A stretch of 64,000 nucleotides of DNA from Patescibacteria group bacterium (lineage in GTDB: Bacteria > Patescibacteriota > Microgenomatia > UBA10105 > UBA927), in NCBI GenBank assembly GCA_035510735.1, contig DATKGN010000006.1, positions 65,429 to 129,428 of the forward strand. Direction: 5' to 3'. Below, piece by piece: positions 1-64,000 of the stretch. Positions within the stretch are counted from its first letter, which is position 1, and each line of letters opens with the position of its first letter. Position numbers and translations under genes: made by a program. Below the pieces are notes generated by a model. That model was not told the origin of the DNA and ran no database searches. It worked only from the letters and a program-made list of their open reading frames with translations.

Positions 1-788
1 CCAAGAAATATTTGACGTCTGGAATTATCAACTGCTATAGAATGAATTTCACCCACTTGTGTGCTGATCTTCCTTTCTGATAATAATTTCCCATCAAATG
101 ATATTACTTTAATTGAAGCTGGAATATGAAATTTTTCACCCCATTCAACACCGCTCTTCACTGCGACTATTGAATCTCCAAATATAGCAATATCGTGATG
201 CCCATTAAAAGCTACTTTTCCATCTGGTTTAAGACTTTCATGTCCTGCCTCTTCAAAGGTCATTGGTAAAAATTCACCAATGCTATTCATTTCTTCGCCA
301 GTAAATTTATCGTATATTCTTATTTTTGATTTCGCTGTATCAAATGCGACGAGGTAATTATCATCGACAGCTAACGAACCAATCCTTCGTGTGTGAAGTC
401 TCTGGTCTTCTTGATTAACAATCCATTGAGGCGTGTGAAGATCACGGGATATTTTGACAATCGTACCAGTCGCATCATCGGTAATATACACAGCATCGCT
501 GTCAGTTGTAATTGCTGACGCCTGATCAAAATTCGAGTTAAAAAAATTGCCGAGATACTCACCATTTGTGCCGAATATTTGTAGTGTTTTTTCTGTATAC
601 CAACAATTTGAAACTAGAATTGCAGGGTCACCACTATCTGTTTGTATATAGGCAGCAGCTATGGGCATGGATAATTTATTTTGTTCTGGTCCATAGCCAG
701 GGTTAATAATCGATATTTCACCACGAGATATGAGCTGTTCAACAATAGGCGTTATATTCGGAATTTCACCAAAATCTGCACCAGTCAT
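1..788 (-). CDS. Hypothetical protein, C-terminal end off-window; repeat-containing, beta-propeller-like composition
   Basis: Manual minus-strand translation (codons at 3k..3k+2) gives an uninterrupted ORF from an in-frame stop at 888-890 down past position 1. First ATG is at 786-788 (MTGADFGEIPN...). Absent from the ORF track because its stop lies beyond the window edge. Confidence 0.5.
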   Translation of the reverse strand, partial: MTGADFGEIPNITPIVEQLISRGEISIINPGYGPEQNKLSMPIAAAYIQTDSGDPAILVSNCWYTEKTLQIFGTNGEYLGNFFNSNFDQASAITTDSDAVYITDDATGTIVKISRDLHTPQWIVNQEDQRLHTRRIGSLAVDDNYLVAFDTAKSKIRIYDKFTGEEMNSIGEFLPMTFEEAGHESLKPDGKVAFNGHHDIAIFGDSIVAVKSGVEWGEKFHIPASIKVISFDGKLLSERKISTQVGEIHSIAVDNSRRQIFL

Positions 789-919
789 AATGCGATAGTA
801 CCAAATTACACAAAAATATTCATGAAAACGGGTCACATTTATACTCCGCAAGCGTTTCCATGCGCGCAATGAGGCAAAAAATAGATCTCAATGAGAAAAC
901 GCTTAGGGTATGATTATAG

Positions 920-2248
920 TTAAACAGTAAGACTCTTTTGAAGTATCTCCATTACCTTCTTTTTATCGCCTTTCCCTTTTAGGGTTTTAAGCACGTTGCC
1001 GAAGAGAAACATTTTGACTTGTTCCTTGCCCGCTTTGAAATCAGCGACGGCTTTGGGATTGGCGGCAAGGACGTCTGAAATTGCCTTTTGGATTTCCTCA
1101 TCCGGTATAGAAACAACTTTTCTAGACTGAATTAACTCCTCCGCAATTTTATTTGGATTAGCGGTTTCAATATCTATTGGACGATTAAATAACCAATCTC
1201 CAAATGTTTTTGGATTTATCGTTGGGTCTTTCTTAACGGTAAGATTGTAAGCAGTTTCTACGAAAACAACTGAACTTGGGGATACCGATGATAAACTTGC
1301 ATATGAAGTTGGAAAACCCATAGTTACAAACTCCTGGAATTTATCATCTGGTAGTTTAGGGAGTTGTTTCTTTAAACCATCAATATATCCTTGTTCCCAC
1401 ACGATAGGAGGTATATCAGGGTCCGGGAAATAGCGGTAATCCTCGGCGTTTTCCTTAGATCGTTGTGGGAACGAAACGCCTTTATCCTCGTTCCATCCGC
1501 GTGTCTCTTGAGGCGGCTTTTCGCCTTTTTCCAGGAAGGTAATGTGACGCTCGGTTTCGTACTCAATTGCTTTTTTGACGAATGCAAAAGAGTTGATGTT
1601 TTTCACTTCCACTTTGTAGGCCGGAAGGTGCGTGTCACCGACAGGACGGACCGAAATATTGGGCTCCAGGCGCATCGTGCCTTTTTCCATATCTGCATCG
1701 GAAACGTCGAGATACCGGATAATCTGGTAGAGTTTCTTTAAGAATTCCCGTGCCTGCTCAGCTGAATGGATATCAGCCTCCGTTACAATTTCCATAAGCG
1801 GTACGCCGCAGCGGTTAAAGTCGATGAGTGATACTTTTTTGCCGTTGACGGTTTTATGAAGCAACTTACCCGTGTCCTCTTCCAGATGCACGCGGTGGAT
1901 GCGTACGTCGCCCGAGGGAAGGTGGACGCGGCCATTCACACAGAACGGCTCATCGTATTGTGAAATTTGATAGCCCTTTGCCAAGTCGGGATAGAAATAG
2001 TTTTTCCTGTCGAATTTGCTGTGAAGCGGGATTTCGCACCCCAAAGCAAGCCCGAGCATGATCGTCCACTCGACTGCTTTTTTATTCGGCACAGGGAGTC
2101 CACCCGGCATCCCGAGACAGACCGGACACGTATAGATGTTGGGCTTGGGCGCGTGGAACGGGTCGTTTTTGCATCCGCAGAACATTTTGCTTTTGGTCTT
2201 AAGCTCTACATGTATCTCCATCCCGACAACCGGCTCCCACTCACTCAT
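920..2248 (-). CDS. gatB: Asp/Glu-tRNA amidotransferase subunit B
   Basis: [26 protein letters not shown]... is a typical GatB N-terminus. Start moved to the ATG at 2246-2248, which has an AAGGAGG SD and overlaps the gatA stop by 8 nt. Confidence 0.9.
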
Positions 2249-3668
2249 GCGCCTCCTTCGTCCACGGATTGAAGTCCGTTTCCTGTTCATAGAGATATGC
2301 AGCCCGAAGTACCGTTTCCTCCTGCCAGTGATTTGCCATGATGGAAAGTCCTAAGGGAAGTCCCGTTTTTTTATCCCAATAGCATGGGACACTTATGCCC
2401 GTGAGTCCGGATAATGAACTGGGCTCGTTGAGTAAGTCAGTAAGCTCTCCAAAAAGAGGATTCCCTTCGCTCTCACCGAATTTGAGTGCCGGACCGGGTG
2501 TTGCGGTAGAAATGAGCAGATCATATTTTGAAAACAGCTGGGCAAAGTTTTTTATGTAGAGATTGCGTACTTTTTCCGCCAAAACGTAGTATTTATCCGC
2601 ATAACCCTTCGACAACGTAAAGGTGCCAAGCATAATCCTCCGTTTGGCTTCCGCACCGAACGTGCTTCTATTATGACCGTAACGGATGCCGTCATAGCGG
2701 GCTAAGTTGCTACTAACTTCGCTCCGTTGGACGACGGTATAGACGCCGACTGCATAATCGGGATTGAGTATGGTGTTGTCTTCTAATTGATCTGAAAGGG
2801 CAACCTTCTCTACTGTTGCACCATTCTTTTCAAACAGTTTTCCCGCTTCTTCAACGGATTTCTCGGTTTGTGTACCTTTCAACTGCGGGTGGTCCATGTA
2901 GCAGATGCCGATCTTCAGTCCCTTCACTCCTTTTTTGAGATTTGAGGCGTAATCGGGCACCGGCAATTCTCCGGTCGTTGCGTCATACGGATCTTTCCCT
3001 GCGATGACAGATAGAAGTATTGCCGCATCCTCGACCGTTTTAGTCATGGGGCCCGGTGAATCCAGGGAGCTTCCCATTGCCACAACCCCCGTGCGGGGCA
3101 CGCGGCCATAGGTGGGCTTCAACCCCACCGTCCCGCACCATGCGGATGGGATGCGGATAGAGCCTGCGGTTTCGCTTCCCAATGCCGTGATGCACATGTT
3201 AGCGGCAACAGCTGCTGCGCTTCCACCGGATGAACCTCCGGGCACGTGAGCTAAATTATTCGGATTTTTTGTCGGGCCGAAATCAGAGGTTTCGGTACTG
3301 CTGCCATGCGCCCAAGCATCCATGTTGGTTTTGCCAACGACCACGCCACCTGCCTTCTTAAGCCGTGACGTGACGGTCGATTCGTACGGCGGGTTGAAGC
3401 CTCTGAGAACATTCGAGGATGCCGTGGTTTCCAACCCAACCGTCAGAAAATTATCTTTGACCGCAACCGGCACACCCGCAAGCGGCGTATCCAATAGTTT
3501 CTCAGCTTGACTAACCGCTTCAGTATTGAGAGCGAGGTACGCATTAAGCTCTTTATTTTTGCCGGCAATCGCCTCCGACACATCAGCATAAAGCTCCTTA
3601 TGGGAAATCTCTTTGGATTTGAGTTTTTTAACGGCAGACGCAAGTGTAAGCGTGTTCAATTTTTTCAT
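2241..3668 (-). CDS. gatA: Glu-tRNA(Gln) amidotransferase subunit A (amidase signature family)
   Basis: 475 aa with a Gly/Ser-rich amidase signature ([13 protein letters not shown]). Ordered gatC-gatA-gatB. Confidence 0.9.
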
Positions 3669-3676
3669 AGGGAGTC

Positions 3677-3982
3677 TTAGTCATCCTGTTCGATGAGCTG
3701 GTCTACAACAAAATAGCCGTTATGGGTATTGGGCGCATTGGCGAGGGCTTGCTCTTGGGTAAACATGCGCTTCTTATCAACCTCATCCTCGCGAAGCACG
3801 TTTGATAGCCCCGTCATATGGACAGCAGTAACGACGGAAACGTCGAGTTTGTTCAGTTCCTCGACAACGCCGATTGTTTTGGTAAACCCATCGGCGAGGC
3901 TCTTCTTCTCCCCGTCCGTGACGGGAATGTTCGCGAGGGACGCGATATGCGTCACATCGTCTGTTGTGAATTTCGTTGCCAT
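3677..3982 (-). CDS. gatC: Asp/Glu-tRNA amidotransferase subunit C
   Basis: 101 aa, MATKFTTDDVTHIASLANI..., immediately upstream of gatA. Confidence 0.85.
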   Translation of the reverse strand: MATKFTTDDVTHIASLANIPVTDGEKKSLADGFTKTIGVVEELNKLDVSVVTAVHMTGLSNVLREDEVDKKRMFTQEQALANAPNTHNGYFVVDQLIEQDD

Positions 3983-4005
3983 TAGAACATATTATATACC
4001 CAACG

Positions 4006-5352
4006 TTACATGTCGACGAGATACCGCGACAGTTCCCAGTCCGTCACCCAACGCCTAAAGCTGTTCCATTCCTCGCCTTTGGCTTCCAGATACCGCTTCC
4101 ACGTATATTCACCGAATGTTGAGCGGACAATTGTGCCTTTCTCTATTTCGGTAAGTGCCTCGCCCAGACTCGCAGGGAGTTTGGTGATGTAGTGTTTGGC
4201 TAGCTTCGCATCGTCAAACTCAAACAGGTTTTCCTCAACCGGCGCGGGCGCTTTCATTTTCCGTTTTATGCCCTCAAGCCCGGCCTTAAGCAAAACTGCG
4301 AAGGTGAGATATGGGCTTGCCGACGGATCAGGACAGCGTATCTCAAAGCGTGTCGCTTTGTTTTCCGTTCCTTTGGAAATCTTGGGGACACGGATGAGAG
4401 CTGACCTGTTAATTCTCGCCCATGATACGTACGCCGGCGCTTCAAAGCCCGGAGTTAACCGTTTGTACGAATTGACAATCGGCGCAAATACTCCGGCCAA
4501 TTCTTTCGCGTACTTTAATTGTCCCGCTAAAAACTGATATGCCACCTGCGACAATCCGTAAGCATCCTTGGGGTCGTACATGGCGTTTTTAGACCCAATC
4601 CACAGACTCTGGTGGGTATGCATGCCGCTGCCGTTTATGCCGTAAAACGGTTTGGGCATGAATGTCGCGTGCCACCCGTGCTGGTAGGCTATAAAGCGGG
4701 CTGCCATTTTGAGAGTCACCGTGTTGTCCGCGGTTTTCAGGGCCTCACCGTAGCGGATATCAATCTCATGCTGGTTATCGGCAACCTCATGGGTACTGGT
4801 TTCGGAAACTATCCCCATGCTGTCTAAACCTTCCATAATCTTCCTCTTTATGGTGTATGCCTCATCCATGATAAGGGTGAAGTAATACCCATTTCCGCGC
4901 GATTCGCGTCGGATAGTGCCGTCCTCATTTTTCGGAAGCAGGAAAAATTCACACTCAGGGCCGGTGTAGTAGTCGAGACCCATTTTCTTGGCTTCGGCAA
5001 GAACCCTCTTTAATATATTTCTCGGATCACCCTCAAACGGCTCGTGGTTCGGCGTATAGACGTCACAGATAAGCCTCGCGACTCTACCGGTGGCTACTTC
5101 ATTGCGCCATGGAAGAAGTGCATAAGTCGAGACGTCCGGTACCAAATACATATCCGACTCGTGGATACGTGCAAAGCCCTCGATTGAAGATCCGTCTATC
5201 CAGACGCCGCTTGTGAGAGCCCCCTCCAGGTTATAAATAGGGATGGTCGAACTTTTGACGTTGCCCATGAAGTCGTTAAACTGTAGATCCACAAATGCTA
5301 CTTTGTCTTTTTTTGCTTTCGCAAGTAATTCTTTCACTTCATCTTTTGCCAT
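4006..5352 (-). CDS. glnA: Glutamine synthetase type I
   Basis: 448 aa GS-I-like sequence with a GGGGG SD upstream of the ATG at 5350-5352. Confidence 0.9.
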   Translation of the reverse strand: MAKDEVKELLAKAKKDKVAFVDLQFNDFMGNVKSSTIPIYNLEGALTSGVWIDGSSIEGFARIHESDMYLVPDVSTYALLPWRNEVATGRVARLICDVYTPNHEPFEGDPRNILKRVLAEAKKMGLDYYTGPECEFFLLPKNEDGTIRRESRGNGYYFTLIMDEAYTIKRKIMEGLDSMGIVSETSTHEVADNQHEIDIRYGEALKTADNTVTLKMAARFIAYQHGWHATFMPKPFYGINGSGMHTHQSLWIGSKNAMYDPKDAYGLSQVAYQFLAGQLKYAKELAGVFAPIVNSYKRLTPGFEAPAYVSWARINRSALIRVPKISKGTENKATRFEIRCPDPSASPYLTFAVLLKAGLEGIKRKMKAPAPVEENLFEFDDAKLAKHYITKLPASLGEALTEIEKGTIVRSTFGEYTWKRYLEAKGEEWNSFRRWVTDWELSRYLVDM

Positions 5353-5445
5353 AGAAACCCCCTTTTAAATGTTTTTATATGACTCCAGCGTTGCTGGATT
5401 GTGGTTAGTTCATTCGTCTCGATGACTCGACTTACGAACTAACCA

Positions 5446-5469
5446 CTAAAAATCCCGCCACTTGGCGGG
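5446..5469 (-). terminator. Intrinsic terminator-like hairpin in the glnA 5' leader (minus-strand sense: cccgcc-aagt-ggcggg then AUUUUUA)
   Basis: 6-bp GC stem, tetraloop and a U-tract, read directly from the sequence. Its 5' arm overlaps the 3' arm of the preceding hexaloop hairpin. Confidence 0.5.
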
Positions 5470-5508
5470 ACATCGTTGTCTCCCTATATGTAACCCTCGT
5501 CGTTGAGG
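5467..5508 (-). promoter_or_regulatory. Dual small hairpins with hexaloops AACGAC and AACGAU (A at loop position 1, G at 4), resembling an ANTAR antiterminator target
   Basis: Minus strand reads cctc-AACGAC-gagg, a 10-nt linker, then gggagac-AACGAU-gtccc, which overlaps the terminator. This matches the ANTAR RNA target architecture described in established knowledge. Confidence 0.5.
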
Positions 5509-5519
5509 ATATTATATCT

Positions 5520-5548
5520 ATCCTAAAAAAAATAACTCATAATGTCAA
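5520..5548 (-). promoter_or_regulatory. Candidate sigma70-like promoter for the glnA leader (TTGACA-N17-TAGGAT)
   Basis: Consensus -35 hexamer and a weak -10. A perfect TATAAT at 5511-5516 has poor spacing to it. Confidence 0.3.
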
Positions 5549-5565
5549 CACTCGATTTTATGGGA

Positions 5566-6279
5566 TTAATGGGTAACGCTCAATTGTTCAGCGATGATGA
5601 TGGCGTCGGCCATCTCTTTGAGCGACTTCCGCAGGTCCATGCTTTTTTTCTGCAAAACTTTATATGCTGCTTCCTCGGAGAGTCCTTTCCGTTTCATGAG
5701 AATTCCTTTGGCCTTTTCAACGAGTTTCCGCAGTTCCAACGACTCTTTAAGAGATAGTGTCTCTTCAATAAGAAGCGCGTTTTCAACAGCTCCGCCGACC
5801 AGTTTTCCTACGGCTGTTAATAGATTTATCTCCATCTGAGAATGGGCATGGGGCGCTTTATGCTGGATGTTGATGACGCCGACAACTCCGCGTTTCGTTA
5901 TAATAGGCACTGATAAAAATGCCTCATAGGTATCCTCAGGTAAATTTCTGAAATATTTAAATCGCGAGTCCTTCGAGGCGCCCTCTGCAATTGCAACCGG
6001 CTGCTTTTGACGGGCAACCCATCCCGTTATCCCCTCGCCCATTTTCATCGTAATATTTTGAAGTAAGGCCGCATGAGGATTCTTGGAGGCACGGAGAATG
6101 AGTTCTGATTTTTTTGGATCAAGAACGTAAATTAAGACGGAATCCGCATGGGATACCTCAATGACGACGGAAACGATCTCCCTGAGGACGTCCTTAAGTT
6201 CCAGACTATGGACCGTTTGCGCGACACGATATAAGAGGCTTACTTCTTTCTGCAATTTCGCAACTTCGTTATCGGTCAT
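5566..6279 (-). CDS. GAF-ANTAR RNA-binding antitermination regulator
   Basis: N-terminal GAF-like region, then a C-terminal ANTAR signature ...EKAKGILMKRKGLSEEAAYKVLQKKSMDLRKSLKEMADAIIIAE. Confidence 0.85.
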   Translation of the reverse strand: MTDNEVAKLQKEVSLLYRVAQTVHSLELKDVLREIVSVVIEVSHADSVLIYVLDPKKSELILRASKNPHAALLQNITMKMGEGITGWVARQKQPVAIAEGASKDSRFKYFRNLPEDTYEAFLSVPIITKRGVVGVINIQHKAPHAHSQMEINLLTAVGKLVGGAVENALLIEETLSLKESLELRKLVEKAKGILMKRKGLSEEAAYKVLQKKSMDLRKSLKEMADAIIIAEQLSVTH

Positions 6280-6308
6280 ATGGGGTATTATACGCCACTC
6301 TTGCGTAA

Positions 6309-6629
6309 ATGCGTGATATTTCGTACGCTAATTGTATGAGACAGTATCAAAAATTTTATGAACAGATGATTGCGGACAATCAGGAGCTGTTTGATACATT
6401 CAAGGGAATACATGATGCATACGTCCTTAACCCCGAGCTCAACCAGGCAAAATTCAACGATATCGGACGCGAAGTGGTTGATGTAATCCGCGAATACGAG
6501 CGAAAACTCTGCGGCAACATGAACTCGGGCGCATACGGCGCATTCTCACAGAACCTGTCGCAGAAATTCTGGGATGAGATACGGAAAGTCTACAAAAAAA
6601 TCGACTTCGTGGGTGCTACTGTTGGATAA
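6309..6629 (+). CDS. Hypothetical protein (106 aa; start may be the downstream Met at 6336)
   Basis: Non-repetitive ORF, convergent with the methyltransferase gene. Only 29 nt separate it from the divergent regulator gene. Confidence 0.4.
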   Translation: MRDISYANCMRQYQKFYEQMIADNQELFDTFKGIHDAYVLNPELNQAKFNDIGREVVDVIREYERKLCGNMNSGAYGAFSQNLSQKFWDEIRKVYKKIDFVGATVG

Positions 6630-6631
6630 CG

Positions 6632-7255
6632 TTATTTCTTCGCAAATATATACAGATTCGTATCCGACATATTGTACTTATCGTCACAGTGCTCTGACTG
6701 TATGGTGATTGACGAAAATCCGACCTCTTTAAGTTTCTCTGTGATCCGTTTCTTGGTAAAGAAATTGAAAAATGTTTTCTTACCCGGCGCAAACGGCTCG
6801 TCTACATAATGATCAGGCTTTCCCTGCTGAGCGAATATCGCAACCCAGCCTCCGGATTTCAGTATTCGGTAAAAATCCGACAATACTCCCGAAACCTTTG
6901 TGTCAGATATATGAATAAGAGAATACGAGGAGAGGATCCCATTAAATTTATTAGGCGGGAACTGGAGCCTGCGAATATCCATATAAACAAATGTGCAGTT
7001 TGAATAATGATTCTTTGCAATGGCAAGCATATTCCTTGATAAATCAACGCCGGTCACCCGGAATCCCTTTTTGGCCATATGATATGCGTTTTGTCCTGCA
7101 CCACAGCCGGCGTCCAGTATTTCGGCTTTATACGGAAGTTTTTTTAATAGCAAATTAACGTGCGACTTATCGGTGGAATCTTCCCCATACTTCGCCACAT
7201 ACGCATCGGCGATTGTGTCATACACCTCAATTATTGAATCGGTTGGATCAATCAT
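6632..7255 (-). CDS. Class I SAM-dependent methyltransferase
   Basis: Motif I ILDAGCGAGQNA. 207 aa. Confidence 0.8.
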   Translation of the reverse strand: MIDPTDSIIEVYDTIADAYVAKYGEDSTDKSHVNLLLKKLPYKAEILDAGCGAGQNAYHMAKKGFRVTGVDLSRNMLAIAKNHYSNCTFVYMDIRRLQFPPNKFNGILSSYSLIHISDTKVSGVLSDFYRILKSGGWVAIFAQQGKPDHYVDEPFAPGKKTFFNFFTKKRITEKLKEVGFSSITIQSEHCDDKYNMSDTNLYIFAKK

Positions 7256-7264
7256 AGGTGAGCG

Positions 7265-8017
7265 TCAGATCTTGTGAAGGATTACTTCGCGGGCGCGGGT
7301 TGCAAGGGTGTCATCAAGAGATCTCAGTGTTACATGTTTGTCATATTTCATCTCCAACGCCTTCCCAATAAGCCAGTCGGCGATCATCGGGTTTTTAGGC
7401 AGGAGCGGTCCGTGAAAATACGATCCCACCGAATTTTTATACACCGCGCCTTCGTACCCATCTTCGCCATTATTACCGTAACCCTTGATCACTTTCGCAA
7501 GCGGCTTCATTTTAGGTCCGAGCGTCGTCCGCCCCCCGTGATTTTCAAATCCGACAATCGTCTTCCCTTCAAACCCCGGTAAGTTGATAATTTTGGCGGC
7601 GACATTGCCGATACACCGTTTTGCTTGATCGCCGGGGTGGATGGTCACAAGATCAAAAATACCAGCGCCGGGGATATCCTTTCCCTGATACGGGCGGTAA
7701 TAATGACCGACAAACTGGTAGGCAGCACAGACAAATAGCGCAGGGATCCAGCTCTCTACCATCTTGGCAACGACAGGGCCTTTATTGCCTAAGAAATCTT
7801 CGGATGCGAGTTTCTGCTGCCGGTCCTGAGCACCTCCCATGAACAAAAGGTCACAGGATTTGAGTTTACCGATCTTTGTCTCGAGTGTGACCGGTACAAT
7901 GGTCACATCGATACTCCGCCACTGGCACCGGCGCTCAAGGACAATAATATTCCCCCGGTCTCCGTACGTACTCATGAGGTCAGGATAGAGCCACGCGATG
8001 TTTAATTTATAATCCAT
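7265..8017 (-). CDS. gatD: Lipid II isoglutaminyl synthase glutaminase subunit (CobQ-type GATase)
   Basis: MDYKLNIAWLYPDLMSTYGDRGN... is a typical GatD N-terminus, with the catalytic Cys context FVCAAYQ. Paired with murT. Start trimmed to the internal Met. Confidence 0.8.
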   Translation of the reverse strand: MDYKLNIAWLYPDLMSTYGDRGNIIVLERRCQWRSIDVTIVPVTLETKIGKLKSCDLLFMGGAQDRQQKLASEDFLGNKGPVVAKMVESWIPALFVCAAYQFVGHYYRPYQGKDIPGAGIFDLVTIHPGDQAKRCIGNVAAKIINLPGFEGKTIVGFENHGGRTTLGPKMKPLAKVIKGYGNNGEDGYEGAVYKNSVGSYFHGPLLPKNPMIADWLIGKALEMKYDKHVTLRSLDDTLATRAREVILHKI

Positions 8018-8030
8018 AATTTTATTCTTG

Positions 8031-8123
8031 TCATTGCGAGTCGAGTCTTCGAGACGCGGCAATCTCTTCAATTAATTCAGATTGCTTCGCCCCGTCAGCT
8101 GACGGGGTCTCGCAATGACATTA
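8031..8123. repeat. 11-bp perfect long-range inverted repeat (gtcattgcgag / ctcgcaatgac) enclosing an 18-bp palindrome (ccccgtcagctgacgggg) and the motif tcgagtcttcgagacg
   Basis: Read directly from the sequence, in the murT-gatD intergenic region. Confidence 0.5.
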
Positions 8124-8128
8124 TTGTA

Positions 8129-9424
8129 TTACAGTATTTTTCTCCCCCCTACAATTTTCCTCACTTCGAGCATTGCCGAATAGGTCGATAAAACATATAA
8201 GATGCCGCCCTGCGGCGTAAGTTGCAGGCCCTGTTTTATAGCGTGCCGCAGGTCCGGTTCCACATGCGGTTTCCTCATTTCGCCGGCTGAATATTGTACA
8301 CGGATCGCCATATCATATACGCGGTCGCCCGTTACAACAACTTCCACATTTTTCGGAACCGTTTCAAAATCCACGTCCCAAATCCAACTCACGTCGCGTC
8401 CGTCAGGTATCCGGTCGTTAAGGGCGAAAAGTATTGCCGCGGGCTTACTTTCAAGCACCGTCCGCAAGGACGCATTAAACCCGGCAGGATTTTTCGAAAG
8501 AAATACTTTGATTTTTTTGTCGGCGACGGCAAATTCTTCCTGACGCCCGAATGCGGGCGCAAATCCGGTTAACGCAGTCGTAATGTGATCGTCGGTGATA
8601 TGACACTCGCGGGCAGTAAGGACGGCAGCGAGCGTATTGTAGCGGTTGTAGAGACCCGGGAGCGGTGACTGCCATGACGAGAGATCCAATTTTGGCCTCG
8701 TCTCACCGCAGACGCTGCAAAACCATTCTCCGATATGGGAAAAATAATTTACTTTGTAGGAAAGCCGTGCGCCGCAAAAGAGACAAAATGTCGAATCCGT
8801 CGCATGCTCCATTTTGGGGGCAGCAAGCGATGGGTCGTCAAGACCGAAATACTTCACCTTCGCCTTCACATCTTTTGCAAGAGAACTAACCAGCGGATCA
8901 TCGGCGTTCAGAATAAGCGTGGTTCTCTCATCAATAGTGCGTAGAGCTTTTTGCCATTTTTCCGCAATCACGTCGACCTCGCCATAACGGTCCAACTGAT
9001 CACGGAAAAGATTAAGGATGACGATGAATTTTGGCGCAATGTAGCGCATTACAATGGGGAGCGAGTTTTCATCGATCTCAAAAACCCCGAAGTCTCCGTT
9101 CACACGTCCACCACGGGTCGTATGTTCAATACAGGCCGATACGACACCATTGAGGAGATTAGCTCCACTTTTATTATGGACGACGGATTTTCCCTCTTTC
9201 TCTAAAATCGTTTTTATCATGAGGGACGTTGTCGTCTTGCCGTTTGTGCCGGCAACGAGAATTATCCCGTCTGTAATATGCGTTCCGAATTCACCAAGAA
9301 TGTGAGGCGACATCATGAGGGCAATCTCTCCGGGCCAGGTCGCACCGGCACCCAGATGAAAGGTTTTACTTGTCCACGAAACGAATTTACCTGCCGCTAC
9401 AGTCAGCCGATGCTTGAAGCTCAT
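8129..9424 (-). CDS. murT: Lipid II isoglutaminyl synthase, Mur-ligase-like subunit
   Basis: Mur ligase P-loop AGTNGKTTT plus a Cys4 ribbon CLFCG...CSVCG. 431 aa, adjacent to gatD. Confidence 0.85.
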   Translation of the reverse strand: MSFKHRLTVAAGKFVSWTSKTFHLGAGATWPGEIALMMSPHILGEFGTHITDGIILVAGTNGKTTTSLMIKTILEKEGKSVVHNKSGANLLNGVVSACIEHTTRGGRVNGDFGVFEIDENSLPIVMRYIAPKFIVILNLFRDQLDRYGEVDVIAEKWQKALRTIDERTTLILNADDPLVSSLAKDVKAKVKYFGLDDPSLAAPKMEHATDSTFCLFCGARLSYKVNYFSHIGEWFCSVCGETRPKLDLSSWQSPLPGLYNRYNTLAAVLTARECHITDDHITTALTGFAPAFGRQEEFAVADKKIKVFLSKNPAGFNASLRTVLESKPAAILFALNDRIPDGRDVSWIWDVDFETVPKNVEVVVTGDRVYDMAIRVQYSAGEMRKPHVEPDLRHAIKQGLQLTPQGGILYVLSTYSAMLEVRKIVGGRKIL

Positions 9425-9508
9425 ACTCCTATTATCGCACAGTCGGGAAAGTTTACTTACAGTAAACCTCTCTGGCGCTCTATGATGAAGAATGCTAGTT
9501 CCGTTGAT

Positions 9509-9973
9509 TTACGGCTCCATCTCAAAGTCGATATCGGCCGGTTGTAATCCCTGCCGTTTATAAAACGAGATCGCTTTAGTATTCTTACAGTACGCATTCA
9601 CGAGTAATTTTTGATACCCGTTTTCACGACACCACTGCCTCAACCTTGTAACAAGCAGAGCACCGATTCCCGATGAACGGTGGGTCGGAGTCACTCCGAT
9701 TTCCACAATTTCCGCCATTTTGACCGTCCGGTAACTAATTTCTTTCGGAGCTCCCACAATAAGTCCAACGGGATTGGTTCCTTCAAACGCGATGAACGCT
9801 ATAAAAGTCGGGTCGGTGACATATTTTTTATAACGCTCTATTCCATCTTCAGAGAATGGCCATGTGAGGTCCAGATGAGGATCATGCTGTGCGTCACTTA
9901 TAAAAACCTCATGTATCAATTTCTGAACAATCTGCCATTCACGAGGATTAGCTCTGCGGATCGTGATATTCAT
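9509..9973 (-). CDS. GNAT family N-acetyltransferase
   Basis: GNAT-like core (...VGLIVGAP..., ...IGALLV...). Start trimmed to MNITIRR to avoid overlap with htpX. Confidence 0.7.
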   Translation of the reverse strand: MNITIRRANPREWQIVQKLIHEVFISDAQHDPHLDLTWPFSEDGIERYKKYVTDPTFIAFIAFEGTNPVGLIVGAPKEISYRTVKMAEIVEIGVTPTHRSSGIGALLVTRLRQWCRENGYQKLLVNAYCKNTKAISFYKRQGLQPADIDFEMEP

Positions 9974-9974
9974 A

Positions 9975-10877
9975 TTACATCGACCGGAGAATTTTAATCC
10001 GCTCCTCAATCGGCGGATGCGTGTCAAACAGTCCGGAAAACCAGGTGCCGAAGGCTTTTCCTTTGAAAGGATTGGTGATAAAAAGATGAGCGGTTGCATT
10101 GGTAGCTTCCTGTAAAACAGCCGTATCCTTTTTTAACTCTTCCAGGGCGCTTGCAAGCCCTTCCGGATTTCTGGTGAGAAGCGCGCCTGACGCGTCTGCC
10201 AAATATTCACGTTTCCGGGAAATTGCTAGCTGTATAAGCGTCGCGACAATCGGAGAAAGAATAGCAAGCACAATACCAACGATCATTAATATCCCCTGCA
10301 GTTGACCGCCCTCACTGTTGCGGCTTCGTCGTCCGCCGCCCCACCACAGCGTCCGCAAAAACATATCCGCCAAAAAAGCAACGGTTCCGGCAAGAACTGC
10401 AACAACCGCCATTAGCCGTATATCGTAATTTTTCACATGCGATAATTCGTGAGCAATGACGCCCTCAAGCTCTTCACGATCCATGCGAGCAAGTAATCCG
10501 CTCGTCGCACAGACAACCGCATGCTGCGGATCACGGCCCGTAGAAAATGCGTTCATGGCATCATCATCAATAACGTACAGTTTCGGCTTGGGTAACCCCG
10601 AAGCTATGCAAAGATTTTCTGTCACGGTATAAAAATCAAAATCCCGCCGCCGGTCTGCAGGCCTGGCTTTAGACATCGCAAGAACTATCGTTGATCCCCA
10701 GTAATAACTGACAAACGAAGATATGACGGCAAATGCAACGGCAATAAACACAAACGAATCACCGTAACCCAAGGCATTGCCCATCACATAGCCTGCAAAA
10801 ACCACAAATATGATGAATCCCGTCATGAAGGCGTATGACTTAAGAATATTGGACTGAATTTGTGAGCGAATGGACAT
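9975..10877 (-). CDS. htpX: M48 family zinc metalloprotease HtpX
   Basis: HELSH zinc motif with flanking TM helices. 300 aa. Confidence 0.85.
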   Translation of the reverse strand: MSIRSQIQSNILKSYAFMTGFIIFVVFAGYVMGNALGYGDSFVFIAVAFAVISSFVSYYWGSTIVLAMSKARPADRRRDFDFYTVTENLCIASGLPKPKLYVIDDDAMNAFSTGRDPQHAVVCATSGLLARMDREELEGVIAHELSHVKNYDIRLMAVVAVLAGTVAFLADMFLRTLWWGGGRRSRNSEGGQLQGILMIVGIVLAILSPIVATLIQLAISRKREYLADASGALLTRNPEGLASALEELKKDTAVLQEATNATAHLFITNPFKGKAFGTWFSGLFDTHPPIEERIKILRSM

Positions 10878-11013
10878 ATATCGTTATTGTCGCGGGGAGG
10901 CGCACAATTTTGAGCACTGCCACGCCCTTAATTAACGTAAATTCCCTGGAAAGTTTACCTTTTGGGCTTGGCGGATGCGCAACAAATTGCGCGACGACCA
11001 AAGCGACTGGGAT

Positions 11014-11568
11014 TTATGAAAAATTGACTTTGACCGGTTCTGCGTCTGACCCCTCAACTTTGAAAAATTCCTTTACCTTAAATCCAAACGCTCCGGCGAG
11101 GATTACATTCGGAAACGTTTTCACCTTCAGGTTATATTCCATAAGCTGAGTGTTGTAGAATTGTCTCGCGTATGCAACCTTATCCTCGGTGTCGGATAAT
11201 TCTCTCTGGAGCTGCAGAAAATTTTCATTCGCTTTAAGCTGCGGGTAATTTTCCGCTATCGCAAAAAGACTCTTGAGCGTTCCGCTTAACATATCATTGG
11301 CTTTCGCTTTATCTCCCGGAGTCGTTGCCCCCATAAGTGCACTTCGGGCTTTCGTGACATCGGTAAAAACCGACTTTTCGTGTTTCGCGTATCCCTTCAC
11401 GCTTTCAACGATATTGGGAATAAGATCCGTACGCCGTTTCAGCTGCACATCAATCTGCGCCCATGCTTCATCAACCTCCGTTGATACGGTAACAAGACCA
11501 TTATAAAGCGCCCAAACATAAAGAACGAGAAGAACGATAACGCCAATCAATATAAACATCGGATTCAT
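11014..11568 (-). CDS. lemA: LemA family protein
   Basis: N-terminal TM helix then a LemA-like region; the lemA-htpX pairing is typical. Start trimmed to MNPMFILIG. Confidence 0.75.
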   Translation of the reverse strand: MNPMFILIGVIVLLVLYVWALYNGLVTVSTEVDEAWAQIDVQLKRRTDLIPNIVESVKGYAKHEKSVFTDVTKARSALMGATTPGDKAKANDMLSGTLKSLFAIAENYPQLKANENFLQLQRELSDTEDKVAYARQFYNTQLMEYNLKVKTFPNVILAGAFGFKVKEFFKVEGSDAEPVKVNFS

Positions 11569-13382
11569 GGTTTTGCTCCTTTCACAAGCCAATCTTTAAA
11601 GTCATTATACTCCTGACTGTTTACAATGTCATGTTTTGTGGCCCACCCCCGCCTCGCGACTGATACGCCGTATTTCATGAGGATCATTTGATCAACTGCA
11701 TGTGCATCGGTGTCAATTGAAAACCGCAAATTTTGCTTTTTTGCATCGTAGACAATGTTGTCCGGCAAATCGAGGCGTGATGGATGAGCATTGATTTCAA
11801 GAGCGATATTCTGTTTTTTACATGCCTCAAATATCAAATCCCAGTCGTATTCAACCCCCTCGCGTTTGCCTAAAAGTCGTGTCGTTGGATGTCCGAAAAT
11901 GCGCACTTTTTCGTGAGACGTAAGAGCGGTAACGACTCTGCGGGTCATAACTTCGCGGCTTTGGTTAAAACTCGAGTGCACGGAAACGACAACCGCGTCT
12001 ACATAATCGAACGCGCTATCGGGTAGTGCTAATTTCCCATCAGGTAGTATATCTACTTCACACATGAGGAACATTTGCGGCAGCCCCGCCGAAGCCTTGC
12101 GAAGGGGGGTACGAGTTTTGAGCACTTTTTGTACCCATGAGTAATATTTATGTTCATAATCATCCTTTCGTCTTTTCATTATCTCAACTATTTGTTCCTC
12201 AGTGTGATTTCCCACACTCGGATTATGATCGCTAAAGCCAACATAGTCGTATCCTAACCGCGCCGCTTCCGATAAGTAGAGATCAGCACTTTGTGCGCCC
12301 ACGTCATGGGATGATTCAAGATCATAACTAGAGTGAATATGGAGGTCACCGCGAATATCCGGAAGTTCTACAAGATGCGGCAGTTTGCCGTGGATAGCAG
12401 CCTCAATTTCCCCACGATCCTCACGAAGTTCAGGCGGTATCCACGGCAACTTAATTGCCTCATAGAAGGCTTTCTCCGTCGGATATTCTGATAGTTTATT
12501 GGTTTTCGTATTTTTAATACCGTATTCATTGAGCGATTTCCCCTGATTTAGAGCGAGGGATCGTAATTTGATATTATGATTTTTCGAACCCGTAAAGTAC
12601 TGAAGCATGGCGCCGTACGCTTCCGGCTTCTGCACGCGAAGATCAACTTGTTTCCCGTTATGTAGAAGCAGCGATGCACCTGTCGGACCTTTTTCGATCA
12701 ATTTTTGATGTGGGTAGGTGATGAAACGTTCAATAACAGTCTCGGGTTCAGTTGTAGCAACGGAAATATCGATATCGCCGATCGTTGAAACCTGCCGCCG
12801 CAAGCTCCCTAAGGTATCGATATGTTTAACCCCGCCCCCGGCTTTGACAAAATTGATAACATCGAGTGCCACCTGATCGGCTTCCGAGAGCACCATGCGG
12901 TTTTCTTTAATAGCGCCTTTTTTATACGTTTCGATATTAGCGAGGATGTCAGCCTCGGATTTCTCTCCGAACCCCTCCATTGGAGCAATTTTGTGGCCCA
13001 CGGCCGCCTTCTCCAGATCCTCTATAACCGTTTGCGCCTTATTGAGTTTTAATTCACTGACAAGTTTATATGCCTTTTTCGGTCCGATCCCCGGCACTAA
13101 GAGAAGCGGGTAAATAGATGCCGGTAATTTTCCCAAAACCTCTTCAAAATGGCGTACATGACCGGTCCTGAAAAGCTCATCAAGATGTTTTTGCAGCGTC
13201 TCACCAACCCCCGGAATCTCTTTTAATTTTCCGTCATTCCACAAATCCTTCACCTCACTCGTCAGGTGTTCAACGCTGTCGGCCGCGCGTTCATAGGCAA
13301 TGATCTTAAATCGATTTTCATTCAAAATCAGATAAGCGGCGGCAACTTTCCGGAGAAGCTCTGCAATTTCTAAATTTGTCAT
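11565..13382 (-). CDS. polX: Family X DNA polymerase with C-terminal PHP domain (PolX)
   Basis: N-terminal HhH/polymerase-beta-like region (GIGPKKAYKL, GSLRR) and a C-terminal PHP His cluster (HIHSSYDL..., SDHNP...). 605 aa. Confidence 0.85.
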   Translation of the reverse strand: MTNLEIAELLRKVAAAYLILNENRFKIIAYERAADSVEHLTSEVKDLWNDGKLKEIPGVGETLQKHLDELFRTGHVRHFEEVLGKLPASIYPLLLVPGIGPKKAYKLVSELKLNKAQTVIEDLEKAAVGHKIAPMEGFGEKSEADILANIETYKKGAIKENRMVLSEADQVALDVINFVKAGGGVKHIDTLGSLRRQVSTIGDIDISVATTEPETVIERFITYPHQKLIEKGPTGASLLLHNGKQVDLRVQKPEAYGAMLQYFTGSKNHNIKLRSLALNQGKSLNEYGIKNTKTNKLSEYPTEKAFYEAIKLPWIPPELREDRGEIEAAIHGKLPHLVELPDIRGDLHIHSSYDLESSHDVGAQSADLYLSEAARLGYDYVGFSDHNPSVGNHTEEQIVEIMKRRKDDYEHKYYSWVQKVLKTRTPLRKASAGLPQMFLMCEVDILPDGKLALPDSAFDYVDAVVVSVHSSFNQSREVMTRRVVTALTSHEKVRIFGHPTTRLLGKREGVEYDWDLIFEACKKQNIALEINAHPSRLDLPDNIVYDAKKQNLRFSIDTDAHAVDQMILMKYGVSVARRGWATKHDIVNSQEYNDFKDWLVKGAKP

Positions 13383-13416
13383 AGGATATTACTGTAGGCC
13401 AATCGTAGCACAATCA

Positions 13417-13445
13417 TTGTGTGCTCCTCAAATTTGATTTATAAT
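13417..13445 (+). promoter_or_regulatory. Candidate promoter TTGTGT-N17-TATAAT, 11 nt upstream of tRNA-Asp
   Basis: Hexamers read from the sequence. Confidence 0.3.
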
Positions 13446-13456
13446 CTTTTAGCCGT

Positions 13457-13531
13457 GGGGTTGTAGCTCAGCCTGGTTAGAGCGCTTCCCTGTCAAGGAA
13501 GAGGTCACGGGTTCGAACCCCGTCAGCCCCG
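13457..13531 (+). tRNA. tRNA-Asp (anticodon GUC), CCA not encoded
   Basis: Cloverleaf folded by hand: acceptor GGGGTTG/CAGCCCC, anticodon loop CTGTCAA, T-loop TTCGAAC, discriminator G. Confidence 0.9.
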
Positions 13532-13720
13532 CATAGATAATTTTTAGCGATCCTGATCCGCAAACTGACGGAGAAGGAGAGTTTAGAAATTTCTATGTCC
13601 TCCTCGCGATCGCTCCACGAGCCGTCCCGCCATCTGGCGGATGTAAAGGCGAGTGGCAAGACGCGGGGGACTTTAAACTGCTTTCAATATCTCTGCCTGG
13701 AACGGAGGAACCTTTCTACA

Positions 13721-14275
13721 ATGTGGAAGTCACTAAAACAAATCTTTAATTCACCGGATTCTTACGTATCACTCGCACTCGGGCTCGCAGTTGTGTTAAT
13801 TATCGGAATGATATCCTTTAATTATTTTAAGACAAAGTCACAGATAGCTGAGTCTGAAAAAGTCAAACAGCAGAATCAGGAAATGGTAAAGGCCAATTCA
13901 ACTCCCGGCAATTATATGGTTAAAGACGGAGATACACTCTGGTCAATCGCCCAAACAATTTATAAAAGCGGGTACAATTGGGTTGACATTCAAAAGGCCA
14001 ATAATCTCGTCAATGCTGACTATATTATGACCGGCCAATCACTGACACTACCGAAGATCAGCCCGACGCCGACGCCGCAGGGGGAAATTTCAGCAGCCTC
14101 AACGGAAATTCCGTATACCGAAAAACACTATACGGTCGTAGCGGGAGATGATCTTTGGTCTATTTCGCAAAAAGAGTATAACGGCAATGGATATCGATGG
14201 GTAGATATCGCAAAAGCGAATAATCTAACCAACCCGGATATCATAAACGCAGGAAACGTCCTCGTTTTACCGTAA
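13721..14275 (+). CDS. LysM-domain protein with N-terminal TM anchor (two LysM repeats)
   Basis: Two DGDTLWSIAQ-type LysM repeats. GGAGG RBS 11 nt upstream of the ATG at 13721. The upstream in-frame extension was rejected. Confidence 0.8.
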   Translation: MWKSLKQIFNSPDSYVSLALGLAVVLIIGMISFNYFKTKSQIAESEKVKQQNQEMVKANSTPGNYMVKDGDTLWSIAQTIYKSGYNWVDIQKANNLVNADYIMTGQSLTLPKISPTPTPQGEISAASTEIPYTEKHYTVVAGDDLWSISQKEYNGNGYRWVDIAKANNLTNPDIINAGNVLVLP

Positions 14276-14277
14276 GT

Positions 14278-14297
14278 ATATTTGTTGCAACAAATAT
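14278..14297. repeat. 20-bp perfect palindrome atatttgttgcaacaaatat, 3 nt after the LysM stop
   Basis: Read directly; possible terminator or binding site. Confidence 0.5.
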
Positions 14298-14498
14298 TCA
14301 TTTTTAAGTTCATTCATATAACGTATAATAGTGATAATCGTACCTGACGGAAGCTTTCGTCAGGGGCGGTATCGTTACGGTAGGGTTATTTTAATTAATT
14401 AAAATACGTCGTGAAGGTGTAACATTCGATCTCAAACCCTTCACGACACACCAGTAGGAAAGATCGTTGGGAAGGAAACTCAGGTTTCCGTCCCAGAA

Positions 14499-14571
14499 GC
14501 GGGCGTAGTTCAGCGGTAGAATGTCTCCTTCCCAAGGAGAAGGTCGTGGGTTCAAATCCCATCGCCCGCTC
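14499..14571 (+). tRNA. tRNA-Gly (anticodon CCC), CCA not encoded
   Basis: Acceptor GCGGGCG/CGCCCGC, anticodon loop TTCCCAA, T-loop TTCAAAT, discriminator U. Confidence 0.9.
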
Positions 14572-14580
14572 AAAATACAT

Positions 14581-14838
14581 ATGGCATTAAAAGAAGCATT
14601 ACAAGAAGTATTAAAGGGAGCATGCTCGGATCCATACAGTGTATGGCACCGAGTTGTAAATGATCCTGATGGTTATCAGGCTAATGAGTTAAACGCGGTA
14701 CAACAGGCACTGGCACTATTAAATTCTGAACTCGTAGACGGAGGGGATGGGTCAATCACATTGAATCTTTTAAGGGATAAAAATTTTGTTGAAGAATTGG
14801 CAATCGCATATACTAGAGACTATGTGCCGGGGATGTAA
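14581..14838 (+). CDS. Small hypothetical protein (85 aa); weak call
   Basis: ORF starts at the ATG directly after tRNA-Gly. No SD. Confidence 0.25.
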   Translation: MALKEALQEVLKGACSDPYSVWHRVVNDPDGYQANELNAVQQALALLNSELVDGGDGSITLNLLRDKNFVEELAIAYTRDYVPGM

Positions 14839-14854
14839 ATACTTATCAATCTTG

Positions 14855-16372
14855 TCACCCCAGGCTTTTCCTAAGAAGTGCCGCCTGCGTCAAAAGTTCG
14901 CTCGTTACATTGCCACGAAGGAGCCGTGTAACAATCTCATCAACCACCTCTGCGTGTTCCCGCTCTTCGGACGTTGTCGGACCAAGTGATTCATGAAGAT
15001 AGTCCTCAATATATTTGATATCGATGACGACATCCGCAAGTGCCGGCACGGTTTTTGACAACTTAGCGAGTGCCCGCTTATTGAGAAATTTTCCCGCCTC
15101 CTTGAGTTCTCGCCGTAAACCGATGTAATGCTTTTCGATGAGCGGCAATAGTTTCTTACCTAAGGCGTTATGAAGCCCTCGGCCGGTTCCTACTAATTCC
15201 GGCGGAATGCCCATAGAATACATGGCAGCGGTAAATCCGATTGCACGGGGTAAATGAACGTTACCTACTCCGCGCGAGTACCCGAAAAGACCCGTGTGCT
15301 GAACTCGCTCGCGACGTCTGGGCAAAAGCGATGCAATATCATTTATGAGAGGCGCCAATATTTCTATGCTTGACTGGTAAGGTTTTTCAAATGACGGCAG
15401 AAGCCCGATAATCTCACGTTTCTCGCTAATCGACACCGGAATAACTTTTGATTTTGGTAATAGCTCTTCCAGTGTGGCAATACCCTTCACAACGTCGCCA
15501 AACGGATAATCATACCGGAACGCGCTTTGGATAAGAGCGGTCCGTACGCCGGCATATTCCTCGGCAAAGTGTTTGACCGTGTATGGCGTTAATCCGCCGC
15601 GAAAAGGAAGCGACGCTGATCCGATAATCGGACTTAACGGAAATTTCTGCCGATTAGCAAGTTCATCAAACTGCGACAAAGCTATTTTTATCGCAAGGAC
15701 CGTCGGGATAATACCGGAGTTAAGCGCCGGATCGGAACGTGCAACATACGGCCTGAGATATTTTGGCCGAAACCCGAATATATCTTCGTGTTTCTTGATG
15801 TATTCTAGAACGATTTTATCTGACCGCATGATTGTGCTGACACTCTCAAAAAGCGGAATAACCTCAATATGCTTAATTGTCTCATCGGTAAAGTTATATA
15901 ACTGATGCTTGAGAGAGGCAATTTCTGCAAACGCCTCCTGGATAGCGATCATCTCACCTGCCGACTCTGTCATGGGCAAAATGACTTCAAAAAGAGGGAT
16001 GCTATGGAGTCCGACATGTTTTGCAAGACCTGCGGCCGCCAGAATTCCCATAAATGCCCGCCCCAGCCGGAATTCAGTCTCGACTTTCGGATTTGGCAGG
16101 CGGAATGTGATAAATTTGTCTTTCCCTATCGGATGTTGGAGAAAATATTCATAATGCTCACCCAGAAGCTTTTCCACTACCGATTCGTCAACGAATTTTC
16201 CTTCCCAATCCCACTTATACTCAGAAATCCCAAGATCCGAAAACGTGAGAAAACACTCTTTCACTTCCTGTCGCGTGCTGATAAACTCTTTGGTATACCA
16301 ATAGGGCTTCGCTGCATGGTCGGGATGCTGAGAGGCCATCGTACTTGGAATTTTTCTGTCAATCGAAATCAT
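14855..16372 (-). CDS. ppcA: Archaeal-type phosphoenolpyruvate carboxylase
   Basis: N-terminus MISIDRKIPSTMASQHPDHAAKP matches the archaeal-type PEPC hallmark (IPR.MSTQHPDN). About 505 aa from the trimmed start. Confidence 0.8.
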   Translation of the reverse strand: MISIDRKIPSTMASQHPDHAAKPYWYTKEFISTRQEVKECFLTFSDLGISEYKWDWEGKFVDESVVEKLLGEHYEYFLQHPIGKDKFITFRLPNPKVETEFRLGRAFMGILAAAGLAKHVGLHSIPLFEVILPMTESAGEMIAIQEAFAEIASLKHQLYNFTDETIKHIEVIPLFESVSTIMRSDKIVLEYIKKHEDIFGFRPKYLRPYVARSDPALNSGIIPTVLAIKIALSQFDELANRQKFPLSPIIGSASLPFRGGLTPYTVKHFAEEYAGVRTALIQSAFRYDYPFGDVVKGIATLEELLPKSKVIPVSISEKREIIGLLPSFEKPYQSSIEILAPLINDIASLLPRRRERVQHTGLFGYSRGVGNVHLPRAIGFTAAMYSMGIPPELVGTGRGLHNALGKKLLPLIEKHYIGLRRELKEAGKFLNKRALAKLSKTVPALADVVIDIKYIEDYLHESLGPTTSEEREHAEVVDEIVTRLLRGNVTSELLTQAALLRKSLG

Positions 16373-16460
16373 AGGAGCATTGTACCAATTTTCACGACGC
16401 ACGGAAACCAATCAACTGTTTGATATGGATTTAAGAGGATATTTGATACAATAAGGGCAC

Positions 16461-16537
16461 GCCGACATAGCTCAGTTGGTAGAGCGGCGCTTTCGTAAAG
16501 CGTAGGTCGTCGGTTCGATCCCGACTGTCGGCTCCAA
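16461..16537 (+). tRNA. tRNA-Thr (anticodon CGU), 3' CCA encoded
   Basis: Acceptor GCCGACA/TGTCGGC, anticodon loop TTCGTAA, discriminator U, followed by CCA. Confidence 0.9.
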
Positions 16538-16545
16538 GGTACATT

Positions 16546-17256
16546 ATGGCGTATTCACGGTACAGCAGAATTGAAGATAAAAAACAGCGGAGGCGGCTTC
16601 TACTTGCGGTCGTCGGAAGCATTACCATAGTCGCCCTCTTAGTGATATTCGGCGTAAAGTTAATTGTCGGGTTTAGCATTCTCGTTGAAAACCTAAAAGG
16701 ATCTTCGCCTGCACCCATCCCGCAATCGCAAGCCCTTGTCCTCCCGCCGACGCTCGATCCGCTTCCGATGGCAACTAATAGCGGGGAACTCGCGTTGACC
16801 GGCATGGGAAAACAGGGACTTACGGCAATTATCTACGTGAACGCGGTTGAAGTTGATCGATTAACGGTCGCAAAAAACGGAACATTTTCTACACCTCTCT
16901 CACTTCAGGATGGTACTAATTCTATAAGCGCAAAATTAACGGACAATAAAGGAAATACGAGTGATCTATCCAATTTTTTAACAACCCTTATCAAAAAAAG
17001 TGCACCGACGCTCACGATCAATACGCCCGATGATAACGCAACAGTAACCGGTGACAGCAACCTCGTGACGGTCTCCGGAAAAACAGATGATAATACAACG
17101 GTAACGATTAACGGCAGGCTCGCTGTTGTTGAAAGCGATAACAGCTTCAGCTATCAATATCCGCTAAACGACGGGGATAATACGCTCGCGATTACCGCAA
17201 CCGATCAGGCCGGTAATTCAACAAAAACTGAGCGCAAAGTTACCTATCACAAGTAA
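16546..17256 (+). CDS. Membrane-anchored protein with bacterial Ig-like repeats
   Basis: N-terminal TM helix then Thr/Asn-rich beta repeats (TINTPDDNATVTGDSNLVTVSGKTDDNTTVTING). Confidence 0.6.
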   Translation: MAYSRYSRIEDKKQRRRLLLAVVGSITIVALLVIFGVKLIVGFSILVENLKGSSPAPIPQSQALVLPPTLDPLPMATNSGELALTGMGKQGLTAIIYVNAVEVDRLTVAKNGTFSTPLSLQDGTNSISAKLTDNKGNTSDLSNFLTTLIKKSAPTLTINTPDDNATVTGDSNLVTVSGKTDDNTTVTINGRLAVVESDNSFSYQYPLNDGDNTLAITATDQAGNSTKTERKVTYHK

Positions 17257-17257
17257 T

Positions 17258-18424
17258 TTACTTCCTTTTCTCAGGAATAGTCAATTTCTCAGAACTTGCT
17301 ATAAAAATCCACAACCAGATCATAACCCACGCATAAAAAAGGCTGTTATTAAACAAACTATGGATACCGACTGCAAGAACGATACACCAATAAAGGAGCG
17401 ACATATCTGATTGACCAAAATTACGTAAGAAAAATGCTGACACTCTCCAAACTATCCAACCAAATGAAATGAATCCGATTAACCCGGTCGTTGCAAGAAG
17501 GAAGAGAATGCTGCTATCAATGCCAGAGGCAGCATGAGATGGTTGACTGGTTAATGTAGGTTTTGCATTTTGAACCCGAGGTAGCGTGTTAAAACCGTAT
17601 CCGATAAGCGGCGATTTACTGATAAGACCAAATGCTTCCTGCCAATTCCCTAAACGGGCAACTGTTGAATCAGTGCGCGTTAAACGAAGAGTCTTCCCGC
17701 CCGGAGTCGGCAATGAAATCAAAAATCCGATAACGAGCGCGATGATGAATCCGGCAAGCCACTTTTTTTTCCAAATAATCCAAAGAATGACACCCATAGC
17801 AAATGCGAGGTAGCTGCTTCTCGAATACGTTAGGAATAAAGCGACACCGCTGACAATTTGCAATAACGTAAGCCACATACGCTTCTCTTTAACCATCAGA
17901 TAAAATCCTAAGAAAAGAGTCAGCACAATAACTATGCCTGCGAAATTAGGATCAAGAAATGTGGAAAACAGGCGGTAATAATGAGGATCCCACCCGAGAT
18001 AAGTTAAATTCCTAAGATCCGGATATAAAAAATATTGTACTAATCCTAAAACCGAAAACGCCGACCCGAAACCGTAGAGCCCCCAAAGCAAAAATGCTGG
18101 TGTGACCGCACTTTCAACGAGAATAAAATACAAACAGCTGTAAAACGCGAAGCGGATAAGATACAGTGACGATATGCCGATGACTGTCCAAGTGAACCGG
18201 TATACATTCAATAATAATGTTAGGGCACCGATGCCGACGAATGTGAGAATCGGAATCAATAGAACCGGGGTAGTCCATTTTCTTGGGTGTCGGACAATAT
18301 AAAAACTAAGTATAAGGAAGAGGATAATATCATGGACGTAGAGTGTGACTCCGGGTAAAACGCTCACGGCACCCAGTTGTCCCAACAATAGGCTGACAAA
18401 AAAAATTATGAGCCAAATGATCAT
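17258..18424 (-). CDS. O-antigen ligase / polymerase-like polytopic membrane protein
   Basis: About 10 TM helices and a Wzy_C-like loop (LTYSRSSYLAF). Start trimmed to abut the GT2 gene. Confidence 0.65.
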   Translation of the reverse strand: MIIWLIIFFVSLLLGQLGAVSVLPGVTLYVHDIILFLILSFYIVRHPRKWTTPVLLIPILTFVGIGALTLLLNVYRFTWTVIGISSLYLIRFAFYSCLYFILVESAVTPAFLLWGLYGFGSAFSVLGLVQYFLYPDLRNLTYLGWDPHYYRLFSTFLDPNFAGIVIVLTLFLGFYLMVKEKRMWLTLLQIVSGVALFLTYSRSSYLAFAMGVILWIIWKKKWLAGFIIALVIGFLISLPTPGGKTLRLTRTDSTVARLGNWQEAFGLISKSPLIGYGFNTLPRVQNAKPTLTSQPSHAASGIDSSILFLLATTGLIGFISFGWIVWRVSAFFLRNFGQSDMSLLYWCIVLAVGIHSLFNNSLFYAWVMIWLWIFIASSEKLTIPEKRK

Positions 18425-19194
18425 ACAGCCGCCTGCTCTTCTGGTTTTGACGCCATGTGCCACAACTGATAGAGCTTCGCGCGGGTGAGAAATGAGTGAA
18501 AGCTCATCATGAGAGCCATAATTGCCCCGGGGGTGCCGTCTAAAAATCCCGCTCGAAGAATATAGTTAACGAAAAACTTAGCGACCGGATAACAAACGAT
18601 TTGCAGCCGGTTGACGTGTATGCCTTGATCATACATAAACTTTGCATTCAGCGTTGAATAATAATTAATTTCATCTAAAAATTGTGCGACGTTAGGGTGG
18701 GGAAAATGCTGGAGTGGTGAATTGATAGAACCGACAGGTCCTTTTATATCCCATACTTCATGAACAGAGCGCCGCCAAATCCCAGCGTCTTTCTTCCCCA
18801 ACCGAAGGAGTCGCACGCTCCCCGTTTCCCCGTGGGTGAGTTTTTGTCCGTACATGAAGTCATCGCGCTTAAGAAAATATCCTGCAAATTCTTTTCGTTC
18901 GATCGCCCCCTGAATCTCGTGCTCAAGATCGGTTGATACAGTTTCATCGCTGTCGATAAATAATACCCAATCGCTATTTGTTTTTGATAATCCAAAATTT
19001 CTCTGAGATGCGAAGTCTCCGTTGACATTGTGCTTAAAAACACGTGAAGTAAACGGTTTAACTTTTTCAATGGTATCATCCGTTGAATCGTCATCGACAA
19101 CGATAAGTTCGTCACACCACATTAACTTGGAAAGAGTCTTCTCTATACCGTTTCCATCATTATGGGTGAGAATAATAGCACAAATCATTTGCAA
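18421..19194 (-). CDS. Family 2 glycosyltransferase
   Basis: GT-A-like with a DxD-type motif (FIDSDE). 257 aa. Confidence 0.8.
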   Translation of the reverse strand: MQMICAIILTHNDGNGIEKTLSKLMWCDELIVVDDDSTDDTIEKVKPFTSRVFKHNVNGDFASQRNFGLSKTNSDWVLFIDSDETVSTDLEHEIQGAIERKEFAGYFLKRDDFMYGQKLTHGETGSVRLLRLGKKDAGIWRRSVHEVWDIKGPVGSINSPLQHFPHPNVAQFLDEINYYSTLNAKFMYDQGIHVNRLQIVCYPVAKFFVNYILRAGFLDGTPGAIMALMMSFHSFLTRAKLYQLWHMASKPEEQAAV

Positions 19195-19250
19195 TTATTG
19201 TATCACGGCTTGAATGATGACGCTCCATTTCGTACACTGCAAGCGGACAT

Positions 19251-20369
19251 ATGACAAACAAAATACTAGTCGGTATATTTCTTCTTTATGTGATGGGTTA
19301 CGCAGCCCATGCACTGGTTCTTCACAAAACCGTCTATGGGGACGGCATATTTTATTATTCATGGCTGAGATCCGCCGTCATTGATCATGATGTCTCATTT
19401 AAAAGCGATTATGCGTATTTCCACACATCGCAGCCCGCGACTCCCCTTCATATACAGGGCAATAAATATACGGTCGGCCCGGCACTCCTTTGGGCACCGT
19501 GGTTTCTTTTAACCAACGAAATTGTGCGCGGCACGGGATATGAATTTCCCTACCAATTCATAGTCGGGCTATCGAGTGTCTTTTATGCGTTTATCGGGTT
19601 ACTCCTTTTATACCGGTTATTGGGTAACTATTTCGGAAAAACAGCAACAATGGCAACGCTTATCGGTATCGCACTCGCGACAAATCTATTTTTTTATGGA
19701 TCACTCGATGCGGTCAATTCCCACGCGGTATCGTTCTTTGCGGCATCATTTTTCATAACGCTTGTGTTGGCCAGTCGGAAAAACTGGTTCTTCATCGGAT
19801 GTGCACTCGGACTTATCGCCCTCATTCGGACACAGGACATTATTCTCGGACTCCTCGCTCTTCCCTATATTAAACCAAAAAATATCCTATATTTTCTAAG
19901 CGGCGCATTCGTATTGTTTCTGCCGCAGCTTGTCGGATGGCAGCTCGTTAACGGCAACTTCTGGCACAGCCCGTATTTAAGTTCGTTTGAAGGATTTGAT
20001 TTTATCCACCCTAACATTATTGGTGTGTTATTTTCTTTGCAAAATGGGTTACTGCTTTGGACTCCAATCATCATTCTGGGATTTATCGGTCTTCTGAAGA
20101 AAAAAACAGAATTGCCACTCAAACTCATGGCCGCAATCATACTGGTACAGCTCTACCTGGTCGCAAGCTGGAGCACATGGTGGCAGGGAGCCTCATATAG
20201 CGGCCGAATGTTCGTAAGCATCCTACCGCTTATTGCGTTCGGCCTTGCGAATTTCTTTTCCTTTTTTGAGAGTCCGCGTTTCAGATATACGACGGTAATG
20301 TACGCAATTACTCTGCCACTCTCTATCATCAATTTTCTTTTAATGTTCTATTTTTTACTTATCCACTAG
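19251..20369 (+). CDS. Polytopic membrane protein, possible GT-C-fold glycosyltransferase
   Basis: 372 aa with 10 or more hydrophobic helices, inside the glycosylation island. Confidence 0.55.
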   Translation: MTNKILVGIFLLYVMGYAAHALVLHKTVYGDGIFYYSWLRSAVIDHDVSFKSDYAYFHTSQPATPLHIQGNKYTVGPALLWAPWFLLTNEIVRGTGYEFPYQFIVGLSSVFYAFIGLLLLYRLLGNYFGKTATMATLIGIALATNLFFYGSLDAVNSHAVSFFAASFFITLVLASRKNWFFIGCALGLIALIRTQDIILGLLALPYIKPKNILYFLSGAFVLFLPQLVGWQLVNGNFWHSPYLSSFEGFDFIHPNIIGVLFSLQNGLLLWTPIIILGFIGLLKKKTELPLKLMAAIILVQLYLVASWSTWWQGASYSGRMFVSILPLIAFGLANFFSFFESPRFRYTTVMYAITLPLSIINFLLMFYFLLIH

Positions 20370-21997
20370 TGGCCGTGGAAGAGTAGAATCGTGTGTCCGA
20401 CTATTTCGAAAATATTTTTCTTTTGATATTGAGGTTTCAGATAATATCCACAGTAATACCAATTAGACAAATTGATCGCAGTTAACGTACTTCCGGTATT
20501 ACCGGAAAAATCTATTTTGTGAAATGCACAGATCTCCTCAAATTTATAGCTCCCGTACGGAGTGATGCTCGTTAACCCGTATGGCGCGGCATCATCTCTT
20601 CCGAAATATGAAAAATATAGTACCGCAGGACGAATGCCGTTCACGTACGTGGTTAACGATTCAAGCGACTGCCCCCAATCAATATTTGAATCAATAAATT
20701 GTAGCGAACTTTCTTTACTGCGTCCCGCCAACTCATTCGTATAGGAAAGATAATATGGATGAAACAATAACGTACCGGCCATGTACCAGATGCATAATAA
20801 GAATACAAACGACATGATGACGACATGTTTAAAACGAACAATTGTCGTAGCGGCGATAATAATAATGAAGGGATACATAGGCAACACATATCGAACAAGC
20901 GGCTGCATTTTCGAGAGTGATGAAACGATTACTATTGATATGATGGGAATCAAGAATAACCATTCATCACTATCAGAAGCGGTTTTAGGTATGAAGGCAG
21001 CGAGAGTGCCAGCAATAAATAAAATCAGAAGCGGTAATGGCATCTTATAGATAACATTGACGACCATAAAGTACCATCGGGATGTCGTATAAAAATTTCC
21101 CAGGAAAAAATATGAGGCCGGTCGGGTCGTACGAATTGCGGTATTCTTCAGGACCGCAATATAATTCCCCAGAGGAACAGGCGTATGCCGTAGAAAATTT
21201 AGTGAAGATGCAAGTAAAAAATTATGCTGCCTGAACGCAATCTGTGAAAGCGTCGTTGAAACTCTCCCCATGGCATTACCCGGTGCAACAATTACATCGG
21301 TCTTAAAAAAATACGTGGACCACATTGCAAGTAAAAAGACGATAACAGATAACGCGATTGAAACCTTATTGCGCAAAATCCATTGCAAATGTTTTATTCT
21401 AACAATGCTTACGAATGCAAACACTGCACTCACCGCATAGAACGGTACTGTCGTTATTTTTGAAGCAGCCATGAGACCGACAAATAATCCGTGAAGGATA
21501 AAATTTGTGACAGTTGGTTTTTTTAGCATCGTGAATAGCGATGTATATACTAAAAAGAAAAAGAGTGTAGCCCCCATATCGAGCGTCACATAATGACTGT
21601 TGCCAAGAATAGTTGGTTCAAACACATAGAGAAATAGCGCTAATAGTGCAACATCACTGCCGAAAAACGTAGAAGAAGTACAGAATATCAGAACACCCAA
21701 CGCAACTCCCATCCCGATAATTACCATTCTTGCCGGTAGTATTTGAATATTGGGCACTCGGGAATGAAAAATATCCGTGCCACCGATTAATAGCGGTATG
21801 ACAGCAAGCTCCCGGATAAGCGGCGGATTATTTGTATCAATAAGAAACTCATGTTTTAGCCATGCATTTTTTCCTTCCTGCACATGAACTATCTCATCAT
21901 ACGTTAACGACTCATGAAGAGCACTCGAGACAGACAAAACGGAAAAGAGAATAAGAAGAAGGGCAGCCCCAAACAATGCAAATCGTTTTGATATCAT
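20366..21997 (-). CDS. GT39 / ArnT-like (protein-O-mannosyltransferase-like) membrane glycosyltransferase
   Basis: 543 aa multi-TM protein with a PMT/ArnT-like N-terminal region. Confidence 0.6.
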   Translation of the reverse strand: MISKRFALFGAALLLILFSVLSVSSALHESLTYDEIVHVQEGKNAWLKHEFLIDTNNPPLIRELAVIPLLIGGTDIFHSRVPNIQILPARMVIIGMGVALGVLIFCTSSTFFGSDVALLALFLYVFEPTILGNSHYVTLDMGATLFFFLVYTSLFTMLKKPTVTNFILHGLFVGLMAASKITTVPFYAVSAVFAFVSIVRIKHLQWILRNKVSIALSVIVFLLAMWSTYFFKTDVIVAPGNAMGRVSTTLSQIAFRQHNFLLASSLNFLRHTPVPLGNYIAVLKNTAIRTTRPASYFFLGNFYTTSRWYFMVVNVIYKMPLPLLILFIAGTLAAFIPKTASDSDEWLFLIPIISIVIVSSLSKMQPLVRYVLPMYPFIIIIAATTIVRFKHVVIMSFVFLLCIWYMAGTLLFHPYYLSYTNELAGRSKESSLQFIDSNIDWGQSLESLTTYVNGIRPAVLYFSYFGRDDAAPYGLTSITPYGSYKFEEICAFHKIDFSGNTGSTLTAINLSNWYYCGYYLKPQYQKKNIFEIVGHTILLFHGH

Positions 21998-23139
21998 GAT
22001 AAGAGATGATGATATAAATCGCTCAATTTCCTGGCACCAATTGCTATATCATGAACCGTTTCCGCGCGTCTTCTTGCTTTTTTCCCGTAGGCCAACCGTT
22101 TTTTCGGATTTAGGATAAACGATTTTACCGCCTTGGTAATTGCGGAGACGTCACCCGGCTTTACTAAAATTCCAGCATCACCGATATTCTCTGGAATCCC
22201 CCCCGTTCTCGTTGTAACAATAGGTAATCCTGCAGCCTGTGCTTCAAGAAGCGCTGTGCAATATTGTTCATCGTACGTCGGTGTCGGCTTACTTGGCGCA
22301 ATAAAAATATCCGCGCGGTCATATTCATTAGGCATCTTTTCATAAGAAACAGCTGAATGAAATGTGATATCAGACAATCCCAGTCGTCGTTCCTCATCCA
22401 ACATTGATTGTTTTTCCGATCCGCCCCCGACAAACTTCAATCGGAGCGAATAATGTGACAACTCCGAGTCTTTCCGAAGAAGCGCCGCAGCGGCCAGAAT
22501 ATCAAAAACGCCTTTGTACTTTTCTAACCTGCCGCTAAACAAAATCGTAAATTCTCGTTTTTTATTCGAAAATCGCCGGCTGCTAGCCTCTCGTGTCGGG
22601 TTGAACCGGTGCGTATCTATAAAATGAGAAATAACGGTTATCTTATCGGGATCGGTACCCTCCTCAATGAGAACTGCTTTTGTCTTTTGCGTGAGAGCAA
22701 TAATATAATCAAGCTCCTGTCGCGCTCGCTTTTTGAACCCCTTTCTCCCCCGAATGCCTTCATTATTAAAGGGTATATTTTCCAACACGGTCGCAATGAC
22801 TTTCCTTACATATCCTTTCCTCTTCGCGTTTAGACATTGCTGGGTATAATGAAAATACGTTTCGGCAGTGTGAACGATATCAAATCCTTTGAGTTTTTCT
22901 TCAAGACCGTATAGGTAATGCACATCAATAAACATTCTGTTTAACAGCGGCATTTTATACGGGAAATCCGGAATATCCATAGGGCTCGGCAACTTCACAA
23001 CGGGGAATGCAAATGAATCGTGGTAGCTCGTCAGTGATCCGAAACCCGTCAAATCGAACTGTTTGACCAGCGGTTCGTAAAACTGCATTTCGTATTTATT
23101 AAGGAATTTACCTCGGACTATCGCAATTTTCGATTTCAT
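21994..23139 (-). CDS. Family 4 (GT-B) glycosyltransferase
   Basis: EAQAAGLPIVTTRTGGIPE matches the GT4 EX7E region. Start trimmed to MKSKIAIV. Confidence 0.8.
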   Translation of the reverse strand: MKSKIAIVRGKFLNKYEMQFYEPLVKQFDLTGFGSLTSYHDSFAFPVVKLPSPMDIPDFPYKMPLLNRMFIDVHYLYGLEEKLKGFDIVHTAETYFHYTQQCLNAKRKGYVRKVIATVLENIPFNNEGIRGRKGFKKRARQELDYIIALTQKTKAVLIEEGTDPDKITVISHFIDTHRFNPTREASSRRFSNKKREFTILFSGRLEKYKGVFDILAAAALLRKDSELSHYSLRLKFVGGGSEKQSMLDEERRLGLSDITFHSAVSYEKMPNEYDRADIFIAPSKPTPTYDEQYCTALLEAQAAGLPIVTTRTGGIPENIGDAGILVKPGDVSAITKAVKSFILNPKKRLAYGKKARRRAETVHDIAIGARKLSDLYHHLLS

Positions 23140-24725
23140 AATGATGGAATAATTGTCGGCGTATCTGTTCTCCAAACCTCAACATTTCCGCCTCCGAAAT
23201 ACAATTCGTATCCGTACTGCGTAAACGATTCGTTCTTGTCTGCAATTATATACGAAGGACGCATAACCGTTAACTCACGAAAATTATTTTTACCGGTTAT
23301 CGGATCGGCAAACCGTGGCGTGTAGGTAGGTGTCCAGCCGTAATAATAGTTAAGAATCGGGATGGATTCACGAAGTAAGAACGGCTGCATACAACAGACA
23401 AAATTAGCTACGAAGAAATTTGAACCATCCCGCCGCCTTAACTCATGGGCAATAGCGGATTCATTGCTGCGAAACGGCTCAAATGTACCTTTAATTGTGT
23501 TAAAGTTCATGACAAAAAGCCAAACGACGCTCCCGATTAAACATAGCACTAAATAGCGCTTCACAACGTTACTTCCTTTGACAATCATATAGTCCGCGCA
23601 AAATGTGATGACCATAACAACAGGAATCATGAGTGGCACAACGACCCGTTGAGGTACGCGGAACATACGAACCAATGTGATGTTGTGAAACAGCCAGTAA
23701 AACGGCGAATACGGATACCGAAGCGATATATAACAGGCCGCCGTAATAACAAATATGACAGCAAGGCGTACCGGATATGATTTCCAAACTTTTTGAATAT
23801 AAAGCAATGGTATTACTGCAAACGGAGTAATAAACGCATAATATTCATACCAATTGTAATGAAATCCGATAATCCGTTGAAGCGTCGGCCTGTCGTAGAA
23901 CTCCACCTGCCACGGGATTAAGAACGATAATGGTAACAGCCATGCGTGAATCGAGCCGGCATACGGATCTATCGTTTGCAAACGATTGATATGAGGTATC
24001 ACGTCGCGGATAAACGGTAGGAGTTTTGATAATGCAAACGCGACAAAAAAACCATAGATATACAATATCTCCTGAATGATTTCTTTAAGTTTACTGTTCT
24101 TGGTAATAATGCGATAAGCTGCCGAAACGACGTAAAATAAACTGAAAAACCAAAGACTGTAAAAATCCGCGGTGAGTAAAATACACGCGTAAATAATCCC
24201 CACTGTTGCAGCCTCAACGGGTTTCATCCGTTTACGGAAAAAATAGAGAAAAACGACCGGTCCGATCGCATATCCTGCAAACTTTTCCACATGACCGGCT
24301 GCTATCATTGCAGCGAGAGCTCCGGAAAATTCATACAGAATTGCACCCCACGCAATCGCCCACGGACGTAGTTTGAACGATGACAGAAAATACCACATCG
24401 AAAGACCGGACCCGATAATCGTGACGGCGATAAGCACCCGGAGTCCGTTATCAGGACCAAACAGGAAAAATAACGGCATATAAAACGGGCTCAGCATAAA
24501 TGACGAATCTCCGAGGGCTGGTATCCCCAAGCCAATGTTCGGATTCCAGCTGAGATACGGAAACGGATGCGTATACGCCCGAAGCGCAAATGTTGCCATC
24601 GGCAGGATGACGTTATAGTCCGTATCCAGACGGAAAGATAGGTGTCTCGTCACAACCCAGAGTGGAATAATAAGGAGTATCGCAACAAATAATACCGGCA
24701 AATAACTTCGATTCGTTAAACGCAT
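23136..24725 (-). CDS. Large polytopic membrane protein (YfhO/GT-C-like)
   Basis: 529 aa with many TM helices, inside the island. Confidence 0.55.
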   Translation of the reverse strand: MRLTNRSYLPVLFVAILLIIPLWVVTRHLSFRLDTDYNVILPMATFALRAYTHPFPYLSWNPNIGLGIPALGDSSFMLSPFYMPLFFLFGPDNGLRVLIAVTIIGSGLSMWYFLSSFKLRPWAIAWGAILYEFSGALAAMIAAGHVEKFAGYAIGPVVFLYFFRKRMKPVEAATVGIIYACILLTADFYSLWFFSLFYVVSAAYRIITKNSKLKEIIQEILYIYGFFVAFALSKLLPFIRDVIPHINRLQTIDPYAGSIHAWLLPLSFLIPWQVEFYDRPTLQRIIGFHYNWYEYYAFITPFAVIPLLYIQKVWKSYPVRLAVIFVITAACYISLRYPYSPFYWLFHNITLVRMFRVPQRVVVPLMIPVVMVITFCADYMIVKGSNVVKRYLVLCLIGSVVWLFVMNFNTIKGTFEPFRSNESAIAHELRRRDGSNFFVANFVCCMQPFLLRESIPILNYYYGWTPTYTPRFADPITGKNNFRELTVMRPSYIIADKNESFTQYGYELYFGGGNVEVWRTDTPTIIPSL

Positions 24726-24785
24726 TATTAATGGTAATAAGCAGTTTACCTCTTGGGCGGTTACGAAACCGTATTATATAGCACC

Positions 24786-25669
24786 TCAATACCCTTGTGT
24801 TATTTGCTTTTTAGAAAGAAGTACCGGAATGGTTTTGTTGGTAACCGGAAAATGATTGCCGCAATTGCTGCATTTCACATTGGTTCCGTTTACGTAAATC
24901 AACGGATTTGCAAAACACAACGGACAACGAAGTATCGTTAGTAATCGCGCAATAATCCGGCTCGGGGCGACATTGATTTGAACATTCCAGAGCAACAATC
25001 TAAGTGTCTTTATACATTTCCGCTTCACCCGCCGCATCATCCAATAGATATAGAATGTTGCGTCAGGAATAAAATCCGGCTTCGCTTGTTGCAGTAATTT
25101 CCATGCGCTTCGGTCAAGGTTTTCAACCCATGTTTTTGAAGCTTCATGGGTATCCACACATAAATTAACACTTCCGTTCCATTCATATCGCACGTACATT
25201 TCATGTTCATATTTCTCGAAAAATCGCCGGAACCAAATCGTCTGGGCAATCAACCTATGGAAAAAACCCTTAAATTGTTCGCCTTCCGTTTTTCTGCGAA
25301 GCATGAGGACTCCGGATTCAACCGAACAATACCAATGGTGAAAATTCCAACCAAAAACCCGCTCCGATAATGCGGAGGGAACTTCTATATATCCGCTCTT
25401 GGCCACCCTGACGACCTCCGCGATAAATCTCTTCGGATCATCCATATGTTCCAGAATATGCGAACAAATAACATAATCGAATGCCTTATCGTCAAACGGT
25501 AAATGGTAACCATCGGCAACTACCATCGACCGGTCAATAACGATCGAAAATTCACCAGCGCGTTCCCCATCGTCGCTGAGATACCGGTCGCAAAGGATGT
25601 CCGACCGGGGATTCGGATTATTACCGCTTCCGATTTCCAAAACAATATCTGTCGGTTTAATGTTCATAG
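24786..25669 (-). CDS. SAM-dependent methyltransferase with C-terminal Cys4 zinc ribbon
   Basis: Motif I VLEIGSGNNP and a C-terminal CPLC...CSNCG ribbon. Start trimmed to MNIKPTD to remove the overlap with the GT4 gene. Confidence 0.7.
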
Positions 25670-26745
25670 TACGCAAGAAGGTTATATATTTGGGAGGCAA
25701 ATGTCTTCCATCGAAACTTTCTTGACCGTTCAATAGCGCGGACCCTAATTTTTTTTTGCAAAGCATCATCGGAAAGAAACTGATAAAGCGTATTTGCAAT
25801 GTCCACTTCTTGCGCATTTCTTGACACAAGACCTCCGCCACCAACTATTTCTTTCATTGCTCCCCGGTCAACAGAAATAACCGGAGTCCCGCACGCCATA
25901 CTCTCAACTGCCGGTAGACAAAACCCTTCATGCAATGGTGTTGTAAACAAAGCGGTCGCGCCGCGATAGTATTTGGGCAATTCACTATCTGAGATAAGGC
26001 CTATTTTTTTAACCCGACGTTCAAGTCCTAGTTCCTGAATCGTTTTATCGATGCGCGAATCGGGCCAATAATCGCCGCCGACAAGTAAAAAGTCGTATGG
26101 CTTTTTTACCCGTTTCATGGCAAGCGAAAATGCACGTATGGCCAGTGACAAATCTTTCGCCTTATTCAGACTCCCGACGAAAAGTACATACGGATTTGTT
26201 GATTGAAATGCCACTCCGATTGGAGAAAATAGCGAGTCAACCCCAGGGTACGCCACCGTAACTTTCGATTGGTCAACCGTATATTCCCGAAGTATATCTT
26301 TTTTTGAGGTGTTGGAAATAGTTACTATGGAATCCGCACGTTCAACGAGCGACTGCGTTTGTGTTTTCAGTTTTTGTGCTGCGTTTCCATACGCATCCGG
26401 GTTAAATAAAAACCCGAGATCATAAATGAACCCTATATTGTGCGACGTAGAGCGGGGGATGGCCTGAGAGACCCCCAAAAAGACATCGACGGGATGGATC
26501 GTTAATTCAATGGGTAAACGGACGGTAAACCATCCTCTTGCAGGAGTTATCACAACATTCGTCATTCGATCGCCCAATTCGCTTATCACTCCCCGATCAA
26601 TCGGACTGAAACTGTACAACCGGTAGGTATTTTTCATATCCATTCGGGCGAGTTCTCGGAGTAAATGAAGTGTGACCCTATACACCCCAACTTTTAGCCG
26701 GTCATCGGTGATCGATAGTGCTCCCGCATCAACACCGATAATCAT
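25657..26745 (-). CDS. Family 4 (GT-B) glycosyltransferase
   Basis: GT-B fold signature. 362 aa. Confidence 0.8.
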   Translation of the reverse strand: MIIGVDAGALSITDDRLKVGVYRVTLHLLRELARMDMKNTYRLYSFSPIDRGVISELGDRMTNVVITPARGWFTVRLPIELTIHPVDVFLGVSQAIPRSTSHNIGFIYDLGFLFNPDAYGNAAQKLKTQTQSLVERADSIVTISNTSKKDILREYTVDQSKVTVAYPGVDSLFSPIGVAFQSTNPYVLFVGSLNKAKDLSLAIRAFSLAMKRVKKPYDFLLVGGDYWPDSRIDKTIQELGLERRVKKIGLISDSELPKYYRGATALFTTPLHEGFCLPAVESMACGTPVISVDRGAMKEIVGGGGLVSRNAQEVDIANTLYQFLSDDALQKKIRVRAIERSRKFRWKTFASQIYNLLAYYEH

Positions 26746-27623
26746 AATTGCACCTCTCTGTATTTCCGAAACCCGTCTTTAATACCTAAAAATGGCGTTA
26801 TCATAGACCGTACACTAACCTCCCGTCCGAAACCGAACATGCATCGGAGTATCCAGTTCATTCTGGTAACTAAAAAGACAGGAAAATATAGTTTATTACA
26901 GTGTTTTAAGAAAAAATAGGTTTCGTTACTTAAAAAGTGATAGTACCATTGCATTCTGCCTTCTGTTTTGCGGCCGCCACCGCTGACTTCTCTCATGTGA
27001 GTCACAACGGCCGTCGGATCATATACCACCCGATACCCCAGTTTTTTGATTCTCAGGGCTAAATCCGATTCTTCCCGTATAGCCGCCGTGAATCTTTCAT
27101 CAAAACCCCCGGCTCTTAAAAAAATACGTTTAGGAAATGCCATATTACATCCAACCGGAGTATCAACCTCTTGTCGAATAGTTGATGAAAACCCATCTGA
27201 AAATGTTGACCATGGCGAAATCCGACCCGTATGCGTATTCTTTGGATCAATTTCTTGTCCATCGGTAATAATTCTGCCCGCGACACAACCGATTGTTGGG
27301 TCAGAAAAATTTTTCACGAGGTTATTAATGCAATCTCTATGGACGACGATGTCATCGTCAAAGAAGATATAAAACTTGCCCTTCGCTTTTTTTACTCCTA
27401 GGTTTTTTGCCCGGGCGGTATTATGTATATTTGAAAATATATAGAATAACGTAATTTTCAATTTCTTTGCGTCACGTAAATACTCATTTCCATTTTTATC
27501 GCCTTGTTCAACAACGATTATTTCCATACGTGCCGTAATTTGCGAACTAATACTATCAAGTAGTCTAAGCAGGCTTTTTTTCCTGTGAAGCGTTGGAATA
27601 ATAATGGAAATATTAATAGACAT
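26742..27623 (-). CDS. Family 2 glycosyltransferase
   Basis: N-terminal GT-A (SIIIPT), DD motif (FFDDD). Confidence 0.8.
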   Translation of the reverse strand: MSINISIIIPTLHRKKSLLRLLDSISSQITARMEIIVVEQGDKNGNEYLRDAKKLKITLFYIFSNIHNTARAKNLGVKKAKGKFYIFFDDDIVVHRDCINNLVKNFSDPTIGCVAGRIITDGQEIDPKNTHTGRISPWSTFSDGFSSTIRQEVDTPVGCNMAFPKRIFLRAGGFDERFTAAIREESDLALRIKKLGYRVVYDPTAVVTHMREVSGGGRKTEGRMQWYYHFLSNETYFFLKHCNKLYFPVFLVTRMNWILRCMFGFGREVSVRSMITPFLGIKDGFRKYREVQL

Positions 27624-27634
27624 AGGATATTGTT

Positions 27635-28444
27635 TTACGCATCTTTGGCGCTTTGAGCATTGCGTAAGACCGTCTCATTCAGCTTCTCCCGGAGGCTTCT
27701 GGGTGCAAATGAATGACTTTTCCTAAACACACCGTTTTCTTTAACGAAAACCATGTCAACTGAAGCAAGCGCGTAATCGATCGGTCGATTGTAACCACCG
27801 AATATGTCATACGCAACAAACCCGTATTTATTTAAAAAGTTTACAATATCAAAAAATTGGGGTGCATTTTTATAAAAATGGAAGAAATGGACTTCGAGAA
27901 TAATTACCTCTGTCTGCTTAAGTACATTCTTGGCCCCCTCAAGCACCAAAAGCTCGGCGCCTTGCACATCAATTTTAATAAGATAGGGTCCATCCATATG
28001 CTTTTTACGGCATTGTGCATCGATTGTGATGATGGGAATGTTTCTTGCGATTCCGTCAACATAACTTCCGTCAGTTTCTTTAAATACTGAGGACCCAAGC
28101 AAATCAGGGTGAACATTAATTTCCATAGTTCCTGATCGGGGGCCAGCCGCCGCTATAATATATTCCGCGCCGTACATAGCAGATATTTGCTTCAAATCGC
28201 TTTCAAATTCTCGTAGCGGCTCTATCAAAAAATGTCTTGCTTTGGGAAACGTCTTATACAACTCGTATGTGCCGGTTGCCACGCCCACATCTATAACTGT
28301 TTTTGGTCTGAATCCCAATCTCGAAATATTGGCAAGAACTTCGGAAAGCGTTGTTCTCCTGTCCTCTCCGTGTTTCCTCGTCCTTCGAACTTCTACGCCA
28401 AAACCTTTAAATATTTTCTTCACCGTTTTTTTGAATAATTTCAT
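27635..28444 (-). CDS. FkbM-family methyltransferase
   Basis: FkbM-like Rossmann motif VIDVGVATGTYE. 269 aa. Confidence 0.7.
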   Translation of the reverse strand: MKLFKKTVKKIFKGFGVEVRRTRKHGEDRRTTLSEVLANISRLGFRPKTVIDVGVATGTYELYKTFPKARHFLIEPLREFESDLKQISAMYGAEYIIAAAGPRSGTMEINVHPDLLGSSVFKETDGSYVDGIARNIPIITIDAQCRKKHMDGPYLIKIDVQGAELLVLEGAKNVLKQTEVIILEVHFFHFYKNAPQFFDIVNFLNKYGFVAYDIFGGYNRPIDYALASVDMVFVKENGVFRKSHSFAPRSLREKLNETVLRNAQSAKDA

Positions 28445-28454
28445 ACGTTTCCTA

Positions 28455-29720
28455 TCAAATCTTCGTATATAAATGTATTTCTCCCTTAAAATTACGAATA
28501 ACTATTACGATATAAAGCAGCGAGGTACATAGTTCCGTTATGACCGTCGTATAACTCGTTCCGATATATCCGTACTTCGGAATTACGTAGAGGTTCAGTA
28601 GAAAATTAACAACCAATGAAATAATAAGTGGCCGGATGAGATATTTCGTTTTTCCGAAAGAAAGAATGACATTAAAAAATATATTGTTAAGGAACAAAAG
28701 AGGCACTGCAAATAGTAATATTTTAAACGGCGCCATACTGGAAAAAAACTTACTTCCGCCGAGTATGCGCATTATAAGAAAAGAAAACGTATTACCTATA
28801 AAAATAATGCCGGCTGAAAGCACAACCAATACTATGACTGTTTTCGTCAATAGGTCCCGGTAATTATGAGTTTGACCTTTTCCATGATATTTCGATAGCA
28901 ATGGAAATACATTTGCCATATATAAACCCCAAAGCAAGAGACAGTTATCAATAATTTTATATGCTAATCCATAGATGCCGACATCCTGAGGCGACCGCAT
29001 GACAGAAAGCATCATCGTATCAACTTTAAAATAAAGGATAGACAGAAATGCAGTTATTCCGACAGGCAAACTAATCTTGATTATTTTTGAAACAAGTGCC
29101 CTATCAAACGCAAATTTGAATACCAATTGGTCTTTCACCAGAAGAAGTGTTGGCACGATCCCCACCAGATTACCAATAAGTACCGAACCGACGATCCAAT
29201 AAAAACTCTGTTTTGTAGCAACCACAATTGCTATCGCGATGACCGTAGCGACTTTCGTGGCGATATCAAGGTATGCCACAAAATCGAGTTTTAACTGCGC
29301 TTGTAATATCGATGTCCCGTATGAAGATAGATTACTTACAGCAACGGCAACGACACCGATGAGGATGGCAATCTTCAACATCATCGGATACGGAAAAAAC
29401 AACAATCCAATCGTTGATAATACAATGGAAACTCCGATGAGAATAAGTTTAAGATTCAGAAGTGTCGCATACGCCCGTTGCGATTGTTCCTCGTTCTGTG
29501 CAAATTCCCGTACGATTGTTTGATTTAATCCAACATCGGACAGGACGGTGAAAAATGATATGTAGGTAAATACCAACGTGTACCATCCGTATTTATCGGT
29601 ATTGAGATAGCGTGTCAGAAGGCCCACACTTATTAACGATAAAAGTACAGAAAATCCCTTCGAACCGAACTGAGTGAAGGTATTATAGATAATTTTTCGA
29701 TAGGGTAACCCGCTCGCCAT
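28455..29720 (-). CDS. MOP-superfamily polysaccharide flippase (Wzx-like)
   Basis: 421 aa with about 12 TM helices, in Wzx-like position at the end of the island. Confidence 0.8.
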   Translation of the reverse strand: MASGLPYRKIIYNTFTQFGSKGFSVLLSLISVGLLTRYLNTDKYGWYTLVFTYISFFTVLSDVGLNQTIVREFAQNEEQSQRAYATLLNLKLILIGVSIVLSTIGLLFFPYPMMLKIAILIGVVAVAVSNLSSYGTSILQAQLKLDFVAYLDIATKVATVIAIAIVVATKQSFYWIVGSVLIGNLVGIVPTLLLVKDQLVFKFAFDRALVSKIIKISLPVGITAFLSILYFKVDTMMLSVMRSPQDVGIYGLAYKIIDNCLLLWGLYMANVFPLLSKYHGKGQTHNYRDLLTKTVIVLVVLSAGIIFIGNTFSFLIMRILGGSKFFSSMAPFKILLFAVPLLFLNNIFFNVILSFGKTKYLIRPLIISLVVNFLLNLYVIPKYGYIGTSYTTVITELCTSLLYIVIVIRNFKGEIHLYTKI

Positions 29721-29968
29721 GTACGGCTAAGGGTAACATGGAAATTCATATTTGACAATCAAAATGGTTTACCCTGATGCAAATCTATTTTCCTCTGGGT
29801 CTAACATTATAATTAACAATATTCTAGTCTAATTATTCAAACGAATTGTTGATAATATTCAAATTGGAATAATCTCCTGAAGTATATTCGTAATTGTTAG
29901 ATATAACTCCCTAATTTTGTTATTTTCAATACTGAAATTAATTAATAATATTACTATTATTTAAAGTA

Positions 29969-32326
29969 GTGAAGAAAATTCTCCCATTTATTACTCTTAT
30001 ACTGTCATATTTAATAACTGTTTCTCCAGTTTTTGCTATTTCAACATTTACTAGATACCCTCAAAATCCAATTCTCCAATCTATCGGATTAAACCCCGTA
30101 ATCATAAATAAAGACGGTCAATATAAAATGTGGTACAACGTAAATTATGGTCAAGGCTGGAGAATAAACTACGCTTATTCAGAAAATGGAATTAACAATT
30201 GGACAATACCATATCAACAAATTATACCCGTTGGGTCCCCAGATGGGTTTGAAAAAGACATGGCGGATTTTTATGTACTATTTAACACTTCACTCAACGA
30301 ATATCAAATGTGGTATTCCGCTATTAGTCAAAACTGGCAAAGCGGACCAGATCGTTTTAGGTTGGGTTATGCAACATCGATTGACGGAATAAATTGGACT
30401 AAAAGTGCTGATTGGGCTTTAAAAGGAACTTTAGGTTCATGGGATAGCGGAGGGATGGCGAGAGGTGTTTCAGTTGTTTTTAAAGATAATAAATACCAAA
30501 TGTGGTATTCAGCCACAGATGACGGCTTTAATTGGAAAATAGGCTATGCAACCTCGTCTGATGGTGCAAGCTGGACAAAACAAAATACACTTAATCCAAT
30601 AATAATCCCAAGTGAACCTTGGGAACTAAACGGCGTTAGCTATCCAAACGTAATTTACAATAGCGGATTATATGAAATGTTCTATGCAGCAAGTCCAACT
30701 GAAATGCCTTCCCAACTTATTTATGCCACATCTATTGATGGTATAAATTGGAATAAGTCTTACAATAATCCAATTGTTAAAGGAATAGATACCTATGACA
30801 ATACTTTTATAAGTACACCATTCGCAATGCGATTAGAAAATGGCACTACTCTATTATGGTACACCGGAAACGGATATTATATTTTGCTCGATACCGACGG
30901 TCCGATACCCACCGCCATCCCCACTCCCACCCCTACTCCCACTCCCACCTCTCCCCCCAATCCCACACCATCCCCATCACCCACACCGACTCCAACCCCC
31001 ACGCCAACGCCGACGCCAATCCCACAAACGACAAAACAAGTTATTGTCATCCCGGGAATGACAGCGGGTTGGAATGCAAAAGATATAGTCTTTTGTACAG
31101 CCACACCGAATGCATCATGGTCTCTCATTGATCCGGCTAATGACGTTTATAACCCTATTCTTCAACGATTAAAAAACGACGGCTGGCAGGCAACATTATT
31201 TCCGTACGACTGGCGAAAGCGCGTTTCAGATAACGCTAGTCTTTTGAAATCGTTCATCGATTCTCATGTAAAACCCGGAGAAAAAGTCGACGTTGTTGCC
31301 CACAGTATGGGCGGGCTCGTCGCAAGAAGTTATTTGGAACAGGAAACAACAAATAATAAGATTGACAAACTCATAACCGTGGGGACGCCACACAAGGGAT
31401 CTGTAGATTCATATCCCACATGGTCAGCTGGAGTACCCCCAGAAGACGGCGGTCCGCTATGGAAATTCTATGTATTAGCGATTGAAAAGTTGTGCTGGAC
31501 AAAAACACGAAATGACCGGATTGCCATCCAAACATATTTTCCTTCAATTCAGGATTTACTCCCGACATTTGATTATTTAATAGATAATCAAACCAACAAA
31601 TCAAAACCAGTACAATTAATGACAGCCAAAAACCAGTGGTTATTAAATTCGACGTTCGCTCCTCCATATTATGGCACCACAATGGGTACACTTTCAGGCA
31701 CCGGTCAAAATACGGAGCAGACATTCAGGGTTGAACCTCCAAGCCAAACAGACAAGCAATTAGGCAATTGGCAGGACGGCAAACCGGTTAAAATCATAAC
31801 AACAACAAATGGTGACAACAGGGTTCTCCTAGCAAGCAGTACGCTACCTCAAGCCAATAACTTGGGACCAATTGACGAGGATCACACAAATCTTATATCG
31901 TCCCGCGATAGCATAAACATAATTATGGACTTTCTAAGAGGCCCCAAAATGGCGCAGGCAATGATGCTTACGACTCCGCTGACCCAAACCACTCCGAAGT
32001 CGCACAAACAAGAGTCTACATCTCCTACTTCAGGACTCTTTATAGTTGGCTATCCGGCAACACTTTGGGTTATCGATCCTCACGGCAAATTTTACAAAGA
32101 CACGGACGGTTTGGTTTCGATCATGGACCCCAAAGCCGGCCTTTATAAACTTATTTTCTGGCCGAAAGAAAAGGAAACTAAATTAATTGTCGCCCAGATG
32201 CTTGCTGATAACAAAAATTATTGGAAGGAATATGATTTCACGACACGCTTCCCACAATTCCATGCGCCACAAATTCATTTTTTGATGTTCGACAACAAGC
32301 ATCCGAAAGAAGATATCCTCCATTAA
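29969..32326 (+). CDS. Secreted multidomain protein: signal peptide, beta-propeller (glycoside-hydrolase-like repeats), Pro/Thr linker, alpha/beta-hydrolase lipase/esterase domain
   Basis: Signal peptide MKKILPFITLILSYLITVSPVFA. Four repeats of the form (Q/Y)MWY(S/N)...IGYATS.DG.NWTK. A PTPTPT linker. A GxSxG nucleophile elbow VVAHSMGGLVARSYL of the PGAP1/LCAT-like type. Confidence 0.8.
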   Translation: MKKILPFITLILSYLITVSPVFAISTFTRYPQNPILQSIGLNPVIINKDGQYKMWYNVNYGQGWRINYAYSENGINNWTIPYQQIIPVGSPDGFEKDMADFYVLFNTSLNEYQMWYSAISQNWQSGPDRFRLGYATSIDGINWTKSADWALKGTLGSWDSGGMARGVSVVFKDNKYQMWYSATDDGFNWKIGYATSSDGASWTKQNTLNPIIIPSEPWELNGVSYPNVIYNSGLYEMFYAASPTEMPSQLIYATSIDGINWNKSYNNPIVKGIDTYDNTFISTPFAMRLENGTTLLWYTGNGYYILLDTDGPIPTAIPTPTPTPTPTSPPNPTPSPSPTPTPTPTPTPTPIPQTTKQVIVIPGMTAGWNAKDIVFCTATPNASWSLIDPANDVYNPILQRLKNDGWQATLFPYDWRKRVSDNASLLKSFIDSHVKPGEKVDVVAHSMGGLVARSYLEQETTNNKIDKLITVGTPHKGSVDSYPTWSAGVPPEDGGPLWKFYVLAIEKLCWTKTRNDRIAIQTYFPSIQDLLPTFDYLIDNQTNKSKPVQLMTAKNQWLLNSTFAPPYYGTTMGTLSGTGQNTEQTFRVEPPSQTDKQLGNWQDGKPVKIITTTNGDNRVLLASSTLPQANNLGPIDEDHTNLISSRDSINIIMDFLRGPKMAQAMMLTTPLTQTTPKSHKQESTSPTSGLFIVGYPATLWVIDPHGKFYKDTDGLVSIMDPKAGLYKLIFWPKEKETKLIVAQMLADNKNYWKEYDFTTRFPQFHAPQIHFLMFDNKHPKEDILH
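30898..31030 (+). repeat. Low-complexity CCN/ACN codon repeat encoding the (PT)n linker
   Basis: cccactcccacccctactcccactccc..., read directly. Confidence 0.8.
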
Positions 32327-32331
32327 ATTCT

Positions 32332-32682
32332 CTATTCTCCTGGATTTCCTATAATAGTTAACATAAATTGAGGAATATTATTTGTTATAGAAAATATAGT
32401 AACAGACAAAAACGATAATACTAGTGATAGTGGACCCATAAAAATAAAAACCCAATAGTTTAACTTACGTTGAAGTATAAAACAAAATATTACATATAGT
32501 AGCAACAGTAAAACATAATAAACAGCAGAAATTTTTGCATACATGTAAGAATATACTGCAATCAAAATGACCAATGAAACTAAAATATTGTCTGATTCGA
32601 AATAATTAGGATAATGGAAAATAAACCATGGAGTTTTTATTAATAAAAATATTATGATCGGCCAGACAAACAGTTTCCACAT
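32332..32682 (-). CDS. Small hypothetical membrane protein (116 aa, 3-4 TM)
   Basis: Hydrophobic ORF; no other support. Confidence 0.4.
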   Translation of the reverse strand: MWKLFVWPIIIFLLIKTPWFIFHYPNYFESDNILVSLVILIAVYSYMYAKISAVYYVLLLLLYVIFCFILQRKLNYWVFIFMGPLSLVLSFLSVTIFSITNNIPQFMLTIIGNPGE

Positions 32683-32791
32683 AAATAACCGAACTTATGG
32701 ACGTTTCAATGTCTATTATATGCCCTTTTTGTTGTCAAGGTGAAAAACTGGGATCGCATCTCTGAAGACATATTGCATTAACACAAATCTA

Positions 32792-32812
32792 TGAGCGGTA
32801 TAGGAATCGGAC
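32792..32812 (-). repeat. Copy of the 3'-terminal 21 nt of tRNA-Val (20/21 identical to 33898-33918)
   Basis: gcggtataggaatcggac is identical at 32795-32812 and 33901-33918. Flanking bases diverge. Confidence 0.7.
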
Positions 32813-32818
32813 TCAGGT

Positions 32819-33778
32819 TTAAAACATAAATGCCGCTACCTCTTGTTCGTTTAATGGCCCCTGCATAGCATCAGGACTATCTGTTCCGGGGACCACATCA
32901 TAGGCATCTAACTTTATATGTATAGGTACGGCATACCGAAGTTCATCTGTTGCCGATGAATAATGCACAAATACGGGTTTTGGTTCCAAACATAATGTCG
33001 TGACCTCAACATGTCCGTCATCTCGTTTCGCTACTTTCCTCATTACCAATGAGTTTACATCGTTTGATACATCTCTATCATATAAAACAAGATAAGAAAC
33101 CGATGGTAATACAAGCTCAGTATGATAATGACTTTCCGTTACCTGAAAATGACCGTAGCTGTTGTAAAATCCCCTATCGCTACCGCGAAATACGAAATTT
33201 GGATGTAAGATTAAGTAGCTTTCTTTCCCTGGGTTTTCTTCTACAAACGGAATTTCATTTCGCAAACCTACACACGCGTTGTTAGGATATTTTTTTCGCA
33301 ACTTCTTTTCCTCGGACGAATCGTTATAACGTGCCTTCAGATACTTAATGGTTCCCGTGTCAACAAATATTGCGCGTAATGCTGACATCCGCAGCCTTTT
33401 GGCATCAGGATGGTCAAATTTCGAATACCGGTTTTCTCTATCAACTTTATACACAGAAGGGCTTGCAATATGCCAAAAAATCTGGTCTATGAGAATCGAC
33501 TGTGTGACGGGAATAATTTCCGCGTTCGTAAGCATTTCCCTGCCACTCACTAAACCGAGATTATCGCGCACAAATGCGTCAGCGTTTTCAAATATCTCAA
33601 GCCATTGGTTTCCTTTTTCCAGATATTCACCAATATCGCGTTTGTCTAAGTGTCGTGGCAAAAATCCGGACGTAACCATTCGGAATATCTCTTTCGTGAG
33701 CCTCCCCCGATCAAATCCGGCAGATAATGAGTCTATAAACTCTCCTTGTTCTTTTCCAGACGGCAATCCAGTATACAT
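32819..33778 (-). CDS. Hypothetical protein (319 aa), no recognisable motifs
   Basis: Long non-repetitive ORF bounded exactly by tRNA-Val and the tRNA 3'-fragment copy. Confidence 0.55.
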   Translation of the reverse strand: MYTGLPSGKEQGEFIDSLSAGFDRGRLTKEIFRMVTSGFLPRHLDKRDIGEYLEKGNQWLEIFENADAFVRDNLGLVSGREMLTNAEIIPVTQSILIDQIFWHIASPSVYKVDRENRYSKFDHPDAKRLRMSALRAIFVDTGTIKYLKARYNDSSEEKKLRKKYPNNACVGLRNEIPFVEENPGKESYLILHPNFVFRGSDRGFYNSYGHFQVTESHYHTELVLPSVSYLVLYDRDVSNDVNSLVMRKVAKRDDGHVEVTTLCLEPKPVFVHYSSATDELRYAVPIHIKLDAYDVVPGTDSPDAMQGPLNEQEVAAFMF

Positions 33779-33897
33779 AGAGATCGTATTATATCCTATA
33801 GGTCATAATTTATCTAATGTACGTTCCTGGTAAATCGTATGATCTGAAGCGAATGCGGCGTGAGAGTGGTAGGACAATAATATTCTTAGACGTATTG

Positions 33898-33970
33898 TGG
33901 GCGGTATAGGAATCGGACCTATGACCTTTTCAATGTCAATGAAACGCTCTACCAGCTGAGCTAACCGCCC
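33898..33970 (-). tRNA. tRNA-Val (anticodon GAC), CCA not encoded
   Basis: Reverse complement folds as GGGCGGT-TA-GCTCAGCTGGTAGAGC-G-TTTCA-TTGACAT-TGAAA-AGGTC-ATAGGTCCGATTCCTAT-ACCGCCC-A. Confidence 0.9.
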
Positions 33971-33973
33971 TAT
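33958..33973. repeat. 16-bp direct repeat copy 1 (gagctaaccgccctat), spanning the tRNA-Val 5' end and the GIY-YIG stop codon
   Basis: Identical 16-mer at 34288-34303. Confidence 0.7.
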
Positions 33974-34209
33974 ATTCTATTTTTCAAAAATCCTCTACCA
34001 AAACCCGTCTTAAAGTATTTTTCCCTAAGCTGAGCCTTCTTTTTAGTCACACATGCTTCGTAATATACAAGCTCTAAAGGTTTTCTATGTTTGGTAGCTT
34101 CAACATCTCCAGAATTATGTTCTTTTAATCGTCTCTTCAAGTCCGATGTTGAACCAACGTATAATCTCTTATTCTTAGTACTCTTTAAAACATACGTATA
34201 ATAAAACAT
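33970..34209 (-). CDS. Small GIY-YIG nuclease-family protein (UPF0213/YhbQ-like, 79 aa)
   Basis: YTYVLKS...RLYVGSTSDLKRRLKEHN matches the GIY-YIG core. The TAG stop overlaps G1 of tRNA-Val. Confidence 0.75.
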   Translation of the reverse strand: MFYYTYVLKSTKNKRLYVGSTSDLKRRLKEHNSGDVEATKHRKPLELVYYEACVTKKKAQLREKYFKTGFGRGFLKNRI

Positions 34210-34287
34210 TAATAAATACGAGCTAGCTGCTCGACGTATAGCTTCGCAATACGCCGAGCCCGACAGTCGTGTATAGCTCGACGTCGG

Positions 34288-34303
34288 GAGCTAACCGCCC
34301 TAT
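34288..34303. repeat. 16-bp direct repeat copy 2 (gagctaaccgccctat), a duplicate of tRNA-Val 5' nt 1-13 plus 3 flanking nt
   Basis: Read directly. Followed by a dyad-symmetric element cgacgtatagc...gtatagctcgacg. Confidence 0.7.
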
Positions 34304-34367
34304 TGGATGTCCTTGACGATACATATTATATCACCTACACTGGTTTTAAAGGTATATTATATTTTCT

Positions 34368-34934
34368 ATGGATGGCCTCAAACGAATAGTCGCGGCTATT
34401 TTTGATTTTTTACAGGGAATTGTTGTCGTCCTCGCTGTTCTCGTGATGATTTACCTCTTCATCATGTCTCCGCAGGAAGTCAATGGAGCCTCAATGGAGC
34501 CGAATTTTCATAACGGCGAATATATTCTCACCAATAAAATTGAGTATAAATTCCGTGAACCCCATCGCGGCGATGTCATTATTTTCAAATCATGGTCGGA
34601 TAAAAATGTGGATTATATTAAACGGGTCATCGGTCTCCCGGGCGATACCGTACAGCTTAATAACAATGCAATGTATGTAAACGGAGAAAAATTGGATGAG
34701 AACTATCTCGCATCGGATGTCATCATATTCGGCGGATCGTTTTTGCAGGAAGGACAAACCATAACTGTGCCGCCTGATATGTATTTTGTCTGCGGAGATA
34801 ACCGTCCGCACAGCTCAGATTCTAGGGAATTCGGACCCGTCGCAAAGGATGATATCGTGGGAACCGTTATATTCCGGTACTGGCCGTTCTCACAGTTCGG
34901 GACGCTCACCCATCCGGTCTACAACATCAATTAA
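34368..34934 (+). CDS. lepB: Signal peptidase I
   Basis: Boxes SMEP, KRVIGLPGD and GDNRPHSSDSR. 188 aa. Confidence 0.85.
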   Translation: MDGLKRIVAAIFDFLQGIVVVLAVLVMIYLFIMSPQEVNGASMEPNFHNGEYILTNKIEYKFREPHRGDVIIFKSWSDKNVDYIKRVIGLPGDTVQLNNNAMYVNGEKLDENYLASDVIIFGGSFLQEGQTITVPPDMYFVCGDNRPHSSDSREFGPVAKDDIVGTVIFRYWPFSQFGTLTHPVYNIN

Positions 34935-35743
34935 TTCTTTCCCATTTTTTCGTGGATTGATTTGAGGATTTTGCTCGTGGTTTCAAGGTTACCGCGGATA
35001 ACGAATACAAGACGCGCTTCCACCTTCGATTGAGTGATTTTTACTAATCCGTTCACGGATGTCGCCAGATCCTTCGCCATGTTATCCAGCTCTTCACTAT
35101 GGATCCGTTCTACCCGGTGGATCGGTTTTTTATCGTATTGAGCCTTAAGCCTTCTCGCTAAATCCTCGGCACGCCGTACTGACGCGCTTTCTGAAAGAAT
35201 CGTCTTATAGGCCTCTACCATGAGGCGCACTTCACCAAGTCCGGCAATCGCCCGTGCGTGTCCTTCAGTAATGGCACCGGAAATCAGCCCATCTTTTATC
35301 GCATCAGGAAGAGCCAAAAGACGCGTAGTATTGGATACATAGGATTCGCTTTTCCCGACACGCTTAGCTATCTCAGAGACCGGCAATCCAAACTCTTCTA
35401 CAAGGCGCTGAAATGCCTGTGCGCGTTCAATTGGGTTCAAATCCTCCCGTTGCACGTTTTCGACAATTGCCATCTCTAGCATGCCTTTCGCGGTCGTTTC
35501 TTTGACGATAACAGGCACGGTCGTGAGTCCGGCGAGTTTCGAAGCCCTCCATCTGCGCTCTCCCGCGATAAGCTGATAACCTGCAGGTGTTTTGGCTACA
35601 ACTAAAGGCTCGATAATGCCGTGTTCTTTGATGGAATTAACGAGTTCTCCGAGACTCTCCGGTGAGATGAGCCCACGGGGCTGCAACGGATTAGCCTGGA
35701 CAACGTCAATGTCGAGATGGAGTACCTGTTGCGTATCAGCCAT
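34931..35743 (-). CDS. parB: ParB/Spo0J-family partition protein
   Basis: ParB box GERRWRAS plus an HTH. Start trimmed to MADTQQV so it does not overlap rpmA. Confidence 0.75.
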   Translation of the reverse strand: MADTQQVLHLDIDVVQANPLQPRGLISPESLGELVNSIKEHGIIEPLVVAKTPAGYQLIAGERRWRASKLAGLTTVPVIVKETTAKGMLEMAIVENVQREDLNPIERAQAFQRLVEEFGLPVSEIAKRVGKSESYVSNTTRLLALPDAIKDGLISGAITEGHARAIAGLGEVRLMVEAYKTILSESASVRRAEDLARRLKAQYDKKPIHRVERIHSEELDNMAKDLATSVNGLVKITQSKVEARLVFVIRGNLETTSKILKSIHEKMGKN

Positions 35744-35747
35744 GGAT

Positions 35748-36023
35748 TTAGGTTGTTGCGGGCAAGCCTGTCTGCGCAGGTAGAACGGATACAAACTGTT
35801 TTCCTCTGGTTATGCTGAATTTTACTTTCCCTGAAACGGTTGCAAATATCGTATAGTCACGACCCATATTCACTCCGTCGCCGGGAAATACTTTTGTCCC
35901 TTTTTGACGAACAATAATATTACCCGGAATCGCGTACTGGCCGCCATAAATTTTAATGCCCAGCCGTTTGGATACTGAATCTTTATTTCCTGCTGCTGTT
36001 CCGCCTGCCTTTACGTGTGCCAT
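35748..36023 (-). CDS. rpmA: 50S ribosomal protein L27
   Basis: MAHVKAGGTAAGNKDSVSKRLGIKIYGGQ... Confidence 0.9.
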   Translation of the reverse strand: MAHVKAGGTAAGNKDSVSKRLGIKIYGGQYAIPGNIIVRQKGTKVFPGDGVNMGRDYTIFATVSGKVKFSITRGKQFVSVLPAQTGLPATT

Positions 36024-36024
36024 A

Positions 36025-37197
36025 TTAGTTTTTCTTTTGCAAAATATAAAACTGACGTTTTACGATTGCCTGCGGCCGACTGTATTCTATCGGTCCATCC
36101 ACGATAGTATATCCGAGGTTTTCACACATGTCAACAACTTTTTTCACGAAGTACACTCTGCCCAAAACAGCATATGCGGGCAGCGCAATAACGATCCTGC
36201 CATTTTCCTTCAAAATTTTATGCCAATCACGAAGGCAGCCTATATACAGTTTTTCTAAGCCTTTGATAATATTTTTTATCTTTTGACTGTCCAACGTCTT
36301 TTGATTCGCGATGCTTGTAGCACCCATGAATGGTTCTGTAACGATGGCATCAACGGAATTTGCGACGATATGCTCCGATATATGAACGGCATCCGCCGTA
36401 ACACAAGCGCCGATTGAGCCTCTGGTGCCAGGGAATAGTTGTACCAACCAATCCAAATTCTTCTTGGCGCGGTCAACAATATCGGCTGATACATCCGACC
36501 CCATAACACTCCATGAGGTCATATATGCTTCCGCAAGGATCGTTCCCATCCCGCAAAACGGATCAAGAAGCACCGGGTGAAAATCTTGGTTTAGTGACTT
36601 CGTGTTCGTTGGGTGCGGATACGCAATATTCACAATCATCCGTGCCACCTTCGGCGGCAGCATCCCGGCTTTGGCATCTGCATAGGGCCGTCCGTAATCG
36701 CGAGTATTCCATTCTTCAAATGGCTGTACAGCCAATGTAGTCCCAACAATATAGGATTCATTGTGTTTGACCACAACGACCTCCTGTACATTTCCTTTAT
36801 CAATAACGACCGTCGAGAGCGCATTTCCATGAGCGGGCGTAACGTAGCGCGTTCGGACAGCCTGCTGTTCAAGCAACTCTTTTGTGCGCGCTGTCAGCGT
36901 TTTTACGGAGAGGTCAAAACCGTAAATGCTAAAGCCGAATGTCACTGATTTAACCCGCGTATCAATAAAAGATATAACGGACTCGGGAGTCACTTCGGAA
37001 ACCTGACCAACAACGCGTGCTATTTTAACTGCTCCGCCTAATTTACCCATCAATTGACCGGCATCGATTTTTTCCTCCGATTCTATTTGAGCAATTTCTT
37101 CGGTCAATACGTTCACATCGGGAAAAAAAGTCTGAAGCTCTCGGAGTGCCAACTGCGGCGTTCGTCCGAAGATGACAATATAGCGTTCTCTCGCCAT
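36025..37197 (-). CDS. THUMP-domain RNA methyltransferase (Trm14/RlmL-like)
   Basis: Motif I LLDPFCGMGTILAEA and motif IV-like VTEPFMG. N-terminal THUMP-like region. 390 aa. Confidence 0.7.
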   Translation of the reverse strand: MARERYIVIFGRTPQLALRELQTFFPDVNVLTEEIAQIESEEKIDAGQLMGKLGGAVKIARVVGQVSEVTPESVISFIDTRVKSVTFGFSIYGFDLSVKTLTARTKELLEQQAVRTRYVTPAHGNALSTVVIDKGNVQEVVVVKHNESYIVGTTLAVQPFEEWNTRDYGRPYADAKAGMLPPKVARMIVNIAYPHPTNTKSLNQDFHPVLLDPFCGMGTILAEAYMTSWSVMGSDVSADIVDRAKKNLDWLVQLFPGTRGSIGACVTADAVHISEHIVANSVDAIVTEPFMGATSIANQKTLDSQKIKNIIKGLEKLYIGCLRDWHKILKENGRIVIALPAYAVLGRVYFVKKVVDMCENLGYTIVDGPIEYSRPQAIVKRQFYILQKKN

Positions 37198-37200
37198 GAA

Positions 37201-37509
37201 TTAAACAATCGCAACAATTTCAAGCCGAGTAAGCTGTGCACGAAAACCCATCTGACGACGGTAGCGTACCTTCTGCTTATAACGTCGGATTTCAATTTTA
37301 TCTCCCTGTTCCTGGGCGAGAATTTTGGCCTTAACCGTTGATCCCTTCACGAGCGGTGTCCCGATATGGGTTTTTGTGCCTTCACTTGTCAATAAAACAT
37401 GGTCAAAATCTACCGTTTCGCCGGCCGATCCGTCGATTTTATCGACAAGGATAACGTCGCCAACTGTAACTTTATATTGCTTCCCTGAAATCGTAACTAT
37501 CGCTAACAT
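37201..37509 (-). CDS. rplU: 50S ribosomal protein L21
   Basis: MLAIVTISGKQYKVTVGDVILVDKIDG... Confidence 0.9.
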   Translation of the reverse strand: MLAIVTISGKQYKVTVGDVILVDKIDGSAGETVDFDHVLLTSEGTKTHIGTPLVKGSTVKAKILAQEQGDKIEIRRYKQKVRYRRQMGFRAQLTRLEIVAIV

Positions 37510-37533
37510 ATGCTCCGTATTGTATCAAGAGAT

Positions 37534-38616
37534 TTACCCGATTGCAATGGTGGACTCATCCGTTCTCCCCCGTTCCAGTGCCCATAAAAATCCGAATGCA
37601 ATCGATGAAGAAAGTATTGAACTGCCGCCGTATGAGATAAACGGCAGAGTAATACCCGTAATCGGAATAAGCCCCATATTCATGCCGGTGTTTATAAAAA
37701 TCTGAGAGAGGAGCATGGAAAAAAGCCCGAGTGAATAGACAAAAATTCCGGCCTCCTGACGGATTCCGCGAAAATACGGCTGGATAATACGGAACAGAAG
37801 CGCGATATAGCCAGCAAATACCATAATACCGCCCGCAAACCCCAACTCTTCAATAAGTGAGGCAAAAATAAAATCGGTATGATACTCCGGTAAAAACCGT
37901 AAATGACTCTGAGTCCCGCGCCCCAGACCGCGGCCGAACAACTGCCCGCTCCCGACGGCGATCATCGCCTGAAGCGCATTGTATCCCGCTCCTTTGGGAT
38001 CGATAGCGGGATTAAGGAACGTCAAAATGCGTTGTTTTTGGTATGGTAAGAGCACAAACCACGCGCCGGGGAGAAGAAGTGCCATACACAATATAACGGT
38101 TAACAAAATGGACATCGGCAACCCTCCCGCCAAAAGCATCGCCAGCCAAAAACAACTATAGACAATACTGCTGCCTAAGTCTGGTTGCTTAAAAACCAAT
38201 ATAAATGGTATGAGGAATAAAATAATATGGAGGGGTAAATTCTGAAGCTTCCTGGGGCTGTAACGAATGATAAAATAGGTAAATGCCAAGAGGAATAACG
38301 GTTTTGCAAGTTCCGACGGCTGAAATTGTGCACTCCCGAGGGCGATCCACCGAGTTGCGCCGCGGATATTCGGTCCGATATACGATAATGCCAGAAATAA
38401 TATTCCGATTACATATCCAATCGGCGCAAACCATCTGATCACGAGCGCATCAATTCGGGAACAAAGAAAAAGAAAAAGAAATCCGACAAATAAATACGCT
38501 AATTGCTGGAAGAATAAGGCTTTACTTACCGTGAGAAGTAAGAATAATCCGAAACAACCCAAATATATCAGAAGGAGTACGATTACCCAGTCGATAGTTG
38601 CAAAGAATTTCCCCAT
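37534..38616 (-). CDS. SEDS-family peptidoglycan glycosyltransferase (RodA/FtsW-like)
   Basis: 360 aa, about 10 TM helices, SEDS C-terminal motifs. A second SEDS gene lies in the dcw cluster. Confidence 0.8.
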   Translation of the reverse strand: MGKFFATIDWVIVLLLIYLGCFGLFLLLTVSKALFFQQLAYLFVGFLFLFLCSRIDALVIRWFAPIGYVIGILFLALSYIGPNIRGATRWIALGSAQFQPSELAKPLFLLAFTYFIIRYSPRKLQNLPLHIILFLIPFILVFKQPDLGSSIVYSCFWLAMLLAGGLPMSILLTVILCMALLLPGAWFVLLPYQKQRILTFLNPAIDPKGAGYNALQAMIAVGSGQLFGRGLGRGTQSHLRFLPEYHTDFIFASLIEELGFAGGIMVFAGYIALLFRIIQPYFRGIRQEAGIFVYSLGLFSMLLSQIFINTGMNMGLIPITGITLPFISYGGSSILSSSIAFGFLWALERGRTDESTIAIG

Positions 38617-41552
38617 GTCAGTTTCGTCGCAAGCGTCTCTTTTTGTATATACGCCAGGAGCTCTTTTGTAAAGTCTTTATATTCACTCGGAAGCTCAATA
38701 ATCACGCGTTCATCTATTTTACACCCTTTTTCTTTCCGGAGCATTTGAATTTGACGGACCACGTCGCGTACCATTCCTATTTGTACGTCTTGATTTCCAA
38801 CATCTGACTGTCCACCAACGGAATAATAGTCCGTACTAACCTCATTTTTTCCTTCATAAATTAATTCATAAACATTTGCTTCAGATAATACAATTTTCTT
38901 TACAGCTTCAGTTAGCCCTCGAGGTCCCCGGTAATTGAGTTTTTTAAATGGAATTCTTACTTTCACGTTTGCTTGCTTACGAAATGCAAGTAAAAGTGAA
39001 GCAACCGTTCGACCGTCAGTCATCGCTTTCTCAAGTTCAGCATCGACTTTACCGTCTTCCGGCCAATCCGCAAGATGAACTGATTCCTCTCCTGTCAAAT
39101 TCATATACATTTCATCAGCAATAAATGGTGTAAAGGGAGCCAACAATTTAGTTAATGTAACCAACACTTCAAACATCGTTGCAAAACAAGCGTTCTTATC
39201 GACTGAATTATCGACGGTCGGGCCTACACGGTCACGAGATCTTCGAACGTACCATTGGGATAAATTGGTCACAAAAGTTTCAATTGCATTCGCTGCTGTC
39301 GCGGCATCATAGACTTCAAGAGATTTAGTCGTAAGCTTGATAAGCGCATGTAATTCACTCAATATCCAGATATCAAGGACATTTGATGATTTCGAGGTAA
39401 CGGCGCCTGGACTCCAGGAGTCAACGGTCGCATAGGTCACAAAGAAGTTATACACATTCCACAAAAGCAAATGAAACTTCCGCCTTGTCTCGTCGGCGAG
39501 TTTATACCCGAACAGTATATTTTGCTCCGGATTGTGCTTTACGAACATCCAACGCATTACGTCGGCTCCGATCTTATCCGCTCCTTCATTAAACTCGATC
39601 GCATTCCCCCATGATTTATGCATGGGTCTGCCGTCTTCGCCGAGCATCGAAGCATAACCTAATACCGTCTTAAAACAGGTTTTCTGCTCAAGGACTGTCG
39701 ACATTGCTATCATGGAATAGAACCAATTTTTAAATTGGCCGGGGAATGATTCCGTAATAAAATCTGCGGGGTACCACTGTCTCCAATATGCTTTATCCGA
39801 TGTGTAACTTAATTTGTTTGTCATGGGATCGATGAGCGTTGAAAACCCGACGATACCTGCATCCAACCAAACGTTTCCGACGTCATTAAGACGTGAAACC
39901 GTCTCCCCGCACTTTTCACAGCGGATTTTTACTTCATCAATAAAGGGTTTATGTGGGGAATGTCCGTCAAACTGATTCCAACCTGCAACTGCCTTTTCTT
40001 TTAACTCTTCCTTGCTGCCGATAACGGTAAAGTTCCCACATTTTTTACATTCATAGATCGGAAGCGCCAGCCCCCAATACCGATTCGGCTTACTGATAAG
40101 CCAGTCATGCATATTGGAGAGCCAATCCAATTCACGGTCAAGTCCGAAAGCAGGCTTCCAGGTGATTTGCCTGGCAGTATCCATCATCTGCTCTCGAAGC
40201 GTCTTGCCGCTCGACTTTTCCTTTGTGTCCATCGCGATGTACCATTCATCCGCAACTTTCCAGACAAGCTCGGTTTTACACCGCCAACAGGCCGGATACC
40301 GATGCATATAATTTTCTACTTTGAAAAGACATAAGTTACCCTTGGCATTTCGTTCGGTTAAATAATCGATAATAATCTCCGGATGCTTTTTTGCATTTTT
40401 CCCGGCCAGAAAACCGAGCGATGGTAAATAGTCAGCATTATCGGCAATAACGGGTATCATGGGGAGACCATACTTTTTCCCTAACTGAAAATCCTCCGAC
40501 CCCGCACTCACGGCCGTATGCACGAGTCCCGTCCCTTCAGTTGTCGTCACAGGAAGAAGAAGCGGGTCAGTCGCAACAACTGTATGGAATGTTTTAGGAT
40601 TATCTTTAGCTACTTTTGCAACTACTTCAAGATCGTCAAAAGGCCCGGTATAGAATAATCCAACTAATTCTTTTCCTTTCACGGTTTTTACAATTTGCTT
40701 ATATTCTTTACCGAACACTGCCTCAACCCGTTCCTTCACCATCCAGAATTTGTTGCCGGTCATCCCCTCAACCAGACTGTAATCAAGCGTTTTATCGACA
40801 GCGATTGCGATATTCGCCGGTATTGTCCATGGAGTCGTTGTCCAAACCAATAAGTATTCATTTTTTCTTTCGACGATGGGAAATGCAAGATAGACGGATT
40901 TATGCGAGACTTCCTTATAATCCTCAGTCAGCATTTCATGCTGGGAAATTGCCGTTTCGCATCGCGGACACCACGGCACACTTTCTCTTCCTTTATAAAT
41001 CCATCCTTTTTCAAAACAGGTTTTGAGAAAATGCCAAATCATGTAATTGTTCTCATCACTCATGGTAAAGTACGAATGATCCCAGTCGACGATGTATCCC
41101 AGGCGCTTGCTTTGTTCGGATTGAATGGAACTAAATTTCCGGACGCGCTCTTTACAGAGCTCGACAAATTTAGCGACGGATGCTTTTGGGTCACCCGAAA
41201 CGAGATTTTCTATGTCTTTCTTATTCCGTATTTGTAATTCCTTCTCGACCTCTACTTCAACCCACAACCCCTGGCAGTCAAATCCGTTTTGGAACCGCTC
41301 TTTTCGCCCGCGAAGTGTCCAAAACCGCTGCCATAAATCCTTATATGTCCGTCCCCACGCATGGTGAACGCCCATGGGGTTATTTGCCGTTATGGGGCCG
41401 TCAAGGAATGAAAACCGTTTATCTGAGCCATCGTTTCTATGAAGATACTTGGCAACGATTCCTTTTTCATACCACTCAGACAATAACCGTTTTTCCATTT
41501 CAGGAAAATTGTTATTCGGCGTTACCGGTTTAAATGTATGTTTCTTTGCCAT
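38583..41552 (-). CDS. ileS: Isoleucyl-tRNA synthetase
   Basis: 989 aa with a PMGVHHAWGR (HIGH-type) motif, a KMSKS-type region, and zinc-binding Cys clusters. Confidence 0.9.
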   Translation of the reverse strand: MAKKHTFKPVTPNNNFPEMEKRLLSEWYEKGIVAKYLHRNDGSDKRFSFLDGPITANNPMGVHHAWGRTYKDLWQRFWTLRGRKERFQNGFDCQGLWVEVEVEKELQIRNKKDIENLVSGDPKASVAKFVELCKERVRKFSSIQSEQSKRLGYIVDWDHSYFTMSDENNYMIWHFLKTCFEKGWIYKGRESVPWCPRCETAISQHEMLTEDYKEVSHKSVYLAFPIVERKNEYLLVWTTTPWTIPANIAIAVDKTLDYSLVEGMTGNKFWMVKERVEAVFGKEYKQIVKTVKGKELVGLFYTGPFDDLEVVAKVAKDNPKTFHTVVATDPLLLPVTTTEGTGLVHTAVSAGSEDFQLGKKYGLPMIPVIADNADYLPSLGFLAGKNAKKHPEIIIDYLTERNAKGNLCLFKVENYMHRYPACWRCKTELVWKVADEWYIAMDTKEKSSGKTLREQMMDTARQITWKPAFGLDRELDWLSNMHDWLISKPNRYWGLALPIYECKKCGNFTVIGSKEELKEKAVAGWNQFDGHSPHKPFIDEVKIRCEKCGETVSRLNDVGNVWLDAGIVGFSTLIDPMTNKLSYTSDKAYWRQWYPADFITESFPGQFKNWFYSMIAMSTVLEQKTCFKTVLGYASMLGEDGRPMHKSWGNAIEFNEGADKIGADVMRWMFVKHNPEQNILFGYKLADETRRKFHLLLWNVYNFFVTYATVDSWSPGAVTSKSSNVLDIWILSELHALIKLTTKSLEVYDAATAANAIETFVTNLSQWYVRRSRDRVGPTVDNSVDKNACFATMFEVLVTLTKLLAPFTPFIADEMYMNLTGEESVHLADWPEDGKVDAELEKAMTDGRTVASLLLAFRKQANVKVRIPFKKLNYRGPRGLTEAVKKIVLSEANVYELIYEGKNEVSTDYYSVGGQSDVGNQDVQIGMVRDVVRQIQMLRKEKGCKIDERVIIELPSEYKDFTKELLAYIQKETLATKLTWGNSLQLSTG

Positions 41553-41592
41553 AAAAAAACCATCCTTATTTCATTATACGTTAAGGATGGTT
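41553..41592 (-). terminator. Intrinsic terminator of the ileS T-box leader (AACCAUCCUUA...UAAGGAUGG then U7), immediately before the ileS ATG
   Basis: Stem of about 11 bp and a U-tract, read directly. Confidence 0.6.
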
Positions 41593-41856
41593 GTCAAGCT
41601 TGTGGTAAGCCTGTCGAACCATGGTACCACCTTATTTTAGGGTTTAGAGCTTAGAGTTTAAAGTTTAGTTATCCTAAACTCTAATGCCCTACACTCTAAC
41701 CCCTCTTATTATTGCTATTACGGGCATTCCCGGAACGGTCTACTCGCGCCCCTCGTAGCTTTAGCGAAGTGGGGCTTTCCACTTTCCAAATTACGTAAGT
41801 GCTTTTCTTCGTTCAGCTCGTCCGTTGATGATCGGACTCAATCGCATGTCTCATAA
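41553..41856 (-). promoter_or_regulatory. T-box riboswitch leader with Ile specifier (AUC)
   Basis: Specifier hairpin gtccg-AUCAUCAA-cggac at 41820-41837. T-box core GGUGGUACC at 41623-41631. Antiterminator helices UAAGG/CCUUA and AUGGUU/AACCAU flank a UGGUACC bulge. These are mutually exclusive with the downstream terminator. Confidence 0.65.
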
Positions 41857-41857
41857 A

Positions 41858-41886
41858 AGTATACAGGAATTGGATATAATTGACAA
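41858..41886 (-). promoter_or_regulatory. Candidate promoter TTGTCA-N17-TATACT for the ileS leader
   Basis: Hexamers read from the sequence. Confidence 0.4.
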
Positions 41887-41898
41887 ATTTTCACTCGC

Positions 41899-42240
41899 CT
41901 ACTCTTCAGATGTGGTTGCCGGCAAATTATTACTTCCGAAGAGTGGTGGTAAACCTAATATTCCTGGTAATACCTGGTCATCGTTCGTATACTCTGTTGG
42001 TAGCCGAACAACTGCAGCCGCGTGGGCTGCGATCTCCCGCAAGTAAACATCCTCGTCTTCAGGAGCTAACCCGTGCTTTTCCTGAACATGATGCGCAATC
42101 AGATCAAAGTATTTTTTATGATGCTCTCCCAGCGATGCGATAAACTGAACATCGAGTTTGATTAAATCCAGATCTGTTTCCGTCTTAACTTGTTCGTGAT
42201 GAGTCATGGTAGATTGTTGCCGCAGGAACGTAGGATCCAA
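41899..42240 (-). CDS. Hypothetical protein (113 aa, acidic)
   Basis: ORF between the ftsZ-downstream gene and the ileS promoter. Confidence 0.4.
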   Translation of the reverse strand: MDPTFLRQQSTMTHHEQVKTETDLDLIKLDVQFIASLGEHHKKYFDLIAHHVQEKHGLAPEDEDVYLREIAAHAAAVVRLPTEYTNDDQVLPGILGLPPLFGSNNLPATTSEE

Positions 42241-42278
42241 TTGGCTTGATCAATAAAAGAATCAACCTTCAGTATCTC

Positions 42279-42746
42279 TTATGCACTTTTTACAAACTCA
42301 AGAATTTGGCCTGCCCAAAATACAGCGGCTTCCGTATTTTTCCCGCGATATTGAACAAAACGACTGTCAACTCCTTCAATTGATATTTCTGAAACGTTAG
42401 GACGGTATTCATCATATAATATTCTTAGATCAGCTAATTTTCCGTCATACCCCTCTTTTGTAGAAAAACTCATTTCTAAATAATCTGATGAGCGATTCTG
42501 ATTATTGTTTACCGTGTAATAGATACCGTTTTTTGGAACCCAAACTGACCTTCTCTCTAATGGCATGTGAAATTCTGTCTTCTGAAGGTCTAAATACATC
42601 TCAACGACCTTTTCCTGAAATATTGGATCTGATCGAAAGGCAGCTAAATATCCGTCAATGAGCGGTTTTGCTTCATCACGGATGCGCTCTCCATCAAGCG
42701 GAACAATATTATCCTTATTTGGCGAAAGACGTAATAAATCACTCAC
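42279..42746 (-). CDS. Hypothetical protein downstream of ftsZ; N-terminus trimmed
   Basis: The 246-aa ORF in the track overlaps ftsZ by 242 nt. ftsZ ends with the conserved FtsZ tail DIPAFLR, so this gene probably starts at the GTG at 42744-42746. Confidence 0.4.
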   Translation of the reverse strand: MSDLLRLSPNKDNIVPLDGERIRDEAKPLIDGYLAAFRSDPIFQEKVVEMYLDLQKTEFHMPLERRSVWVPKNGIYYTVNNNQNRSSDYLEMSFSTKEGYDGKLADLRILYDEYRPNVSEISIEGVDSRFVQYRGKNTEAAVFWAGQILEFVKSA

Positions 42747-42777
42747 AGGAATATTATAGGGTATATTAGAGGAATTA

Positions 42778-43950
42778 TCAACTCTTCTGCCGCAGGAATG
42801 CGGGGATGTCGAATTCGTCCTCCTCAGGGGGAAGTTCGTCTTTCGGTGTCGGAGGCGTATACGTAGCAGGCGGTTGATTCGGTATATTTTGTTGCTGCGG
42901 CGTACCATATAACCCCTGCGGCTGCTGCGGCGCGGAAGGTCGTCCGGAAACTGCACCATAGGACGGTCTGCCCGATAATTCACGGAGGCGCCACTTTGTT
43001 TCATCAAAGCCAGTTGCAATAACAGTAATTTTTACCTGATCGACAAGGCTCTCGTCAATCGTTGCCCCGAAAATAATGTTCGCATCCGGGTCAACTGCCG
43101 CAGATATAAGCTTGGCGGCTTCATCGACTTCCGCCATGGTAAGGTCCGCTCCACCCGTTATATTGAAAAGGACACCTTTTGCACCGTCAACAGATATTTC
43201 AAGAAGCGGAGATGCAACCGCACTACGGGCAGCTGTCGTGGCTCTGTTTTCACCAACCCCAGTACCGATTCCCATCAGCGATGACCCGGCATTCGTCATG
43301 ATAGTCTTTACATCGGCAAAATCGACATTGATAAGACCCGGCATGGTGATAAGATCGGCAATCCCCTGCACTCCCTGCCCCAACACGGAATCGGTGACGC
43401 GAAATGCTTCAAGAAGCGTCATTTTCTTATCTATAACCTCAAGAAGCCGTTGATTCGGAATAACGATGAGCGTATCGACTTTATCTTTTAAATTACTAAT
43501 CCCCTCTTCCGCCGCAAGCATGCGCCGTGTTCCTTCAAACTGAAACGGTTTGGTCACGACCGCGACAGTGAGTGCCCCGAGTTCTTTGGCAATCTCGGCA
43601 ACAATCGGGGTTGCACCTGTTCCGGTCCCACCACCCTCACCACAGGTTAAAAACACCATATCTGTGTCACGCAGGAAGTCGTTTATTTTATCTTTGGATT
43701 CCTCTGCTGCCTGTTTGCCGATCTCAGGCTTCCCCCCCGCTCCTAAACCACGGGTTAAATTCTCCCCGATCTGTACTTTGGTTGTTGCCAAACAGGTGAG
43801 GAGTGCCTGCGCATCGGTGTTGATCCCTAAGAATTCAACTCCCGCGATTTGATTGAGGGAGATCATGGAATTGATCGCATTGCATCCGCCACCGCCTATA
43901 CCAATCACTTTAATTTTAGCGAATCGTGCAATATCCGGCTTAATAAGCAT
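42778..43950 (-). CDS. ftsZ: Cell division GTPase FtsZ
   Basis: [11 protein letters not shown], the tubulin signature GGGTGTG, and a C-terminal DIPAFLR peptide. Confidence 0.9.
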
Positions 43951-44004
43951 ACGTATACTCCGACAGGGGCAAGTCTGAAGGTCTTCTCATTACAAAACGA
44001 AACA

Positions 44005-45306
44005 TCAGGGCATGAATGACTTTACCAGATCTATAAGCTTTCCTGCAATACCCTTTATTTGTACTTTCTCTCCGATTTTACCAAAGTTGCTTAAAAATGC
44101 ACTACCCTCATACTTTTCTACCTTACTTCCGTAATGGAGAAGTCCAATACTTGTTCCATATGCGGGCCCAACTATCTCATCAATAAGCCCTGTTACGCGT
44201 TTCGGCATACCTATATGGACGGGCATTGCCAAATTTCGTCTCGCACTATCAACTGCTCCGACGGTCATCGCTCCGCCACCGGTTATAACGATACCTGACG
44301 GAGTCATCCCGCCGAATCCGCTCCGTTTGAGTTCAAGAGCAACCATAGTAAATATCTCGTTTAATCGTGGTTTTATAATACCCTCAACAAGCGTTTTCCT
44401 TGATAGTGTGCGCAGTTCTTCAGGAAGACCTAACGAAGAAACATCCAACTCGTCAGATTTATCGGATTTCGATGATTTTGTCCGTTCTTCTTCATCAGAT
44501 AACGTCGGAACTTTCGGCGTCTGGCCCAGTAACAGTTTAACTTTCTCCGCGCTTTCAAGCGATATGCGGAGTCCCGCTGCTAAGTCTTTTGTAATGTTAA
44601 TAGCGCCGATAGGAATTACCGATGAATACGATAACGCCCCTTCAACGAATATTGCAACATCTGTTGTCCCGCCGCCAATATCAATAAGAAGTACACCAAG
44701 CTCTTTTTCCGTATCTGATAGACTTGATTCAGCAGACGCCAGTCCTCCGAATACCATCCCGCTCACTTCTACTCCTAATTCCTCCACACATTTCCGTAAA
44801 TTCCGCATCGCGGTTGCACCGCCTGTTACGAGGTGAGTATCGACTTCAAGCCGTACTCCGGTCATACCGATTGGATCCTGAATGCCGTCCTGACTGTCAA
44901 CAATATACCCTCGTGGAAGCACATGAAGAATTTCCCGTGATGACGGCAAAGATACTGCTTTCGCCGCCTCAATAACCCGCCTGACATCCTGATCGGATAT
45001 TTCCTTTTCAGGTTCAGCAACGGCAACAACACCATGTGAGTTCTGAGATCCTATATGACTTCCACCGACGGAGATGTATGCCTTACCTACGGAAGCGCCA
45101 GCCATCCGTTCCGCAGCCTCAAGTGATTGGGAGATCGCGGCTGTGGCTTCATCTATATTGACGACCTGACCCTTGCGAAGTCCCTTACTTGGCACAGAGG
45201 AAACTCCGATAACCTGTGCGTCGCCCTCTTCAGAAAATGTGGCAATTAATGTAGTAATTTTTGAAGTACCGACATCAATCCCTGAAACGATATGGTCTCG
45301 CGCCAT
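44005..45306 (-). CDS. ftsA: Cell division protein FtsA (actin-like ATPase)
   Basis: 433 aa with N-terminal GIDVGTSK and a second GGGT motif. Confidence 0.9.
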   Translation of the reverse strand: MARDHIVSGIDVGTSKITTLIATFSEEGDAQVIGVSSVPSKGLRKGQVVNIDEATAAISQSLEAAERMAGASVGKAYISVGGSHIGSQNSHGVVAVAEPEKEISDQDVRRVIEAAKAVSLPSSREILHVLPRGYIVDSQDGIQDPIGMTGVRLEVDTHLVTGGATAMRNLRKCVEELGVEVSGMVFGGLASAESSLSDTEKELGVLLIDIGGGTTDVAIFVEGALSYSSVIPIGAINITKDLAAGLRISLESAEKVKLLLGQTPKVPTLSDEEERTKSSKSDKSDELDVSSLGLPEELRTLSRKTLVEGIIKPRLNEIFTMVALELKRSGFGGMTPSGIVITGGGAMTVGAVDSARRNLAMPVHIGMPKRVTGLIDEIVGPAYGTSIGLLHYGSKVEKYEGSAFLSNFGKIGEKVQIKGIAGKLIDLVKSFMP

Positions 45307-45310
45307 AAAT

Positions 45311-46003
45311 TTAGAATTTTATAATCGGTTTGTCGAAACGGAGATCAACAACCGTGGGCAGTGTACCTTTTATTCTAAACCCCGTCATTAATGTTTGTAA
45401 AGTAGCTATTGTCACATCAGCTGATTTATCTTGAGTAATATATATCGCTGTTGTTCCCGCTTTTACTTGATAGTACGTATCATCATACTCCGTTATCGAT
45501 TCAATCGGCAATACCGGATATATGGCATTCATAAATGTCAGTAAAAATGTCACGCGGGAGTCGCCAATACGCTCCCCCATGTGAAACGGAACTGCATCCA
45601 CTGAAAGAAGCGGTATGGTGAGACCCTGATCTCCATCCTGTAATACCATGCCACTGGCATCAACAAGAACAACTCTGTTATTCGATTTTAAACGGATATA
45701 TGGGGTACGTACGGTGGGTATAATTTTAAGCGTATGGGGATATGCTTTTTGAAACTGAACGTCTGAAAGCCACGGATTATCCGAGAGGACCTGTTCACGT
45801 ATTTTTTCGGTCGGGAAAAAAATCAAATTGTTCGGAAGCTTTTTATTGTCGATTAATACATGAATATTGTTTCCGACTACAACGATCGTCTCAAGCGCGA
45901 ATAATCTCCGTACAAGAATTGTAAACGATATACTCAATAAAATGACGACAAAACAGGCAAGAAAAAATTTGCCTACTTTACGCTTAAAAAAACCTGGTTT
46001 CAT
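45311..46003 (-). CDS. ftsQ: FtsQ/DivIB-like division protein (TM + POTRA)
   Basis: N-terminal TM helix, 230 aa, position between murG and ftsA. Confidence 0.65.
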   Translation of the reverse strand: MKPGFFKRKVGKFFLACFVVILLSISFTILVRRLFALETIVVVGNNIHVLIDNKKLPNNLIFFPTEKIREQVLSDNPWLSDVQFQKAYPHTLKIIPTVRTPYIRLKSNNRVVLVDASGMVLQDGDQGLTIPLLSVDAVPFHMGERIGDSRVTFLLTFMNAIYPVLPIESITEYDDTYYQVKAGTTAIYITQDKSADVTIATLQTLMTGFRIKGTLPTVVDLRFDKPIIKF

Positions 46004-46022
46004 AGCTTACTACCATGATAGC

Positions 46023-47126
46023 TTATAGAAGTAATTCCTGTATAAGTCGAACCATTTGTTTAGCTCCGTCTGTCACAATAGTATGAATAGACGTGTGTTT
46101 ATGTATGTCGGATTGACTCATTATTTTTGAAATTACTGCATGAAGATCTGTTGAGGTTAACTTTTTTTGATCCAGAACAACTCCATTTTCATTCTCCGTA
46201 AACCACAGAGCATTGTCGAGTTGCTCAGCGCCCCCTGACCACGGAAGCGGAATTAATATCGCTTTTTTATGAAGTAAGGAGAGTTCGGTAACGGTGTTCG
46301 CACCTGATCGGCTGATAACGAGCGAGGCATTATGCAAAATCCACCCTATGAATGACTCATCTATATAATCTCTGGTGATATATCTTTTCCGATCATCTGC
46401 CGGTAATTCACCCAGAATCGTTTTTGCTTTCATGAATGATGCTTTTCCGGTTTGATGGATTATCGTATATTTTTTGGCTAATGAAGAAATAAGCGGAAAA
46501 ACGAGATCATTCAACGATACTGACCCGGTACTTCCCCCCGTTATATATATAAGCGGAAACTGCGATAATTTCGAGGTTATGGGAACAGCTTTGAAAACGC
46601 AGAGTACGTTTTTACGAATCGGAAGACCGGTGACTATTGTCTTTTCTTTAGGAAATGTGTGCGTTGTATCAGGAAATGACAGACAAATTTTTTGGGCGAA
46701 ATAGGAAATAATTTTATTGGCGATCCCGGGTCTTCTGGTCTGCTCGTGTGTGATGATTGGTATGCCAAAAAAATAACCGGACACAACTATCGGAAGGGCA
46801 ATATATCCGCCGAACGATATAACGGCATCTGGTTTTTCGCGAAAAAAAAGGACAAACGCCTGAATAAACCCATACGGCACTTTCGCCAGTGAAACGATGG
46901 ATTGAAAGGTAAACATTCGCTGCAACCGCCCCGTAGTTAAGGATATAAAACGAATATGCCGGGTTTCTACGGTCAATTGCTCCTGCGATATCTCATATGA
47001 CCCTTCAAACGGATGCATTCTTCCCACAAAAACAATTTCCCATGGCAACTTCATCTCTGTTATCTCATCAATAACTGCGATTGCAGGAGTCAAATGACCG
47101 CCCGTGATAAAAAGTTTTTTAGACAT
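46023..47126 (-). CDS. murG: Undecaprenyldiphospho-muramoylpentapeptide beta-N-acetylglucosaminyltransferase
   Basis: GT28-like (ITGGHLTPAIAV, GGS.G). 367 aa. Confidence 0.8.
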   Translation of the reverse strand: MSKKLFITGGHLTPAIAVIDEITEMKLPWEIVFVGRMHPFEGSYEISQEQLTVETRHIRFISLTTGRLQRMFTFQSIVSLAKVPYGFIQAFVLFFREKPDAVISFGGYIALPIVVSGYFFGIPIITHEQTRRPGIANKIISYFAQKICLSFPDTTHTFPKEKTIVTGLPIRKNVLCVFKAVPITSKLSQFPLIYITGGSTGSVSLNDLVFPLISSLAKKYTIIHQTGKASFMKAKTILGELPADDRKRYITRDYIDESFIGWILHNASLVISRSGANTVTELSLLHKKAILIPLPWSGGAEQLDNALWFTENENGVVLDQKKLTSTDLHAVISKIMSQSDIHKHTSIHTIVTDGAKQMVRLIQELLL

Positions 47127-47129
47127 AAA

Positions 47130-48275
47130 CTATTTGTTATATTTACTGATGTTCAAAACTATACCCATTGCGGCAAATAAAATAATAAAACTGGAACCAC
47201 CGTACGATACAAACGGCAGCGGTACACCCGTTAAAGGAATAACCCGTACCATCGCCCCTAAATTAATAAGCGTCTGGACCGCGATCCATGACGATATCCC
47301 GAGCGTTAACAACCGGGAAAACGGATCCGGAGCATGAACTGCAATCCGAAAACCTCGCCATATAATAAAAAGAAACAATACTATTGTTGCTATTGCACCG
47401 ACGAACCCTGTTTCTTCACCTATGATGGCAAAAATGGAATCGGTATTTGCTTCCGGAAGATATTCATACTTTTGCCGGGATTTCCCTATCCCCACCCCCG
47501 TCCATCCGCCGGAGCCGAGTGCGATTAATACTTGCCGGATTTGATACGAAGAACCTAATGGGTCACTTTGCGGATTTAAGAATGTTGTAAGTCGGGCAAC
47601 CCGATACGGTGCAATAAGCGCCAACACCAAGACGCCCCCCGCAATAACGGGAAATAGTAGGGCGAGATGATGAATGGGTGACCCGGCAAAATAATACATA
47701 CAGATACCAATTAATAAAATAATAATGCTAGTACCCAAATCGGGTTCAATCAAAACAAGACCGACGGTCATGAGTAATAATAAAAGAAATGAAAAGAATC
47801 TATTATGTTCGGGATGAGAAAACCATGCGGATAAATATATAATTATCGCGAGCTTCGAAAGTTCAGCAGGCTGCAGTACAAACAAACCGAGATTAATCCA
47901 CCGGTGTGCTCCCAGCGCATGAACGCCTAATCCCGGCAAAAAAACTGCTAATAACAGAAACATTGTTCCAAAAAGAGCGGGAAGTGCAAATTGATACCAT
48001 ACTTTATAGTGAATTGTTGAACAAATGATAAAAACGATTGCACCGACAAACAACCATTTCAGTTGCTCATTTACATAATAATATTGATTGGAGAAGTCAC
48101 GAATCGCTATTGCAACCGATGAGTCATACACCATGAGAACTCCGAACAAAGACATAATGAGTATTCCCAAAATTAACAGTTTATCAGCGCCATGACCTGC
48201 CTTATGCTTCTGGTGTACGGCCAAATGTTTAAGCGTTGCGGCGACTGATGAAAATATCGATTTCATGCGTTTCAC
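47130..48275 (-). CDS. ftsW: SEDS-family lipid II flippase / glycosyltransferase FtsW
   Basis: 381 aa with about 10 TM helices, between murD and murG. Confidence 0.85.
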   Translation of the reverse strand: MKRMKSIFSSVAATLKHLAVHQKHKAGHGADKLLILGILIMSLFGVLMVYDSSVAIAIRDFSNQYYYVNEQLKWLFVGAIVFIICSTIHYKVWYQFALPALFGTMFLLLAVFLPGLGVHALGAHRWINLGLFVLQPAELSKLAIIIYLSAWFSHPEHNRFFSFLLLLLMTVGLVLIEPDLGTSIIILLIGICMYYFAGSPIHHLALLFPVIAGGVLVLALIAPYRVARLTTFLNPQSDPLGSSYQIRQVLIALGSGGWTGVGIGKSRQKYEYLPEANTDSIFAIIGEETGFVGAIATIVLFLFIIWRGFRIAVHAPDPFSRLLTLGISSWIAVQTLINLGAMVRVIPLTGVPLPFVSYGGSSFIILFAAMGIVLNISKYNK

Positions 48276-49501
48276 TTTCCTAAATTACGGGCATAGTGTT
48301 GGAACAGATTGCCTTTTTCTTCGAAATTTTTCCAAATGCTATAACTTGGTGAGGCGGTGGAAAGAAGACATGATGACCCTTGTGGCGTATGTTTATACGC
48401 GAAAGAAACCGCTTCTTCCATATTTGATGTTGAAAGTACGGTAAAATCTTCTTTAGGATACTCGTTCAATAATTTAAAGATAGTAATACCGCTGTCAGGA
48501 AACAATACTATATAACGTATCTCCCGTTCATGGATGAGCCGTATAAGTGATCGAAAATCATAGCCTCTGTCCTGGCCGCCCAAGAAAATTGTCTTCACGG
48601 AATCGATTGCAAGAATCGCACTTATCGTAGATTCAGGAGTGGTTGATATCGCATCGTCATAAAATGAAATCCCATGGAATATTCCGACAAGCTCCAGTCT
48701 GTGAGGCAAAGGGTGAAAGGCGCGAACGGCAGTTTGCATAATATCGGTTGGGATATCAAATATTTTTCCTACTGTAACCGCTGCACGGACATTATCATTA
48801 TTATGTTTTCCTAATAAGGGGATAACAGTATCACTGAAAGGCAATTTTTCTACATAGGGCACTGACTTTGCTTTTATTGATAACGATAATTGCTTTAACC
48901 GGTCAAACTTCGGATTAAATACGAAAAAATCTTTGGGTTTCGAAAAAGAAACGATCCTTTTTTTCGCCTCCCAATACGCCTCCACGGATCCGTGATAATT
49001 CATATGTTCGGGGAAAAAATCTATAAACACAGCTATGTGCGGTGAATAGGCAATATCATCCAGCTGATAACTTGAAAGCTCGCACACATACATGTCATCG
49101 CTTCCCTTTTCAGATAATAATTCAGTTAACATAGGCTTTCCGATATTTCCCACAAGATGAGAGCGTCGCCCCGATCCAAGCAATATGTCATGGATGAGTG
49201 AACTCGTTGTGCTTTTTCCTTTTGTTCCCGTTACGCCCACCGTAACACCCTTCGTGTTCGCAAAGAATATATTCGTTGCGGTTGTATAAGGAACATAAAT
49301 AAGTTCTTTCTTGATCCCTGGGGATTTAATTACTAAATCATATTTATCCTGCCCGGATAAATATTCCGGTCCGTCTTCTCTGTCAACAATGTCAACAGTT
49401 GCCGACGGGACTTTCTCACGTAAAAATTGTTCCGTCGATTTGCCCTCAATACCGAATCCCGCAATAAGAATTTTTTTATGTTCAAGGTCGTTCAGTTTCA
49501 T
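48272..49501 (-). CDS. murD: UDP-N-acetylmuramoylalanine--glutamate ligase
   Basis: N-terminal Rossmann GFGIEG, Mur P-loop GVTGTKGKSTT. 409 aa. Confidence 0.85.
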   Translation of the reverse strand: MKLNDLEHKKILIAGFGIEGKSTEQFLREKVPSATVDIVDREDGPEYLSGQDKYDLVIKSPGIKKELIYVPYTTATNIFFANTKGVTVGVTGTKGKSTTSSLIHDILLGSGRRSHLVGNIGKPMLTELLSEKGSDDMYVCELSSYQLDDIAYSPHIAVFIDFFPEHMNYHGSVEAYWEAKKRIVSFSKPKDFFVFNPKFDRLKQLSLSIKAKSVPYVEKLPFSDTVIPLLGKHNNDNVRAAVTVGKIFDIPTDIMQTAVRAFHPLPHRLELVGIFHGISFYDDAISTTPESTISAILAIDSVKTIFLGGQDRGYDFRSLIRLIHEREIRYIVLFPDSGITIFKLLNEYPKEDFTVLSTSNMEEAVSFAYKHTPQGSSCLLSTASPSYSIWKNFEEKGNLFQHYARNLGK

Positions 49502-50850
49502 ATCGCGGGTAGTAGAGATATAAATTCGCTAGGAATATTATGATGATCAGATGCTGACCTCGCGAACCCGGCAGATAATGGTTTTTGATTTAATAAGGTA
49601 GTGAGTGAAGGCAATAATGTTTTTATAACGATGTCGTCGTGAAACTCTCCTCGTTTCAAAATCATAGCAAACGCATACAACGACTCCTCGGGCGTTCCGA
49701 CGCATTCAAACGGTTTAAATCCCTCAACTCCTATCAGTTGTTTATACAGCCCTAAAAGACTAATGTCCGATAACAAATTTTTGTTAAAAATAGTAACGAC
49801 GGTCTCCTTTGGTAAAAAGGCAGCAAGGATGAGAAATACAAATGCACATTTTGGACAGACACCGCACCATTTTGTAGAAGGTTTTATACCGGCGATTTTA
49901 AAATTCGTATTACAACTCGTAAAAGCTTCAAAAAACTTTGGATAGTTACAAAAAATCTCAGCAACTCGAATTTCCTTAACGGGTCTCAGGAATGAAAAAC
50001 AATTCAAATCAGGAGAGATATATTTCTTTATATATTCCTGGAGTAACAGTTCAAATTCAAAAGATTTACTCCACTGATGATTAACCTCTTCCCCTAAATA
50101 TCTGACGTTTCCATAATTCGCGCTCTCTTCGTTAGAAGAAATCACATAGCGGTAATCAAACAGGACTGCTGAAAGGACACCAACCATCATATAGATGGCA
50201 GTAATAGGAATATGCCCATTATAAACCTGAGGTTCCTTATTCAACTGAAATAGTTGGGGATCAATTAATCTCCCCACAGTCATAGCAGGCTTACCTAGAA
50301 TTCCCGCCACGTCAGATTGAATCGCGTGTTTATTTAGAGTAAATAGTGAAAATTCTTTGTGAGATTTTGCCAGTAACTCTGACGTAACAATTGAATCCTT
50401 TCCTGCACCAAGCAGGACAAGTGATCTGTTCATGAATGATTTCCGGGGTAATTGAGGGCGAAGCCGATCGTCAAACGGGAACTGAAGCAACTTTCGAAAA
50501 TCGATGGAATTCTTATAATAAAATTCCCCGAGTCCCTTCGTATACAGAATATTCCAAAAATCAGCCTGTTTCCGCGTAAGACTGTATGTTTCTATAGATA
50601 TTTTTTTCGGGCTATACGTCTTCCAGTAGCTGATCCCTAAAACGAGATGAAGCATTTGCAGTACTCCCGAAAGAGTTTCCTTCTCCACATCCCGGAGAAC
50701 ATCTTTTGTAACATTTAGAATAGTGAGGCGTTCAGTAAAATTGTATGAATTCCGTGCAGTTTGAAGTGTATAGTGAAAATCAATTGTTCCTTCGGTTAAC
50801 CGCGCTTCATATCGGGTAAAAATAAAATGGGTATTAGTCTGTTGACCCAT
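49498..50850 (-). CDS. Uncharacterised ~450-aa protein with a PP-loop-like motif and a CxxCxxC motif, embedded between mraY and murD
   Basis: LLGAGKDSIVTSELLAK resembles the SGGxDS PP-loop context seen in ThiI/AsnB-type enzymes. C-terminal CGVCPKC. Start uncertain: 50850, 50898 or 50934. Confidence 0.55.
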   Translation of the reverse strand: MGQQTNTHFIFTRYEARLTEGTIDFHYTLQTARNSYNFTERLTILNVTKDVLRDVEKETLSGVLQMLHLVLGISYWKTYSPKKISIETYSLTRKQADFWNILYTKGLGEFYYKNSIDFRKLLQFPFDDRLRPQLPRKSFMNRSLVLLGAGKDSIVTSELLAKSHKEFSLFTLNKHAIQSDVAGILGKPAMTVGRLIDPQLFQLNKEPQVYNGHIPITAIYMMVGVLSAVLFDYRYVISSNEESANYGNVRYLGEEVNHQWSKSFEFELLLQEYIKKYISPDLNCFSFLRPVKEIRVAEIFCNYPKFFEAFTSCNTNFKIAGIKPSTKWCGVCPKCAFVFLILAAFLPKETVVTIFNKNLLSDISLLGLYKQLIGVEGFKPFECVGTPEESLYAFAMILKRGEFHDDIVIKTLLPSLTTLLNQKPLSAGFARSASDHHNIPSEFISLLPAI

Positions 50851-50861
50851 ATGCTTGGTAT

Positions 50862-51911
50862 CTAATACAGCGGCTGTTTCGTGATGAGAGACAGCCATAA
50901 TCCGAATACGGCAAATACGATGCTGATGATCCAAAACCGCATGACAATTTTAGGCTCCGGCCACCCGTTGTATTGAAGCCACAAGTGAAGCGGTGCCACA
51001 GAAAAAAGTTTTCTTCCGAAAAACTTTTTCCAAAATAATTGCAGAAATGATGATGAGACCTCAACAACGAATACAGCGCCTATGATAACGAGTGCGGGAG
51101 CTTTACCCAGAATTAACCCGACAACGGCGAGTGTTGCGCCGAATGATAACGCTCCAACGTCGCCGAGAAAAATTCTTGCCGGAAAAATATTGAAATACAA
51201 AAATGCGATAAGGCTTCCGAGCCAAATCGCGATAAATACGGAGAGTGGCGAATCAAGAATCGACGCGGAAATAATCCAAAATGCGGTAAGTGCGATAAGA
51301 AGAACTCCCGAAGCCATACCGTCTAATCCATCTGTAATATTAAATGCGTTCGCAAACGCGATAATGATAAACGAGGATATAAGAATATATATCCAACCTA
51401 TATGAATCGTACCGTAAAGCGGAACGTAAAATATATCAATTTTTAAATCGTGCACAAGCCAATAGCTGATGATGCCAGCTAAGATGATCTCTAATATTAA
51501 TTTGTGGCGAAGACGAAGCCCAAAAAAACCTGTGGACGCCCATAAAAACGTTTTTTTTGCATCATCAAGTAAACCCAATAGGCCAAATGAAACAAATGTA
51601 AAAAGAATAATTTTAATTTCGGACACCATGGGATACACTGAGGTTATCGGAATCCAAAAGTACCTCATGATGAGAAGGGCAAGCGGAACGATGATGGTCG
51701 TCAATAGAATGATCAGTACGCCTCCTCCAACCGGAGTGCCTGCCTTTTTCTGATGAAACCGGTCAAAAATAGGGGTCCGTTTATCAAACGCATCCAGCGT
51801 TTTTTGCCTTAGTCGCTGAAATCGCCATTTATACAACAGCCGGATAAACGGAACATAAAGCAAACTCGCACAAAACCAGGAAAATAATAATAAACCAAGT
51901 AAAAATCCCAT
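50862..51911 (-). CDS. mraY: Phospho-N-acetylmuramoyl-pentapeptide transferase
   Basis: About 10 TM helices, motifs NAFNITDGLDG and DVGALSFGA. Start trimmed to MGFLLGL. Confidence 0.85.
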   Translation of the reverse strand: MGFLLGLLLFSWFCASLLYVPFIRLLYKWRFQRLRQKTLDAFDKRTPIFDRFHQKKAGTPVGGGVLIILLTTIIVPLALLIMRYFWIPITSVYPMVSEIKIILFTFVSFGLLGLLDDAKKTFLWASTGFFGLRLRHKLILEIILAGIISYWLVHDLKIDIFYVPLYGTIHIGWIYILISSFIIIAFANAFNITDGLDGMASGVLLIALTAFWIISASILDSPLSVFIAIWLGSLIAFLYFNIFPARIFLGDVGALSFGATLAVVGLILGKAPALVIIGAVFVVEVSSSFLQLFWKKFFGRKLFSVAPLHLWLQYNGWPEPKIVMRFWIISIVFAVFGLWLSLITKQPLY

Positions 51912-51915
51912 AGCG

Positions 51916-52290
51916 TTATATTCCGAAACGGGGCGCCAGATAAGGCAGATATATTGTGCAAGCGACAATCACGGCACCCATTGCTATCATGAGCATCATA
52001 CCTGCAGATACGTCTTTTGCTATTCTCGCCTCCTCCCTCCATTCTTTCGTAATTAAATCTGTCATCGCCTCCAACGCGGTGTTAATCATCTCCCCTGCCA
52101 AACCCAACATAACCGTAAACACAATGATTGCCATTTCTACGGAGGTGATATGCAGATAAATACCTAGTAAAACGGCAAAACCAGCGAGAGTCAAATGAAC
52201 CCGGAAATTAGGTTGGGTCGTGAGTGCCCACATAAGACCCCGAAACGCGTTCTTAAATGAAATATGATGCTGTCGTAACGCCCTCATCAT
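51916..52290 (-). CDS. dgkA: Diacylglycerol/undecaprenol kinase family protein
   Basis: 124 aa, 3 TM helices, EMINTALEA motif. Confidence 0.7.
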   Translation of the reverse strand: MMRALRQHHISFKNAFRGLMWALTTQPNFRVHLTLAGFAVLLGIYLHITSVEMAIIVFTVMLGLAGEMINTALEAMTDLITKEWREEARIAKDVSAGMMLMIAMGAVIVACTIYLPYLAPRFGI

Positions 52291-52345
52291 AAAAGTTCCC
52301 TCTTTCTAAGTATAGAGTTTCAGGCAAAGAAACACAAACCGGGGA

Positions 52346-53356
52346 CTAGTATCCCCGAAGCTTGCGTCGTACGGCTTCAATGGATTTCGGAATCAAATAG
52401 AACGGGGAAAACGCATAGTCCTGAGCGTGAATATAGTTTATTTCACGTCCTCCGAATCCCTTTTTGAACAGTGTTATTCCCCGCCATGGGTGGTTTGGCT
52501 TATCATCAGGCGCTATTCCATAAAAATTGTATACTATAATTCCTCTTTTTTTAGCCTCACGAATCGCCTCCCATTGCACGAGATATGAAACCGGGGTTTT
52601 ACTCATGAGTGAGGCACCATGATGATAAATCGCCTGATTTCCGTAAAATAACAGTATTGTGCTAGCAATGAGATCCTTACCATCAAATCCAAGTAATAAC
52701 AACGCGTTATTCTCTTTGGCAAACAATTCAAATTCCTCAGAAATTGACGTATGAGCAACGAAACCATGCCTCCTTGATGTTTCCTCATATAGTTTGTAAA
52801 AATACCGTAAATCCTTCTTCTCTGTCGTCTTCACAACCCTGACGCCCAGCTTTTGCGCTTGACGGATCTCATATCGCGTCGTCTTGCGCATCCCCATAAG
52901 GAGTTCCTCTTCAGTTTTATTTAAATCCAGTACCCAACAACGCTCTGCGTCCACTTCATGTATAGAGGCCGGAATAAAGTGCAACTCCGACAAAAATTTG
53001 TGAGCTTCCGGCGTATTTATAATAAGCGGACTAACCCGCAAAAACCATGCGTGTTCTTTCAGGGCCAGCGGCTTCAACAGAGAAATAAATTCTCGCCAAA
53101 AGGCATTCGTTTGATCCCGCCAAATCGGTCCGTGACGCACATGCAGGAATGTCCCTCTTCGCGCACGGACAACAAAAATCTGCGCAATGCCGATTAATGT
53201 ATTGTTGTCAAAAATCCCAAGCCTATGGACGGTCTGACCGGTTTTTTTCTGCACTTCACCCCAAGTCCAACTCTGAAACAAAGCCTCAGGAGAATTTGTA
53301 AGGAGAAAATTTTCCCATTGTTTCATTGAATCAATTGATGTCAATCGCAAGTTCAT
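52346..53356 (-). CDS. FemAB-family peptidoglycan interpeptide-bridge aminoacyltransferase
   Basis: QSWTWGEV... N-terminus and a 336-aa two-GNAT-like fold typical of FemX/FemAB. Confidence 0.7.
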   Translation of the reverse strand: MNLRLTSIDSMKQWENFLLTNSPEALFQSWTWGEVQKKTGQTVHRLGIFDNNTLIGIAQIFVVRARRGTFLHVRHGPIWRDQTNAFWREFISLLKPLALKEHAWFLRVSPLIINTPEAHKFLSELHFIPASIHEVDAERCWVLDLNKTEEELLMGMRKTTRYEIRQAQKLGVRVVKTTEKKDLRYFYKLYEETSRRHGFVAHTSISEEFELFAKENNALLLLGFDGKDLIASTILLFYGNQAIYHHGASLMSKTPVSYLVQWEAIREAKKRGIIVYNFYGIAPDDKPNHPWRGITLFKKGFGGREINYIHAQDYAFSPFYLIPKSIEAVRRKLRGY

Positions 53357-53392
53357 GGTTGTATTGTACCTTAGACAGCCTAGTAATTGAAT

Positions 53393-53731
53393 CTATGAGC
53401 GCACGAGTGAATGAAGTATCGTCGAAATAATAGAAAGAAGTATTGAACCGATAAGCGCCGTTACAAAGCCGTCTACTTTAAATCCTGGAGTCAACGCGCT
53501 TGCTAAAAGCAGCATACATGCATTAATAACAAATGTAAAAAGCCCGAGCGTAATGATCGTAATCGGCAAAGTCAAAAGAAGGAAAACCGGCTTCACAAGA
53601 GCATTGACTAACCCGATAACTGCGGCAGCTATAAGCGCTGACCAAAAATCGTGTATATGGATCCCCTGTAGAATTCTAGAGACCAAATATAATGCGACAG
53701 CATTTAAAAACCAATTGGCGATGAATTTCAT
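53393..53731 (-). CDS. Four-TM phage holin superfamily IV-like membrane protein
   Basis: 112 aa with a GLVNALVKPVFLLLTLPITIITLGLF core. Confidence 0.6.
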   Translation of the reverse strand: MKFIANWFLNAVALYLVSRILQGIHIHDFWSALIAAAVIGLVNALVKPVFLLLTLPITIITLGLFTFVINACMLLLASALTPGFKVDGFVTALIGSILLSIISTILHSLVRS

Positions 53732-54390
53732 ATCACTATTCTATGATACACTTTTTCATCCTTCACCGTCGTTGTTTCACCATGACCCGGATAAAGAACG
53801 GTAGCACTCGGAAAACGCAAAATTCTATGGATTGAATGATCAATTTCAGCTTTACTCGAGTAAGAAAAATCAGTTCTCCCGATAGCTCCCTGCGCAAAGA
53901 TTGTATCCCCGACAAAAACAGAATTACTTGATGAAAGTGATAAACATACGCTCCCCGGAGTATGACCCGAAGTTGACAATACAGAAACGAAGCTTTGGCC
54001 AAACTGTATTTTATCCCCATTTGTCATAAGATGATCTACCTTCGGTGGAGCTTCTATGACAACATGTTCTAAGAAATACTCAGCGGTTTCCTTCATCCGT
54101 TTAACCAAAAATGCATCAGCTTCATGTATATAAAATGGAATATGATAAATCATTTGAAGCTCACTGACCCCCATAATGTGATCAAAATGGCCATGAGTTG
54201 CAATAATCCCCGTAGGGATACAGTGCAGTTGTTCTGCCTGTTCTGCTATATAATTCCCCTCGTCGCCCGGGTCAATAATAATTGTTTTGTCAGTTGAAGT
54301 ATCTGTGACAAGATAACAATTTTCTTCCATCTTACCTACTGTAAATGTACGTATCCGTACCGGTGATACGCTCATTTTTTTCATACGCAT
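53728..54390 (-). CDS. MBL-fold metallo-hydrolase
   Basis: ATHGHFDH (HxHxDH) motif. 220 aa. Confidence 0.75.
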   Translation of the reverse strand: MRMKKMSVSPVRIRTFTVGKMEENCYLVTDTSTDKTIIIDPGDEGNYIAEQAEQLHCIPTGIIATHGHFDHIMGVSELQMIYHIPFYIHEADAFLVKRMKETAEYFLEHVVIEAPPKVDHLMTNGDKIQFGQSFVSVLSTSGHTPGSVCLSLSSSNSVFVGDTIFAQGAIGRTDFSYSSKAEIDHSIHRILRFPSATVLYPGHGETTTVKDEKVYHRIVI

Positions 54391-55616
54391 TTCTTTATAA
54401 CAAAGTCAATCTGCCGGGAAGTTAAGAGCGTCGGGAAATTAAGAATGTGTTTGGCAACCGACTCCGCACGTGGACAGGAGCCGCGAACGTATGATACGGA
54501 CTTAAAATCAACCCCAACCGGATCAATAACATTATGGTACCAGTTTCCAAGTAATATTCCTTCATTCTTTGCATTACGTCGGAGGCGTTCCGGATCAACC
54601 GCCAAAACCGGAAATCTCAGATATATAGATTCCTTCGGATATGAAAGAAGCTCAAATCCTTTGGCCTTTTCCAAAACTGTAATGTATTTCGCCGCACGCT
54701 CTTTACGGATTGCATTGTACCTAGTCAATTTCGCAAGCTGTTTTGTGAGCAACAGCGCTAAACCGTTCGGATACTTAGCGGGGAAGTCTATTGGTTTCCT
54801 CCCTTGCTTTTCAATAGGATATACCGGAAATGACAAAAGTTTAATTCGTTGAGATAAAACAAGAATTACCTTTCCTAATCCGATATTGTAGATGGGCAAA
54901 ATTATAGAAAAAACAACCGGATGAATTAATTGCTGGAAAACCCAAAAACGTGATGGGTATAACAGGTGTTTGTGAAAGTTTTTTAATTTTGTCCATGTTT
55001 CACCGTGAGATTTAGAAATAATCGCCATGCCGCCAAAAACGCTTGATAGTACCTTATCGCGGCCGAAACTGAAAAATGCGGCATCTCCGAATGTACCAAC
55101 CTTCCTTCCTTGGAACGTTACCCCCAAACTATGCGCACAATCTTCTATAACAAATAAATGATGCTTCCGCGCAAATGTCATAACCGAATTCATATCTGCG
55201 GGGAGTCCCAATGTATGCTGCACAATAATAGCCCTGGTTCTTTTCGTTACTTTCTTTGCCGCATCGACAATATCAATGTTGAGCGTCGCGTCAATATCAA
55301 CATATACCGGCTTCGCTCCTGTCCACAAAACACTGTTCGGTACTGCAACACACGTAAATGCCTGAACTAACACTTCATCATTTCGACCGATGTTAAATGC
55401 ATCTAAAAGTGCATAGAGAGCGGACCTGCCGCTATTGAATGATAGTGCGTGATTACCTGAAAAATTCCTTTCAAACCATTCTTCCGTACGTCGCACCGCA
55501 CTTCCACGCATCCACCGCCACGGTGAAAGAAGTATCTGCAGGGTTAGCCACACATCATCAGACTCTGTGTTAGGGGATAATGATCCTGAAATTACTTTTC
55601 GAAAATATTTTAGCAT
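54381..55616 (-). CDS. DegT/DnrJ/EryC1/StrS-family PLP-dependent sugar aminotransferase
   Basis: FSFGRDKVL lysine motif and an AAT-fold N-terminus. 411 aa. Confidence 0.8.
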   Translation of the reverse strand: MLKYFRKVISGSLSPNTESDDVWLTLQILLSPWRWMRGSAVRRTEEWFERNFSGNHALSFNSGRSALYALLDAFNIGRNDEVLVQAFTCVAVPNSVLWTGAKPVYVDIDATLNIDIVDAAKKVTKRTRAIIVQHTLGLPADMNSVMTFARKHHLFVIEDCAHSLGVTFQGRKVGTFGDAAFFSFGRDKVLSSVFGGMAIISKSHGETWTKLKNFHKHLLYPSRFWVFQQLIHPVVFSIILPIYNIGLGKVILVLSQRIKLLSFPVYPIEKQGRKPIDFPAKYPNGLALLLTKQLAKLTRYNAIRKERAAKYITVLEKAKGFELLSYPKESIYLRFPVLAVDPERLRRNAKNEGILLGNWYHNVIDPVGVDFKSVSYVRGSCPRAESVAKHILNFPTLLTSRQIDFVIKKCV

Positions 55617-55628
55617 AGATCTACAAAG

Positions 55629-57089
55629 CTATTTTAGTGATAATCGTAATGCTTTCGCCGCCTCTCTCCCTTTAAATAAGACTGTGTCTCCGCTTGAAAC
55701 CGTACTTTCAATATATTTCGCGGTATCTACGGATGACATAACTGCTACTTTCATTTGTCTGTTTGATGACCTAGCCCCCGCCATAAACGACTTATTATAA
55801 TTTGCGTTTGTTAAAATAATACTATCGCATGTGTTTCCCGCATACGCCCCTATCTCACGATGACTCTCCTGCGCATATGAACCTAACTCAATCATAGGCT
55901 GAAAGACGAGAAATTTTTTACCTTTTCTTGTCGATAAAAAATCGATTGCAGCCTTTGCCGCATCAGGATTATTGTTAAATGTATCATCTATAAACAAAGA
56001 CCTGTTTATACCCTTTATTGGGGTCATTGTCTTATCGAAAGGATGAATCAAACGGCATGCCCGCGCCGCCTCATCTAGGGTCATACCACTCTCAATGGCA
56101 ACTGCAAGGGCAGCCAAAACATTGCTAGCCTGATGGAGGCCGTATAATGTTGCGACGATTTGCGTAGACGTTTTGCCGAAGTGATATATAAACTTAAGAC
56201 CTCTTTCTGAGGAGGTTATTTGATCAGCCCGATACTCAGCCTGTACTGATTGTGCAGATTTTTTTGTTGTATATAACCGTACACTTACTCCATCCTTTCT
56301 TGCCCATCCTGACATTGTCCGTGTGAATTCATTATCCGCATTAAAGAGTGCAACTCGCTTACCAGATAAACCGCGGATCAGTTCATACTTCGCTTTCATG
56401 GTCGTCTCAATACTGCCAAATAAATCCTGATGTTGTGCATTAATCGCAGTCACGACACCGATTTCGGGCCTTACTATTGAACACATCCGTTCGATTTCCC
56501 CCCGTTTGTATGCCCCCATCTCAACCACAAATACCTCATGCTCCGGACGTAATCTTTGTATGACTGTTTCGGCAATTGCAATAGGAGAATTTTTACTTGC
56601 TTCCGTCTTAAGAGTTCTATATTTCTGACTCAGAATGGTATATAAAACCTCTTTGGTTGATGTTTTACCGTAGCTGCCGGTTATACCAATAACGAGCATT
56701 TTTTTATGCGATCGGAGAATATTTGTGGCTTTCCGGATAAGATATTCGTGATACAGATATATCGGAATTTTTGAGAGAAACACCATGAATGCGCTAATCG
56801 GAAACGATAGCAAATCGACAATAAGTAATCTGATAAGAAAAGAAGGTGTTACCATCGACACAAATCCGCCAACGATAATACAGCTTCCGGTAAAAACGAA
56901 TAACGCCCTCGGACCAAACGGTGGTTTTCGAAAACGGGGAAATAAAATGTTTTTTCCTTCTCGGGTATGAAGATGAATAATCATCCGGTCAAAACGATAC
57001 TCTTTTACATACCAAAGAGCCGTATACGTTAATAAATTACAAATAATTCTTATAATCCAAACGATCGCTATTATATATATAAGTAACAT
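55629..57089 (-). CDS. murF: UDP-MurNAc-tripeptide--D-Ala-D-Ala ligase with three predicted N-terminal TM helices
   Basis: Mur P-loop GITGSYGKTSTKE and a MurF-like C-terminal MIELGSYAQESHREIG. The first ~125 aa are hydrophobic helices in place of the usual N-terminal domain. Confidence 0.75.
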   Translation of the reverse strand: MLLIYIIAIVWIIRIICNLLTYTALWYVKEYRFDRMIIHLHTREGKNILFPRFRKPPFGPRALFVFTGSCIIVGGFVSMVTPSFLIRLLIVDLLSFPISAFMVFLSKIPIYLYHEYLIRKATNILRSHKKMLVIGITGSYGKTSTKEVLYTILSQKYRTLKTEASKNSPIAIAETVIQRLRPEHEVFVVEMGAYKRGEIERMCSIVRPEIGVVTAINAQHQDLFGSIETTMKAKYELIRGLSGKRVALFNADNEFTRTMSGWARKDGVSVRLYTTKKSAQSVQAEYRADQITSSERGLKFIYHFGKTSTQIVATLYGLHQASNVLAALAVAIESGMTLDEAARACRLIHPFDKTMTPIKGINRSLFIDDTFNNNPDAAKAAIDFLSTRKGKKFLVFQPMIELGSYAQESHREIGAYAGNTCDSIILTNANYNKSFMAGARSSNRQMKVAVMSSVDTAKYIESTVSSGDTVLFKGREAAKALRLSLK

Positions 57090-57094
57090 AGAGA

Positions 57095-57808
57095 CTACAA
57101 AAATTTGCGGATCGCATTAAAAAAGATTTCCGGTTGTTTGTACGATACCCCATGATCCGCATCAGGTATGACGACAATATTAGCTTGAGGAATAATTTCT
57201 TTCATTTTTTTCGCAATCCACAAAGGCGTTATACGGTCATTTGCTCCCCACGCGAGCACGCAGGGCACCATAACTTTACGCAAACAGGGCATAAGATCCT
57301 CCTGAACAATAATTTTAAACGTTTCCCGCATGACGCCCTTTGCCCGATAAAAGTCGCGGGCGCCGACAACGTAGTAATACCAGGATCGTACCCGATCCTC
57401 AAAAAAACTGAACGGTGGGGCTGAGGAGATAAATTTTCCAATTTTCGCAATGGTTATAAAGAAAATGAGTCTTCTTCGCGGCACTGGTGTAAATCCGGGA
57501 GTTCCGGTTAAAACAAGCATCTTGGTTGCCCTCGGATACAACAGTTGATATTTCAAAGCAACTCTCCCACCGAATGAATGACCGATAAGTATGGGTTTAT
57601 CAATATGATTATTATTCACAAACACATAAAGAAAATCTGCGTAATCTTTTAATGCCAGAGCCTTTGTTGGCATTACTGATTTGCCGAAACCGGGCAAATC
57701 CGGCACAAATACTTTATATTTTTTCCTATCAAACAACTGCGCGAGTAGTTGAAATTTACCAGATGACAGCCCCCACCCGTGAAGTATGATAACTGGTTGT
57801 TTACCCAT
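57095..57808 (-). CDS. Alpha/beta-fold hydrolase
   Basis: GHSFGG nucleophile elbow. Start trimmed to MGKQPVIILHGWG. Confidence 0.7.
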   Translation of the reverse strand: MGKQPVIILHGWGLSSGKFQLLAQLFDRKKYKVFVPDLPGFGKSVMPTKALALKDYADFLYVFVNNNHIDKPILIGHSFGGRVALKYQLLYPRATKMLVLTGTPGFTPVPRRRLIFFITIAKIGKFISSAPPFSFFEDRVRSWYYYVVGARDFYRAKGVMRETFKIIVQEDLMPCLRKVMVPCVLAWGANDRITPLWIAKKMKEIIPQANIVVIPDADHGVSYKQPEIFFNAIRKFL

Positions 57809-57821
57809 ATGATTTGCCCGT

Positions 57822-59132
57822 TTACAGGTTTTTTTTAAACTCTTCCCGAGTGTTCGAGGCAACCGATCGATTATTCCGCACCACCACAAAGGGACTTTTT
57901 AGCATGCAATAGGTCTCCTCAGGAATATCTTTATCTATAACAACACCTGAACCGATAAATGACCCGCGTCCGATCTTAATGCCTGGCATTATACTCGCAT
58001 TTACGCCGATCCGTACGTCGCGACCGACCATTGCGCCCACTTTATTTTTTCCCGTGGATATCCGATCCTGTTTGACAGAAGACAGTATCTCCCCATCATC
58101 AAGCCTGAGATTGGCTAGAACTGCGCCGGACCCCATGCTGATATTTCTCTCGAGAACGCTGTCTCCGACATAATTACTGTGAAACCAACATCTCTCGCCC
58201 ACGTAACTCCGAGTAATATCTGTATTAAAACCGGTCACGCATCCCCCGCCGATATGGCTTTGGCGGATAATATTATTATTGCCGATGATCGTGCCCTTTC
58301 CGATATACGCCGGTCCTGTAATTTTCGTATGTTCAAAAATTCGTACGTCGTCGTCAATAAAAACGTCACCCTCAATAATGACATTTTGTTTTATTTCTAT
58401 ATTTTTTCCGCGGTGGGATCCCAAGCGTGAAAGCAGGACCTTCGTGACATCAAGCACGTTCCACGGATATTTAAGTGTGGTAAAGTCGCCTTTATATTCG
58501 TGAAGAACAAATCGATGCCGTTTCATAAGAATTGAAAGCGCCTTCTCATACACATCATCCTGGTCGCTTGCCGTATGATGCAACTCTTCTAAGAGAGCAT
58601 TACCATCCGATATAAAGTGGCCGAGCGTTGCAATGTAACGGCTAGGCTCATTGCCGGGTCCGGGTTTCTCCTCTATACCCATCACATCTTTTCCGTCGGT
58701 TATAAGATATCCAAGCGGCAAATAAGAATCCACTTCTTGTCCCGGGATCACACCAAATACCTTATCGCTAAAACCAATTGAAACCACTTTTTTGAGCATT
58801 TCGCCGTCTAGCAAATCATCACCATTTAAGATTAATAAAGAACTATTTTGTAGTTCTGACGCCGCCGAAAGAATAGCATCTCCCATTCCAAGAGCCCTCG
58901 GTTGAATCACGGTTGTTGAAGGAACGGAAAATTTAAGCGACGACAAGAGTGGATTATTCTCGCTATTCGTAACGATAACGATTCTCGTCACTTCTTTCGG
59001 CAGCACCGAACGAATTGAATAATCTATAAAAGGTTTTCCAAACCACGGGAACAATACTTTATCTGAAGAGAACGGCAAAAACCGGTTTCCTACTCCGCCC
59101 GCCAAAACGACGGCAACAAGATTATGTTTCAT
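57822..59132 (-). CDS. glmU: Sugar-1-phosphate nucleotidyltransferase fused to a left-handed beta-helix acyltransferase-like domain (GlmU-like)
   Basis: N-terminal LAGGVGNRF NTP-transferase motif, C-terminal hexapeptide repeats. 436 aa. Confidence 0.6.
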   Translation of the reverse strand: MKHNLVAVVLAGGVGNRFLPFSSDKVLFPWFGKPFIDYSIRSVLPKEVTRIVIVTNSENNPLLSSLKFSVPSTTVIQPRALGMGDAILSAASELQNSSLLILNGDDLLDGEMLKKVVSIGFSDKVFGVIPGQEVDSYLPLGYLITDGKDVMGIEEKPGPGNEPSRYIATLGHFISDGNALLEELHHTASDQDDVYEKALSILMKRHRFVLHEYKGDFTTLKYPWNVLDVTKVLLSRLGSHRGKNIEIKQNVIIEGDVFIDDDVRIFEHTKITGPAYIGKGTIIGNNNIIRQSHIGGGCVTGFNTDITRSYVGERCWFHSNYVGDSVLERNISMGSGAVLANLRLDDGEILSSVKQDRISTGKNKVGAMVGRDVRIGVNASIMPGIKIGRGSFIGSGVVIDKDIPEETYCMLKSPFVVVRNNRSVASNTREEFKKNL

Positions 59133-60463
59133 TGTTCCTCCGTAATTCTTTTTATGTTCGCACCTAGTTGACTGAGTCGCTCTTCAATCTTTTCATAGCC
59201 ACGGTCTACCTGTTCGACCCCGTGAATATAACTCTCCCCCCCCGCCACAAGAGCTGCTAAAATAAGCGTCGCACCTGCGCGAAGATCATCAATATGTAAA
59301 ACCGCATTATGCAGTTTCGCGGGACCAGTAATTCGGATCCCCTGATGATACCCGTTCACCCGATCCTTCCAATTAAAATTATAAAACGTTTTAGGGTCTT
59401 TGACGATAGGATCATAAAAATCAATTTCGGCGCCCATTTTCTTAAGTTCCGCCACATATGAGAATCTGCTCTCAAATATGGTTTCATGAATAGTTGATAT
59501 TCCTTTCGCTTGGGTCATATAAACAGCCCAAGGTGCCTGCCAATCGGTCATAAAACCCGGGAAAGGCGCCGTCACGATATCAGTCGCCTTAAATGATCCT
59601 TCGCCGAAATACTTGGTCGTATGAGCGTCAATTTGTTCAAATTTCATACCTGATTTCGTAAACATATCGATGAATGCACCAAGGGTCGATATCTGGGAAT
59701 TATGGATTGTTACATCCCCGCGTGTAATAGCGGCAGCGATAGCAAACGTCACTTCTTCGTTTCGGTCGGGCATAATGGTATATTCGACACCATGAAGAGA
59801 CGCTACGCCTTCAATAGTAATTTCGCGAAAACCGCTTCTCGTGATCTTTGCACCCATCGCATTCAATAGCGATATCAGTCCGTCAATCTCAACTTCCTCG
59901 GCGGCATTCTTGAGAACCGTGGTGCCTTCTGCCAACACCGCAGCAAGAAGCAATGTTTCAGTTCCGGTATGCGTATTTTTGGGAAACTCAATGGTTGCAC
60001 CATGAAGTTTTTTTGCCCGGAGATAAAAATATCCATCATCCGAATGATATTCCACATGAGCTCCCATGAGTTTAAGTGCCTCCATATGACGGTCAATGGG
60101 CCGTGCTCCGAGCCTGCAACCCCCGGGATTCGGAATGGTCGCTTCGCCCAGCCGTGCAAGCATAGGTCCCACAACCATTGAAGATGTTCGGAGCCTTGCC
60201 CCAACCTCAAGAGGAACAATAGTATTTTTTTGCTGAACATGCTGTATTACAACAGTATGATCGCGCATCGTGTGCGTAACGCCGAGGCTTTTGAGAACCT
60301 CTAACATAAATGTCACATCACGTAAGAGCGGAACATTGTGGATTATGAGCTCTTCATCAGTCAAAAGAGATGCGACCAAAACTTTTAGCGCAACGTTTTT
60401 TGCCCCGCCGATGGTCACTTCACCACAAAGCGGTATTCCGCCGGTAATAACGAATTTATCCAT
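59129..60463 (-). CDS. murA: UDP-N-acetylglucosamine 1-carboxyvinyltransferase
   Basis: 444 aa with an EPT-fold signature (MDKFVITGG...). Confidence 0.9.
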   Translation of the reverse strand: MDKFVITGGIPLCGEVTIGGAKNVALKVLVASLLTDEELIIHNVPLLRDVTFMLEVLKSLGVTHTMRDHTVVIQHVQQKNTIVPLEVGARLRTSSMVVGPMLARLGEATIPNPGGCRLGARPIDRHMEALKLMGAHVEYHSDDGYFYLRAKKLHGATIEFPKNTHTGTETLLLAAVLAEGTTVLKNAAEEVEIDGLISLLNAMGAKITRSGFREITIEGVASLHGVEYTIMPDRNEEVTFAIAAAITRGDVTIHNSQISTLGAFIDMFTKSGMKFEQIDAHTTKYFGEGSFKATDIVTAPFPGFMTDWQAPWAVYMTQAKGISTIHETIFESRFSYVAELKKMGAEIDFYDPIVKDPKTFYNFNWKDRVNGYHQGIRITGPAKLHNAVLHIDDLRAGATLILAALVAGGESYIHGVEQVDRGYEKIEERLSQLGANIKRITEEQ

Positions 60464-60466
60464 GAA

Positions 60467-61450
60467 TTAAAATTCCCCGATACGTTGTATTTCTTCTTCT
60501 AATAGGACTCCAAATTGCCTTTTAACTTGTTCTTTCGCTCTATCTATTAATTGTACCACATCGCTAGCGGTGGCATGGCCCCGGTTAATAATAAAATTTG
60601 CATGAACAGACGAAACCTCTGCGTCTCCGATGCACAAACCCTTCAACCCTGCGTGGTCAACCAAAAATCCCGCTGACGTCGCACCATCGGGGACATGACG
60701 GGTCATTGCCTGAGTTTTTGATATGTTTTTGAATGTGCATCCCGCAGAAAACACCCCTTGAGGCTGTGTTTGCCTTCTGTAGGCAATACTCTCGTTTGCG
60801 ATCGTCCACAGGCGTTCTTTTGTATCCCGGATAAGCGAAAAAACTACCCTTGTCACGATATCACGTGATTTTTGGACATAGCTCGTATCATATGCAAATT
60901 GGAAATATGAATGCGGGACCGTTTGAATTTTACCCTCAGGAGTGAGAATTTCCGCCTGATAAACCGTGTCACCGACGTAGCCGTCAGGGTGGGTCCATTT
61001 TGAATTCATATATACGGCGCCACCGACAGAGCCAGGAAGCCCAAGATGCATCTCAAGACCCGCGAGTCCCTCATCAACCGTCACCCGAACTAATTTATTC
61101 ATGAGTACGCCGGAATCTGCTTCCACATATACGCGACTATATGACTTGCCACCGATAACTTCACCTTTTGCCCCACGCGTCGCGATAGTCCCAGTATTAT
61201 TTTTAATGACCAACCCGCGAATCCCTTTATCACCGATAAGAATATTTGTTCCACCACCAAGGACAAACACGGGAAGGTGAATCTTTCTTGCCTCACGTAC
61301 AATATTTATCAATTCCCCATTTGTTCGTGCATCAAAAAATAAATCAGCCGGACCGCCTATTTTAAACGTAGTGTATCGTCCTAACGGTTCGTCAAGTGTA
61401 ATTTTACCCGGATATGTTTGTAAAAAAAACTTTTGAGTCTTTTGATCCAT
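60467..61450 (-). CDS. murB: UDP-N-acetylenolpyruvoylglucosamine reductase
   Basis: FAD-binding GGGTN motif. 327 aa. Confidence 0.85.
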   Translation of the reverse strand: MDQKTQKFFLQTYPGKITLDEPLGRYTTFKIGGPADLFFDARTNGELINIVREARKIHLPVFVLGGGTNILIGDKGIRGLVIKNNTGTIATRGAKGEVIGGKSYSRVYVEADSGVLMNKLVRVTVDEGLAGLEMHLGLPGSVGGAVYMNSKWTHPDGYVGDTVYQAEILTPEGKIQTVPHSYFQFAYDTSYVQKSRDIVTRVVFSLIRDTKERLWTIANESIAYRRQTQPQGVFSAGCTFKNISKTQAMTRHVPDGATSAGFLVDHAGLKGLCIGDAEVSSVHANFIINRGHATASDVVQLIDRAKEQVKRQFGVLLEEEIQRIGEF

Positions 61451-61454
61451 AGTA

Positions 61455-62912
61455 TTACGTAATTGATTTATAAATTTCCTTGCCCCACAAATAAATATTG
61501 CCGGCTCCCATAAAAATCACGATATCATCTTTTTTTATCATCGAAGCAAGCACTGCATATACCGCCTCAGAATTTTGTGCGTAACATACGACATTTTTGT
61601 GTTTTTTTACTTCATTCGCAAACACCTCACCGGTCATCCCAAGCGTTTCCGTTTCACGGGCCGACCCGTAAATATCGGTCGTCACGACGATATCTGCGTC
61701 TTTAAATGCCAGACCGAACTCGCTTAAAAGTGATTTTGTACGGGAGTATGTATGTGGTTGAAATACTGCAATTACACGGTCCTTGGGATACCATGATCTT
61801 ACTGCTGCCAGTGTTGCCGCAATTTCTTTAGGATGATGCGCATAGTCATCGAAGAACGTTACACCGTGTGCCTGCCCGATTTCTTCAAATCTGCGTTTCG
61901 CCCCACGGAATCGAGAAAGACCAAGCCGCACCTGTTCCCACGAAAGACCTGCCTCGTGAGACGCGACTGCTGCAGCAAGCGCATTTAACACATTGTGGAC
62001 CCCTGGTACATAAATAGTAAATATTCCGATCCCTCCTTTATCTCTGTATATTTCAAATGTTGTTTTGCCTCTCTCAAATGATATATGTTTCGCCTGATAC
62101 CGAGCTTTGTCCGAGCTGCCATAGGTGATGATTGTTGAGTTACCTGATTTTTTGAGTAGCCCATGACTAGCCGGGTCATCTATATTGACAATACATATTT
62201 TCCGGCCGATTTGACGTTGAAGCAGTTTTTGAAAAGCACGCTGTACCGCCGTAAGCGAACTATATGCATCAGGATGATCATAATCAACATTAGTTACAAC
62301 CAGAATCTCGGGAGTTTGCCAAAGAAACCGGGGCGTCGGGTCATGAGTCGGATCAGTTACATACTCATCCGCCTCAGCAATAAAATAATCTCCGCGACCA
62401 AAATGACCGGGCGGCCCAAGCCCCCGCACCTTACCGCACCCGATGGCATACGACGGATCAACGCCGGCAGAAATTAGAATAGTCGCAATAATTGCAGTTG
62501 TTGTTGTTTTTCCGTGGCTTCCTGCAACTGAAATCTGCCGCTTTCCACTCATCGCAAGTCCCAATGCTTTCCCATGAGGTAATGTCGGAATACCGAGTTT
62601 TCGCCCTTCAACAACTTCAGGATTATCTCTCCCGCCGTGGGCTCCTGTATAAATAATAAGATCAGGCTTTATATGTGAAGAAATGTTGTGAGCGTCAAAA
62701 CCTTTTAGCACCTGTATTCCTTTATCATGTAAGACAATATCACTCGGAAACTCGTCTCCGACATCCGAACCGATCACCTGACATCCTTTTTCTTTTGCCC
62801 ACACGGCCAATGACGCCATGGCGATTCCCTTAATACCTACAAAATAGAGAGAATGGAGATTCGAAAGCGATGTAATGTCACGATTTTTCACGCTATTCAT
62901 ATCGTACTCCAA
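61455..62912 (-). CDS. murC: UDP-N-acetylmuramate--L-alanine ligase
   Basis: N-terminal FVGIKGIAM and a Mur P-loop GSHGKTTTT. 485 aa. Confidence 0.9.
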   Translation of the reverse strand: MEYDMNSVKNRDITSLSNLHSLYFVGIKGIAMASLAVWAKEKGCQVIGSDVGDEFPSDIVLHDKGIQVLKGFDAHNISSHIKPDLIIYTGAHGGRDNPEVVEGRKLGIPTLPHGKALGLAMSGKRQISVAGSHGKTTTTAIIATILISAGVDPSYAIGCGKVRGLGPPGHFGRGDYFIAEADEYVTDPTHDPTPRFLWQTPEILVVTNVDYDHPDAYSSLTAVQRAFQKLLQRQIGRKICIVNIDDPASHGLLKKSGNSTIITYGSSDKARYQAKHISFERGKTTFEIYRDKGGIGIFTIYVPGVHNVLNALAAAVASHEAGLSWEQVRLGLSRFRGAKRRFEEIGQAHGVTFFDDYAHHPKEIAATLAAVRSWYPKDRVIAVFQPHTYSRTKSLLSEFGLAFKDADIVVTTDIYGSARETETLGMTGEVFANEVKKHKNVVCYAQNSEAVYAVLASMIKKDDIVIFMGAGNIYLWGKEIYKSIT

Positions 62913-63642
62913 TCACGCCTAACATTTCACCAAATGTTTCTTTGCTACCCTTGCGGAATGAGTAATACAGATTATGCTGACACGATGTGCAGGTCACTGC
63001 GGCATCGATATGCTCCCTCGATATTCCATCCCGCTCAAGCTGTAATAAATTGACATATCCGATATCCAAATGCCATAAACCTTCAATTTGTGAAGCAACG
63101 TTGGGATCATTTCCATATTCTTTTATAAACTGCTTCGCCCTGTCCTCTAGCACGCTATAACAACACATGCCGATATGAGGGCCTATTGATACATAAATAT
63201 CATCTGTCTTAACCCCAATGGAAACCAACGATGTAATAACATTATGAGTAATTTTTTTGCAAGTTCCCTTCCACCCGGCGTGCGCAACTGCTATCGCCTT
63301 ACCCTTTTTATCAGCGAATATGAGAGGAACGCAATCGGCTATACGCACACCGATGCTCAACGGTTTATGTGTGTTGTGGTCTAAACGGGCAACAATAGCA
63401 TCTGCCGACGACAACAACCGGCTGTTGGTGTTGTCAATAATTTCAACACGATCACCATGAATCTGTTCACTTAAAACCAATGAATCCGGTGAAAGGTTCA
63501 GAGTCTGAAGAAAACCCTTTCGATTATGCGTAAGACGCATATCACCGAGTGCGCGCGTCGAATACCCATGGGTAAATTTGGGAAATGACCCAATGAGACT
63601 CGATTGAACATACGATGAACCCATAATGAGAGGCATAATCAA
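62893..63642 (-). CDS. pgeF: YfiH/PgeF (DUF152) purine-nucleoside phosphorylase / peptidoglycan-editing-factor family
   Basis: ADCVPLIF...AHAGWKG motif. 249 aa. Confidence 0.7.
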   Translation of the reverse strand: MIMPLIMGSSYVQSSLIGSFPKFTHGYSTRALGDMRLTHNRKGFLQTLNLSPDSLVLSEQIHGDRVEIIDNTNSRLLSSADAIVARLDHNTHKPLSIGVRIADCVPLIFADKKGKAIAVAHAGWKGTCKKITHNVITSLVSIGVKTDDIYVSIGPHIGMCCYSVLEDRAKQFIKEYGNDPNVASQIEGLWHLDIGYVNLLQLERDGISREHIDAAVTCTSCQHNLYYSFRKGSKETFGEMLGVIGVRYE

Positions 63643-63645
63643 CAG

Positions 63646-64000
63646 TTACGACGCCTTTATATGTAATAATTTACGAACTTCCGCCTGATCACTCCAAGGA
63701 TATTCTTTTGTGCCCCGGCAAAGACTCCGCTCATGTCCCTTTCCGGTAATAATAACCAGATCCCCGGGTCTTGCAATAGAAAGTGCATAGGCAATCGCTT
63801 TCCCCCTGTTCGGATACCGATATACCGGAACGCTGGATTTTATACCTGTCTGAATAGCATCCATAATGACAGTAACGTCTTCGGTTCTGTAGTCCTCTTC
63901 GGTCAAGATAATTGTATGAGCATACTGGCTTGATGCTCGACCCATAAGCGGTCTTTTTGAATGATCCCTGAGACCCGCGCTGCCAAACACATGAATCACC
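63646..64000 (-). CDS. murE: Mur ligase C-terminal domain (probably MurE); N-terminus off-window
   Basis: PGDLVIITGKGHE C-terminal signature. The ORF continues past the window end. Confidence 0.65.
   Translation of the reverse strand, partial: VIHVFGSAGLRDHSKRPLMGRASSQYAHTIILTEEDYRTEDVTVIMDAIQTGIKSSVPVYRYPNRGKAIAYALSIARPGDLVIITGKGHERSLCRGTKEYPWSDQAEVRKLLHIKAS

Follow-up and report, generated by a model that had tools for sequence, protein, structure and literature searches.

Directly upstream of glnA in the 64-kb stretch of Patescibacteria DNA analysed here (the window) lies a gene for a one-component regulator with GAF and ANTAR domains, and the 213-nt leader between the two genes (5353-5565, minus strand) is rich in hairpins. 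The locus raises the question of whether this leader is a transcription attenuator that the neighboring regulator opens and, if so, what the regulator senses. A preliminary description of the sequence had proposed ANTAR antitermination at the glnA leader, based on a promoter-like site, two hexaloop hairpins and a terminator overlapping the second hairpin.

Gene Content and Organization of the glnA Locus

The glnA gene (4006-5352, minus strand) encoded a type I glutamine synthetase (Pfam Gln-synt_C 8e-118, Gln-synt_N 7e-29) that scored 475 bits with NCBIfam TIGR00653 against a cut-off of 429. On the same strand, 23 nt beyond the glnA stop, were the gatC-gatA-gatB genes (920-3982; Pfam GatC, Amidase, GatB_N) for a glutamine-dependent tRNA amidotransferase. 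The terminator scan found no terminator between glnA and these genes, and gatC-gatA-gatB may possibly be transcribed by read-through from glnA. The order glnA to gatC recurred in two related loci (L167 and L168). Neither amtB nor a PII gene was encoded within the 64-kb window.

The regulator gene (5566-6279, minus strand) encoded a protein of 237 aa, 100% identical to an NCBI protein of a Patescibacteria MAG. Both domains named in the preliminary description were matched by Pfam profiles: GAF_2 over aa 26-166 (3.1e-17) and ANTAR over aa 177-228 (8.6e-20; profile positions 3-54 of 54). A check of the C-terminus against the ANTAR profile PF03861 had been called for, and the match reached 70.7 bits against a cut-off of 27.3. 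The AlphaFold model (mean pLDDT 82.9) contained a GAF fold, a long helix and two more helices, resembling ANTAR proteins; the helical linker and small C-terminal helical bundle occupied residues 148-198, 202-216, and 220-236, with pLDDT values of 83-95 in this region.

Using an ungapped alignment to 6wsh, the regulator was compared with EutV at 11 RNA-contact residues (R142, K143, K147, K149, E160, Y164, R168, M172, N173, R175, and R177; PMC8934654). Eight of the 11 were identical in the regulator (R184, K185, K189, K191, E202, Y206, M214, and R217), while the equivalents of R168, N173, and R177 were Q210, D215, and S219. The E, Y, and M residues, mutations of which had the strongest effects in EutV (PMC8934654), were all kept.

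A 97-aa protein was encoded divergently, adjoining the regulator gene, and was conserved in all close relatives. This open reading frame had no Pfam match even at E = 10.

Predicted Promoter, Hairpins and Terminator of the glnA Leader

A sigma-70-like promoter was predicted at 5520-5548 (minus strand), with TTGACA at 5548-5543, a 17-nt spacer, and TAGGAT at 5525-5520. The site matched 10 of 12 consensus positions and gave a predicted start near 5513, the assignment being a consensus match only. Both hexamers were invariant in alignment A4 (n = 4: the window, L161, L162, and L165) and could also be read in L166, L167, and L003. TTGACA was paired with TAAGAT in L168 and with a different -10 hexamer in L001, L082, L083, and L036.

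Downstream of the predicted start was hairpin P1 (CCUC-AACGAC-GAGG; 5508-5495, minus strand), extendable to 6 bp at 5510-5493 (AUCCUC-AACGAC-GAGGGU), which had a fold energy of -6.3 kcal/mol and was fully paired in the ensemble. The second hairpin, P2 (GAC-AACGAU-GUC; core 5480-5469, extended 5467-5482, minus strand), was weak alone, at -1.4 to -2.4 kcal/mol. The hexaloops AACGAC (P1) and AACGAU (P2) both had A at position 1 (A1) and G at position 4 (G4). Depending on the stem extension chosen, about 10-14 nt separated P1 from P2 in the window; the linker was 3-25 nt in relatives and is 5-12 nt in the eut genes of E. faecalis.

The terminator scan found an intrinsic terminator with a stem-loop at 5471-5452 and a U-tract at 5451-5447 (minus strand; GUCCCGCC-AAGU-GGCGGGAU), identical in sequence in L161, L162, and L165. 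Its first three bases (G5471, U5470, and C5469; GUC) were the 3′ arm of P2. The promoter-like pair, the two A1/G4 hexaloop hairpins and the three nucleotides common to P2 and the terminator were all located on the minus strand where the preliminary description had placed them, with two adjustments: P2 had only three contiguous pairs, followed by an A.C mismatch and then a G-C pair, and the overlap grew by CC when the extended P2 was considered. With its 3 bp and the mismatch behind them, P2 of the window also fell short of the family consensus in strength. Its counterpart in the 97%-identical relatives has the loop GAUGAU, which starts with G and breaks the A1 rule.

The suggested comparison of the two energies came out strongly for the terminator when the protein-free leader was folded: the terminator had a fold energy of -14.9 kcal/mol against about -2 kcal/mol for P2, and was 98% paired in the protein-free ensemble. 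The fold of the whole leader had a z-score of -5.95 relative to shuffled sequence (0 of 200 shuffles as good). With P2 forced to form, a 5-bp CCGCC/GGCGG hairpin was still possible, 3 nt off the U-tract.

Conservation and Covariation of the Predicted ANTAR Target

The leader was compared with 168 loci encoding a homologous regulator. Covariance model R2 was trained without the window and without its near-identical relatives. Across 128 kb (both strands of the window) the glnA leader was the only match, at 29.3 bits and an E-value of about 2e-4, covariance-model E-values being rough; the next score was 9.7. Scores in the family ran from 23.5 to 44 bits, and that of the window was among the lower ones. 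Overall there were 43 matches in 42 of the 168 loci, representing several phyla, and all were on the strand of the regulator. Thirty-two matches were directly upstream of glnA and four were upstream of amtB, one of the positions at which the preliminary description had suggested looking. Sites that were not used in training were among the matches (L013, L053, L080, and L161-L168). Within the window, a regular expression, a hairpin-plus-terminator scanner, and unfiltered searches with models R1 and R2 found no further ANTAR site; the scanner's second match, at 39945, was rejected for its poor U-tract.

Of the stem cells, 94.9% were paired; shuffles gave 78%, none of 500 being as high as the observed value, and slid partners gave 29-48%. 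The training sequences were chosen by eye for hairpins, which biases towards such pairing statistics. Compensatory (two-sided) changes occurred in four of the five P1 stem pairs across relatives, and the covariation score was 0.44, against 0.13 for shuffles and 0.04-0.11 for slid partners. The P1 result was unchanged on a MAFFT alignment not fitted to structure. The GAC/GUC stem of P2 was invariant in 34 relatives. Within the family, A1 occurred in 35 of 36 P1 loops and in 31 of 35 P2 loops, and G4 in all 36 and all 35, respectively. Both hexaloop hairpins, whose conservation and covariation had been left to related genomes to decide, were kept, and P1 covaried. A strict overlapping terminator accompanied 25 of 34 motif matches, compared with 107 of 3000 random anchors (3.6%); the remaining nine matches, as read by eye, mostly had a hairpin and U-tract with a mismatch. 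From the comparison with the 168 related loci, a chance origin of the arrangement is very unlikely.

These data bear on another reading of the leader, namely that the hairpin and U-tract simply terminate the regulator gene, the two small hairpins being incidental. After its stop codon the regulator gene has no terminator of its own, so transcripts reading through from it would also end at the leader terminator. However, a conserved promoter-like site lies between the regulator stop and P1, P1 covaries, A1 and G4 of the loops hardly vary, and in L013, L053, and L080 the motif and terminator precede a glnA or amtB gene that is not adjacent to the regulator. A plain terminator is highly improbable on these grounds and is already contradicted by the comparative data.

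Glutamine-sensing RNAs occur upstream of nitrogen genes in other phyla, and the leader might likewise work without protein, as a riboswitch (a glutamine riboswitch, for instance) or as a purely kinetic attenuator. At gathering thresholds, Rfam 15 found four tRNAs in the whole window, but no ANTAR family and no glutamine riboswitch. At permissive E-values only chance-level matches were found in 5300-5620, the best being the unrelated Pseudomon-groES, which scored 22 bits where the gathering score is 50. Furthermore, the conserved part of the leader consists of two minimal hairpins in which the only invariant bases are those contacted by ANTAR, and the motif co-occurs with an ANTAR gene. A switch that works without protein is highly improbable.

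Relatives were present in Chloroflexota, Planctomycetota, Nitrospirota, and Acidobacteriota. An exhaustive representative search returned 782 proteins at 1e-30, but giant multi-GAF proteins dominated this set, so that the number is no measure of how large the GAF-ANTAR family is. The acidobacterial homologues had no motif within 4 kb, and their neighbors were non-nitrogen genes (symporter, peptidase, hydrolase, ABC permease, and aldehyde dehydrogenase). The adjacency of regulator and RNA is consequently not universal, and the acidobacterial homologues are uninformative on targets.

Region Between the Terminator and glnA

Two more hairpins appeared in the minimum-energy fold downstream of the terminator, as the preliminary description had noted: a long hairpin (5446-5401, minus strand), with a stem of 12-13 bp instead of the 11 bp first given, and a small hairpin (CCAGC-AAC-GCUGG; about 5398-5384, minus strand). 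Outside the window, both occurred in its 97%-identical relatives alone. L165 had a different long hairpin, and its small hairpin covaried (CCGAU-AAA-GUCGG), while L166-L168 and L002-L005 had neither. By this comparison the two hairpins are lineage-specific and outside the conserved switch. The long hairpin was present as a single copy within the window, with no repeat elsewhere in it, which ruled it out as a repeated element. Near the end of the leader, as described earlier, was a Shine-Dalgarno sequence (5365-5358, minus strand; AAAGGGGG, read from the sequence), followed by the glnA ATG at 5352. The Shine-Dalgarno had a mean unpaired probability of 0.73 and is therefore not sequestered.

In Actinobacteria, ANTAR RNAs have been reported that overlap start sites and repress translation (PMC8164766). 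With two extra hairpins between the terminator and the Shine-Dalgarno, the regulator could be imagined to bind the dual hairpin in the same way and to act on translation or mRNA stability. This is improbable: besides the window, at least 25 of 34 relatives have a P2 that overlaps a GC-rich hairpin and U-tract, about 85 nt separate the U-tract from the mostly unpaired Shine-Dalgarno downstream of it, and the extra hairpins lack conservation.

The GAF Sensor Domain

Among solved structures, the best sequence matches to the regulator GAF were the PtsP GAF domains 3ci6 (2.3e-19) and 3trc, and 3ci6 also ranked first by fold (TM 0.84-0.86). In NCBIfam, only the N-terminal region of the regulator matched PtsP (4.8e-20) and NifA (3.6e-13), both far below the whole-protein cut-offs. 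Mean column identity in the GAF domain was 71%, with GEGITGWVA and the surroundings of RFK-FR-LPED invariant. Such strong conservation with invariant stretches fits a ligand pocket.

EI-Ntr's GAF domain binds glutamine (PMC4848567). A nitrogen-status ligand is plausible for the regulator because the nearest relatives of its GAF domain are those of PtsP and NifA, which respond to glutamine/2-oxoglutarate, a similarity that supplies specific candidate ligands. The domain may accordingly sense nitrogen status, the active state perhaps being reached when glutamine is low or 2-oxoglutarate high. Identity between the regulator and PtsP GAF domains was about 27%, and GAF domains take many different ligands. 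We tentatively suggest, as one possibility, that the GAF-ANTAR protein is a direct glutamine or 2-oxoglutarate sensor that switches on glnA and amtB by RNA antitermination. If so, it would be the core nitrogen regulator of genome-reduced Patescibacteria, and no GAF-ANTAR protein would have been assigned a signal before it.

Control of an ANTAR protein can also come from elsewhere, as AmiC controls AmiR. The leader could be an ANTAR-type attenuator governed by a partner protein, by regulator abundance or by another ANTAR protein encoded elsewhere, and not by a GAF ligand. Partner-controlled ANTAR systems exist (PMC7496416), the conserved 97-aa open reading frame adjoins the regulator in all close relatives, and the analysis covers 64 kb of the genome. 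However, the 97-aa frame was missing from most motif-bearing loci, the very strong conservation of the GAF domain fits a ligand pocket, and the regulator is accompanied by the motif in 42 loci of several phyla. Control by something other than the GAF ligand is unlikely on this evidence.

Proposed Mechanism

Taken together, the glnA leader is probably a protein-dependent transcription attenuator subject to regulator-dependent antitermination. The geometry proposed in the preliminary description is supported by each of its suggested checks that lay within reach of computation: the ANTAR profile match with the EutV-type contact residues, the conservation of the motif, its presence before amtB in related genomes, the terminator overlap and the fold energies. 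Transcription would start near 5513, from the predicted promoter in the intergenic stretch ahead of glnA. As long as the leader is free of protein, the emerging RNA would fold into the stable terminator (5471-5452), and RNA polymerase would stop at the U-tract near 5447, ahead of glnA. The active GAF-ANTAR protein is predicted to bind the leader RNA, an ANTAR dimer engaging the P1 and P2 hexaloops, and binding would prevent termination: the closed P2 would occupy G5471-C5469 at the base of the terminator stem, where it borders the U-tract. With termination failing, glnA would be transcribed, possibly together with gatCAB.

Comparison With Known ANTAR Systems

The reference ANTAR system, EutV and the eutP leader of Enterococcus faecalis, likewise has two A1/G4 hexaloop stem-loops, with AC...GU closing pairs as in the window P2, and a P2 3′ arm that is also part of an intrinsic terminator. 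Also present in the regulator are EutV's Tyr that stacks on G4, its Glu, its Met plug and its basic residues. EutV differs in being a response regulator that EutW activates by phosphorylation, where the window regulator has an N-terminal GAF domain, and its target is ethanolamine utilisation, not glnA.

Closer in layout is NasR of Klebsiella oxytoca, also a one-component ANTAR antiterminator with its sensor fused through a helical linker, which controls a nitrogen-assimilation operon via a two-hexaloop leader and terminator (PMC7496416). The ANTAR domains of NasR and the regulator aligned at 4.2e-9. NasR, however, senses nitrate or nitrite with a NIT domain and acts on the nasF operon, whereas the window has a PtsP/NifA-type GAF domain and glnA. 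In Geobacter sulfurreducens, GnfK/GnfR comprises an ANTAR antiterminator that relieves premature termination in the leaders of nitrogen genes, and the GnfR site (CAGGCAANGGCGCC) forms a hexaloop hairpin, GGC-AANGGC-GCC, that closely resembles the family P1. GnfK/GnfR is a two-component system with a response regulator, nif targets and sigma-54 control, in contrast to the one-component regulator and glnA target here.

Precedents also exist for glutamine synthetase as a target. Under nitrogen limitation, the genes for glutamine synthetase and glutamate synthase of Clostridium saccharobutylicum are induced by the ANTAR-family protein NitR, according to a review on glutamine synthetase regulation (PMC6316151, which cites Stutz et al. 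2007). Part 1 of 3 of Table S2 of Ramesh et al. 2012 lists many predicted Firmicutes dual-hairpin-plus-terminator matches before glutamine synthetase, several of them beside an ANTAR regulator or gat genes (for example in Alkaliphilus, Desulforudis, Carboxydothermus, and C. lentocellum). That part of the table contains no Patescibacteria genomes, and the regulators in it, by their descriptions, are ANTAR regulatory proteins or ANTAR-containing response regulators from a different phylum, not GAF proteins. The preliminary description had treated an ANTAR target on glutamine synthetase with a GAF sensor as a departure from the textbook case; the placement stands, but with NitR as an experimental precedent and the matches in that part of Table S2, glnA as the target is not unusual.

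The GAF-ANTAR class is large and without a characterised member (PMC3369931, PMC7496416), and no characterised example was found in the literature on GAF-ANTAR proteins or on ANTAR in Patescibacteria. Clean, compact, and strongly conserved, the locus lends itself to testing what this class senses, and bears on the control of nitrogen assimilation in the Patescibacteria, which are uncultured and have few regulators. With a regulator of 237 aa and an RNA target of about 45 nt, it is testable in vitro without cultivation.

ANTAR antitermination is already known, as is its link to nitrogen genes including glutamine synthetase since 2012, so the locus does not change the field's thinking on that link. 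New here are the GAF sensor and the Patescibacteria lineage: the nearest relatives of the regulator GAF by sequence and fold, those of PtsP (EI-Ntr) and NifA, have a phosphotransferase or a sigma-54 activator as output, whereas the output of the regulator is an RNA-binding ANTAR domain.

Genomic context of the regulator and glnA

The regulator, a 237-aa GAF-ANTAR protein, is encoded at 5566-6279 on the minus strand. It is preceded on that strand by murT (8129-9424), a CobQ-like glutamine amidotransferase (7265-8071) and a methyltransferase (6632-7255), and is followed by glnA (4006-5352), a type I glutamine synthetase gene (TIGR00653, 475 bits; cut-off 429), and by gatC, gatA and gatB (920-3982). 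A glutamine theme runs across 920-9424 (minus): MurT with a GatD-like amidotransferase, glutamine synthetase and GatCAB all produce or consume glutamine. No terminator was found at the glnA-gatC junction; in the relative L165 an asparaginase gene is inserted there.

Upstream of the regulator ATG (6279) is a TATAAT ending 7 nt before the start codon, and a Shine-Dalgarno sequence is absent from this stretch (6280-6292, minus). Regulator starts in three close relatives (L161, L165, and L168) likewise have a close upstream TATAAT and no Shine-Dalgarno. The gatC start (ATG at 3982; 3983-3995, minus) resembles that of the regulator, and the mRNAs of both genes are probably leaderless. By contrast, glnA has a strong Shine-Dalgarno sequence, AAAGGGGG (5365-5358, minus), ahead of its ATG at 5352.

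Structure of the glnA leader

A preliminary description had proposed ANTAR antitermination of glnA from sequence alone; all of its leader elements were found within the 213-nt gap at 5353-5565 (minus). In order of transcription, these were a promoter-like site (TTGACA, 17 nt, TAGGAT; 5548-5520; 10 of 12 consensus positions), the first hexaloop hairpin, P1 (CCUC-AACGAC-GAGG, 5508-5495, up to 6 bp if extended), the second, P2 (GAC-AACGAU-GUC, 5480-5469), a terminator (GUCCCGCC-AAGU-GGCGGGAU, 5471-5452) with its U-tract (5451-5447), a long hairpin of 12-13 bp (5446-5401) and a small hairpin (5398-5384).

Compared with shuffled sequence, the leader had a far more stable fold (z = -5.95). Folding energies in isolation were -14.9 kcal/mol for the terminator, -6.3 for P1 and only -1.4 to -2.4 for P2. 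Ensemble folding of the predicted transcript without protein gave terminator arms that were 98% paired, a fully formed P1 and a mostly free Shine-Dalgarno (0.73 unpaired). With the terminator formed in the protein-free ensemble, termination would therefore be the default and glnA would require a positive factor. The 3' arm of P2 (G5471, U5470, C5469) is also the base of the terminator stem beside the U-tract. When P2 was forced, a 5-bp CCGCC/GGCGG hairpin alone was left, 3 nt off the U-tract. Hairpins set away from the U-tract are expected to be poor terminators, and this one should terminate poorly.

Distribution of the motif

In total, 168 loci encoding regulator relatives were fetched: 80 from species-representative genomes, 80 metagenomic and eight from close relatives (72-97% protein identity). 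Most Patescibacteria-type loci, and one Anaerolineales locus, had glnA directly 3' of the regulator; in Acidobacteriota loci it was not directly downstream. Reading of the intergenic regions revealed a recurrent layout of a variable-stem P1, a conserved P2 (AGAC-AnnGAn-GUCU), a terminator starting in the P2 3' arm and a U-tract.

R1, a covariance model covering P1 and P2, gave 43 matches in 42 loci, all on the regulator strand: 32 immediately 5' of glnA, four before amtB, four before small ORFs and three at contig ends. Matches outside the training set included L013 and L053 (5' of glnA), L080 (5' of amtB-glnB) and all eight close relatives. A second model (R2), trained without the window or its 97%-identical relatives, was run on both strands of the 64 kb. 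The window leader was its sole significant match (29.3 bits, E about 2e-4; runner-up 9.7 bits).

Several loci departed from the common arrangement. In two Planctomycetota/Brocadiaceae loci (L009, ~3840-3960; L012, ~925-1040) a pair of hairpins and a strong terminator lay downstream of the regulator. The hairpin loops, CUUGAU and CAUGAA, have C instead of A at position 1, and this variant was missed by R1 and R2. In three others (L010, 3640-3682; L089, 2402-2445; L092, 237-283) motif and terminator lay 5' of a small ORF preceding the regulator gene, a layout that suggests regulator autoregulation in some lineages. Candidatus Geothermocultor (L080, 5285-8060) had three matches, two of them preceding a sigma-factor-like ORF and amtB-glnB, respectively, and the third following glnB. 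Its regulator homologue aligned to the GAF part of the query only. Motif and nitrogen genes were absent within 4 kb in the Acidobacteriota loci among L014-L079, whose homologues are 42-50% identical.

Conservation of pairing, loops and terminator

In the model-derived alignment (n = 34), 94.9% of stem cells were paired. Column shuffles gave 78.1%, none of the 500 reaching the observed value, and sliding the partners by 1-3 columns dropped pairing to 29-48%. Both-sided changes occurred in four of the five P1 pairs (e.g., GC 9, UA 6, AU 4, CG 3), while the P2 GAC/GUC stem was invariant (n = 34 for both). A MAFFT alignment, which was not structure-fitted, gave the same picture (95.4% paired), with the caveat that the sequences had been picked by eye. 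Loop position 1 was A in 35 of 36 P1 loops and 31 of 35 P2 loops, and position 4 was G in every P1 and P2 loop; these are the bases recognized by ANTAR domains (PMC3369931; PMC8934654). A strict terminator beginning inside the P2 3' arm accompanied 25 of the 34 matches, compared with 3.6% of random anchors, and most of the other nine had a hairpin and U-tract with a single mismatch.

The leader might instead act on translation or stability, which is very improbable, or serve simply to terminate transcription of the regulator gene or be a protein-free riboswitch, for each of which there is still less room. Four results contradict these three readings: the terminator overlap is conserved, the Shine-Dalgarno is free, the motif also occurs away from the regulator, and the leader has no Rfam match.

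The two hairpins between terminator and Shine-Dalgarno (5384-5446, minus) were confined to the window and its 97%-identical relatives. No other copies of the long hairpin were found within the window; it is not a repeat. In L165 (77% protein identity) the long hairpin differs, and the small one keeps its pairing by compensatory changes (CCAGC/GCUGG to CCGAU/GUCGG). In L166-L168 and L002-L005 the U-tract leads almost directly into the Shine-Dalgarno.

The regulator and its RNA-binding domain

The regulator matched Pfam ANTAR (8.6e-20, aa 177-228) and GAF_2 (3.1e-17, aa 26-166). A Patescibacteria MAG has an annotated protein with the same sequence (100% identity). The regulator's nearest named relatives include many Candidatus Gottesmanbacteria and a few labeled Anaerolineales or Terriglobales; identity to it was 64-79% in over 100 clusters. 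Mean column identity in the family alignment was 71%, with an invariant GEGITGWVA stretch. An AlphaFold model (mean pLDDT 82.9) showed a GAF fold, a long helix (148-198) and two more helices.

Ungapped alignment to EutV (6wsh) placed the contact positions at R184, K185, K189, K191, E202, Y206, Q210, M214, D215, R217, and S219. Eight of these 11 are identical to the EutV residues, among them the Glu, Tyr and Met plug. In EutV, Glu and Tyr hold the flipped-out G4, and mutating the Met plug abolishes binding (PMC8934654).

A divergent 97-aa helical protein without a Pfam match is encoded 56 nt from the regulator start (6336-6626, plus strand). L161-L168 and L006 have it at the same position with 74-99% identity, and L086 has a version that is 45% identical. 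The protein may be a regulator partner or merely syntenic; that a partner protein or another ANTAR protein is in control is unlikely. Regulator-dependent antitermination of glnA is the likeliest mechanism and a probable one, and the preliminary observation holds, its ANTAR interpretation being supported.

The GAF sensor

The closest solved GAF relatives by sequence were PtsP (EI-Ntr) domains (3ci6, 2.3e-19; 3trc, 1e-12), and 3ci6 was also the top fold match (TM 0.84-0.86, rmsd 2.3-2.8 Å, 27% identity). Within NCBIfam, the N-terminal 180 residues aligned with PtsP (4.8e-20) and NifA (3.6e-13). The NifA GAF domain is acted on by 2-oxoglutarate. Glutamine binding to the EI-Ntr GAF domain blocks autophosphorylation (PMC4848567). 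Because GAF domains take many different ligands, we infer only by analogy that low glutamine or high 2-oxoglutarate may set the RNA-binding state of the regulator, and ligand identity is the weakest step of the antitermination proposal.

Comparison with known ANTAR systems

No GAF-ANTAR protein has been characterized (PMC3369931; PMC7496416), and our literature search on ANTAR in Patescibacteria found nothing. The locus offers a tidy, experimentally tractable way into this unstudied class and into Patescibacteria nitrogen control. It is no new principle: the dual-hexaloop-plus-terminator model originated with EutV (PMC3369931) and was structurally refined later (PMC8934654). Most ANTAR targets predicted by Ramesh et al. 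lie 5' of nitrogen genes, glutamate, glutamine and arginine synthases being named (PMC3369931). Glutamine synthetase appears at least 25 times in their Table S2, which includes matches adjoining an ANTAR regulator gene or gat genes (Alkaliphilus, Desulforudis, Carboxydothermus, C. lentocellum). In Clostridium saccharobutylicum, the ANTAR protein NitR induces genes for glutamine synthetase and glutamate synthase when nitrogen is limiting (PMC6316151, citing Stutz et al. 2007). Geobacter GnfR acts by antitermination in nif leaders via a GGC-AANGGC-GCC site.

What the first reader, a model, noticed from the sequence alone, without database searches (positions are those of the whole stretch)
29969..32326. 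Secreted 785-aa fusion of a glycoside-hydrolase-like beta-propeller, a (PT)n linker and a PGAP1/LCAT-like lipase domain
The ORF has a cleavable signal peptide. It then has four or more repeats of the form ..Y(Q/E)MWYS...IGYATS.DG.NW(T/N)K, typical of five-bladed propeller glycosidases (GH43/32/130-like). Next is a ~45-residue Pro/Thr linker encoded by a CCN/ACN repeat. The C-terminal alpha/beta-hydrolase domain has the nucleophile elbow VVAHSMGGLVARSY (the GHSMGG lipase/PGAP1-like class). Such a carbohydrate-active plus lipolytic fusion, on an extracellular stalk, directly follows the envelope-glycosylation island and is divergently transcribed from it. It could act on a host or neighbour envelope or on the cell's own glycolipids. 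Fusions of these two activities are unusual.
Basis: partly seen in the sequence, partly recalled or inferred. Interest (0 to 1): 0.6.

Follow-up and report, generated by a model that had tools for sequence, protein, structure and literature searches.

The report
Secreted lectin-headed LCAT-like lipase
This is a secreted, modular enzyme of an uncultured Microgenomates (CPR) bacterium whose working part is almost certainly an LCAT/phospholipase-A-type lipase, while its glycosidase-looking propeller has probably lost catalysis and acts as a sugar-binding head; this makes it a candidate tool for taking lipids from other cells.

Summary
It has a signal peptide, a five-bladed GH130-like propeller, a 44-residue Pro/Thr linker, and an alpha/beta hydrolase with the elbow AHSMGG.

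The hydrolase belongs to the LCAT/LPLA2 superfamily:
- Pfam LCAT scores 54 bits against a cutoff of 21.
- hhalign to LPLA2 gives 98% probability.
- The YDWR motif is present.
- Ser446, Asp616 and His639 are invariant in 70 relatives.

The propeller has the GH130 fold (TM 0.74-0.76) but not the GH130 catalytic signature. The proton-donor Asp is kept in only 29 of 62 orthologues and is Asn in most of the nearest relatives. The phosphate-binding and +1-subsite residues are absent.

In related genomes the same chromosomal slot carries the same lipase behind other N-terminal heads: a PQQ propeller, an uncharacterised domain that may be ConA-like, or a short head of unknown fold. In one genome it carries the same propeller in front of a C39-like peptidase. 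The propeller is therefore best read as an exchangeable binding module.

The fusion is not rare. It is a conserved, fast-evolving orthologue in Gottesmanbacteria/Microgenomates, always at the edge of a Wzx/Wzy glycan island. The substrate and the biological role (lipid scavenging or own-envelope remodelling) are inferred, not shown.

The parts
29721..29968 (.). 248-bp AT-rich divergent intergenic region between the Wzx gene and the target gene
   Evidence: The promoter scan found no more sites than shuffled sequence, so no promoter is assigned.
29969..32326 (+). Whole ORF, 785 aa plus stop codon, GTG start
   Evidence: The identical protein is found on three further metagenome contigs.
29969..30037 (+). 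Sec signal peptide, aa 1-23, predicted cleavage VFA|IS
   Evidence: Sequence features. Ala at -1 is the family consensus. No SignalP tool was available.
30038..30904 (+). Five-bladed GH130-like beta-propeller, aa 24-312. It is probably a non-catalytic glycan-binding head.
   Evidence: AF2 pLDDT 96. Foldseek TM 0.74-0.76 to GH130 entries 9FJ8, 9GPH and 7FIP. The GH130 proton-donor position (Asp100, 30266-30268) is not conserved in the family.
30905..31036 (+). Pro/Thr linker, aa 313-356 (19 Pro, 15 Thr, 3 Ser), encoded by CCN/ACN repeats
   Evidence: A PT linker appears in the consensus of both family alignments.
31037..31948 (+). LCAT/LPLA2-like alpha/beta hydrolase with a cap insertion of about 130 residues, aa 357-660. 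Key residues: Ser446 (31304-31306), Asp616 (31814-31816), His639 (31883-31885), YDWR 413-416, and invariant Cys376 and Cys509.
   Evidence: Pfam LCAT 1.9e-14, 54.1 bits against cutoff 21. AF2 pLDDT 94. Foldseek hits BlEst2, LPLA2 and LCAT. hhalign to LPLA2 gives 98% probability with Ser165 and Asp327 aligned. Invariance is shown.
31949..32029 (+). Poorly modelled interdomain linker, aa 661-687
   Evidence: Ten-residue pLDDT block means are 72, 50 and 69 over fragment residues 301-330; only 308-314 fall below 50.
32030..32323 (+). C-terminal beta-sandwich of about 8 strands, aa 688-785, function unknown
   Evidence: AF2 strands at fragment residues 335-420 with pLDDT above 90. No Pfam or PDB sequence match. 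The domain is conserved in most relatives of about 700-800 aa and is replaced in the 860-1010 aa class.
28455..29720 (-). Wzx-type flippase gene, divergent neighbour and last gene of the glycan island (17258-29720)
   Evidence: Polysacc_synt 2e-28. Wzx-like sequence lies directly upstream, mostly within about 200 bp, in loci L004, L006, L007, L010, L013, L022, L023, L025 and L030; it is nearby but further away in L009, L011 and L028.
32332..32682 (-). Convergent 116-aa predicted membrane protein, function unknown. An ORF of similar size in the same position and orientation occurs in L004 and L005.
   Evidence: The alignment shows only 29% identity and there is no Pfam family. Whether it belongs to the system is uncertain.

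Best explanation
The gene encodes a Sec-secreted modular exoenzyme built like a carbohydrate-binding-module/linker/catalytic-domain hydrolase.

**Catalytic part (aa 357-660).** This is a serine alpha/beta hydrolase of the LCAT/LPLA2 superfamily.
- Ser446 in the AHSMGG elbow, activated by His639 and Asp616, attacks an acyl ester and forms an acyl-enzyme. By analogy with every characterised member of this superfamily, the substrate is most likely a glycerophospholipid or another membrane lipid.
- The acyl-enzyme is then resolved by water (phospholipase A or lipase activity, giving a fatty acid plus a lysolipid) or by an acceptor hydroxyl (transacylation).
- A cap of about 130 residues, probably pinned to the core by the invariant pair Cys376-Cys509, would form the lipid-binding surface.

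**Propeller (aa 24-312).** It derives from GH130-type enzymes but has lost the conserved catalytic centre. It most likely acts as a glycan-binding head that holds the enzyme on a sugar-coated surface, either the target cell envelope or the producer's own surface polysaccharide.

**Linker and C-terminal domain.**
- The Pro/Thr linker is a spacer and is possibly O-glycosylated.
- The C-terminal beta-sandwich is an accessory domain. It may be propeptide-like and inhibitory, or it may bind substrate, as reported for BlEst2 and EstA3.

**Shown versus inferred.**
- Shown: the architecture, the folds, family membership, invariance of the triad, loss of the GH130 signature, domain swapping, and synteny.
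- Inferred: the lipid substrate, the binding role of the propeller, the disulfide, glycosylation, and the biological role. The proposed role is harvesting fatty acids and lysolipids for a CPR bacterium, a group reported to lack complete lipid biosynthesis pathways.
For: **Hydrolase.**
- Pfam LCAT scores 54.1 bits against a cutoff of 21. PGAP1 and Palm_thioest also score above their cutoffs.
- Profile hits reach LipA, BlEst2, LPLA2 and LCAT.
- Foldseek finds BlEst2 at 6e-14, LPLA2 at 4e-11 (TM 0.47/0.53) and LCAT at 7e-10.
- hhalign against the LPLA2 sequence, verified against PDB entry 4X90, gives 98% probability and E 1e-12. YDWR, Ser165/Ser446 and Asp327/Asp616 are in register.
- Ser446, Asp616, His639, Asp414-Trp415-Arg416, Cys376 and Cys509 are invariant in 70 sequences.
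- The model's secondary structure puts Ser after beta5, Asp after beta7 and His after beta8, the canonical order.

**Propeller not catalytic.**
- The defining GH130 residues are listed in PMC7660257.
- The proton donor is Asp in 29 of 62 sequences (Asn 12, Thr 6, Glu 5). The positions just before each inner strand all vary.
- The nearest subclade has D, D, N, N, N, N, T at that position.
- In the same alignment the lipase triad is invariant, which serves as an internal control.
- The blades are recognisably repeated, 25-37% identical.

**Exchangeable head.**
- The same syntenic slot holds the LCAT module behind a PQQ propeller (L087), behind an N-terminal domain with a weak match to the ConA-like DUF1080 family (P0118/L088; PF06439, E 3e-4, below cutoff), and behind a short uncharacterised head (P0104/L086).
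- In L056 the same propeller precedes a Peptidase_C39_2 domain.
- The same propeller type is a module of large surface proteins that also carry fn3, PKD, LamG, beta-helix, Kelch and T9SS domains.

**Context.**
- The position between the Wzx/Wzy glycan island and SPaseI-ParB-L27 is conserved in 15 or more species-level genomes with both flanks present.
- CPR bacteria are reported to lack complete lipid biosynthesis pathways and to be rich in lysolipids. Phospholipase A has been suggested as their source (PMC7242380; PMC8080830).
Against: - No activity data exist for any member of the family.
- The Pfam LCAT match covers only model positions 66-175 of 392. TM-scores to LPLA2 and LCAT are modest (about 0.5).
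- The hhalign alignment of the His region is out of register, so His639 is assigned from invariance and topology only.
- The query itself retains Asp100 and Asn42, which are equivalent to the GH130 donor and a -1 subsite residue.
- Acidic residues at positions 219 and 277 are well conserved, so a non-canonical glycosidase site cannot be excluded.
- One subgroup of the family keeps an HDP motif plus a His at position 240 and may be active.
- No model coordinates were available, so triad geometry and pocket conservation could not be measured.
- Whether this organism lacks lipid synthesis was not tested.
- Conserved synteny could simply reflect shared ancestry.
Confidence: 0.55

Rival explanations
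1. This is a true bifunctional enzyme. The propeller would be an active glycosidase of the GH130/GH43 type and the C-terminal half an esterase. Together they would degrade an acylated glycan or glycolipid, in the way that GH-CE fusions act on plant or microbial polysaccharides.
For: The propeller has the GH130 fold, and the family profile reaches E 7e-24 against a GH130 phosphorylase. The query retains Asp100 and Asn42 at the proton-donor and -1 subsite positions. A subgroup keeps an HDP motif plus His240. Glu219 and Asp277 are conserved as acidic residues in 82-95% of sequences.
Against: The donor Asp is present in only 47% of orthologues and is Asn or Thr in 5 of the 7 nearest relatives. There is no phosphate-binding Arg/His pair, no Arg59 or Asp304 equivalent, and no identifiable base. 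The query scores below the Pfam GH130 cutoff, 24.7 against 26. The head is swapped for unrelated domains at the same locus. The hydrolase resembles lipases and LCAT, not any carbohydrate-esterase family.
Confidence: 0.15
2. This is an envelope-maturation enzyme for the cell's own glycoconjugate. The LCAT/PGAP1-like domain would add or remove acyl chains on a lipid-linked or surface glycan (a lipoglycan, glycolipid or glycoprotein) made by the adjacent Wzx/Wzy/PMT_2 island. The propeller would recognise that glycan.
For: The position at the island edge is kept in more than 20 genomes even though island gene content varies, and it is kept even when the head domain changes. In many of these genomes the gene is directly divergent from Wzx. 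PGAP1, a glycolipid deacylase family, scores above its cutoff. LCAT-family enzymes are transacylases (established knowledge). The gene evolves as fast as the island's Wzx gene, 35-54% against 40-61% identity.
Against: The other flank is housekeeping (SPaseI, ParB, L27, L21, FtsW, IleRS), so the position may be inherited rather than functional. The PGAP1 match covers only about 50 residues around the nucleophile elbow. Known extracytoplasmic glycan O-acylation uses MBOAT/SGNH systems, not LCAT-like enzymes (established knowledge). There is no evidence of co-regulation.
Confidence: 0.2
3. This is an extracellular polyester or other non-lipid esterase, such as a PhaZ7-like native PHB depolymerase, a cutinase-like enzyme or a carbohydrate esterase, used for nutrient acquisition.
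For: There is a weak NCBIfam hit to PhaZ7 (E 0.0011, 18 bits against cutoff 450). PhaZ7 and PhaZ structures appear among the Foldseek hits at ranks 41-42.
Against: These matches are much weaker than those to LCAT, LPLA2, BlEst2 and family I lipases. The YDWR and GDGTV-type motifs are hallmarks of the LCAT family.
Confidence: 0.07

Closest known systems
LCAT / lysosomal phospholipase A2 (LPLA2, PLA2G15) superfamily, Pfam PF02450
   Same: Both have an alpha/beta hydrolase core and the YDWR motif before the nucleophile strand. Both have an (A/G)HSMG elbow and a GDGTV-type Asp motif; Ser165/Ser446 and Asp327/Asp616 are aligned. Both carry a large cap insertion between beta6 and beta7 and are secreted or extracytoplasmic. 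The Pfam score is above the gathering cutoff.
   Different: The eukaryotic N-terminal membrane-binding subdomain has no detectable counterpart: hhalign starts at LPLA2 residue 76. Identity is only 14-17% and TM about 0.5. Our protein also has a propeller head, a PT linker and a C-terminal beta-sandwich. Acyltransferase or PLA activity is untested.
Bacillus licheniformis lipase BlEst2 (PDB 6WPX/6WPY) and Thermoanaerobacter EstA3
   Same: BlEst2 is the best Foldseek hit (6e-14), and the alignment spans both the hydrolase and the C-terminal region. These are bacterial secreted lipases or esterases with a C-terminal beta-sandwich. That domain is reported as inhibitory or propeptide-like in BlEst2, according to the PDB deposition title cited in PMC10816834. 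In EstA3 it is needed for long-chain substrates.
   Different: Identity is 13%, TM is 0.36 and rmsd 15.7, indicating a different domain arrangement. BlEst2 has no N-terminal propeller and no PT linker. The C-terminal domain of our protein has no detectable sequence similarity to any PDB chain.
GH130 beta-mannoside phosphorylases and hydrolases (e.g. Teth514_1788, PDB 9FJ8; Teth514_1789, PDB 7FIP)
   Same: Both have the five-bladed propeller fold, TM 0.74-0.76. The family profile reaches E 7e-24. They share the per-blade motifs NP(I/V)L, W(E/D), P.V and YA.S.DG.
   Different: The proton-donor Asp is not conserved, the phosphate-binding Arg/His pair is missing, and the +1 subsite Arg59 and Asp304 are missing. 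Our domain is extracellular, whereas GH130 phosphorylases lack a signal peptide and are described as intracellular (PMC7660257). The blades are recognisably repeated. The domain is used as a module in many unrelated surface proteins.
Modular secreted hydrolases with a carbohydrate-binding module, a Pro/Thr linker and a catalytic domain (for example actinobacterial cellulases)
   Same: Both show the order signal peptide, binding module, PT-rich linker, catalytic domain. In both, binding modules are exchanged between orthologues.
   Different: Here the catalytic domain is a lipase-type hydrolase rather than a glycosidase. The 'CBM' is a degenerate glycosidase propeller whose binding is not demonstrated.

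Membership tests
LCAT-like family (Pfam PF02450; LCAT, LPLA2, PDAT) | Profile score above the curated gathering threshold | tested here: met
   The score is 54.1 bits against a cutoff of 21, E 1.9e-14. Only model positions 66-175 of 392 are covered. hhalign of the family profile against LPLA2 gives 98% probability over 259 columns.
LCAT-like family (Pfam PF02450; LCAT, LPLA2, PDAT) | Ser nucleophile in a G/A-H-S-M-G elbow and catalytic Asp in a GDGTV-type motif | tested here: met
   Ser446 aligns with LPLA2 Ser165 and Asp616 with Asp327. Both are invariant in 70 of 70 sequences.
LCAT-like family (Pfam PF02450; LCAT, LPLA2, PDAT) | Catalytic His completing the triad | tested here: inconclusive
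   His639 is invariant (70 of 70) and follows the last core strand in the model. However, hhalign placed it against a non-catalytic His of LPLA2, about 13 residues out of register. No coordinates were available to check geometry.
LCAT-like family (Pfam PF02450; LCAT, LPLA2, PDAT) | YDWR motif preceding the nucleophile strand | tested here: met
   Tyr413-Asp414-Trp415-Arg416 aligns with PYDWRR of LPLA2. Asp, Trp and Arg are invariant.
LCAT-like family (Pfam PF02450; LCAT, LPLA2, PDAT) | N-terminal membrane-binding subdomain and lid as in LCAT and LPLA2 | tested here: not met
   The hhalign alignment begins at LPLA2 residue 76. The roughly 60-residue insertion after the first strand has no counterpart. 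A different cap of about 130 residues is present.
LCAT-like family (Pfam PF02450; LCAT, LPLA2, PDAT) | Phospholipid-dependent acyl hydrolase or transferase activity | not testable with these tools
   Requires enzyme assays.
Glycoside hydrolase family 130 | Five-bladed beta-propeller fold | tested here: met
   Foldseek TM 0.74-0.76, rmsd 3.2-3.8 A, to 9FJ8, 9GPH and 7FIP.
Glycoside hydrolase family 130 | Pfam PF04041 score above the gathering threshold | tested here: not met
   The query scores 24.7 bits against a cutoff of 26. Some relatives do pass, for example P0057 at 48.3 and the L056 protein at 53.5.
Glycoside hydrolase family 130 | Catalytic proton-donor Asp (Asp104 of Uhgb_MP), conserved in more than 95% of members (PMC7660257) | tested here: not met
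   The query has Asp100 at this position. Across the orthologous family it is Asp in only 29 of 62 sequences, and in the nearest subclade it reads D, D, N, N, N, N, T.
Glycoside hydrolase family 130 | Phosphate-binding Arg168/His231 (phosphorylases) or a second carboxylate base (hydrolases) | tested here: not met
   The aligned positions are Lys/Asp/Asn-type and variable. Position 240 is Ala in the query and His in only 17 of 62 sequences. The position of the base could not be mapped with confidence.
Glycoside hydrolase family 130 | +1 subsite residues Arg59 and Asp304 (Asp304 conserved in more than 99%) | tested here: not met
   The Arg59 equivalent is position 57 (Glu, Ser, Thr or Asp). The Asp304 equivalent falls at positions 301-303 and is variable.
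PGAP1-like (Pfam PF07819) | Profile score above the gathering threshold across the domain | tested here: inconclusive
   The score is 37.3 bits against a cutoff of 24.3, but only residues 430-479 (the nucleophile elbow region) are covered, and the match overlaps the stronger LCAT hit.

The most novel reading that the evidence does not exclude
This conserved, fast-evolving secreted LCAT-like enzyme could be the lipid-harvesting device of Microgenomates/Gottesmanbacteria. Its exchangeable lectin-like head (GH130-derived propeller, PQQ propeller or another, possibly ConA-like, domain) would recognise the surface glycans of a particular host or neighbour. The phospholipase A/transacylase domain would then strip acyl chains from the target membrane and generate the lysolipids and fatty acids that CPR cells, reported to lack complete lipid biosynthesis pathways, build into their own membranes. 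A further possibility is that its PT linker is glycosylated by the adjacent PMT_2/Wzy_C island.
Probability: 0.2. Interest if true: 0.8.

Novelty: new variant of a known kind. Interest (0 to 1): 0.45.

Why it matters
CPR/Patescibacteria are reported to lack complete lipid biosynthesis pathways yet to have ordinary acyl-lipid membranes that are unusually rich in lysolipids. How they obtain these lipids is an open question (PMC7242380).

This finding offers a concrete, testable candidate. It is a secreted LCAT/phospholipase-A-type enzyme with three notable properties:
- It is conserved as a syntenic orthologue across Gottesmanbacteria/Microgenomates.
- It evolves as fast as surface-glycan genes.
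- It carries interchangeable heads that may bind sugars.

The case also shows a glycosidase-fold propeller that has probably been recycled as a binding module. That is a caution for automated CAZyme annotation: JGI labels relatives 'predicted GH43/DUF377 family glycosyl hydrolase'.

If the enzyme instead remodels the cell's own glycoconjugate, it would be a new type of extracytoplasmic acyl-modifying enzyme.

Tried and rejected
- **Locus search.** The search for related loci with the 62-sequence alignment failed because no stretch was conserved enough. It worked with a 10-sequence alignment.
- **Promoters and terminators.** The scan around the gene gave no more sites than shuffled sequence, so nothing was assigned.
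- **C-terminal beta-sandwich.**
  - The profile against PDB sequences gave only chance-level hits, best E 0.01 to a poxvirus A6 protein.
  - Pfam gave nothing.
- **Other N-terminal heads.**
  - The head of P0118 had no PDB sequence hit and only a sub-threshold PF06439 match, so 'ConA-like' is a tentative label for that one protein.
  - The heads of P0071 and P0104 gave no usable Pfam match.
- **116-aa downstream membrane protein.** It aligns only weakly with same-position ORFs in other loci, at 29% identity. It was not counted as a firm part of the system.
- **Paralogues.** None were found in the window.
- **Literature.** Searches for this family in Gottesmanbacteria or CPR found nothing specific.
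- **Rejected readings.**
  - A PhaZ7-type PHB depolymerase and a carbohydrate esterase, because the matches are far weaker than those to LCAT, LPLA2 and lipases.
  - A lipoprotein or sortase-anchored protein, because there is no lipobox Cys and no LPXTG motif.
- **Model coordinates.** They are not exposed by the tools, so triad distances and mapping of pocket conservation could not be computed.


Full report
**1. Observation**

The ORF at 29969..32326 (+ strand, GTG start, 785 aa) exists as described. The identical protein is encoded on three other metagenome contigs with the same neighbours.

- **Signal peptide.** The N-terminus MKKILPFITLILSYLITVSPVFA|IS has the regions of a Sec signal peptide and no lipobox Cys.
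- **Propeller repeats.** Residues 28-312 contain four clear repeats and one degenerate repeat of the type Y.MWY...IGYATS.DG..W.K. Blades 1-4 are 25-37% identical to each other.
- **Linker.** Residues 313-356 form a 44-residue linker with 19 Pro and 15 Thr. It is encoded by CCN/ACN repeats that Tandem Repeats Finder detects.
- **Nucleophile elbow.** VVAHSMGGLVARSY is present, with Ser446.
- **Gene arrangement.** The gene is divergent from a Wzx flippase gene. That gene closes an island (17258-29720) encoding a Wzy_C protein, GT2 and GT4 glycosyltransferases, two PMT_2-like GT-C enzymes and several methyltransferases.
After a poorly modelled linker there is a C-terminal beta-sandwich at aa 688-785.

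**2. The hydrolase half**

Sequence searches:
- Pfam gives LCAT (PF02450) at 1.9e-14, 54 bits against a cutoff of 21. PGAP1, Palm_thioest and DUF7379 also score above their cutoffs. All of these matches centre on the nucleophile region.
- A 62-sequence family profile hits Bacillus LipA, BlEst2, LPLA2 and LCAT in the PDB.

Structure:
- AlphaFold2 models residues 355-785 with mean pLDDT 94, using a 70-sequence alignment.
- The model shows a canonical alpha/beta core, a cap of about 130 residues inserted between beta6 and beta7, a poorly modelled linker, and a beta-sandwich of about 8 strands.
- Foldseek against the PDB ranks BlEst2 in its propeptide form first (6e-14). LPLA2 follows (4e-11, TM 0.47/0.53), then LCAT, and then family I lipases, PlaB and Tle4.

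Alignment to LPLA2:
- I then aligned it to the family's hydrolase profile with hhalign. The result was 98% probability, E 1e-12 and 259 aligned columns.
- YDWR, Ser165/Ser446 and Asp327/Asp616 are in register. The His region is about 13 residues out of register.

Conservation in 70 sequences:
- Pro362-Gly363, Cys376, Asp414-Trp415-Arg416, His445-Ser446, Gly448-Gly449, Cys509, Asp616 and His639 are all invariant.

The triad is therefore complete by conservation and topology. I file the domain as a member of the LCAT-like superfamily, with the caveat that the eukaryotic membrane-binding subdomain has no detectable counterpart. All characterised members of that superfamily use glycerophospholipids as acyl donors (established knowledge). 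The bacterial structural neighbours are lipases. A lipid ester is therefore the most likely substrate, by inference.

**3. The propeller half**

AlphaFold2 models residues 24-318 with pLDDT 96.
- Foldseek finds GH130 phosphorylases first (9FJ8, 9GPH and 7FIP; TM 0.74-0.76). GH137, GH32, GH43, GH117 and GH159 propellers follow.
- The family profile reaches E 7e-24 against 7FIP.

The fold and the distant homology are therefore real. The catalytic signature is not conserved.
- According to Li et al. (PMC7660257), GH130 enzymes are defined by several residues:
  - a proton-donor Asp, conserved in more than 95% of members;
  - an Arg/His phosphate site in the phosphorylases, or a second carboxylate in the hydrolases;
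  - the +1 subsite residues Arg59, Tyr103 (or Glu), Arg150 (or Lys) and Asp304.
- The HMMER alignment puts the GH130 'EDPR' motif on query residues 'ADFY', so the donor position is Asp100.
- Across 62 full-length orthologues this column is Asp 29, Asn 12, Thr 6, Glu 5 and other residues 10.
- The residues just before the inner strand of every blade are variable.
- No conserved basic residues exist at the phosphate-site or Arg59 positions.
- In the query's own subclade the donor position reads D, D, N, N, N, N, T.
- In the same alignment the lipase triad is invariant.
- The only invariant propeller residues belong to the structural SxDG..W hairpins.

Three caveats apply:
- The query itself keeps Asp100 and Asn42.
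- Glu219 and Asp277 are mostly acidic across the family.
- A separate subgroup keeps N(K/R)D(S/T)HDP plus a His at position 240.

Non-canonical or subgroup-specific catalysis therefore cannot be excluded.

**4. Family, distribution and domain shuffling**

- The protein has 475 word-indexed relatives. 105 of the best 120 carry both the propeller and the hydrolase.
- Source names are Candidatus Gottesmanbacteria, Microgenomates group, Shapirobacteria and Patescibacteria.
- A full scan of 1.84 billion cluster representatives with residues 355-785 finds 458 clusters at E<=1e-30 and 1716 at E<=1e-10. In these, the module sits behind N-terminal extensions of roughly 0, 140-260, 350 or 400-450 residues.
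- The shorter class has a signal peptide, a domain of about 110-200 residues, a PT linker and the lipase. One of these heads gives a sub-threshold, full-length match to the ConA-like DUF1080 family, E 3e-4. The others have no match.
- P0109 has a PQQ-type propeller and P0100 has Reg_prop repeats.
- Conversely, in L056 the same propeller precedes a Peptidase_C39_2 domain.
- Outside CPR, this propeller type is a module of surface proteins of up to about 2,500 residues, stop to stop. The ones scanned carry fn3, PKD, Ig-like, LamG, beta-helix and Kelch domains and a T9SS tail. It also occurs in archaeal stand-alone propellers with C-terminal membrane anchors.

This is the behaviour of an exchangeable binding or targeting module, not of an obligate second catalytic centre.

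**5. Genomic context**

- In at least 15 species-level genomes with both flanks present, and in more than 20 with one flank, the gene sits in the same position. On one side is a variable glycan island, often with Wzx directly divergent. On the other side is the block SPaseI-ParB-L27-UPF0020-L21-FtsW-IleRS.
- The head-swapped variants occupy the same slot, next to the island.
- The protein evolves fast, at 35-54% identity. ParB is 80-93% identical and SPaseI 60-73% in the closer genomes. The target's rate is similar to that of Wzx, 40-61%.
- One close relative MAG (ParB 98%) carries two versions. One is an 87%-identical N-terminal fragment next to the island. The other is only 38-57% identical and lies next to SPaseI. 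These are either two paralogues or a strain mixture.
- The conserved edge-of-island position allows a functional link to the surface glycan, through anchoring, glycosylation of the PT linker, or acyl modification. It could equally be inherited gene order.

**6. Mechanism and rivals**

Best explanation (confidence 0.55):
- The protein is a secreted modular LCAT-type serine lipase/phospholipase A, possibly a transacylase.
- It is directed by a degenerate GH130-derived, probably glycan-binding, propeller on a PT stalk.
- It carries an accessory C-terminal beta-sandwich, comparable to BlEst2 and EstA3.

Rivals:
- Own-envelope acyl-remodelling enzyme: 0.2.
- True bifunctional glycosidase-esterase: 0.15.
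- Polyester or carbohydrate esterase: 0.07.

The proposed biological role is harvesting acyl chains and lysolipids from neighbouring cells. [quoted passage not shown] It also rests on a similar proposal for Vampirococcus (PMC8080830). It is an inference. The lipid-synthesis capacity of this organism was not examined.

**7. Novelty and verdict**

No paper on this family was found. Database names are 'hypothetical protein', 'alpha/beta fold hydrolase', or JGI's automatic 'GH43/DUF377 glycosyl hydrolase / pimeloyl-ACP methyl ester carboxylesterase'.

Each part belongs to a known kind. The new elements are the combination, its clade-wide conservation at a variable surface locus, and the apparent conversion of a glycosidase fold into a binding head. 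I therefore rate it a new variant of a known kind, of moderate interest (0.45).

Its bifunctional interpretation is only partly supported.

Noticed in passing
L056:5971-8112 (+): In another Microgenomates-type genome the same syntenic slot (glycan island on one side, SPaseI-ParB on the other) encodes the same GH130-like propeller fused to a Peptidase_C39_2-like domain instead of the LCAT-like lipase. There is no PT linker.
   Followed up: partly
L011:6001-6933 and L014:14-1993 (same MAG, CAYLQG01): The closest relative genome (ParB 98% identical) carries two versions of the gene. One is an 87%-identical N-terminal fragment whose contig breaks in the PT linker. The other is only 38-57% identical and lies next to SPaseI. 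This indicates tandem paralogues, a strain mixture, or allelic replacement at a hypervariable locus.
   Followed up: partly
L034-L085 (e.g. L043:5308-10977, L072:5479-9453, L062:5944-8325, L063, L066): The same repeat-type GH130-like propeller is a module of secreted proteins of up to about 2,500 aa in many bacterial and archaeal phyla. Partner domains include fn3, PKD, LamG, beta-helix, Kelch and a T9SS tail. It also occurs in archaeal stand-alone propellers with a C-terminal membrane anchor. This may be an unrecognised family of non-enzymatic surface propellers.
   Followed up: partly
window 17258-29720 (- strand, except 19251-20369 +): A Wzx/Wzy-type surface-glycan island. It encodes a Wzy_C (O-antigen ligase / PglL-like) protein, a GT2, a 372-aa weak PMT_2 hit, a PMT_2 protein, a GT4, a 529-aa ORF with no family, a class I methyltransferase, a GT4, a GT2, an FkbM methyltransferase and Wzx. 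The combination of Wzy_C and PMT_2 could indicate protein O-glycosylation, and the PT linker next door would be a plausible acceptor.
   Followed up: no
window 32332-32682 (-), 32819-33778 (-), 33970-34209 (-): Between the target gene and the SPaseI gene lie a 116-aa predicted membrane protein, a 319-aa ORF with no family match, and a 79-aa stand-alone GIY-YIG nuclease-domain protein. This stretch is not conserved in the close relative L014.
   Followed up: partly
window 7265-9424 (-): A MurT-like ligase (8129-9424) lies next to a GatD-like CobB/CobQ amidotransferase (7265-8071). This is the pair that amidates peptidoglycan iso-glutamate in Gram-positive bacteria.
   Followed up: no
window 14855-16411 (-) and 11565-13382 (-): An archaeal-type PEP carboxylase (PEPcase_2, E 7e-129) and a PolX-family polymerase with a PHP domain. 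Both are somewhat unexpected in a small CPR genome.
   Followed up: no
window 4006-6279 (-): A GAF-ANTAR RNA-binding antiterminator-type regulator (5566-6279) lies directly upstream of glutamine synthetase (4006-5352). This suggests ANTAR-mediated control of nitrogen assimilation.
   Followed up: no
window 1-64000: GC skew is negative in all but one 2-kb window (cumulative -2.4), and nearly all long ORFs are on the - strand. This is consistent with a single replichore with strong strand bias.
   Followed up: no
L007-L009, L011, L014, L016, L017, L020, L021, L023, L027-L029 (record titles): Many GTDB representative MAGs titled 'uncultured Gammaproteobacteria bacterium' carry this Gottesmanbacteria-type gene and synteny. 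The titles look like placeholder or incorrect taxonomy.
   Followed up: no

Follow-up and report, generated by a model that had tools for sequence, protein, structure and literature searches.

The window analyzed here, a 64-kb stretch of a Patescibacteria contig, contains an intact tRNA-Val(GAC) gene at positions 33897–33970, recognized by ARAGORN and by the Rfam tRNA model (69.8 bits). This gene and the features of its locus described below lie on the minus strand. Parts of both ends of the tRNA recur nearby: the 3' repeat is identical at 20 of 21 positions (33898–33918 versus 32792–32812) and the 5' repeat at 16 of 16 (34288–34303 versus 33958–33973), and for either repeat two matches were obtained in 0 of 100 shuffles. 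The repeats are therefore real and non-random, and the claim of the first-pass annotation of this DNA, that the tRNA is intact with both of its ends duplicated nearby, is confirmed. Within 1.6 kb there are one intact and three partial copies of the same tRNA-Val sequence. Because the arrangement recurs in assemblies of several other samples (loci L001–L004, L166 and L167), the locus is not an assembly artefact.

The tRNA is preceded by a minimal GIY-YIG gene of the UPF0213/Slx1-like type (33970–34209), which encodes 79 amino acids and whose TAG stop overlaps nucleotide G1 of the tRNA, as had been noted before. The protein matches PF01541 over residues 3–71 of 79 (1.9e-19; 70.1 bits versus a cut-off of 22.6), and its nearest PDB entries are 1zg2 (UPF0213 protein BH0048; 2.1e-8), 1ywl (EF2693; 2.3e-6) and 7wme (SLX1; 0.009). 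Judged by sequence similarity, the closest solved relatives are thus UPF0213 and SLX1 rather than UvrC or I-TevI, in line with the earlier assignment to the YhbQ/UPF0213 type. The search yielded 303 homologues, mostly Patescibacteria by name, with identities of 63–78% among the homologue matches listed (120 of 303). Residues Y6, Y17, R27, H31, E51 and E63 are invariant across 32 homologues, and all of these except E51 are putative catalytic-motif residues; the sequence points to a nuclease. Beyond the 69-residue catalytic domain, no further domain was found in Pfam, NCBIfam or PHROGs, and a catalytic domain without a DNA-binding module makes sequence-specific homing of the I-TevI/Seg kind unlikely unless a partner or a structural target is involved. 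The ORF has no recognizable promoter of its own, and the 64-kb window contains no further GIY-YIG genes.

The region 5' of this ORF appears to be what is left of an older tRNA-Val gene. The motif gtgtaGGTGATATAAT...tcgtcaa is kept directly 5' of tRNA-Val in relatives with an empty site, whereas in the window the upstream tRNA fragment, not the intact tRNA, comes next to it; given this conservation, the extended −10 element GGTGATATAAT at 34325–34335 is probably the native tRNA-Val promoter. The old fragment starts with tRNA positions −3 to +13 (34288–34303), which agree fully with the beginning of the intact gene (0 such repeats expected by chance), and in the relative L151 the flank of this site adjoins an uninterrupted tRNA. 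At nt 13/14 the fragment is interrupted by a 59-nt double-hairpin module (34229–34287), which consists of hairpin A (CCCGAC...GTCGGG) and hairpin B (CTCGGCGTAT-TGCGAAGC-TATACGTCGAG); the predicted DNA fold has an energy of −24.4 kcal/mol (z = −4.65 versus shuffles), and compensatory changes occur at 9 of 22 pairs across six homologous modules. Past the hairpins the tRNA copy resumes in register with nt 14–21 (34217–34224; AGCTcGTA, 7 of 8 matching), 7 nt before the GIY-YIG ATG, and the same split pattern is seen at most loci of the family. The order in the window is consequently promoter, old 5' end (−3 to +21) split by hairpins, 79-aa ORF and intact tRNA. The first-pass annotation, which missed the resumed copy, had described simple 16-bp direct repeats flanking the GIY-YIG gene; these repeats are real but form part of the split old 5' end. 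The dyad-symmetric element that it placed next to them did not hold up, as the strings given for it are not reverse complementary to each other and no such inverted repeat is listed; two adjacent hairpins lie there instead. We found no CCCGCCCGC-type hairpin in the 64-kb window, where the loop motif occurs only in the module's own copy, except for one further 9-mer match at 4202 that we judged to be due to chance.

On the 3' side of the tRNA lies a 319-aa orphan ORF (32819–33778), the cargo of the 3' insertion, preceded by a putative promoter-like site, TAGATA-17-TATAAT, detected by consensus scan (33788–33816). The ORF has no match in Pfam, NCBIfam or PHROG and is not an integrase, which agrees with its earlier description as lacking recognizable motifs. 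Further copies and a structure prediction had been suggested as sources of information on this protein. Only two homologues, at 31–36% identity, were found among 5.8 billion proteins and 1.84 billion representative proteins, one of them on a contig (L085) with an unrelated context and no tRNA; the AlphaFold models were unusable (pLDDT 31.5 from the single sequence and 39.5 from a 3-sequence alignment). Six nucleotides past the ORF stop lies remnant R1, a copy of tRNA-Val nt 53–73 (32792–32812; 20 of 21), so that the insert is bounded by a direct repeat of the tRNA 3' part. A second remnant, R2 (32686–32725), overlooked in the first-pass annotation, is an older, decayed copy of nt 21–60 (29 of 40). 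The scores of R1 and R2 are 38 and 36, respectively, versus a maximum of 30 in 300 shuffles. Between R2 and a 785-aa gene there is a predicted membrane ORF of 116 aa (32332–32682) without a family match, seen only in same-strain assemblies; since it is absent from L005, where the next gene begins 2 nt after the tRNA, it may belong to an older insertion.

Comparison with relatives establishes that both intervals are insertions. Among 64 syntenic signal-peptidase/tRNA-Val loci, 49 are empty, with the tRNA ~50 bp from the peptidase gene and no GIY-YIG gene, 6 are occupied, and 8 carry relics, such as the C-terminal piece of the ORF in L095. The GIY-YIG gene is present and the 319-aa ORF absent in L005, the reverse holds in L086, and L151, the closest relative found, has neither. 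These loci together show that the two insertions are independent of each other; the arrangement is accordingly not universal in relatives, and the inserted state of both intervals, proposed in the first-pass annotation, stands. The 3' slot of L151 holds a different 234-aa orphan and a tRNA remnant (D-arm plus T-arm). L086 is 99% identical to the window in DNA over the 319-aa ORF and the tRNA and 73% identical beyond; it may carry this ORF in a diverged background, or its assembly could be chimeric, with the false junction in the tRNA, which is identical over 74 nt. The tRNA-Val genes of L151, L149 and L086 are all 100% identical to that of the window. Presence/absence variation extends to another tRNA, as the tRNA-Asp of the window (13457) is empty and the syntenic L009 and L010 carry the cassette.

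Some of the related loci have also exchanged the tRNA itself. In L104, L118, L119 and L139 the ORF comes with a foreign tRNA-Val allele. Such alleles also remain at L092, L109 and L116, where the old 5' fragment is kept and followed by a different allele; in L118 the ORF, the different tRNA-Val and a hairpin split the old tRNA at the anticodon (34/35). In the window, old and new tRNA do not differ in sequence. Since the regenerated tRNA equals the old fragment there and at most loci, a resistant allele is not demonstrable at these sites. The syntenic loci inspected in detail have one intact tRNA-Val each, which excludes an ancestral tandem tRNA array, the alternative offered in the first-pass annotation.

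The association of these GIY-YIG genes with tRNAs is a property of the whole family. A co-oriented tRNA starts −20 to +160 nt from the GIY-YIG stop in 58 of the 65 homologous genes that are followed by 100 nt or more of sequence (~0.9% expected; P ~ 1e-109), and the tRNAs belong to at least 13 isotypes. At 30 of these 58 loci an exact copy of nt 1–9 of the cognate tRNA lies within 160 nt 5' of the ATG, compared to 2 of 3004 for other isoacceptors. Most family GIY-YIG genes are preceded by a hairpin-split copy of their tRNA's 5' end, in which the tRNA coordinates are contiguous across the hairpin (for example −4..20/21..36 in L057, −2..21/22..33 in L056 and −2..13/14..21 in the window), and some of the upstream copies are 5'-half duplications that reach the anticodon. 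We sought a fixed hairpin coordinate within the tRNA and found none; the position varies from nt 5 to nt 22, and there is thus no single cleavage or insertion site. Tandem cassette units are present at L052, L029 and L009. The double-hairpin type tracks one GIY-YIG clade, whose members are located at tRNA-Val, tRNA-His and tRNA-Asp. The GIY-YIG gene is frequently near a contig end, which would fit assembly breaks at such loci. Recent transposition was considered and rejected, as identical proteins (P0094 and P0064) keep one context each across more than 20 assemblies, with no sign of recent jumps. A phage origin of the cassette was likewise rejected, with 1 locus of the family in 2.9 million viral contigs.

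We consider it probable, though well short of certain, that the locus records two independent insertions at one tRNA-Val(GAC) of this Microgenomates-like genome, a 5' cassette and a 3' cargo slot. The 5' insertion would be one copy of a widespread cassette, composed of a 79-aa Slx1/UPF0213-type GIY-YIG gene and its cognate palindromic hairpin module, located in sequence that was formerly the 5' part of the tRNA. The native promoter would still carry the old 5' end (−3 to +21), which the double hairpin interrupts; the ORF begins within 7 nt of this fragment, and its end falls on nucleotide 1 of a regenerated, uninterrupted tRNA. Transcription of the ORF probably starts at the tRNA promoter, and tRNA processing would free it. 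Spread of the cassette would be homing-like: the putative nuclease would cut a resident tRNA gene, and the break would be repaired from a cassette-bearing copy whose two tRNA sequences, one partial and one intact, serve as portable homology arms. The cassette would thereby be copied in, often with a replacement tRNA allele, and pieces of the old gene would remain. The hairpin may be the structured DNA substrate of the nuclease, or it may have been inserted into the old target, labelling it and rendering it inactive. The second insertion would comprise a single gene, the 319-aa ORF with its promoter-like site, bounded by the tRNA on one side and by the 21-nt duplicate of its 3' end on the other; an older remnant lies further downstream, and the slot holds different orphan genes in relatives.

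A precedent for the homing-like component is SegB of phage T4, a free-standing GIY-YIG homing endonuclease gene in a tRNA gene cluster that spreads by "intronless homing" (PMC2330249). In both cases the GIY-YIG gene lies outside introns and adjoins tRNA genes, its presence is polymorphic between relatives (here at tRNA-Asp and tRNA-Val), and adjacent markers are co-transferred, which here may apply to the tRNA alleles of related loci. However, Seg and Tev proteins have 200–250 aa and DNA-binding domains, whereas the protein described here consists of 79 aa with the catalytic domain alone, belongs to the Slx1/UPF0213 branch and lacks the domain for recognition of a long DNA target that characterizes homing genes. 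The cassette is also chromosomal in Patescibacteria rather than phage-borne, and a palindromic hairpin always accompanies it, as does a duplicated piece of the target tRNA.

The first alternative takes the hairpin itself for the actual mobile unit, as a MITE-like element that prefers tRNA-like DNA and is moved in trans by the GIY-YIG protein, with the ORF itself rarely moving and the tRNA duplications arising as by-products of repair after hairpin insertion into an essential gene. The module is indeed a short structured palindrome that is present in many copies and in both orientations, and nested insertions are seen in L071, L020 and L025. The hairpin has moved and inverted between orthologous loci, as its tRNA coordinate is 13/14 in the window versus 8/9 in the syntenic L005, where the module is reversed, and 13/14 in L010 versus 7/8 in L009; hairpins always reside in inactivated tRNA copies, and in L017 an intact tRNA lies within a split hairpin. 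All of this is favorable to the hairpin as the mobile unit, an alternative that we nevertheless regard as unlikely; the two orientations and the nesting also speak for the preferred reading. Hairpin detection in 347 kb of flanking sequence gave matches only beside GIY-YIG genes (84 of 102 at most 120 nt upstream, the others near the 3' end of the ORF or beside a GIY gene missed by the detector), no clear terminal repeats or consistent target duplications were identified, and the ORF is itself mobile, as seen from its presence at some orthologous sites and its absence from others. Comparable GC-rich palindromes, which occur in either orientation, can be nested and are linked to a dedicated small nuclease gene, are known from REP/RAYT systems and from mitochondrial GC-cluster or double-hairpin elements; RAYTs are HUH/Y1 transposases, not GIY-YIG nucleases, and REPs are dispersed genome-wide. 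The hairpins described here resemble these elements as short GC-rich palindromes linked to a small nuclease gene in an AT-rich genome, but, in contrast to REPs, they are seen only beside the nuclease gene and in dead tRNA copies.

Less likely still is a domesticated host gene kept in tRNA operons, for example as a structure-specific nuclease acting on tRNA genes or transcripts, with the hairpin as an RNA stabilizer or processing signal and absence of the gene reflecting loss instead of invasion. In favor of such a role, the proteins are ~70% identical across distant phyla, nearly always intact and invariant at the putative catalytic-motif residues, which also fits a host-beneficial function. 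The 3' end of the hairpin lies at a fairly constant 9–35 nt before the ATG, the context is stable within species, the family is nearly absent from viral contigs, and a GIY-YIG fusion to TrmH (tRNA Gm18 methyltransferase) has been noted (PMC1564403). On the other hand, the tRNA partner changes inside one protein clade, the majority of the syntenic sites (49 of 64) are empty, and relics, tandem units, nested hairpins and both hairpin orientations are found. The duplicated tRNA 5' ends and replaced alleles are scars of DNA rearrangement that the operon model does not predict.

It is rather improbable that both repeats are att footprints of satellite-like elements that were integrated by a tyrosine or serine recombinase whose gene lies in another part of the genome or on a helper phage. 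Both inserts are flanked by direct repeats of tRNA ends, relatives have empty sites, and the L151 slot contains different cargo; the 21-nt R1 also spans the region from the T-arm to the 3' end, a part of tRNA genes that is reportedly typical of integrase core sites (Williams 2002, cited in PMC9897764). The first-pass annotation accordingly saw a classic attL/attR integration. This reading fares poorly, as there is no tyrosine or serine recombinase in the inserts, where the 3' side has just the 319-aa and 116-aa ORFs, or in the flanking few kb; the 319-aa ORF thus has neither a recombinase nor any other mobility gene beside it. R2 (nt 21–60) does not fit a single 3'-end crossover, and together with the D-arm plus T-arm remnant of L151 it represents internal tRNA pieces rather than 3' cores. 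The 5' copies differ in how far they extend, some being 5'-half duplications to the anticodon, and hairpins break them up; moreover, whole different tRNA alleles are imported. Tandem duplication of tRNA-Val by slippage, followed by erosion and by the birth or capture of ORFs between the duplicates, would account for three partial and one intact copies within 1.6 kb but is very hard to credit and, on the comparative sequences, already contradicted by the recurrence of the same family and architecture at 13 or more isotypes in hundreds of genomes, the single intact tRNA-Val in the syntenic relatives examined closely and the replacement of resident tRNAs by foreign alleles.

Known tRNA-targeting integrative elements and genomic islands leave partial tRNA duplications as attL/attR (PMC9897764), and the preferred reading, two independent insertions, shares with them the partial tRNA copy at the far end of the insert, the maintenance of an intact tRNA, the reuse of the slot by different cargo and the outward displacement of older remnants. 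It differs in the absence of an integrase, in single-gene inserts of 0.3–1.1 kb versus 5–100 kb, in hairpin-interrupted duplications of the 5' half, and in the retention of internal tRNA pieces. Non-intron insertions that encode GIY-YIG proteins are also on record from the rRNA genes of CPR bacteria, where they are said to be sparse and not to spread by homing; most rRNA insertion sequences in general are reported at tops or bases of stem-loops of the structured RNA (PMC11270868). They concern the same host group and likewise GIY-YIG ORFs outside group I/II introns, but lie inside rRNA genes; the word tRNA is absent from the main text of that paper, which describes no tRNA association, duplicated ends or replacement. 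Group I introns occur in tRNA genes of Patescibacteria near the anticodon, at 35/36, in a paper whose main text has no occurrence of GIY-YIG (PMC13011429). The hosts are the same, L118 has a near-anticodon insertion (34/35), and such introns co-occur with the cassette at some loci (L047 and L029); by contrast, the cassette has no intron RNA, and it is duplication or replacement, rather than splicing, that restores the tRNA. A group I intron or other known RNA was rejected as an explanation of the window locus, where the tRNA is uninterrupted and is the sole Rfam match at E ≤ 1 in 32300–34500.

We found no published description of the tRNA-associated GIY-YIG/hairpin arrangement, and this family of tiny nuclease-plus-hairpin cassettes in Patescibacteria tRNA genes is apparently both widespread and undescribed. 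Tentatively, and with less confidence than we attach to the two insertions, we suggest that it constitutes a new class of mobile elements, in which a minimal Slx1-type nuclease and its own palindromic DNA hairpin act by recognition of structure, namely stem-loops of tRNA genes or hairpins instead of a long sequence, invade tRNA genes of any isotype and survive in genomes whose tRNA genes are single-copy by regenerating or importing the tRNA, driving xenologous tRNA turnover across Patescibacteria. If true, this would explain a recurrent but unremarked feature of these genomes, namely small GIY-YIG genes at tRNA 5' ends accompanied by tRNA fragments and GC-rich palindromes. It would also offer a candidate substrate, hairpin or tRNA-gene DNA, for the uncharacterized minimal nucleases of the UPF0213/YhbQ/Slx1-like type, and a 79-aa nuclease with a cognate DNA hairpin of 45–60 nt would rank among the smallest nuclease-plus-site pairs known. 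The cassette further points to a route by which foreign alleles could replace essential single-copy tRNA genes in very small genomes, and the 3' slot, as a site that receives orphan genes one at a time, may supply these organisms with lineage-specific genes.

The tRNA-Val(GAC) gene of the window (33897-33970, minus strand, Rfam score 69.8 bits) lies near genes for ParB, signal peptidase I, L27 and L21, and both of its ends are duplicated nearby, as the first-pass annotation had proposed. Its last 21 nt recur at 32792-32812 (R1, tRNA nt 53-73, 20/21 matching), and its first 13 nt recur together with 3 leader nucleotides at 34288-34303 (16/16); two matches were obtained in 0 of 100 shuffles, which speaks against a chance origin of either repeat. 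The duplication extends beyond what had been noticed, namely to a continuation of the old 5' copy past the hairpins at 34217-34224 (nt 14-21, 7/8) and to an older remnant, R2, at 32686-32725 (nt 21-60, 29/40, outscoring all 300 shuffles). The 5' repeats enclose a 79-aa GIY-YIG ORF (33970-34209) whose TAG stop overlaps G1 of the tRNA and whose assignment as YhbQ/UPF0213-like agrees with its membership in the UPF0213/Slx1-like branch (PMC1564403). NCBI lists the identical protein under a Patescibacteria group bacterium. The interval between the 3' repeats holds a 319-aa ORF (32819-33778), described as devoid of recognizable motifs, for which a search for family matches indeed found none. The element previously read as a dyad between the 5' repeat and the GIY-YIG start consists instead of two adjacent hairpins (about 34229-34287, z = -4.65). 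In tRNA coordinates the layout is -3..13, hairpin module, 14..21, 7 nt and ATG, which fits the family-wide cassette pattern exactly. The same arrangement is found in assemblies of several other samples and therefore is no artefact.

Homologues of the 79-aa protein number in the hundreds, chiefly in Patescibacteria (63-78% identical among the matches listed). Our comparison draws throughout on MAG and metagenome sequences; we retrieved 80 genomic loci, in which 65 genes had enough downstream sequence for analysis. A co-oriented tRNA starts between -20 and +160 nt from the GIY-YIG stop in 58 of these 65 genes (within 20 nt in 43), compared to a chance expectation of ~0.9% derived from the tRNA density of the same flanks (P ~1e-109). 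The linked isotypes are Val, Lys, Asn, Gln, Asp, Phe, Met, Pro, Thr, His, Leu, Arg and Ala. In most loci the 5' part of the same tRNA is copied upstream of the ATG, usually starting at -4 to +1; nt 1-9 of the cognate tRNA occur there in 30/58 loci versus 2/3004 for other isoacceptors. The coordinates of the copy are contiguous, yet a GC-rich hairpin of 45-60 nt splits it, for example into -4..20 / 21..36 in locus L057 (25/25 and 16/16), -2..21 / 22..33 in L056 and -1..20 / 21..30 in L038. The copy extends to nt 38 in L025 and stops 0-29 nt short of the ATG. The 5' side of the window locus is this family-wide architecture.

Several variants accompany the common form. At tRNA-Lys(UUU) (L015, L026, L031, L032, L060, L074, L082) the order is a TTGTCA/TATAAT-like promoter of its own, the ORF, and a hairpin abutting tRNA nt 1, with GGGCC on both hairpin flanks and the long upstream tRNA fragment absent. 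More distant GIY-YIG subfamilies, with N-termini of the types MEGYVYII, MKGWLYIL and MKGFLYIL (L011, about 2930-3200; L103, about 600-810; L104, about 1474-1701), lie 3' of tRNAs or occupy the T-loop of dead copies of a tRNA; the hairpin type is different in each. The tRNA following the GIY-YIG gene was missed by ARAGORN in L047 (about 2735-3000) and L029 (about 2740-2900), where the anticodon loop, judged by eye, appears to hold an insert, perhaps a group I intron like those reported in PMC13011429.

When 347 kb of flanking DNA was scanned for the hairpin pattern, 102 matches were obtained, both strands counted. In 84 of them a GIY-YIG ATG follows within 120 nt, and nearly all others lie directly 3' of a GIY-YIG ORF; the regular expression detects hairpins incompletely (45/70 loci), and every hairpin that it found in these flanks was associated with such a gene. 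The hairpins are a component of this GIY-YIG system. They can be nested (L071, L020, L025), and the double hairpin of the window is a clade-specific type common to L005, L006, L009 and L010, with compensatory changes in 9/22 pairs. Together with L012 these loci form one clade of the protein tree, itself short and weakly resolved, and this single clade occupies tRNA-Val, tRNA-His and tRNA-Asp. In L005, a syntenic Gottesmanbacteria locus, the module is reverse-complemented (score 74 vs 21) and sits at nt 8/9 rather than at 13/14 as in the window, and within the same tRNA-Asp it is found at nt 7/8 in L009 and 13/14 in L010. We conclude that the hairpin is a unit at the level of DNA and moves or is re-inserted independently of the ORF. 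Its 3' end lies ~9-35 nt (mode ~15-17) before the ATG regardless of the interrupted tRNA coordinate, a spacing for which a constraint on the RNA or a linked double break could be responsible. The loop of hairpin B (TGCGAAGCT, window 34236-34244) is conserved also in L005, L006 and L010 and contains GCGAAGC, a mini-hairpin motif of extraordinary stability in DNA, which would speak for a function of the module as DNA.

Insertion on the 5' side, as the first-pass annotation suggested, predicts empty sites in relatives, and these are common. Among 64 syntenic tRNA-Val loci with an adjacent signal peptidase found in a metagenome scan, 49 have a 40-100-bp gap without a GIY-YIG gene, so that the arrangement is far from universal; in 6 there is a GIY-YIG gene that belongs to another subfamily and has a hairpin type of its own, 8 show gaps of 147-212 bp, several with relics, and one (L150) has a gap of 1658 bp. 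In the L095 relic the C-terminal codons (FKTEFGIVLIKNRI, then stop) alone remain. The closest relative, L151 (flank 90% and tRNA 100% identical), has the junction ...gacatcaaaaa/GGGCGGTTAGCTCAGCTGG, in which the upstream flank of the window is fused to an uninterrupted tRNA. An unoccupied site of this cassette family lies in the window itself, at tRNA-Asp(GTC) (13383-13532): a promoter stands immediately ahead of the tRNA (13457), and in the syntenic L009 and L010, with flanking proteins 61-63% and 44-45% identical to those of the window, the tRNA fragment, double hairpin and GIY-YIG gene sit between the homologous promoter and tRNA-Asp. Tandem units occur in L052 and L029, and the second unit of L009 has its ORF reduced to the last codons.

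The 319-aa ORF was likewise proposed to be inserted cargo, and two comparisons support this. The homologue of the 785-aa ORF (29969-32326) in L005 has its stop codon 2 nt past the tRNA, and therefore the whole interval 32327-33896 is extra in the window; in L151 (1-830) the equivalent place is taken, in the same orientation, by an unrelated 234-aa orphan ORF, and after it comes a tRNA remnant, where the contig begins. For the 319-aa protein two distant homologues were found, both in unrelated contexts, and structure prediction yielded no predictable fold. Along the strand the order is intact tRNA, cargo, the young R1, 65 nt and the old R2, which fits successive events at the live tRNA with older remnants pushed outwards. 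Short 3' tRNA remnants occur in ~8/56 GIY-YIG loci. Over 529 bp, which cover the N-terminal part of the 319-aa ORF and the tRNA, L086 and the window are 99% identical; on the peptidase/ParB side identity falls to 73% and the GIY-YIG gene is absent from L086. This indicates either that the tRNA was transferred horizontally together with the cargo or that the contig is a chimera whose parts were joined at the identical tRNA; a search for a second contig matching the right half of L086 found none. Inside R2 there is a promoter-like site for a 116-aa membrane ORF (TTCACC-18-TATAAT, 32715-32744). In the 785-aa ORF a long Pro/Thr-rich linker (30850-31100), with a strong GC skew caused by low-complexity DNA, lies between a repeat domain at the N-terminus and a C-terminal part with a GHSMGG motif, typical of lipases and esterases.

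Old and new tRNA sequences are identical in the window. Elsewhere, an insert made up of the ORF, an intact tRNA-Val of different sequence and a hairpin interrupts the anticodon (34/35) of the old tRNA-Val in L118, and the 3' half of the old gene is still present downstream; L104 has an ORF and a new tRNA within the old T-loop, flanked by 32-nt repeats; L092 and L109 retain 27 nt of a GGGCTCA-type tRNA ahead of a GCGCGCG-type tRNA; and L116 retains old nt 1-43, with a D-loop hairpin, ahead of a different allele. Some of the events, at least, thus bring in a tRNA allele. L017 has an intact tRNA-Val enclosed by the arms of a hairpin, which is itself located in the D-loop of a second tRNA-Val, and in L065 a dead, hairpin-bearing copy lies 3' of the live one. 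The syntenic site (L086-L152) has at least 20 tRNA-Val acceptor-stem types among relatives whose signal peptidases are 50-94% identical, a diversity that may reflect repeated allele replacement.

These scars and their distribution are direct observations. The most likely explanation, which we hold tentatively and with slightly less than even confidence, is that the nuclease, whose activity we infer, would break the resident tRNA gene and an occupied allele would then act as the repair template from which the cassette is copied. Homology arms would be provided by the tRNA fragment on the upstream side and the intact tRNA on the downstream side; given how well tRNA sequences are conserved, such arms would be portable from one genome to another. 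Transcription of the ORF probably relies on the tRNA promoter. The hairpin could be a structured substrate of the domain-only Slx1-like nuclease, or could mark and inactivate the old target; it may also shorten direct repeats that otherwise would delete the ORF.

In the way it works, the cassette most resembles the free-standing homing genes of the GIY-YIG type, of which segB in a tRNA cluster of T4 is an example (PMC2330249), but its protein has no DNA-recognition domain, one of their defining features. GIY-YIG ORFs are known in non-intron insertions of CPR rRNA genes (PMC11270868) and group I introns in Patescibacteria tRNAs (PMC13011429). Neither of these two papers nor a full-text literature search gave a description of a tRNA-linked cassette, an absence that is no proof of novelty.
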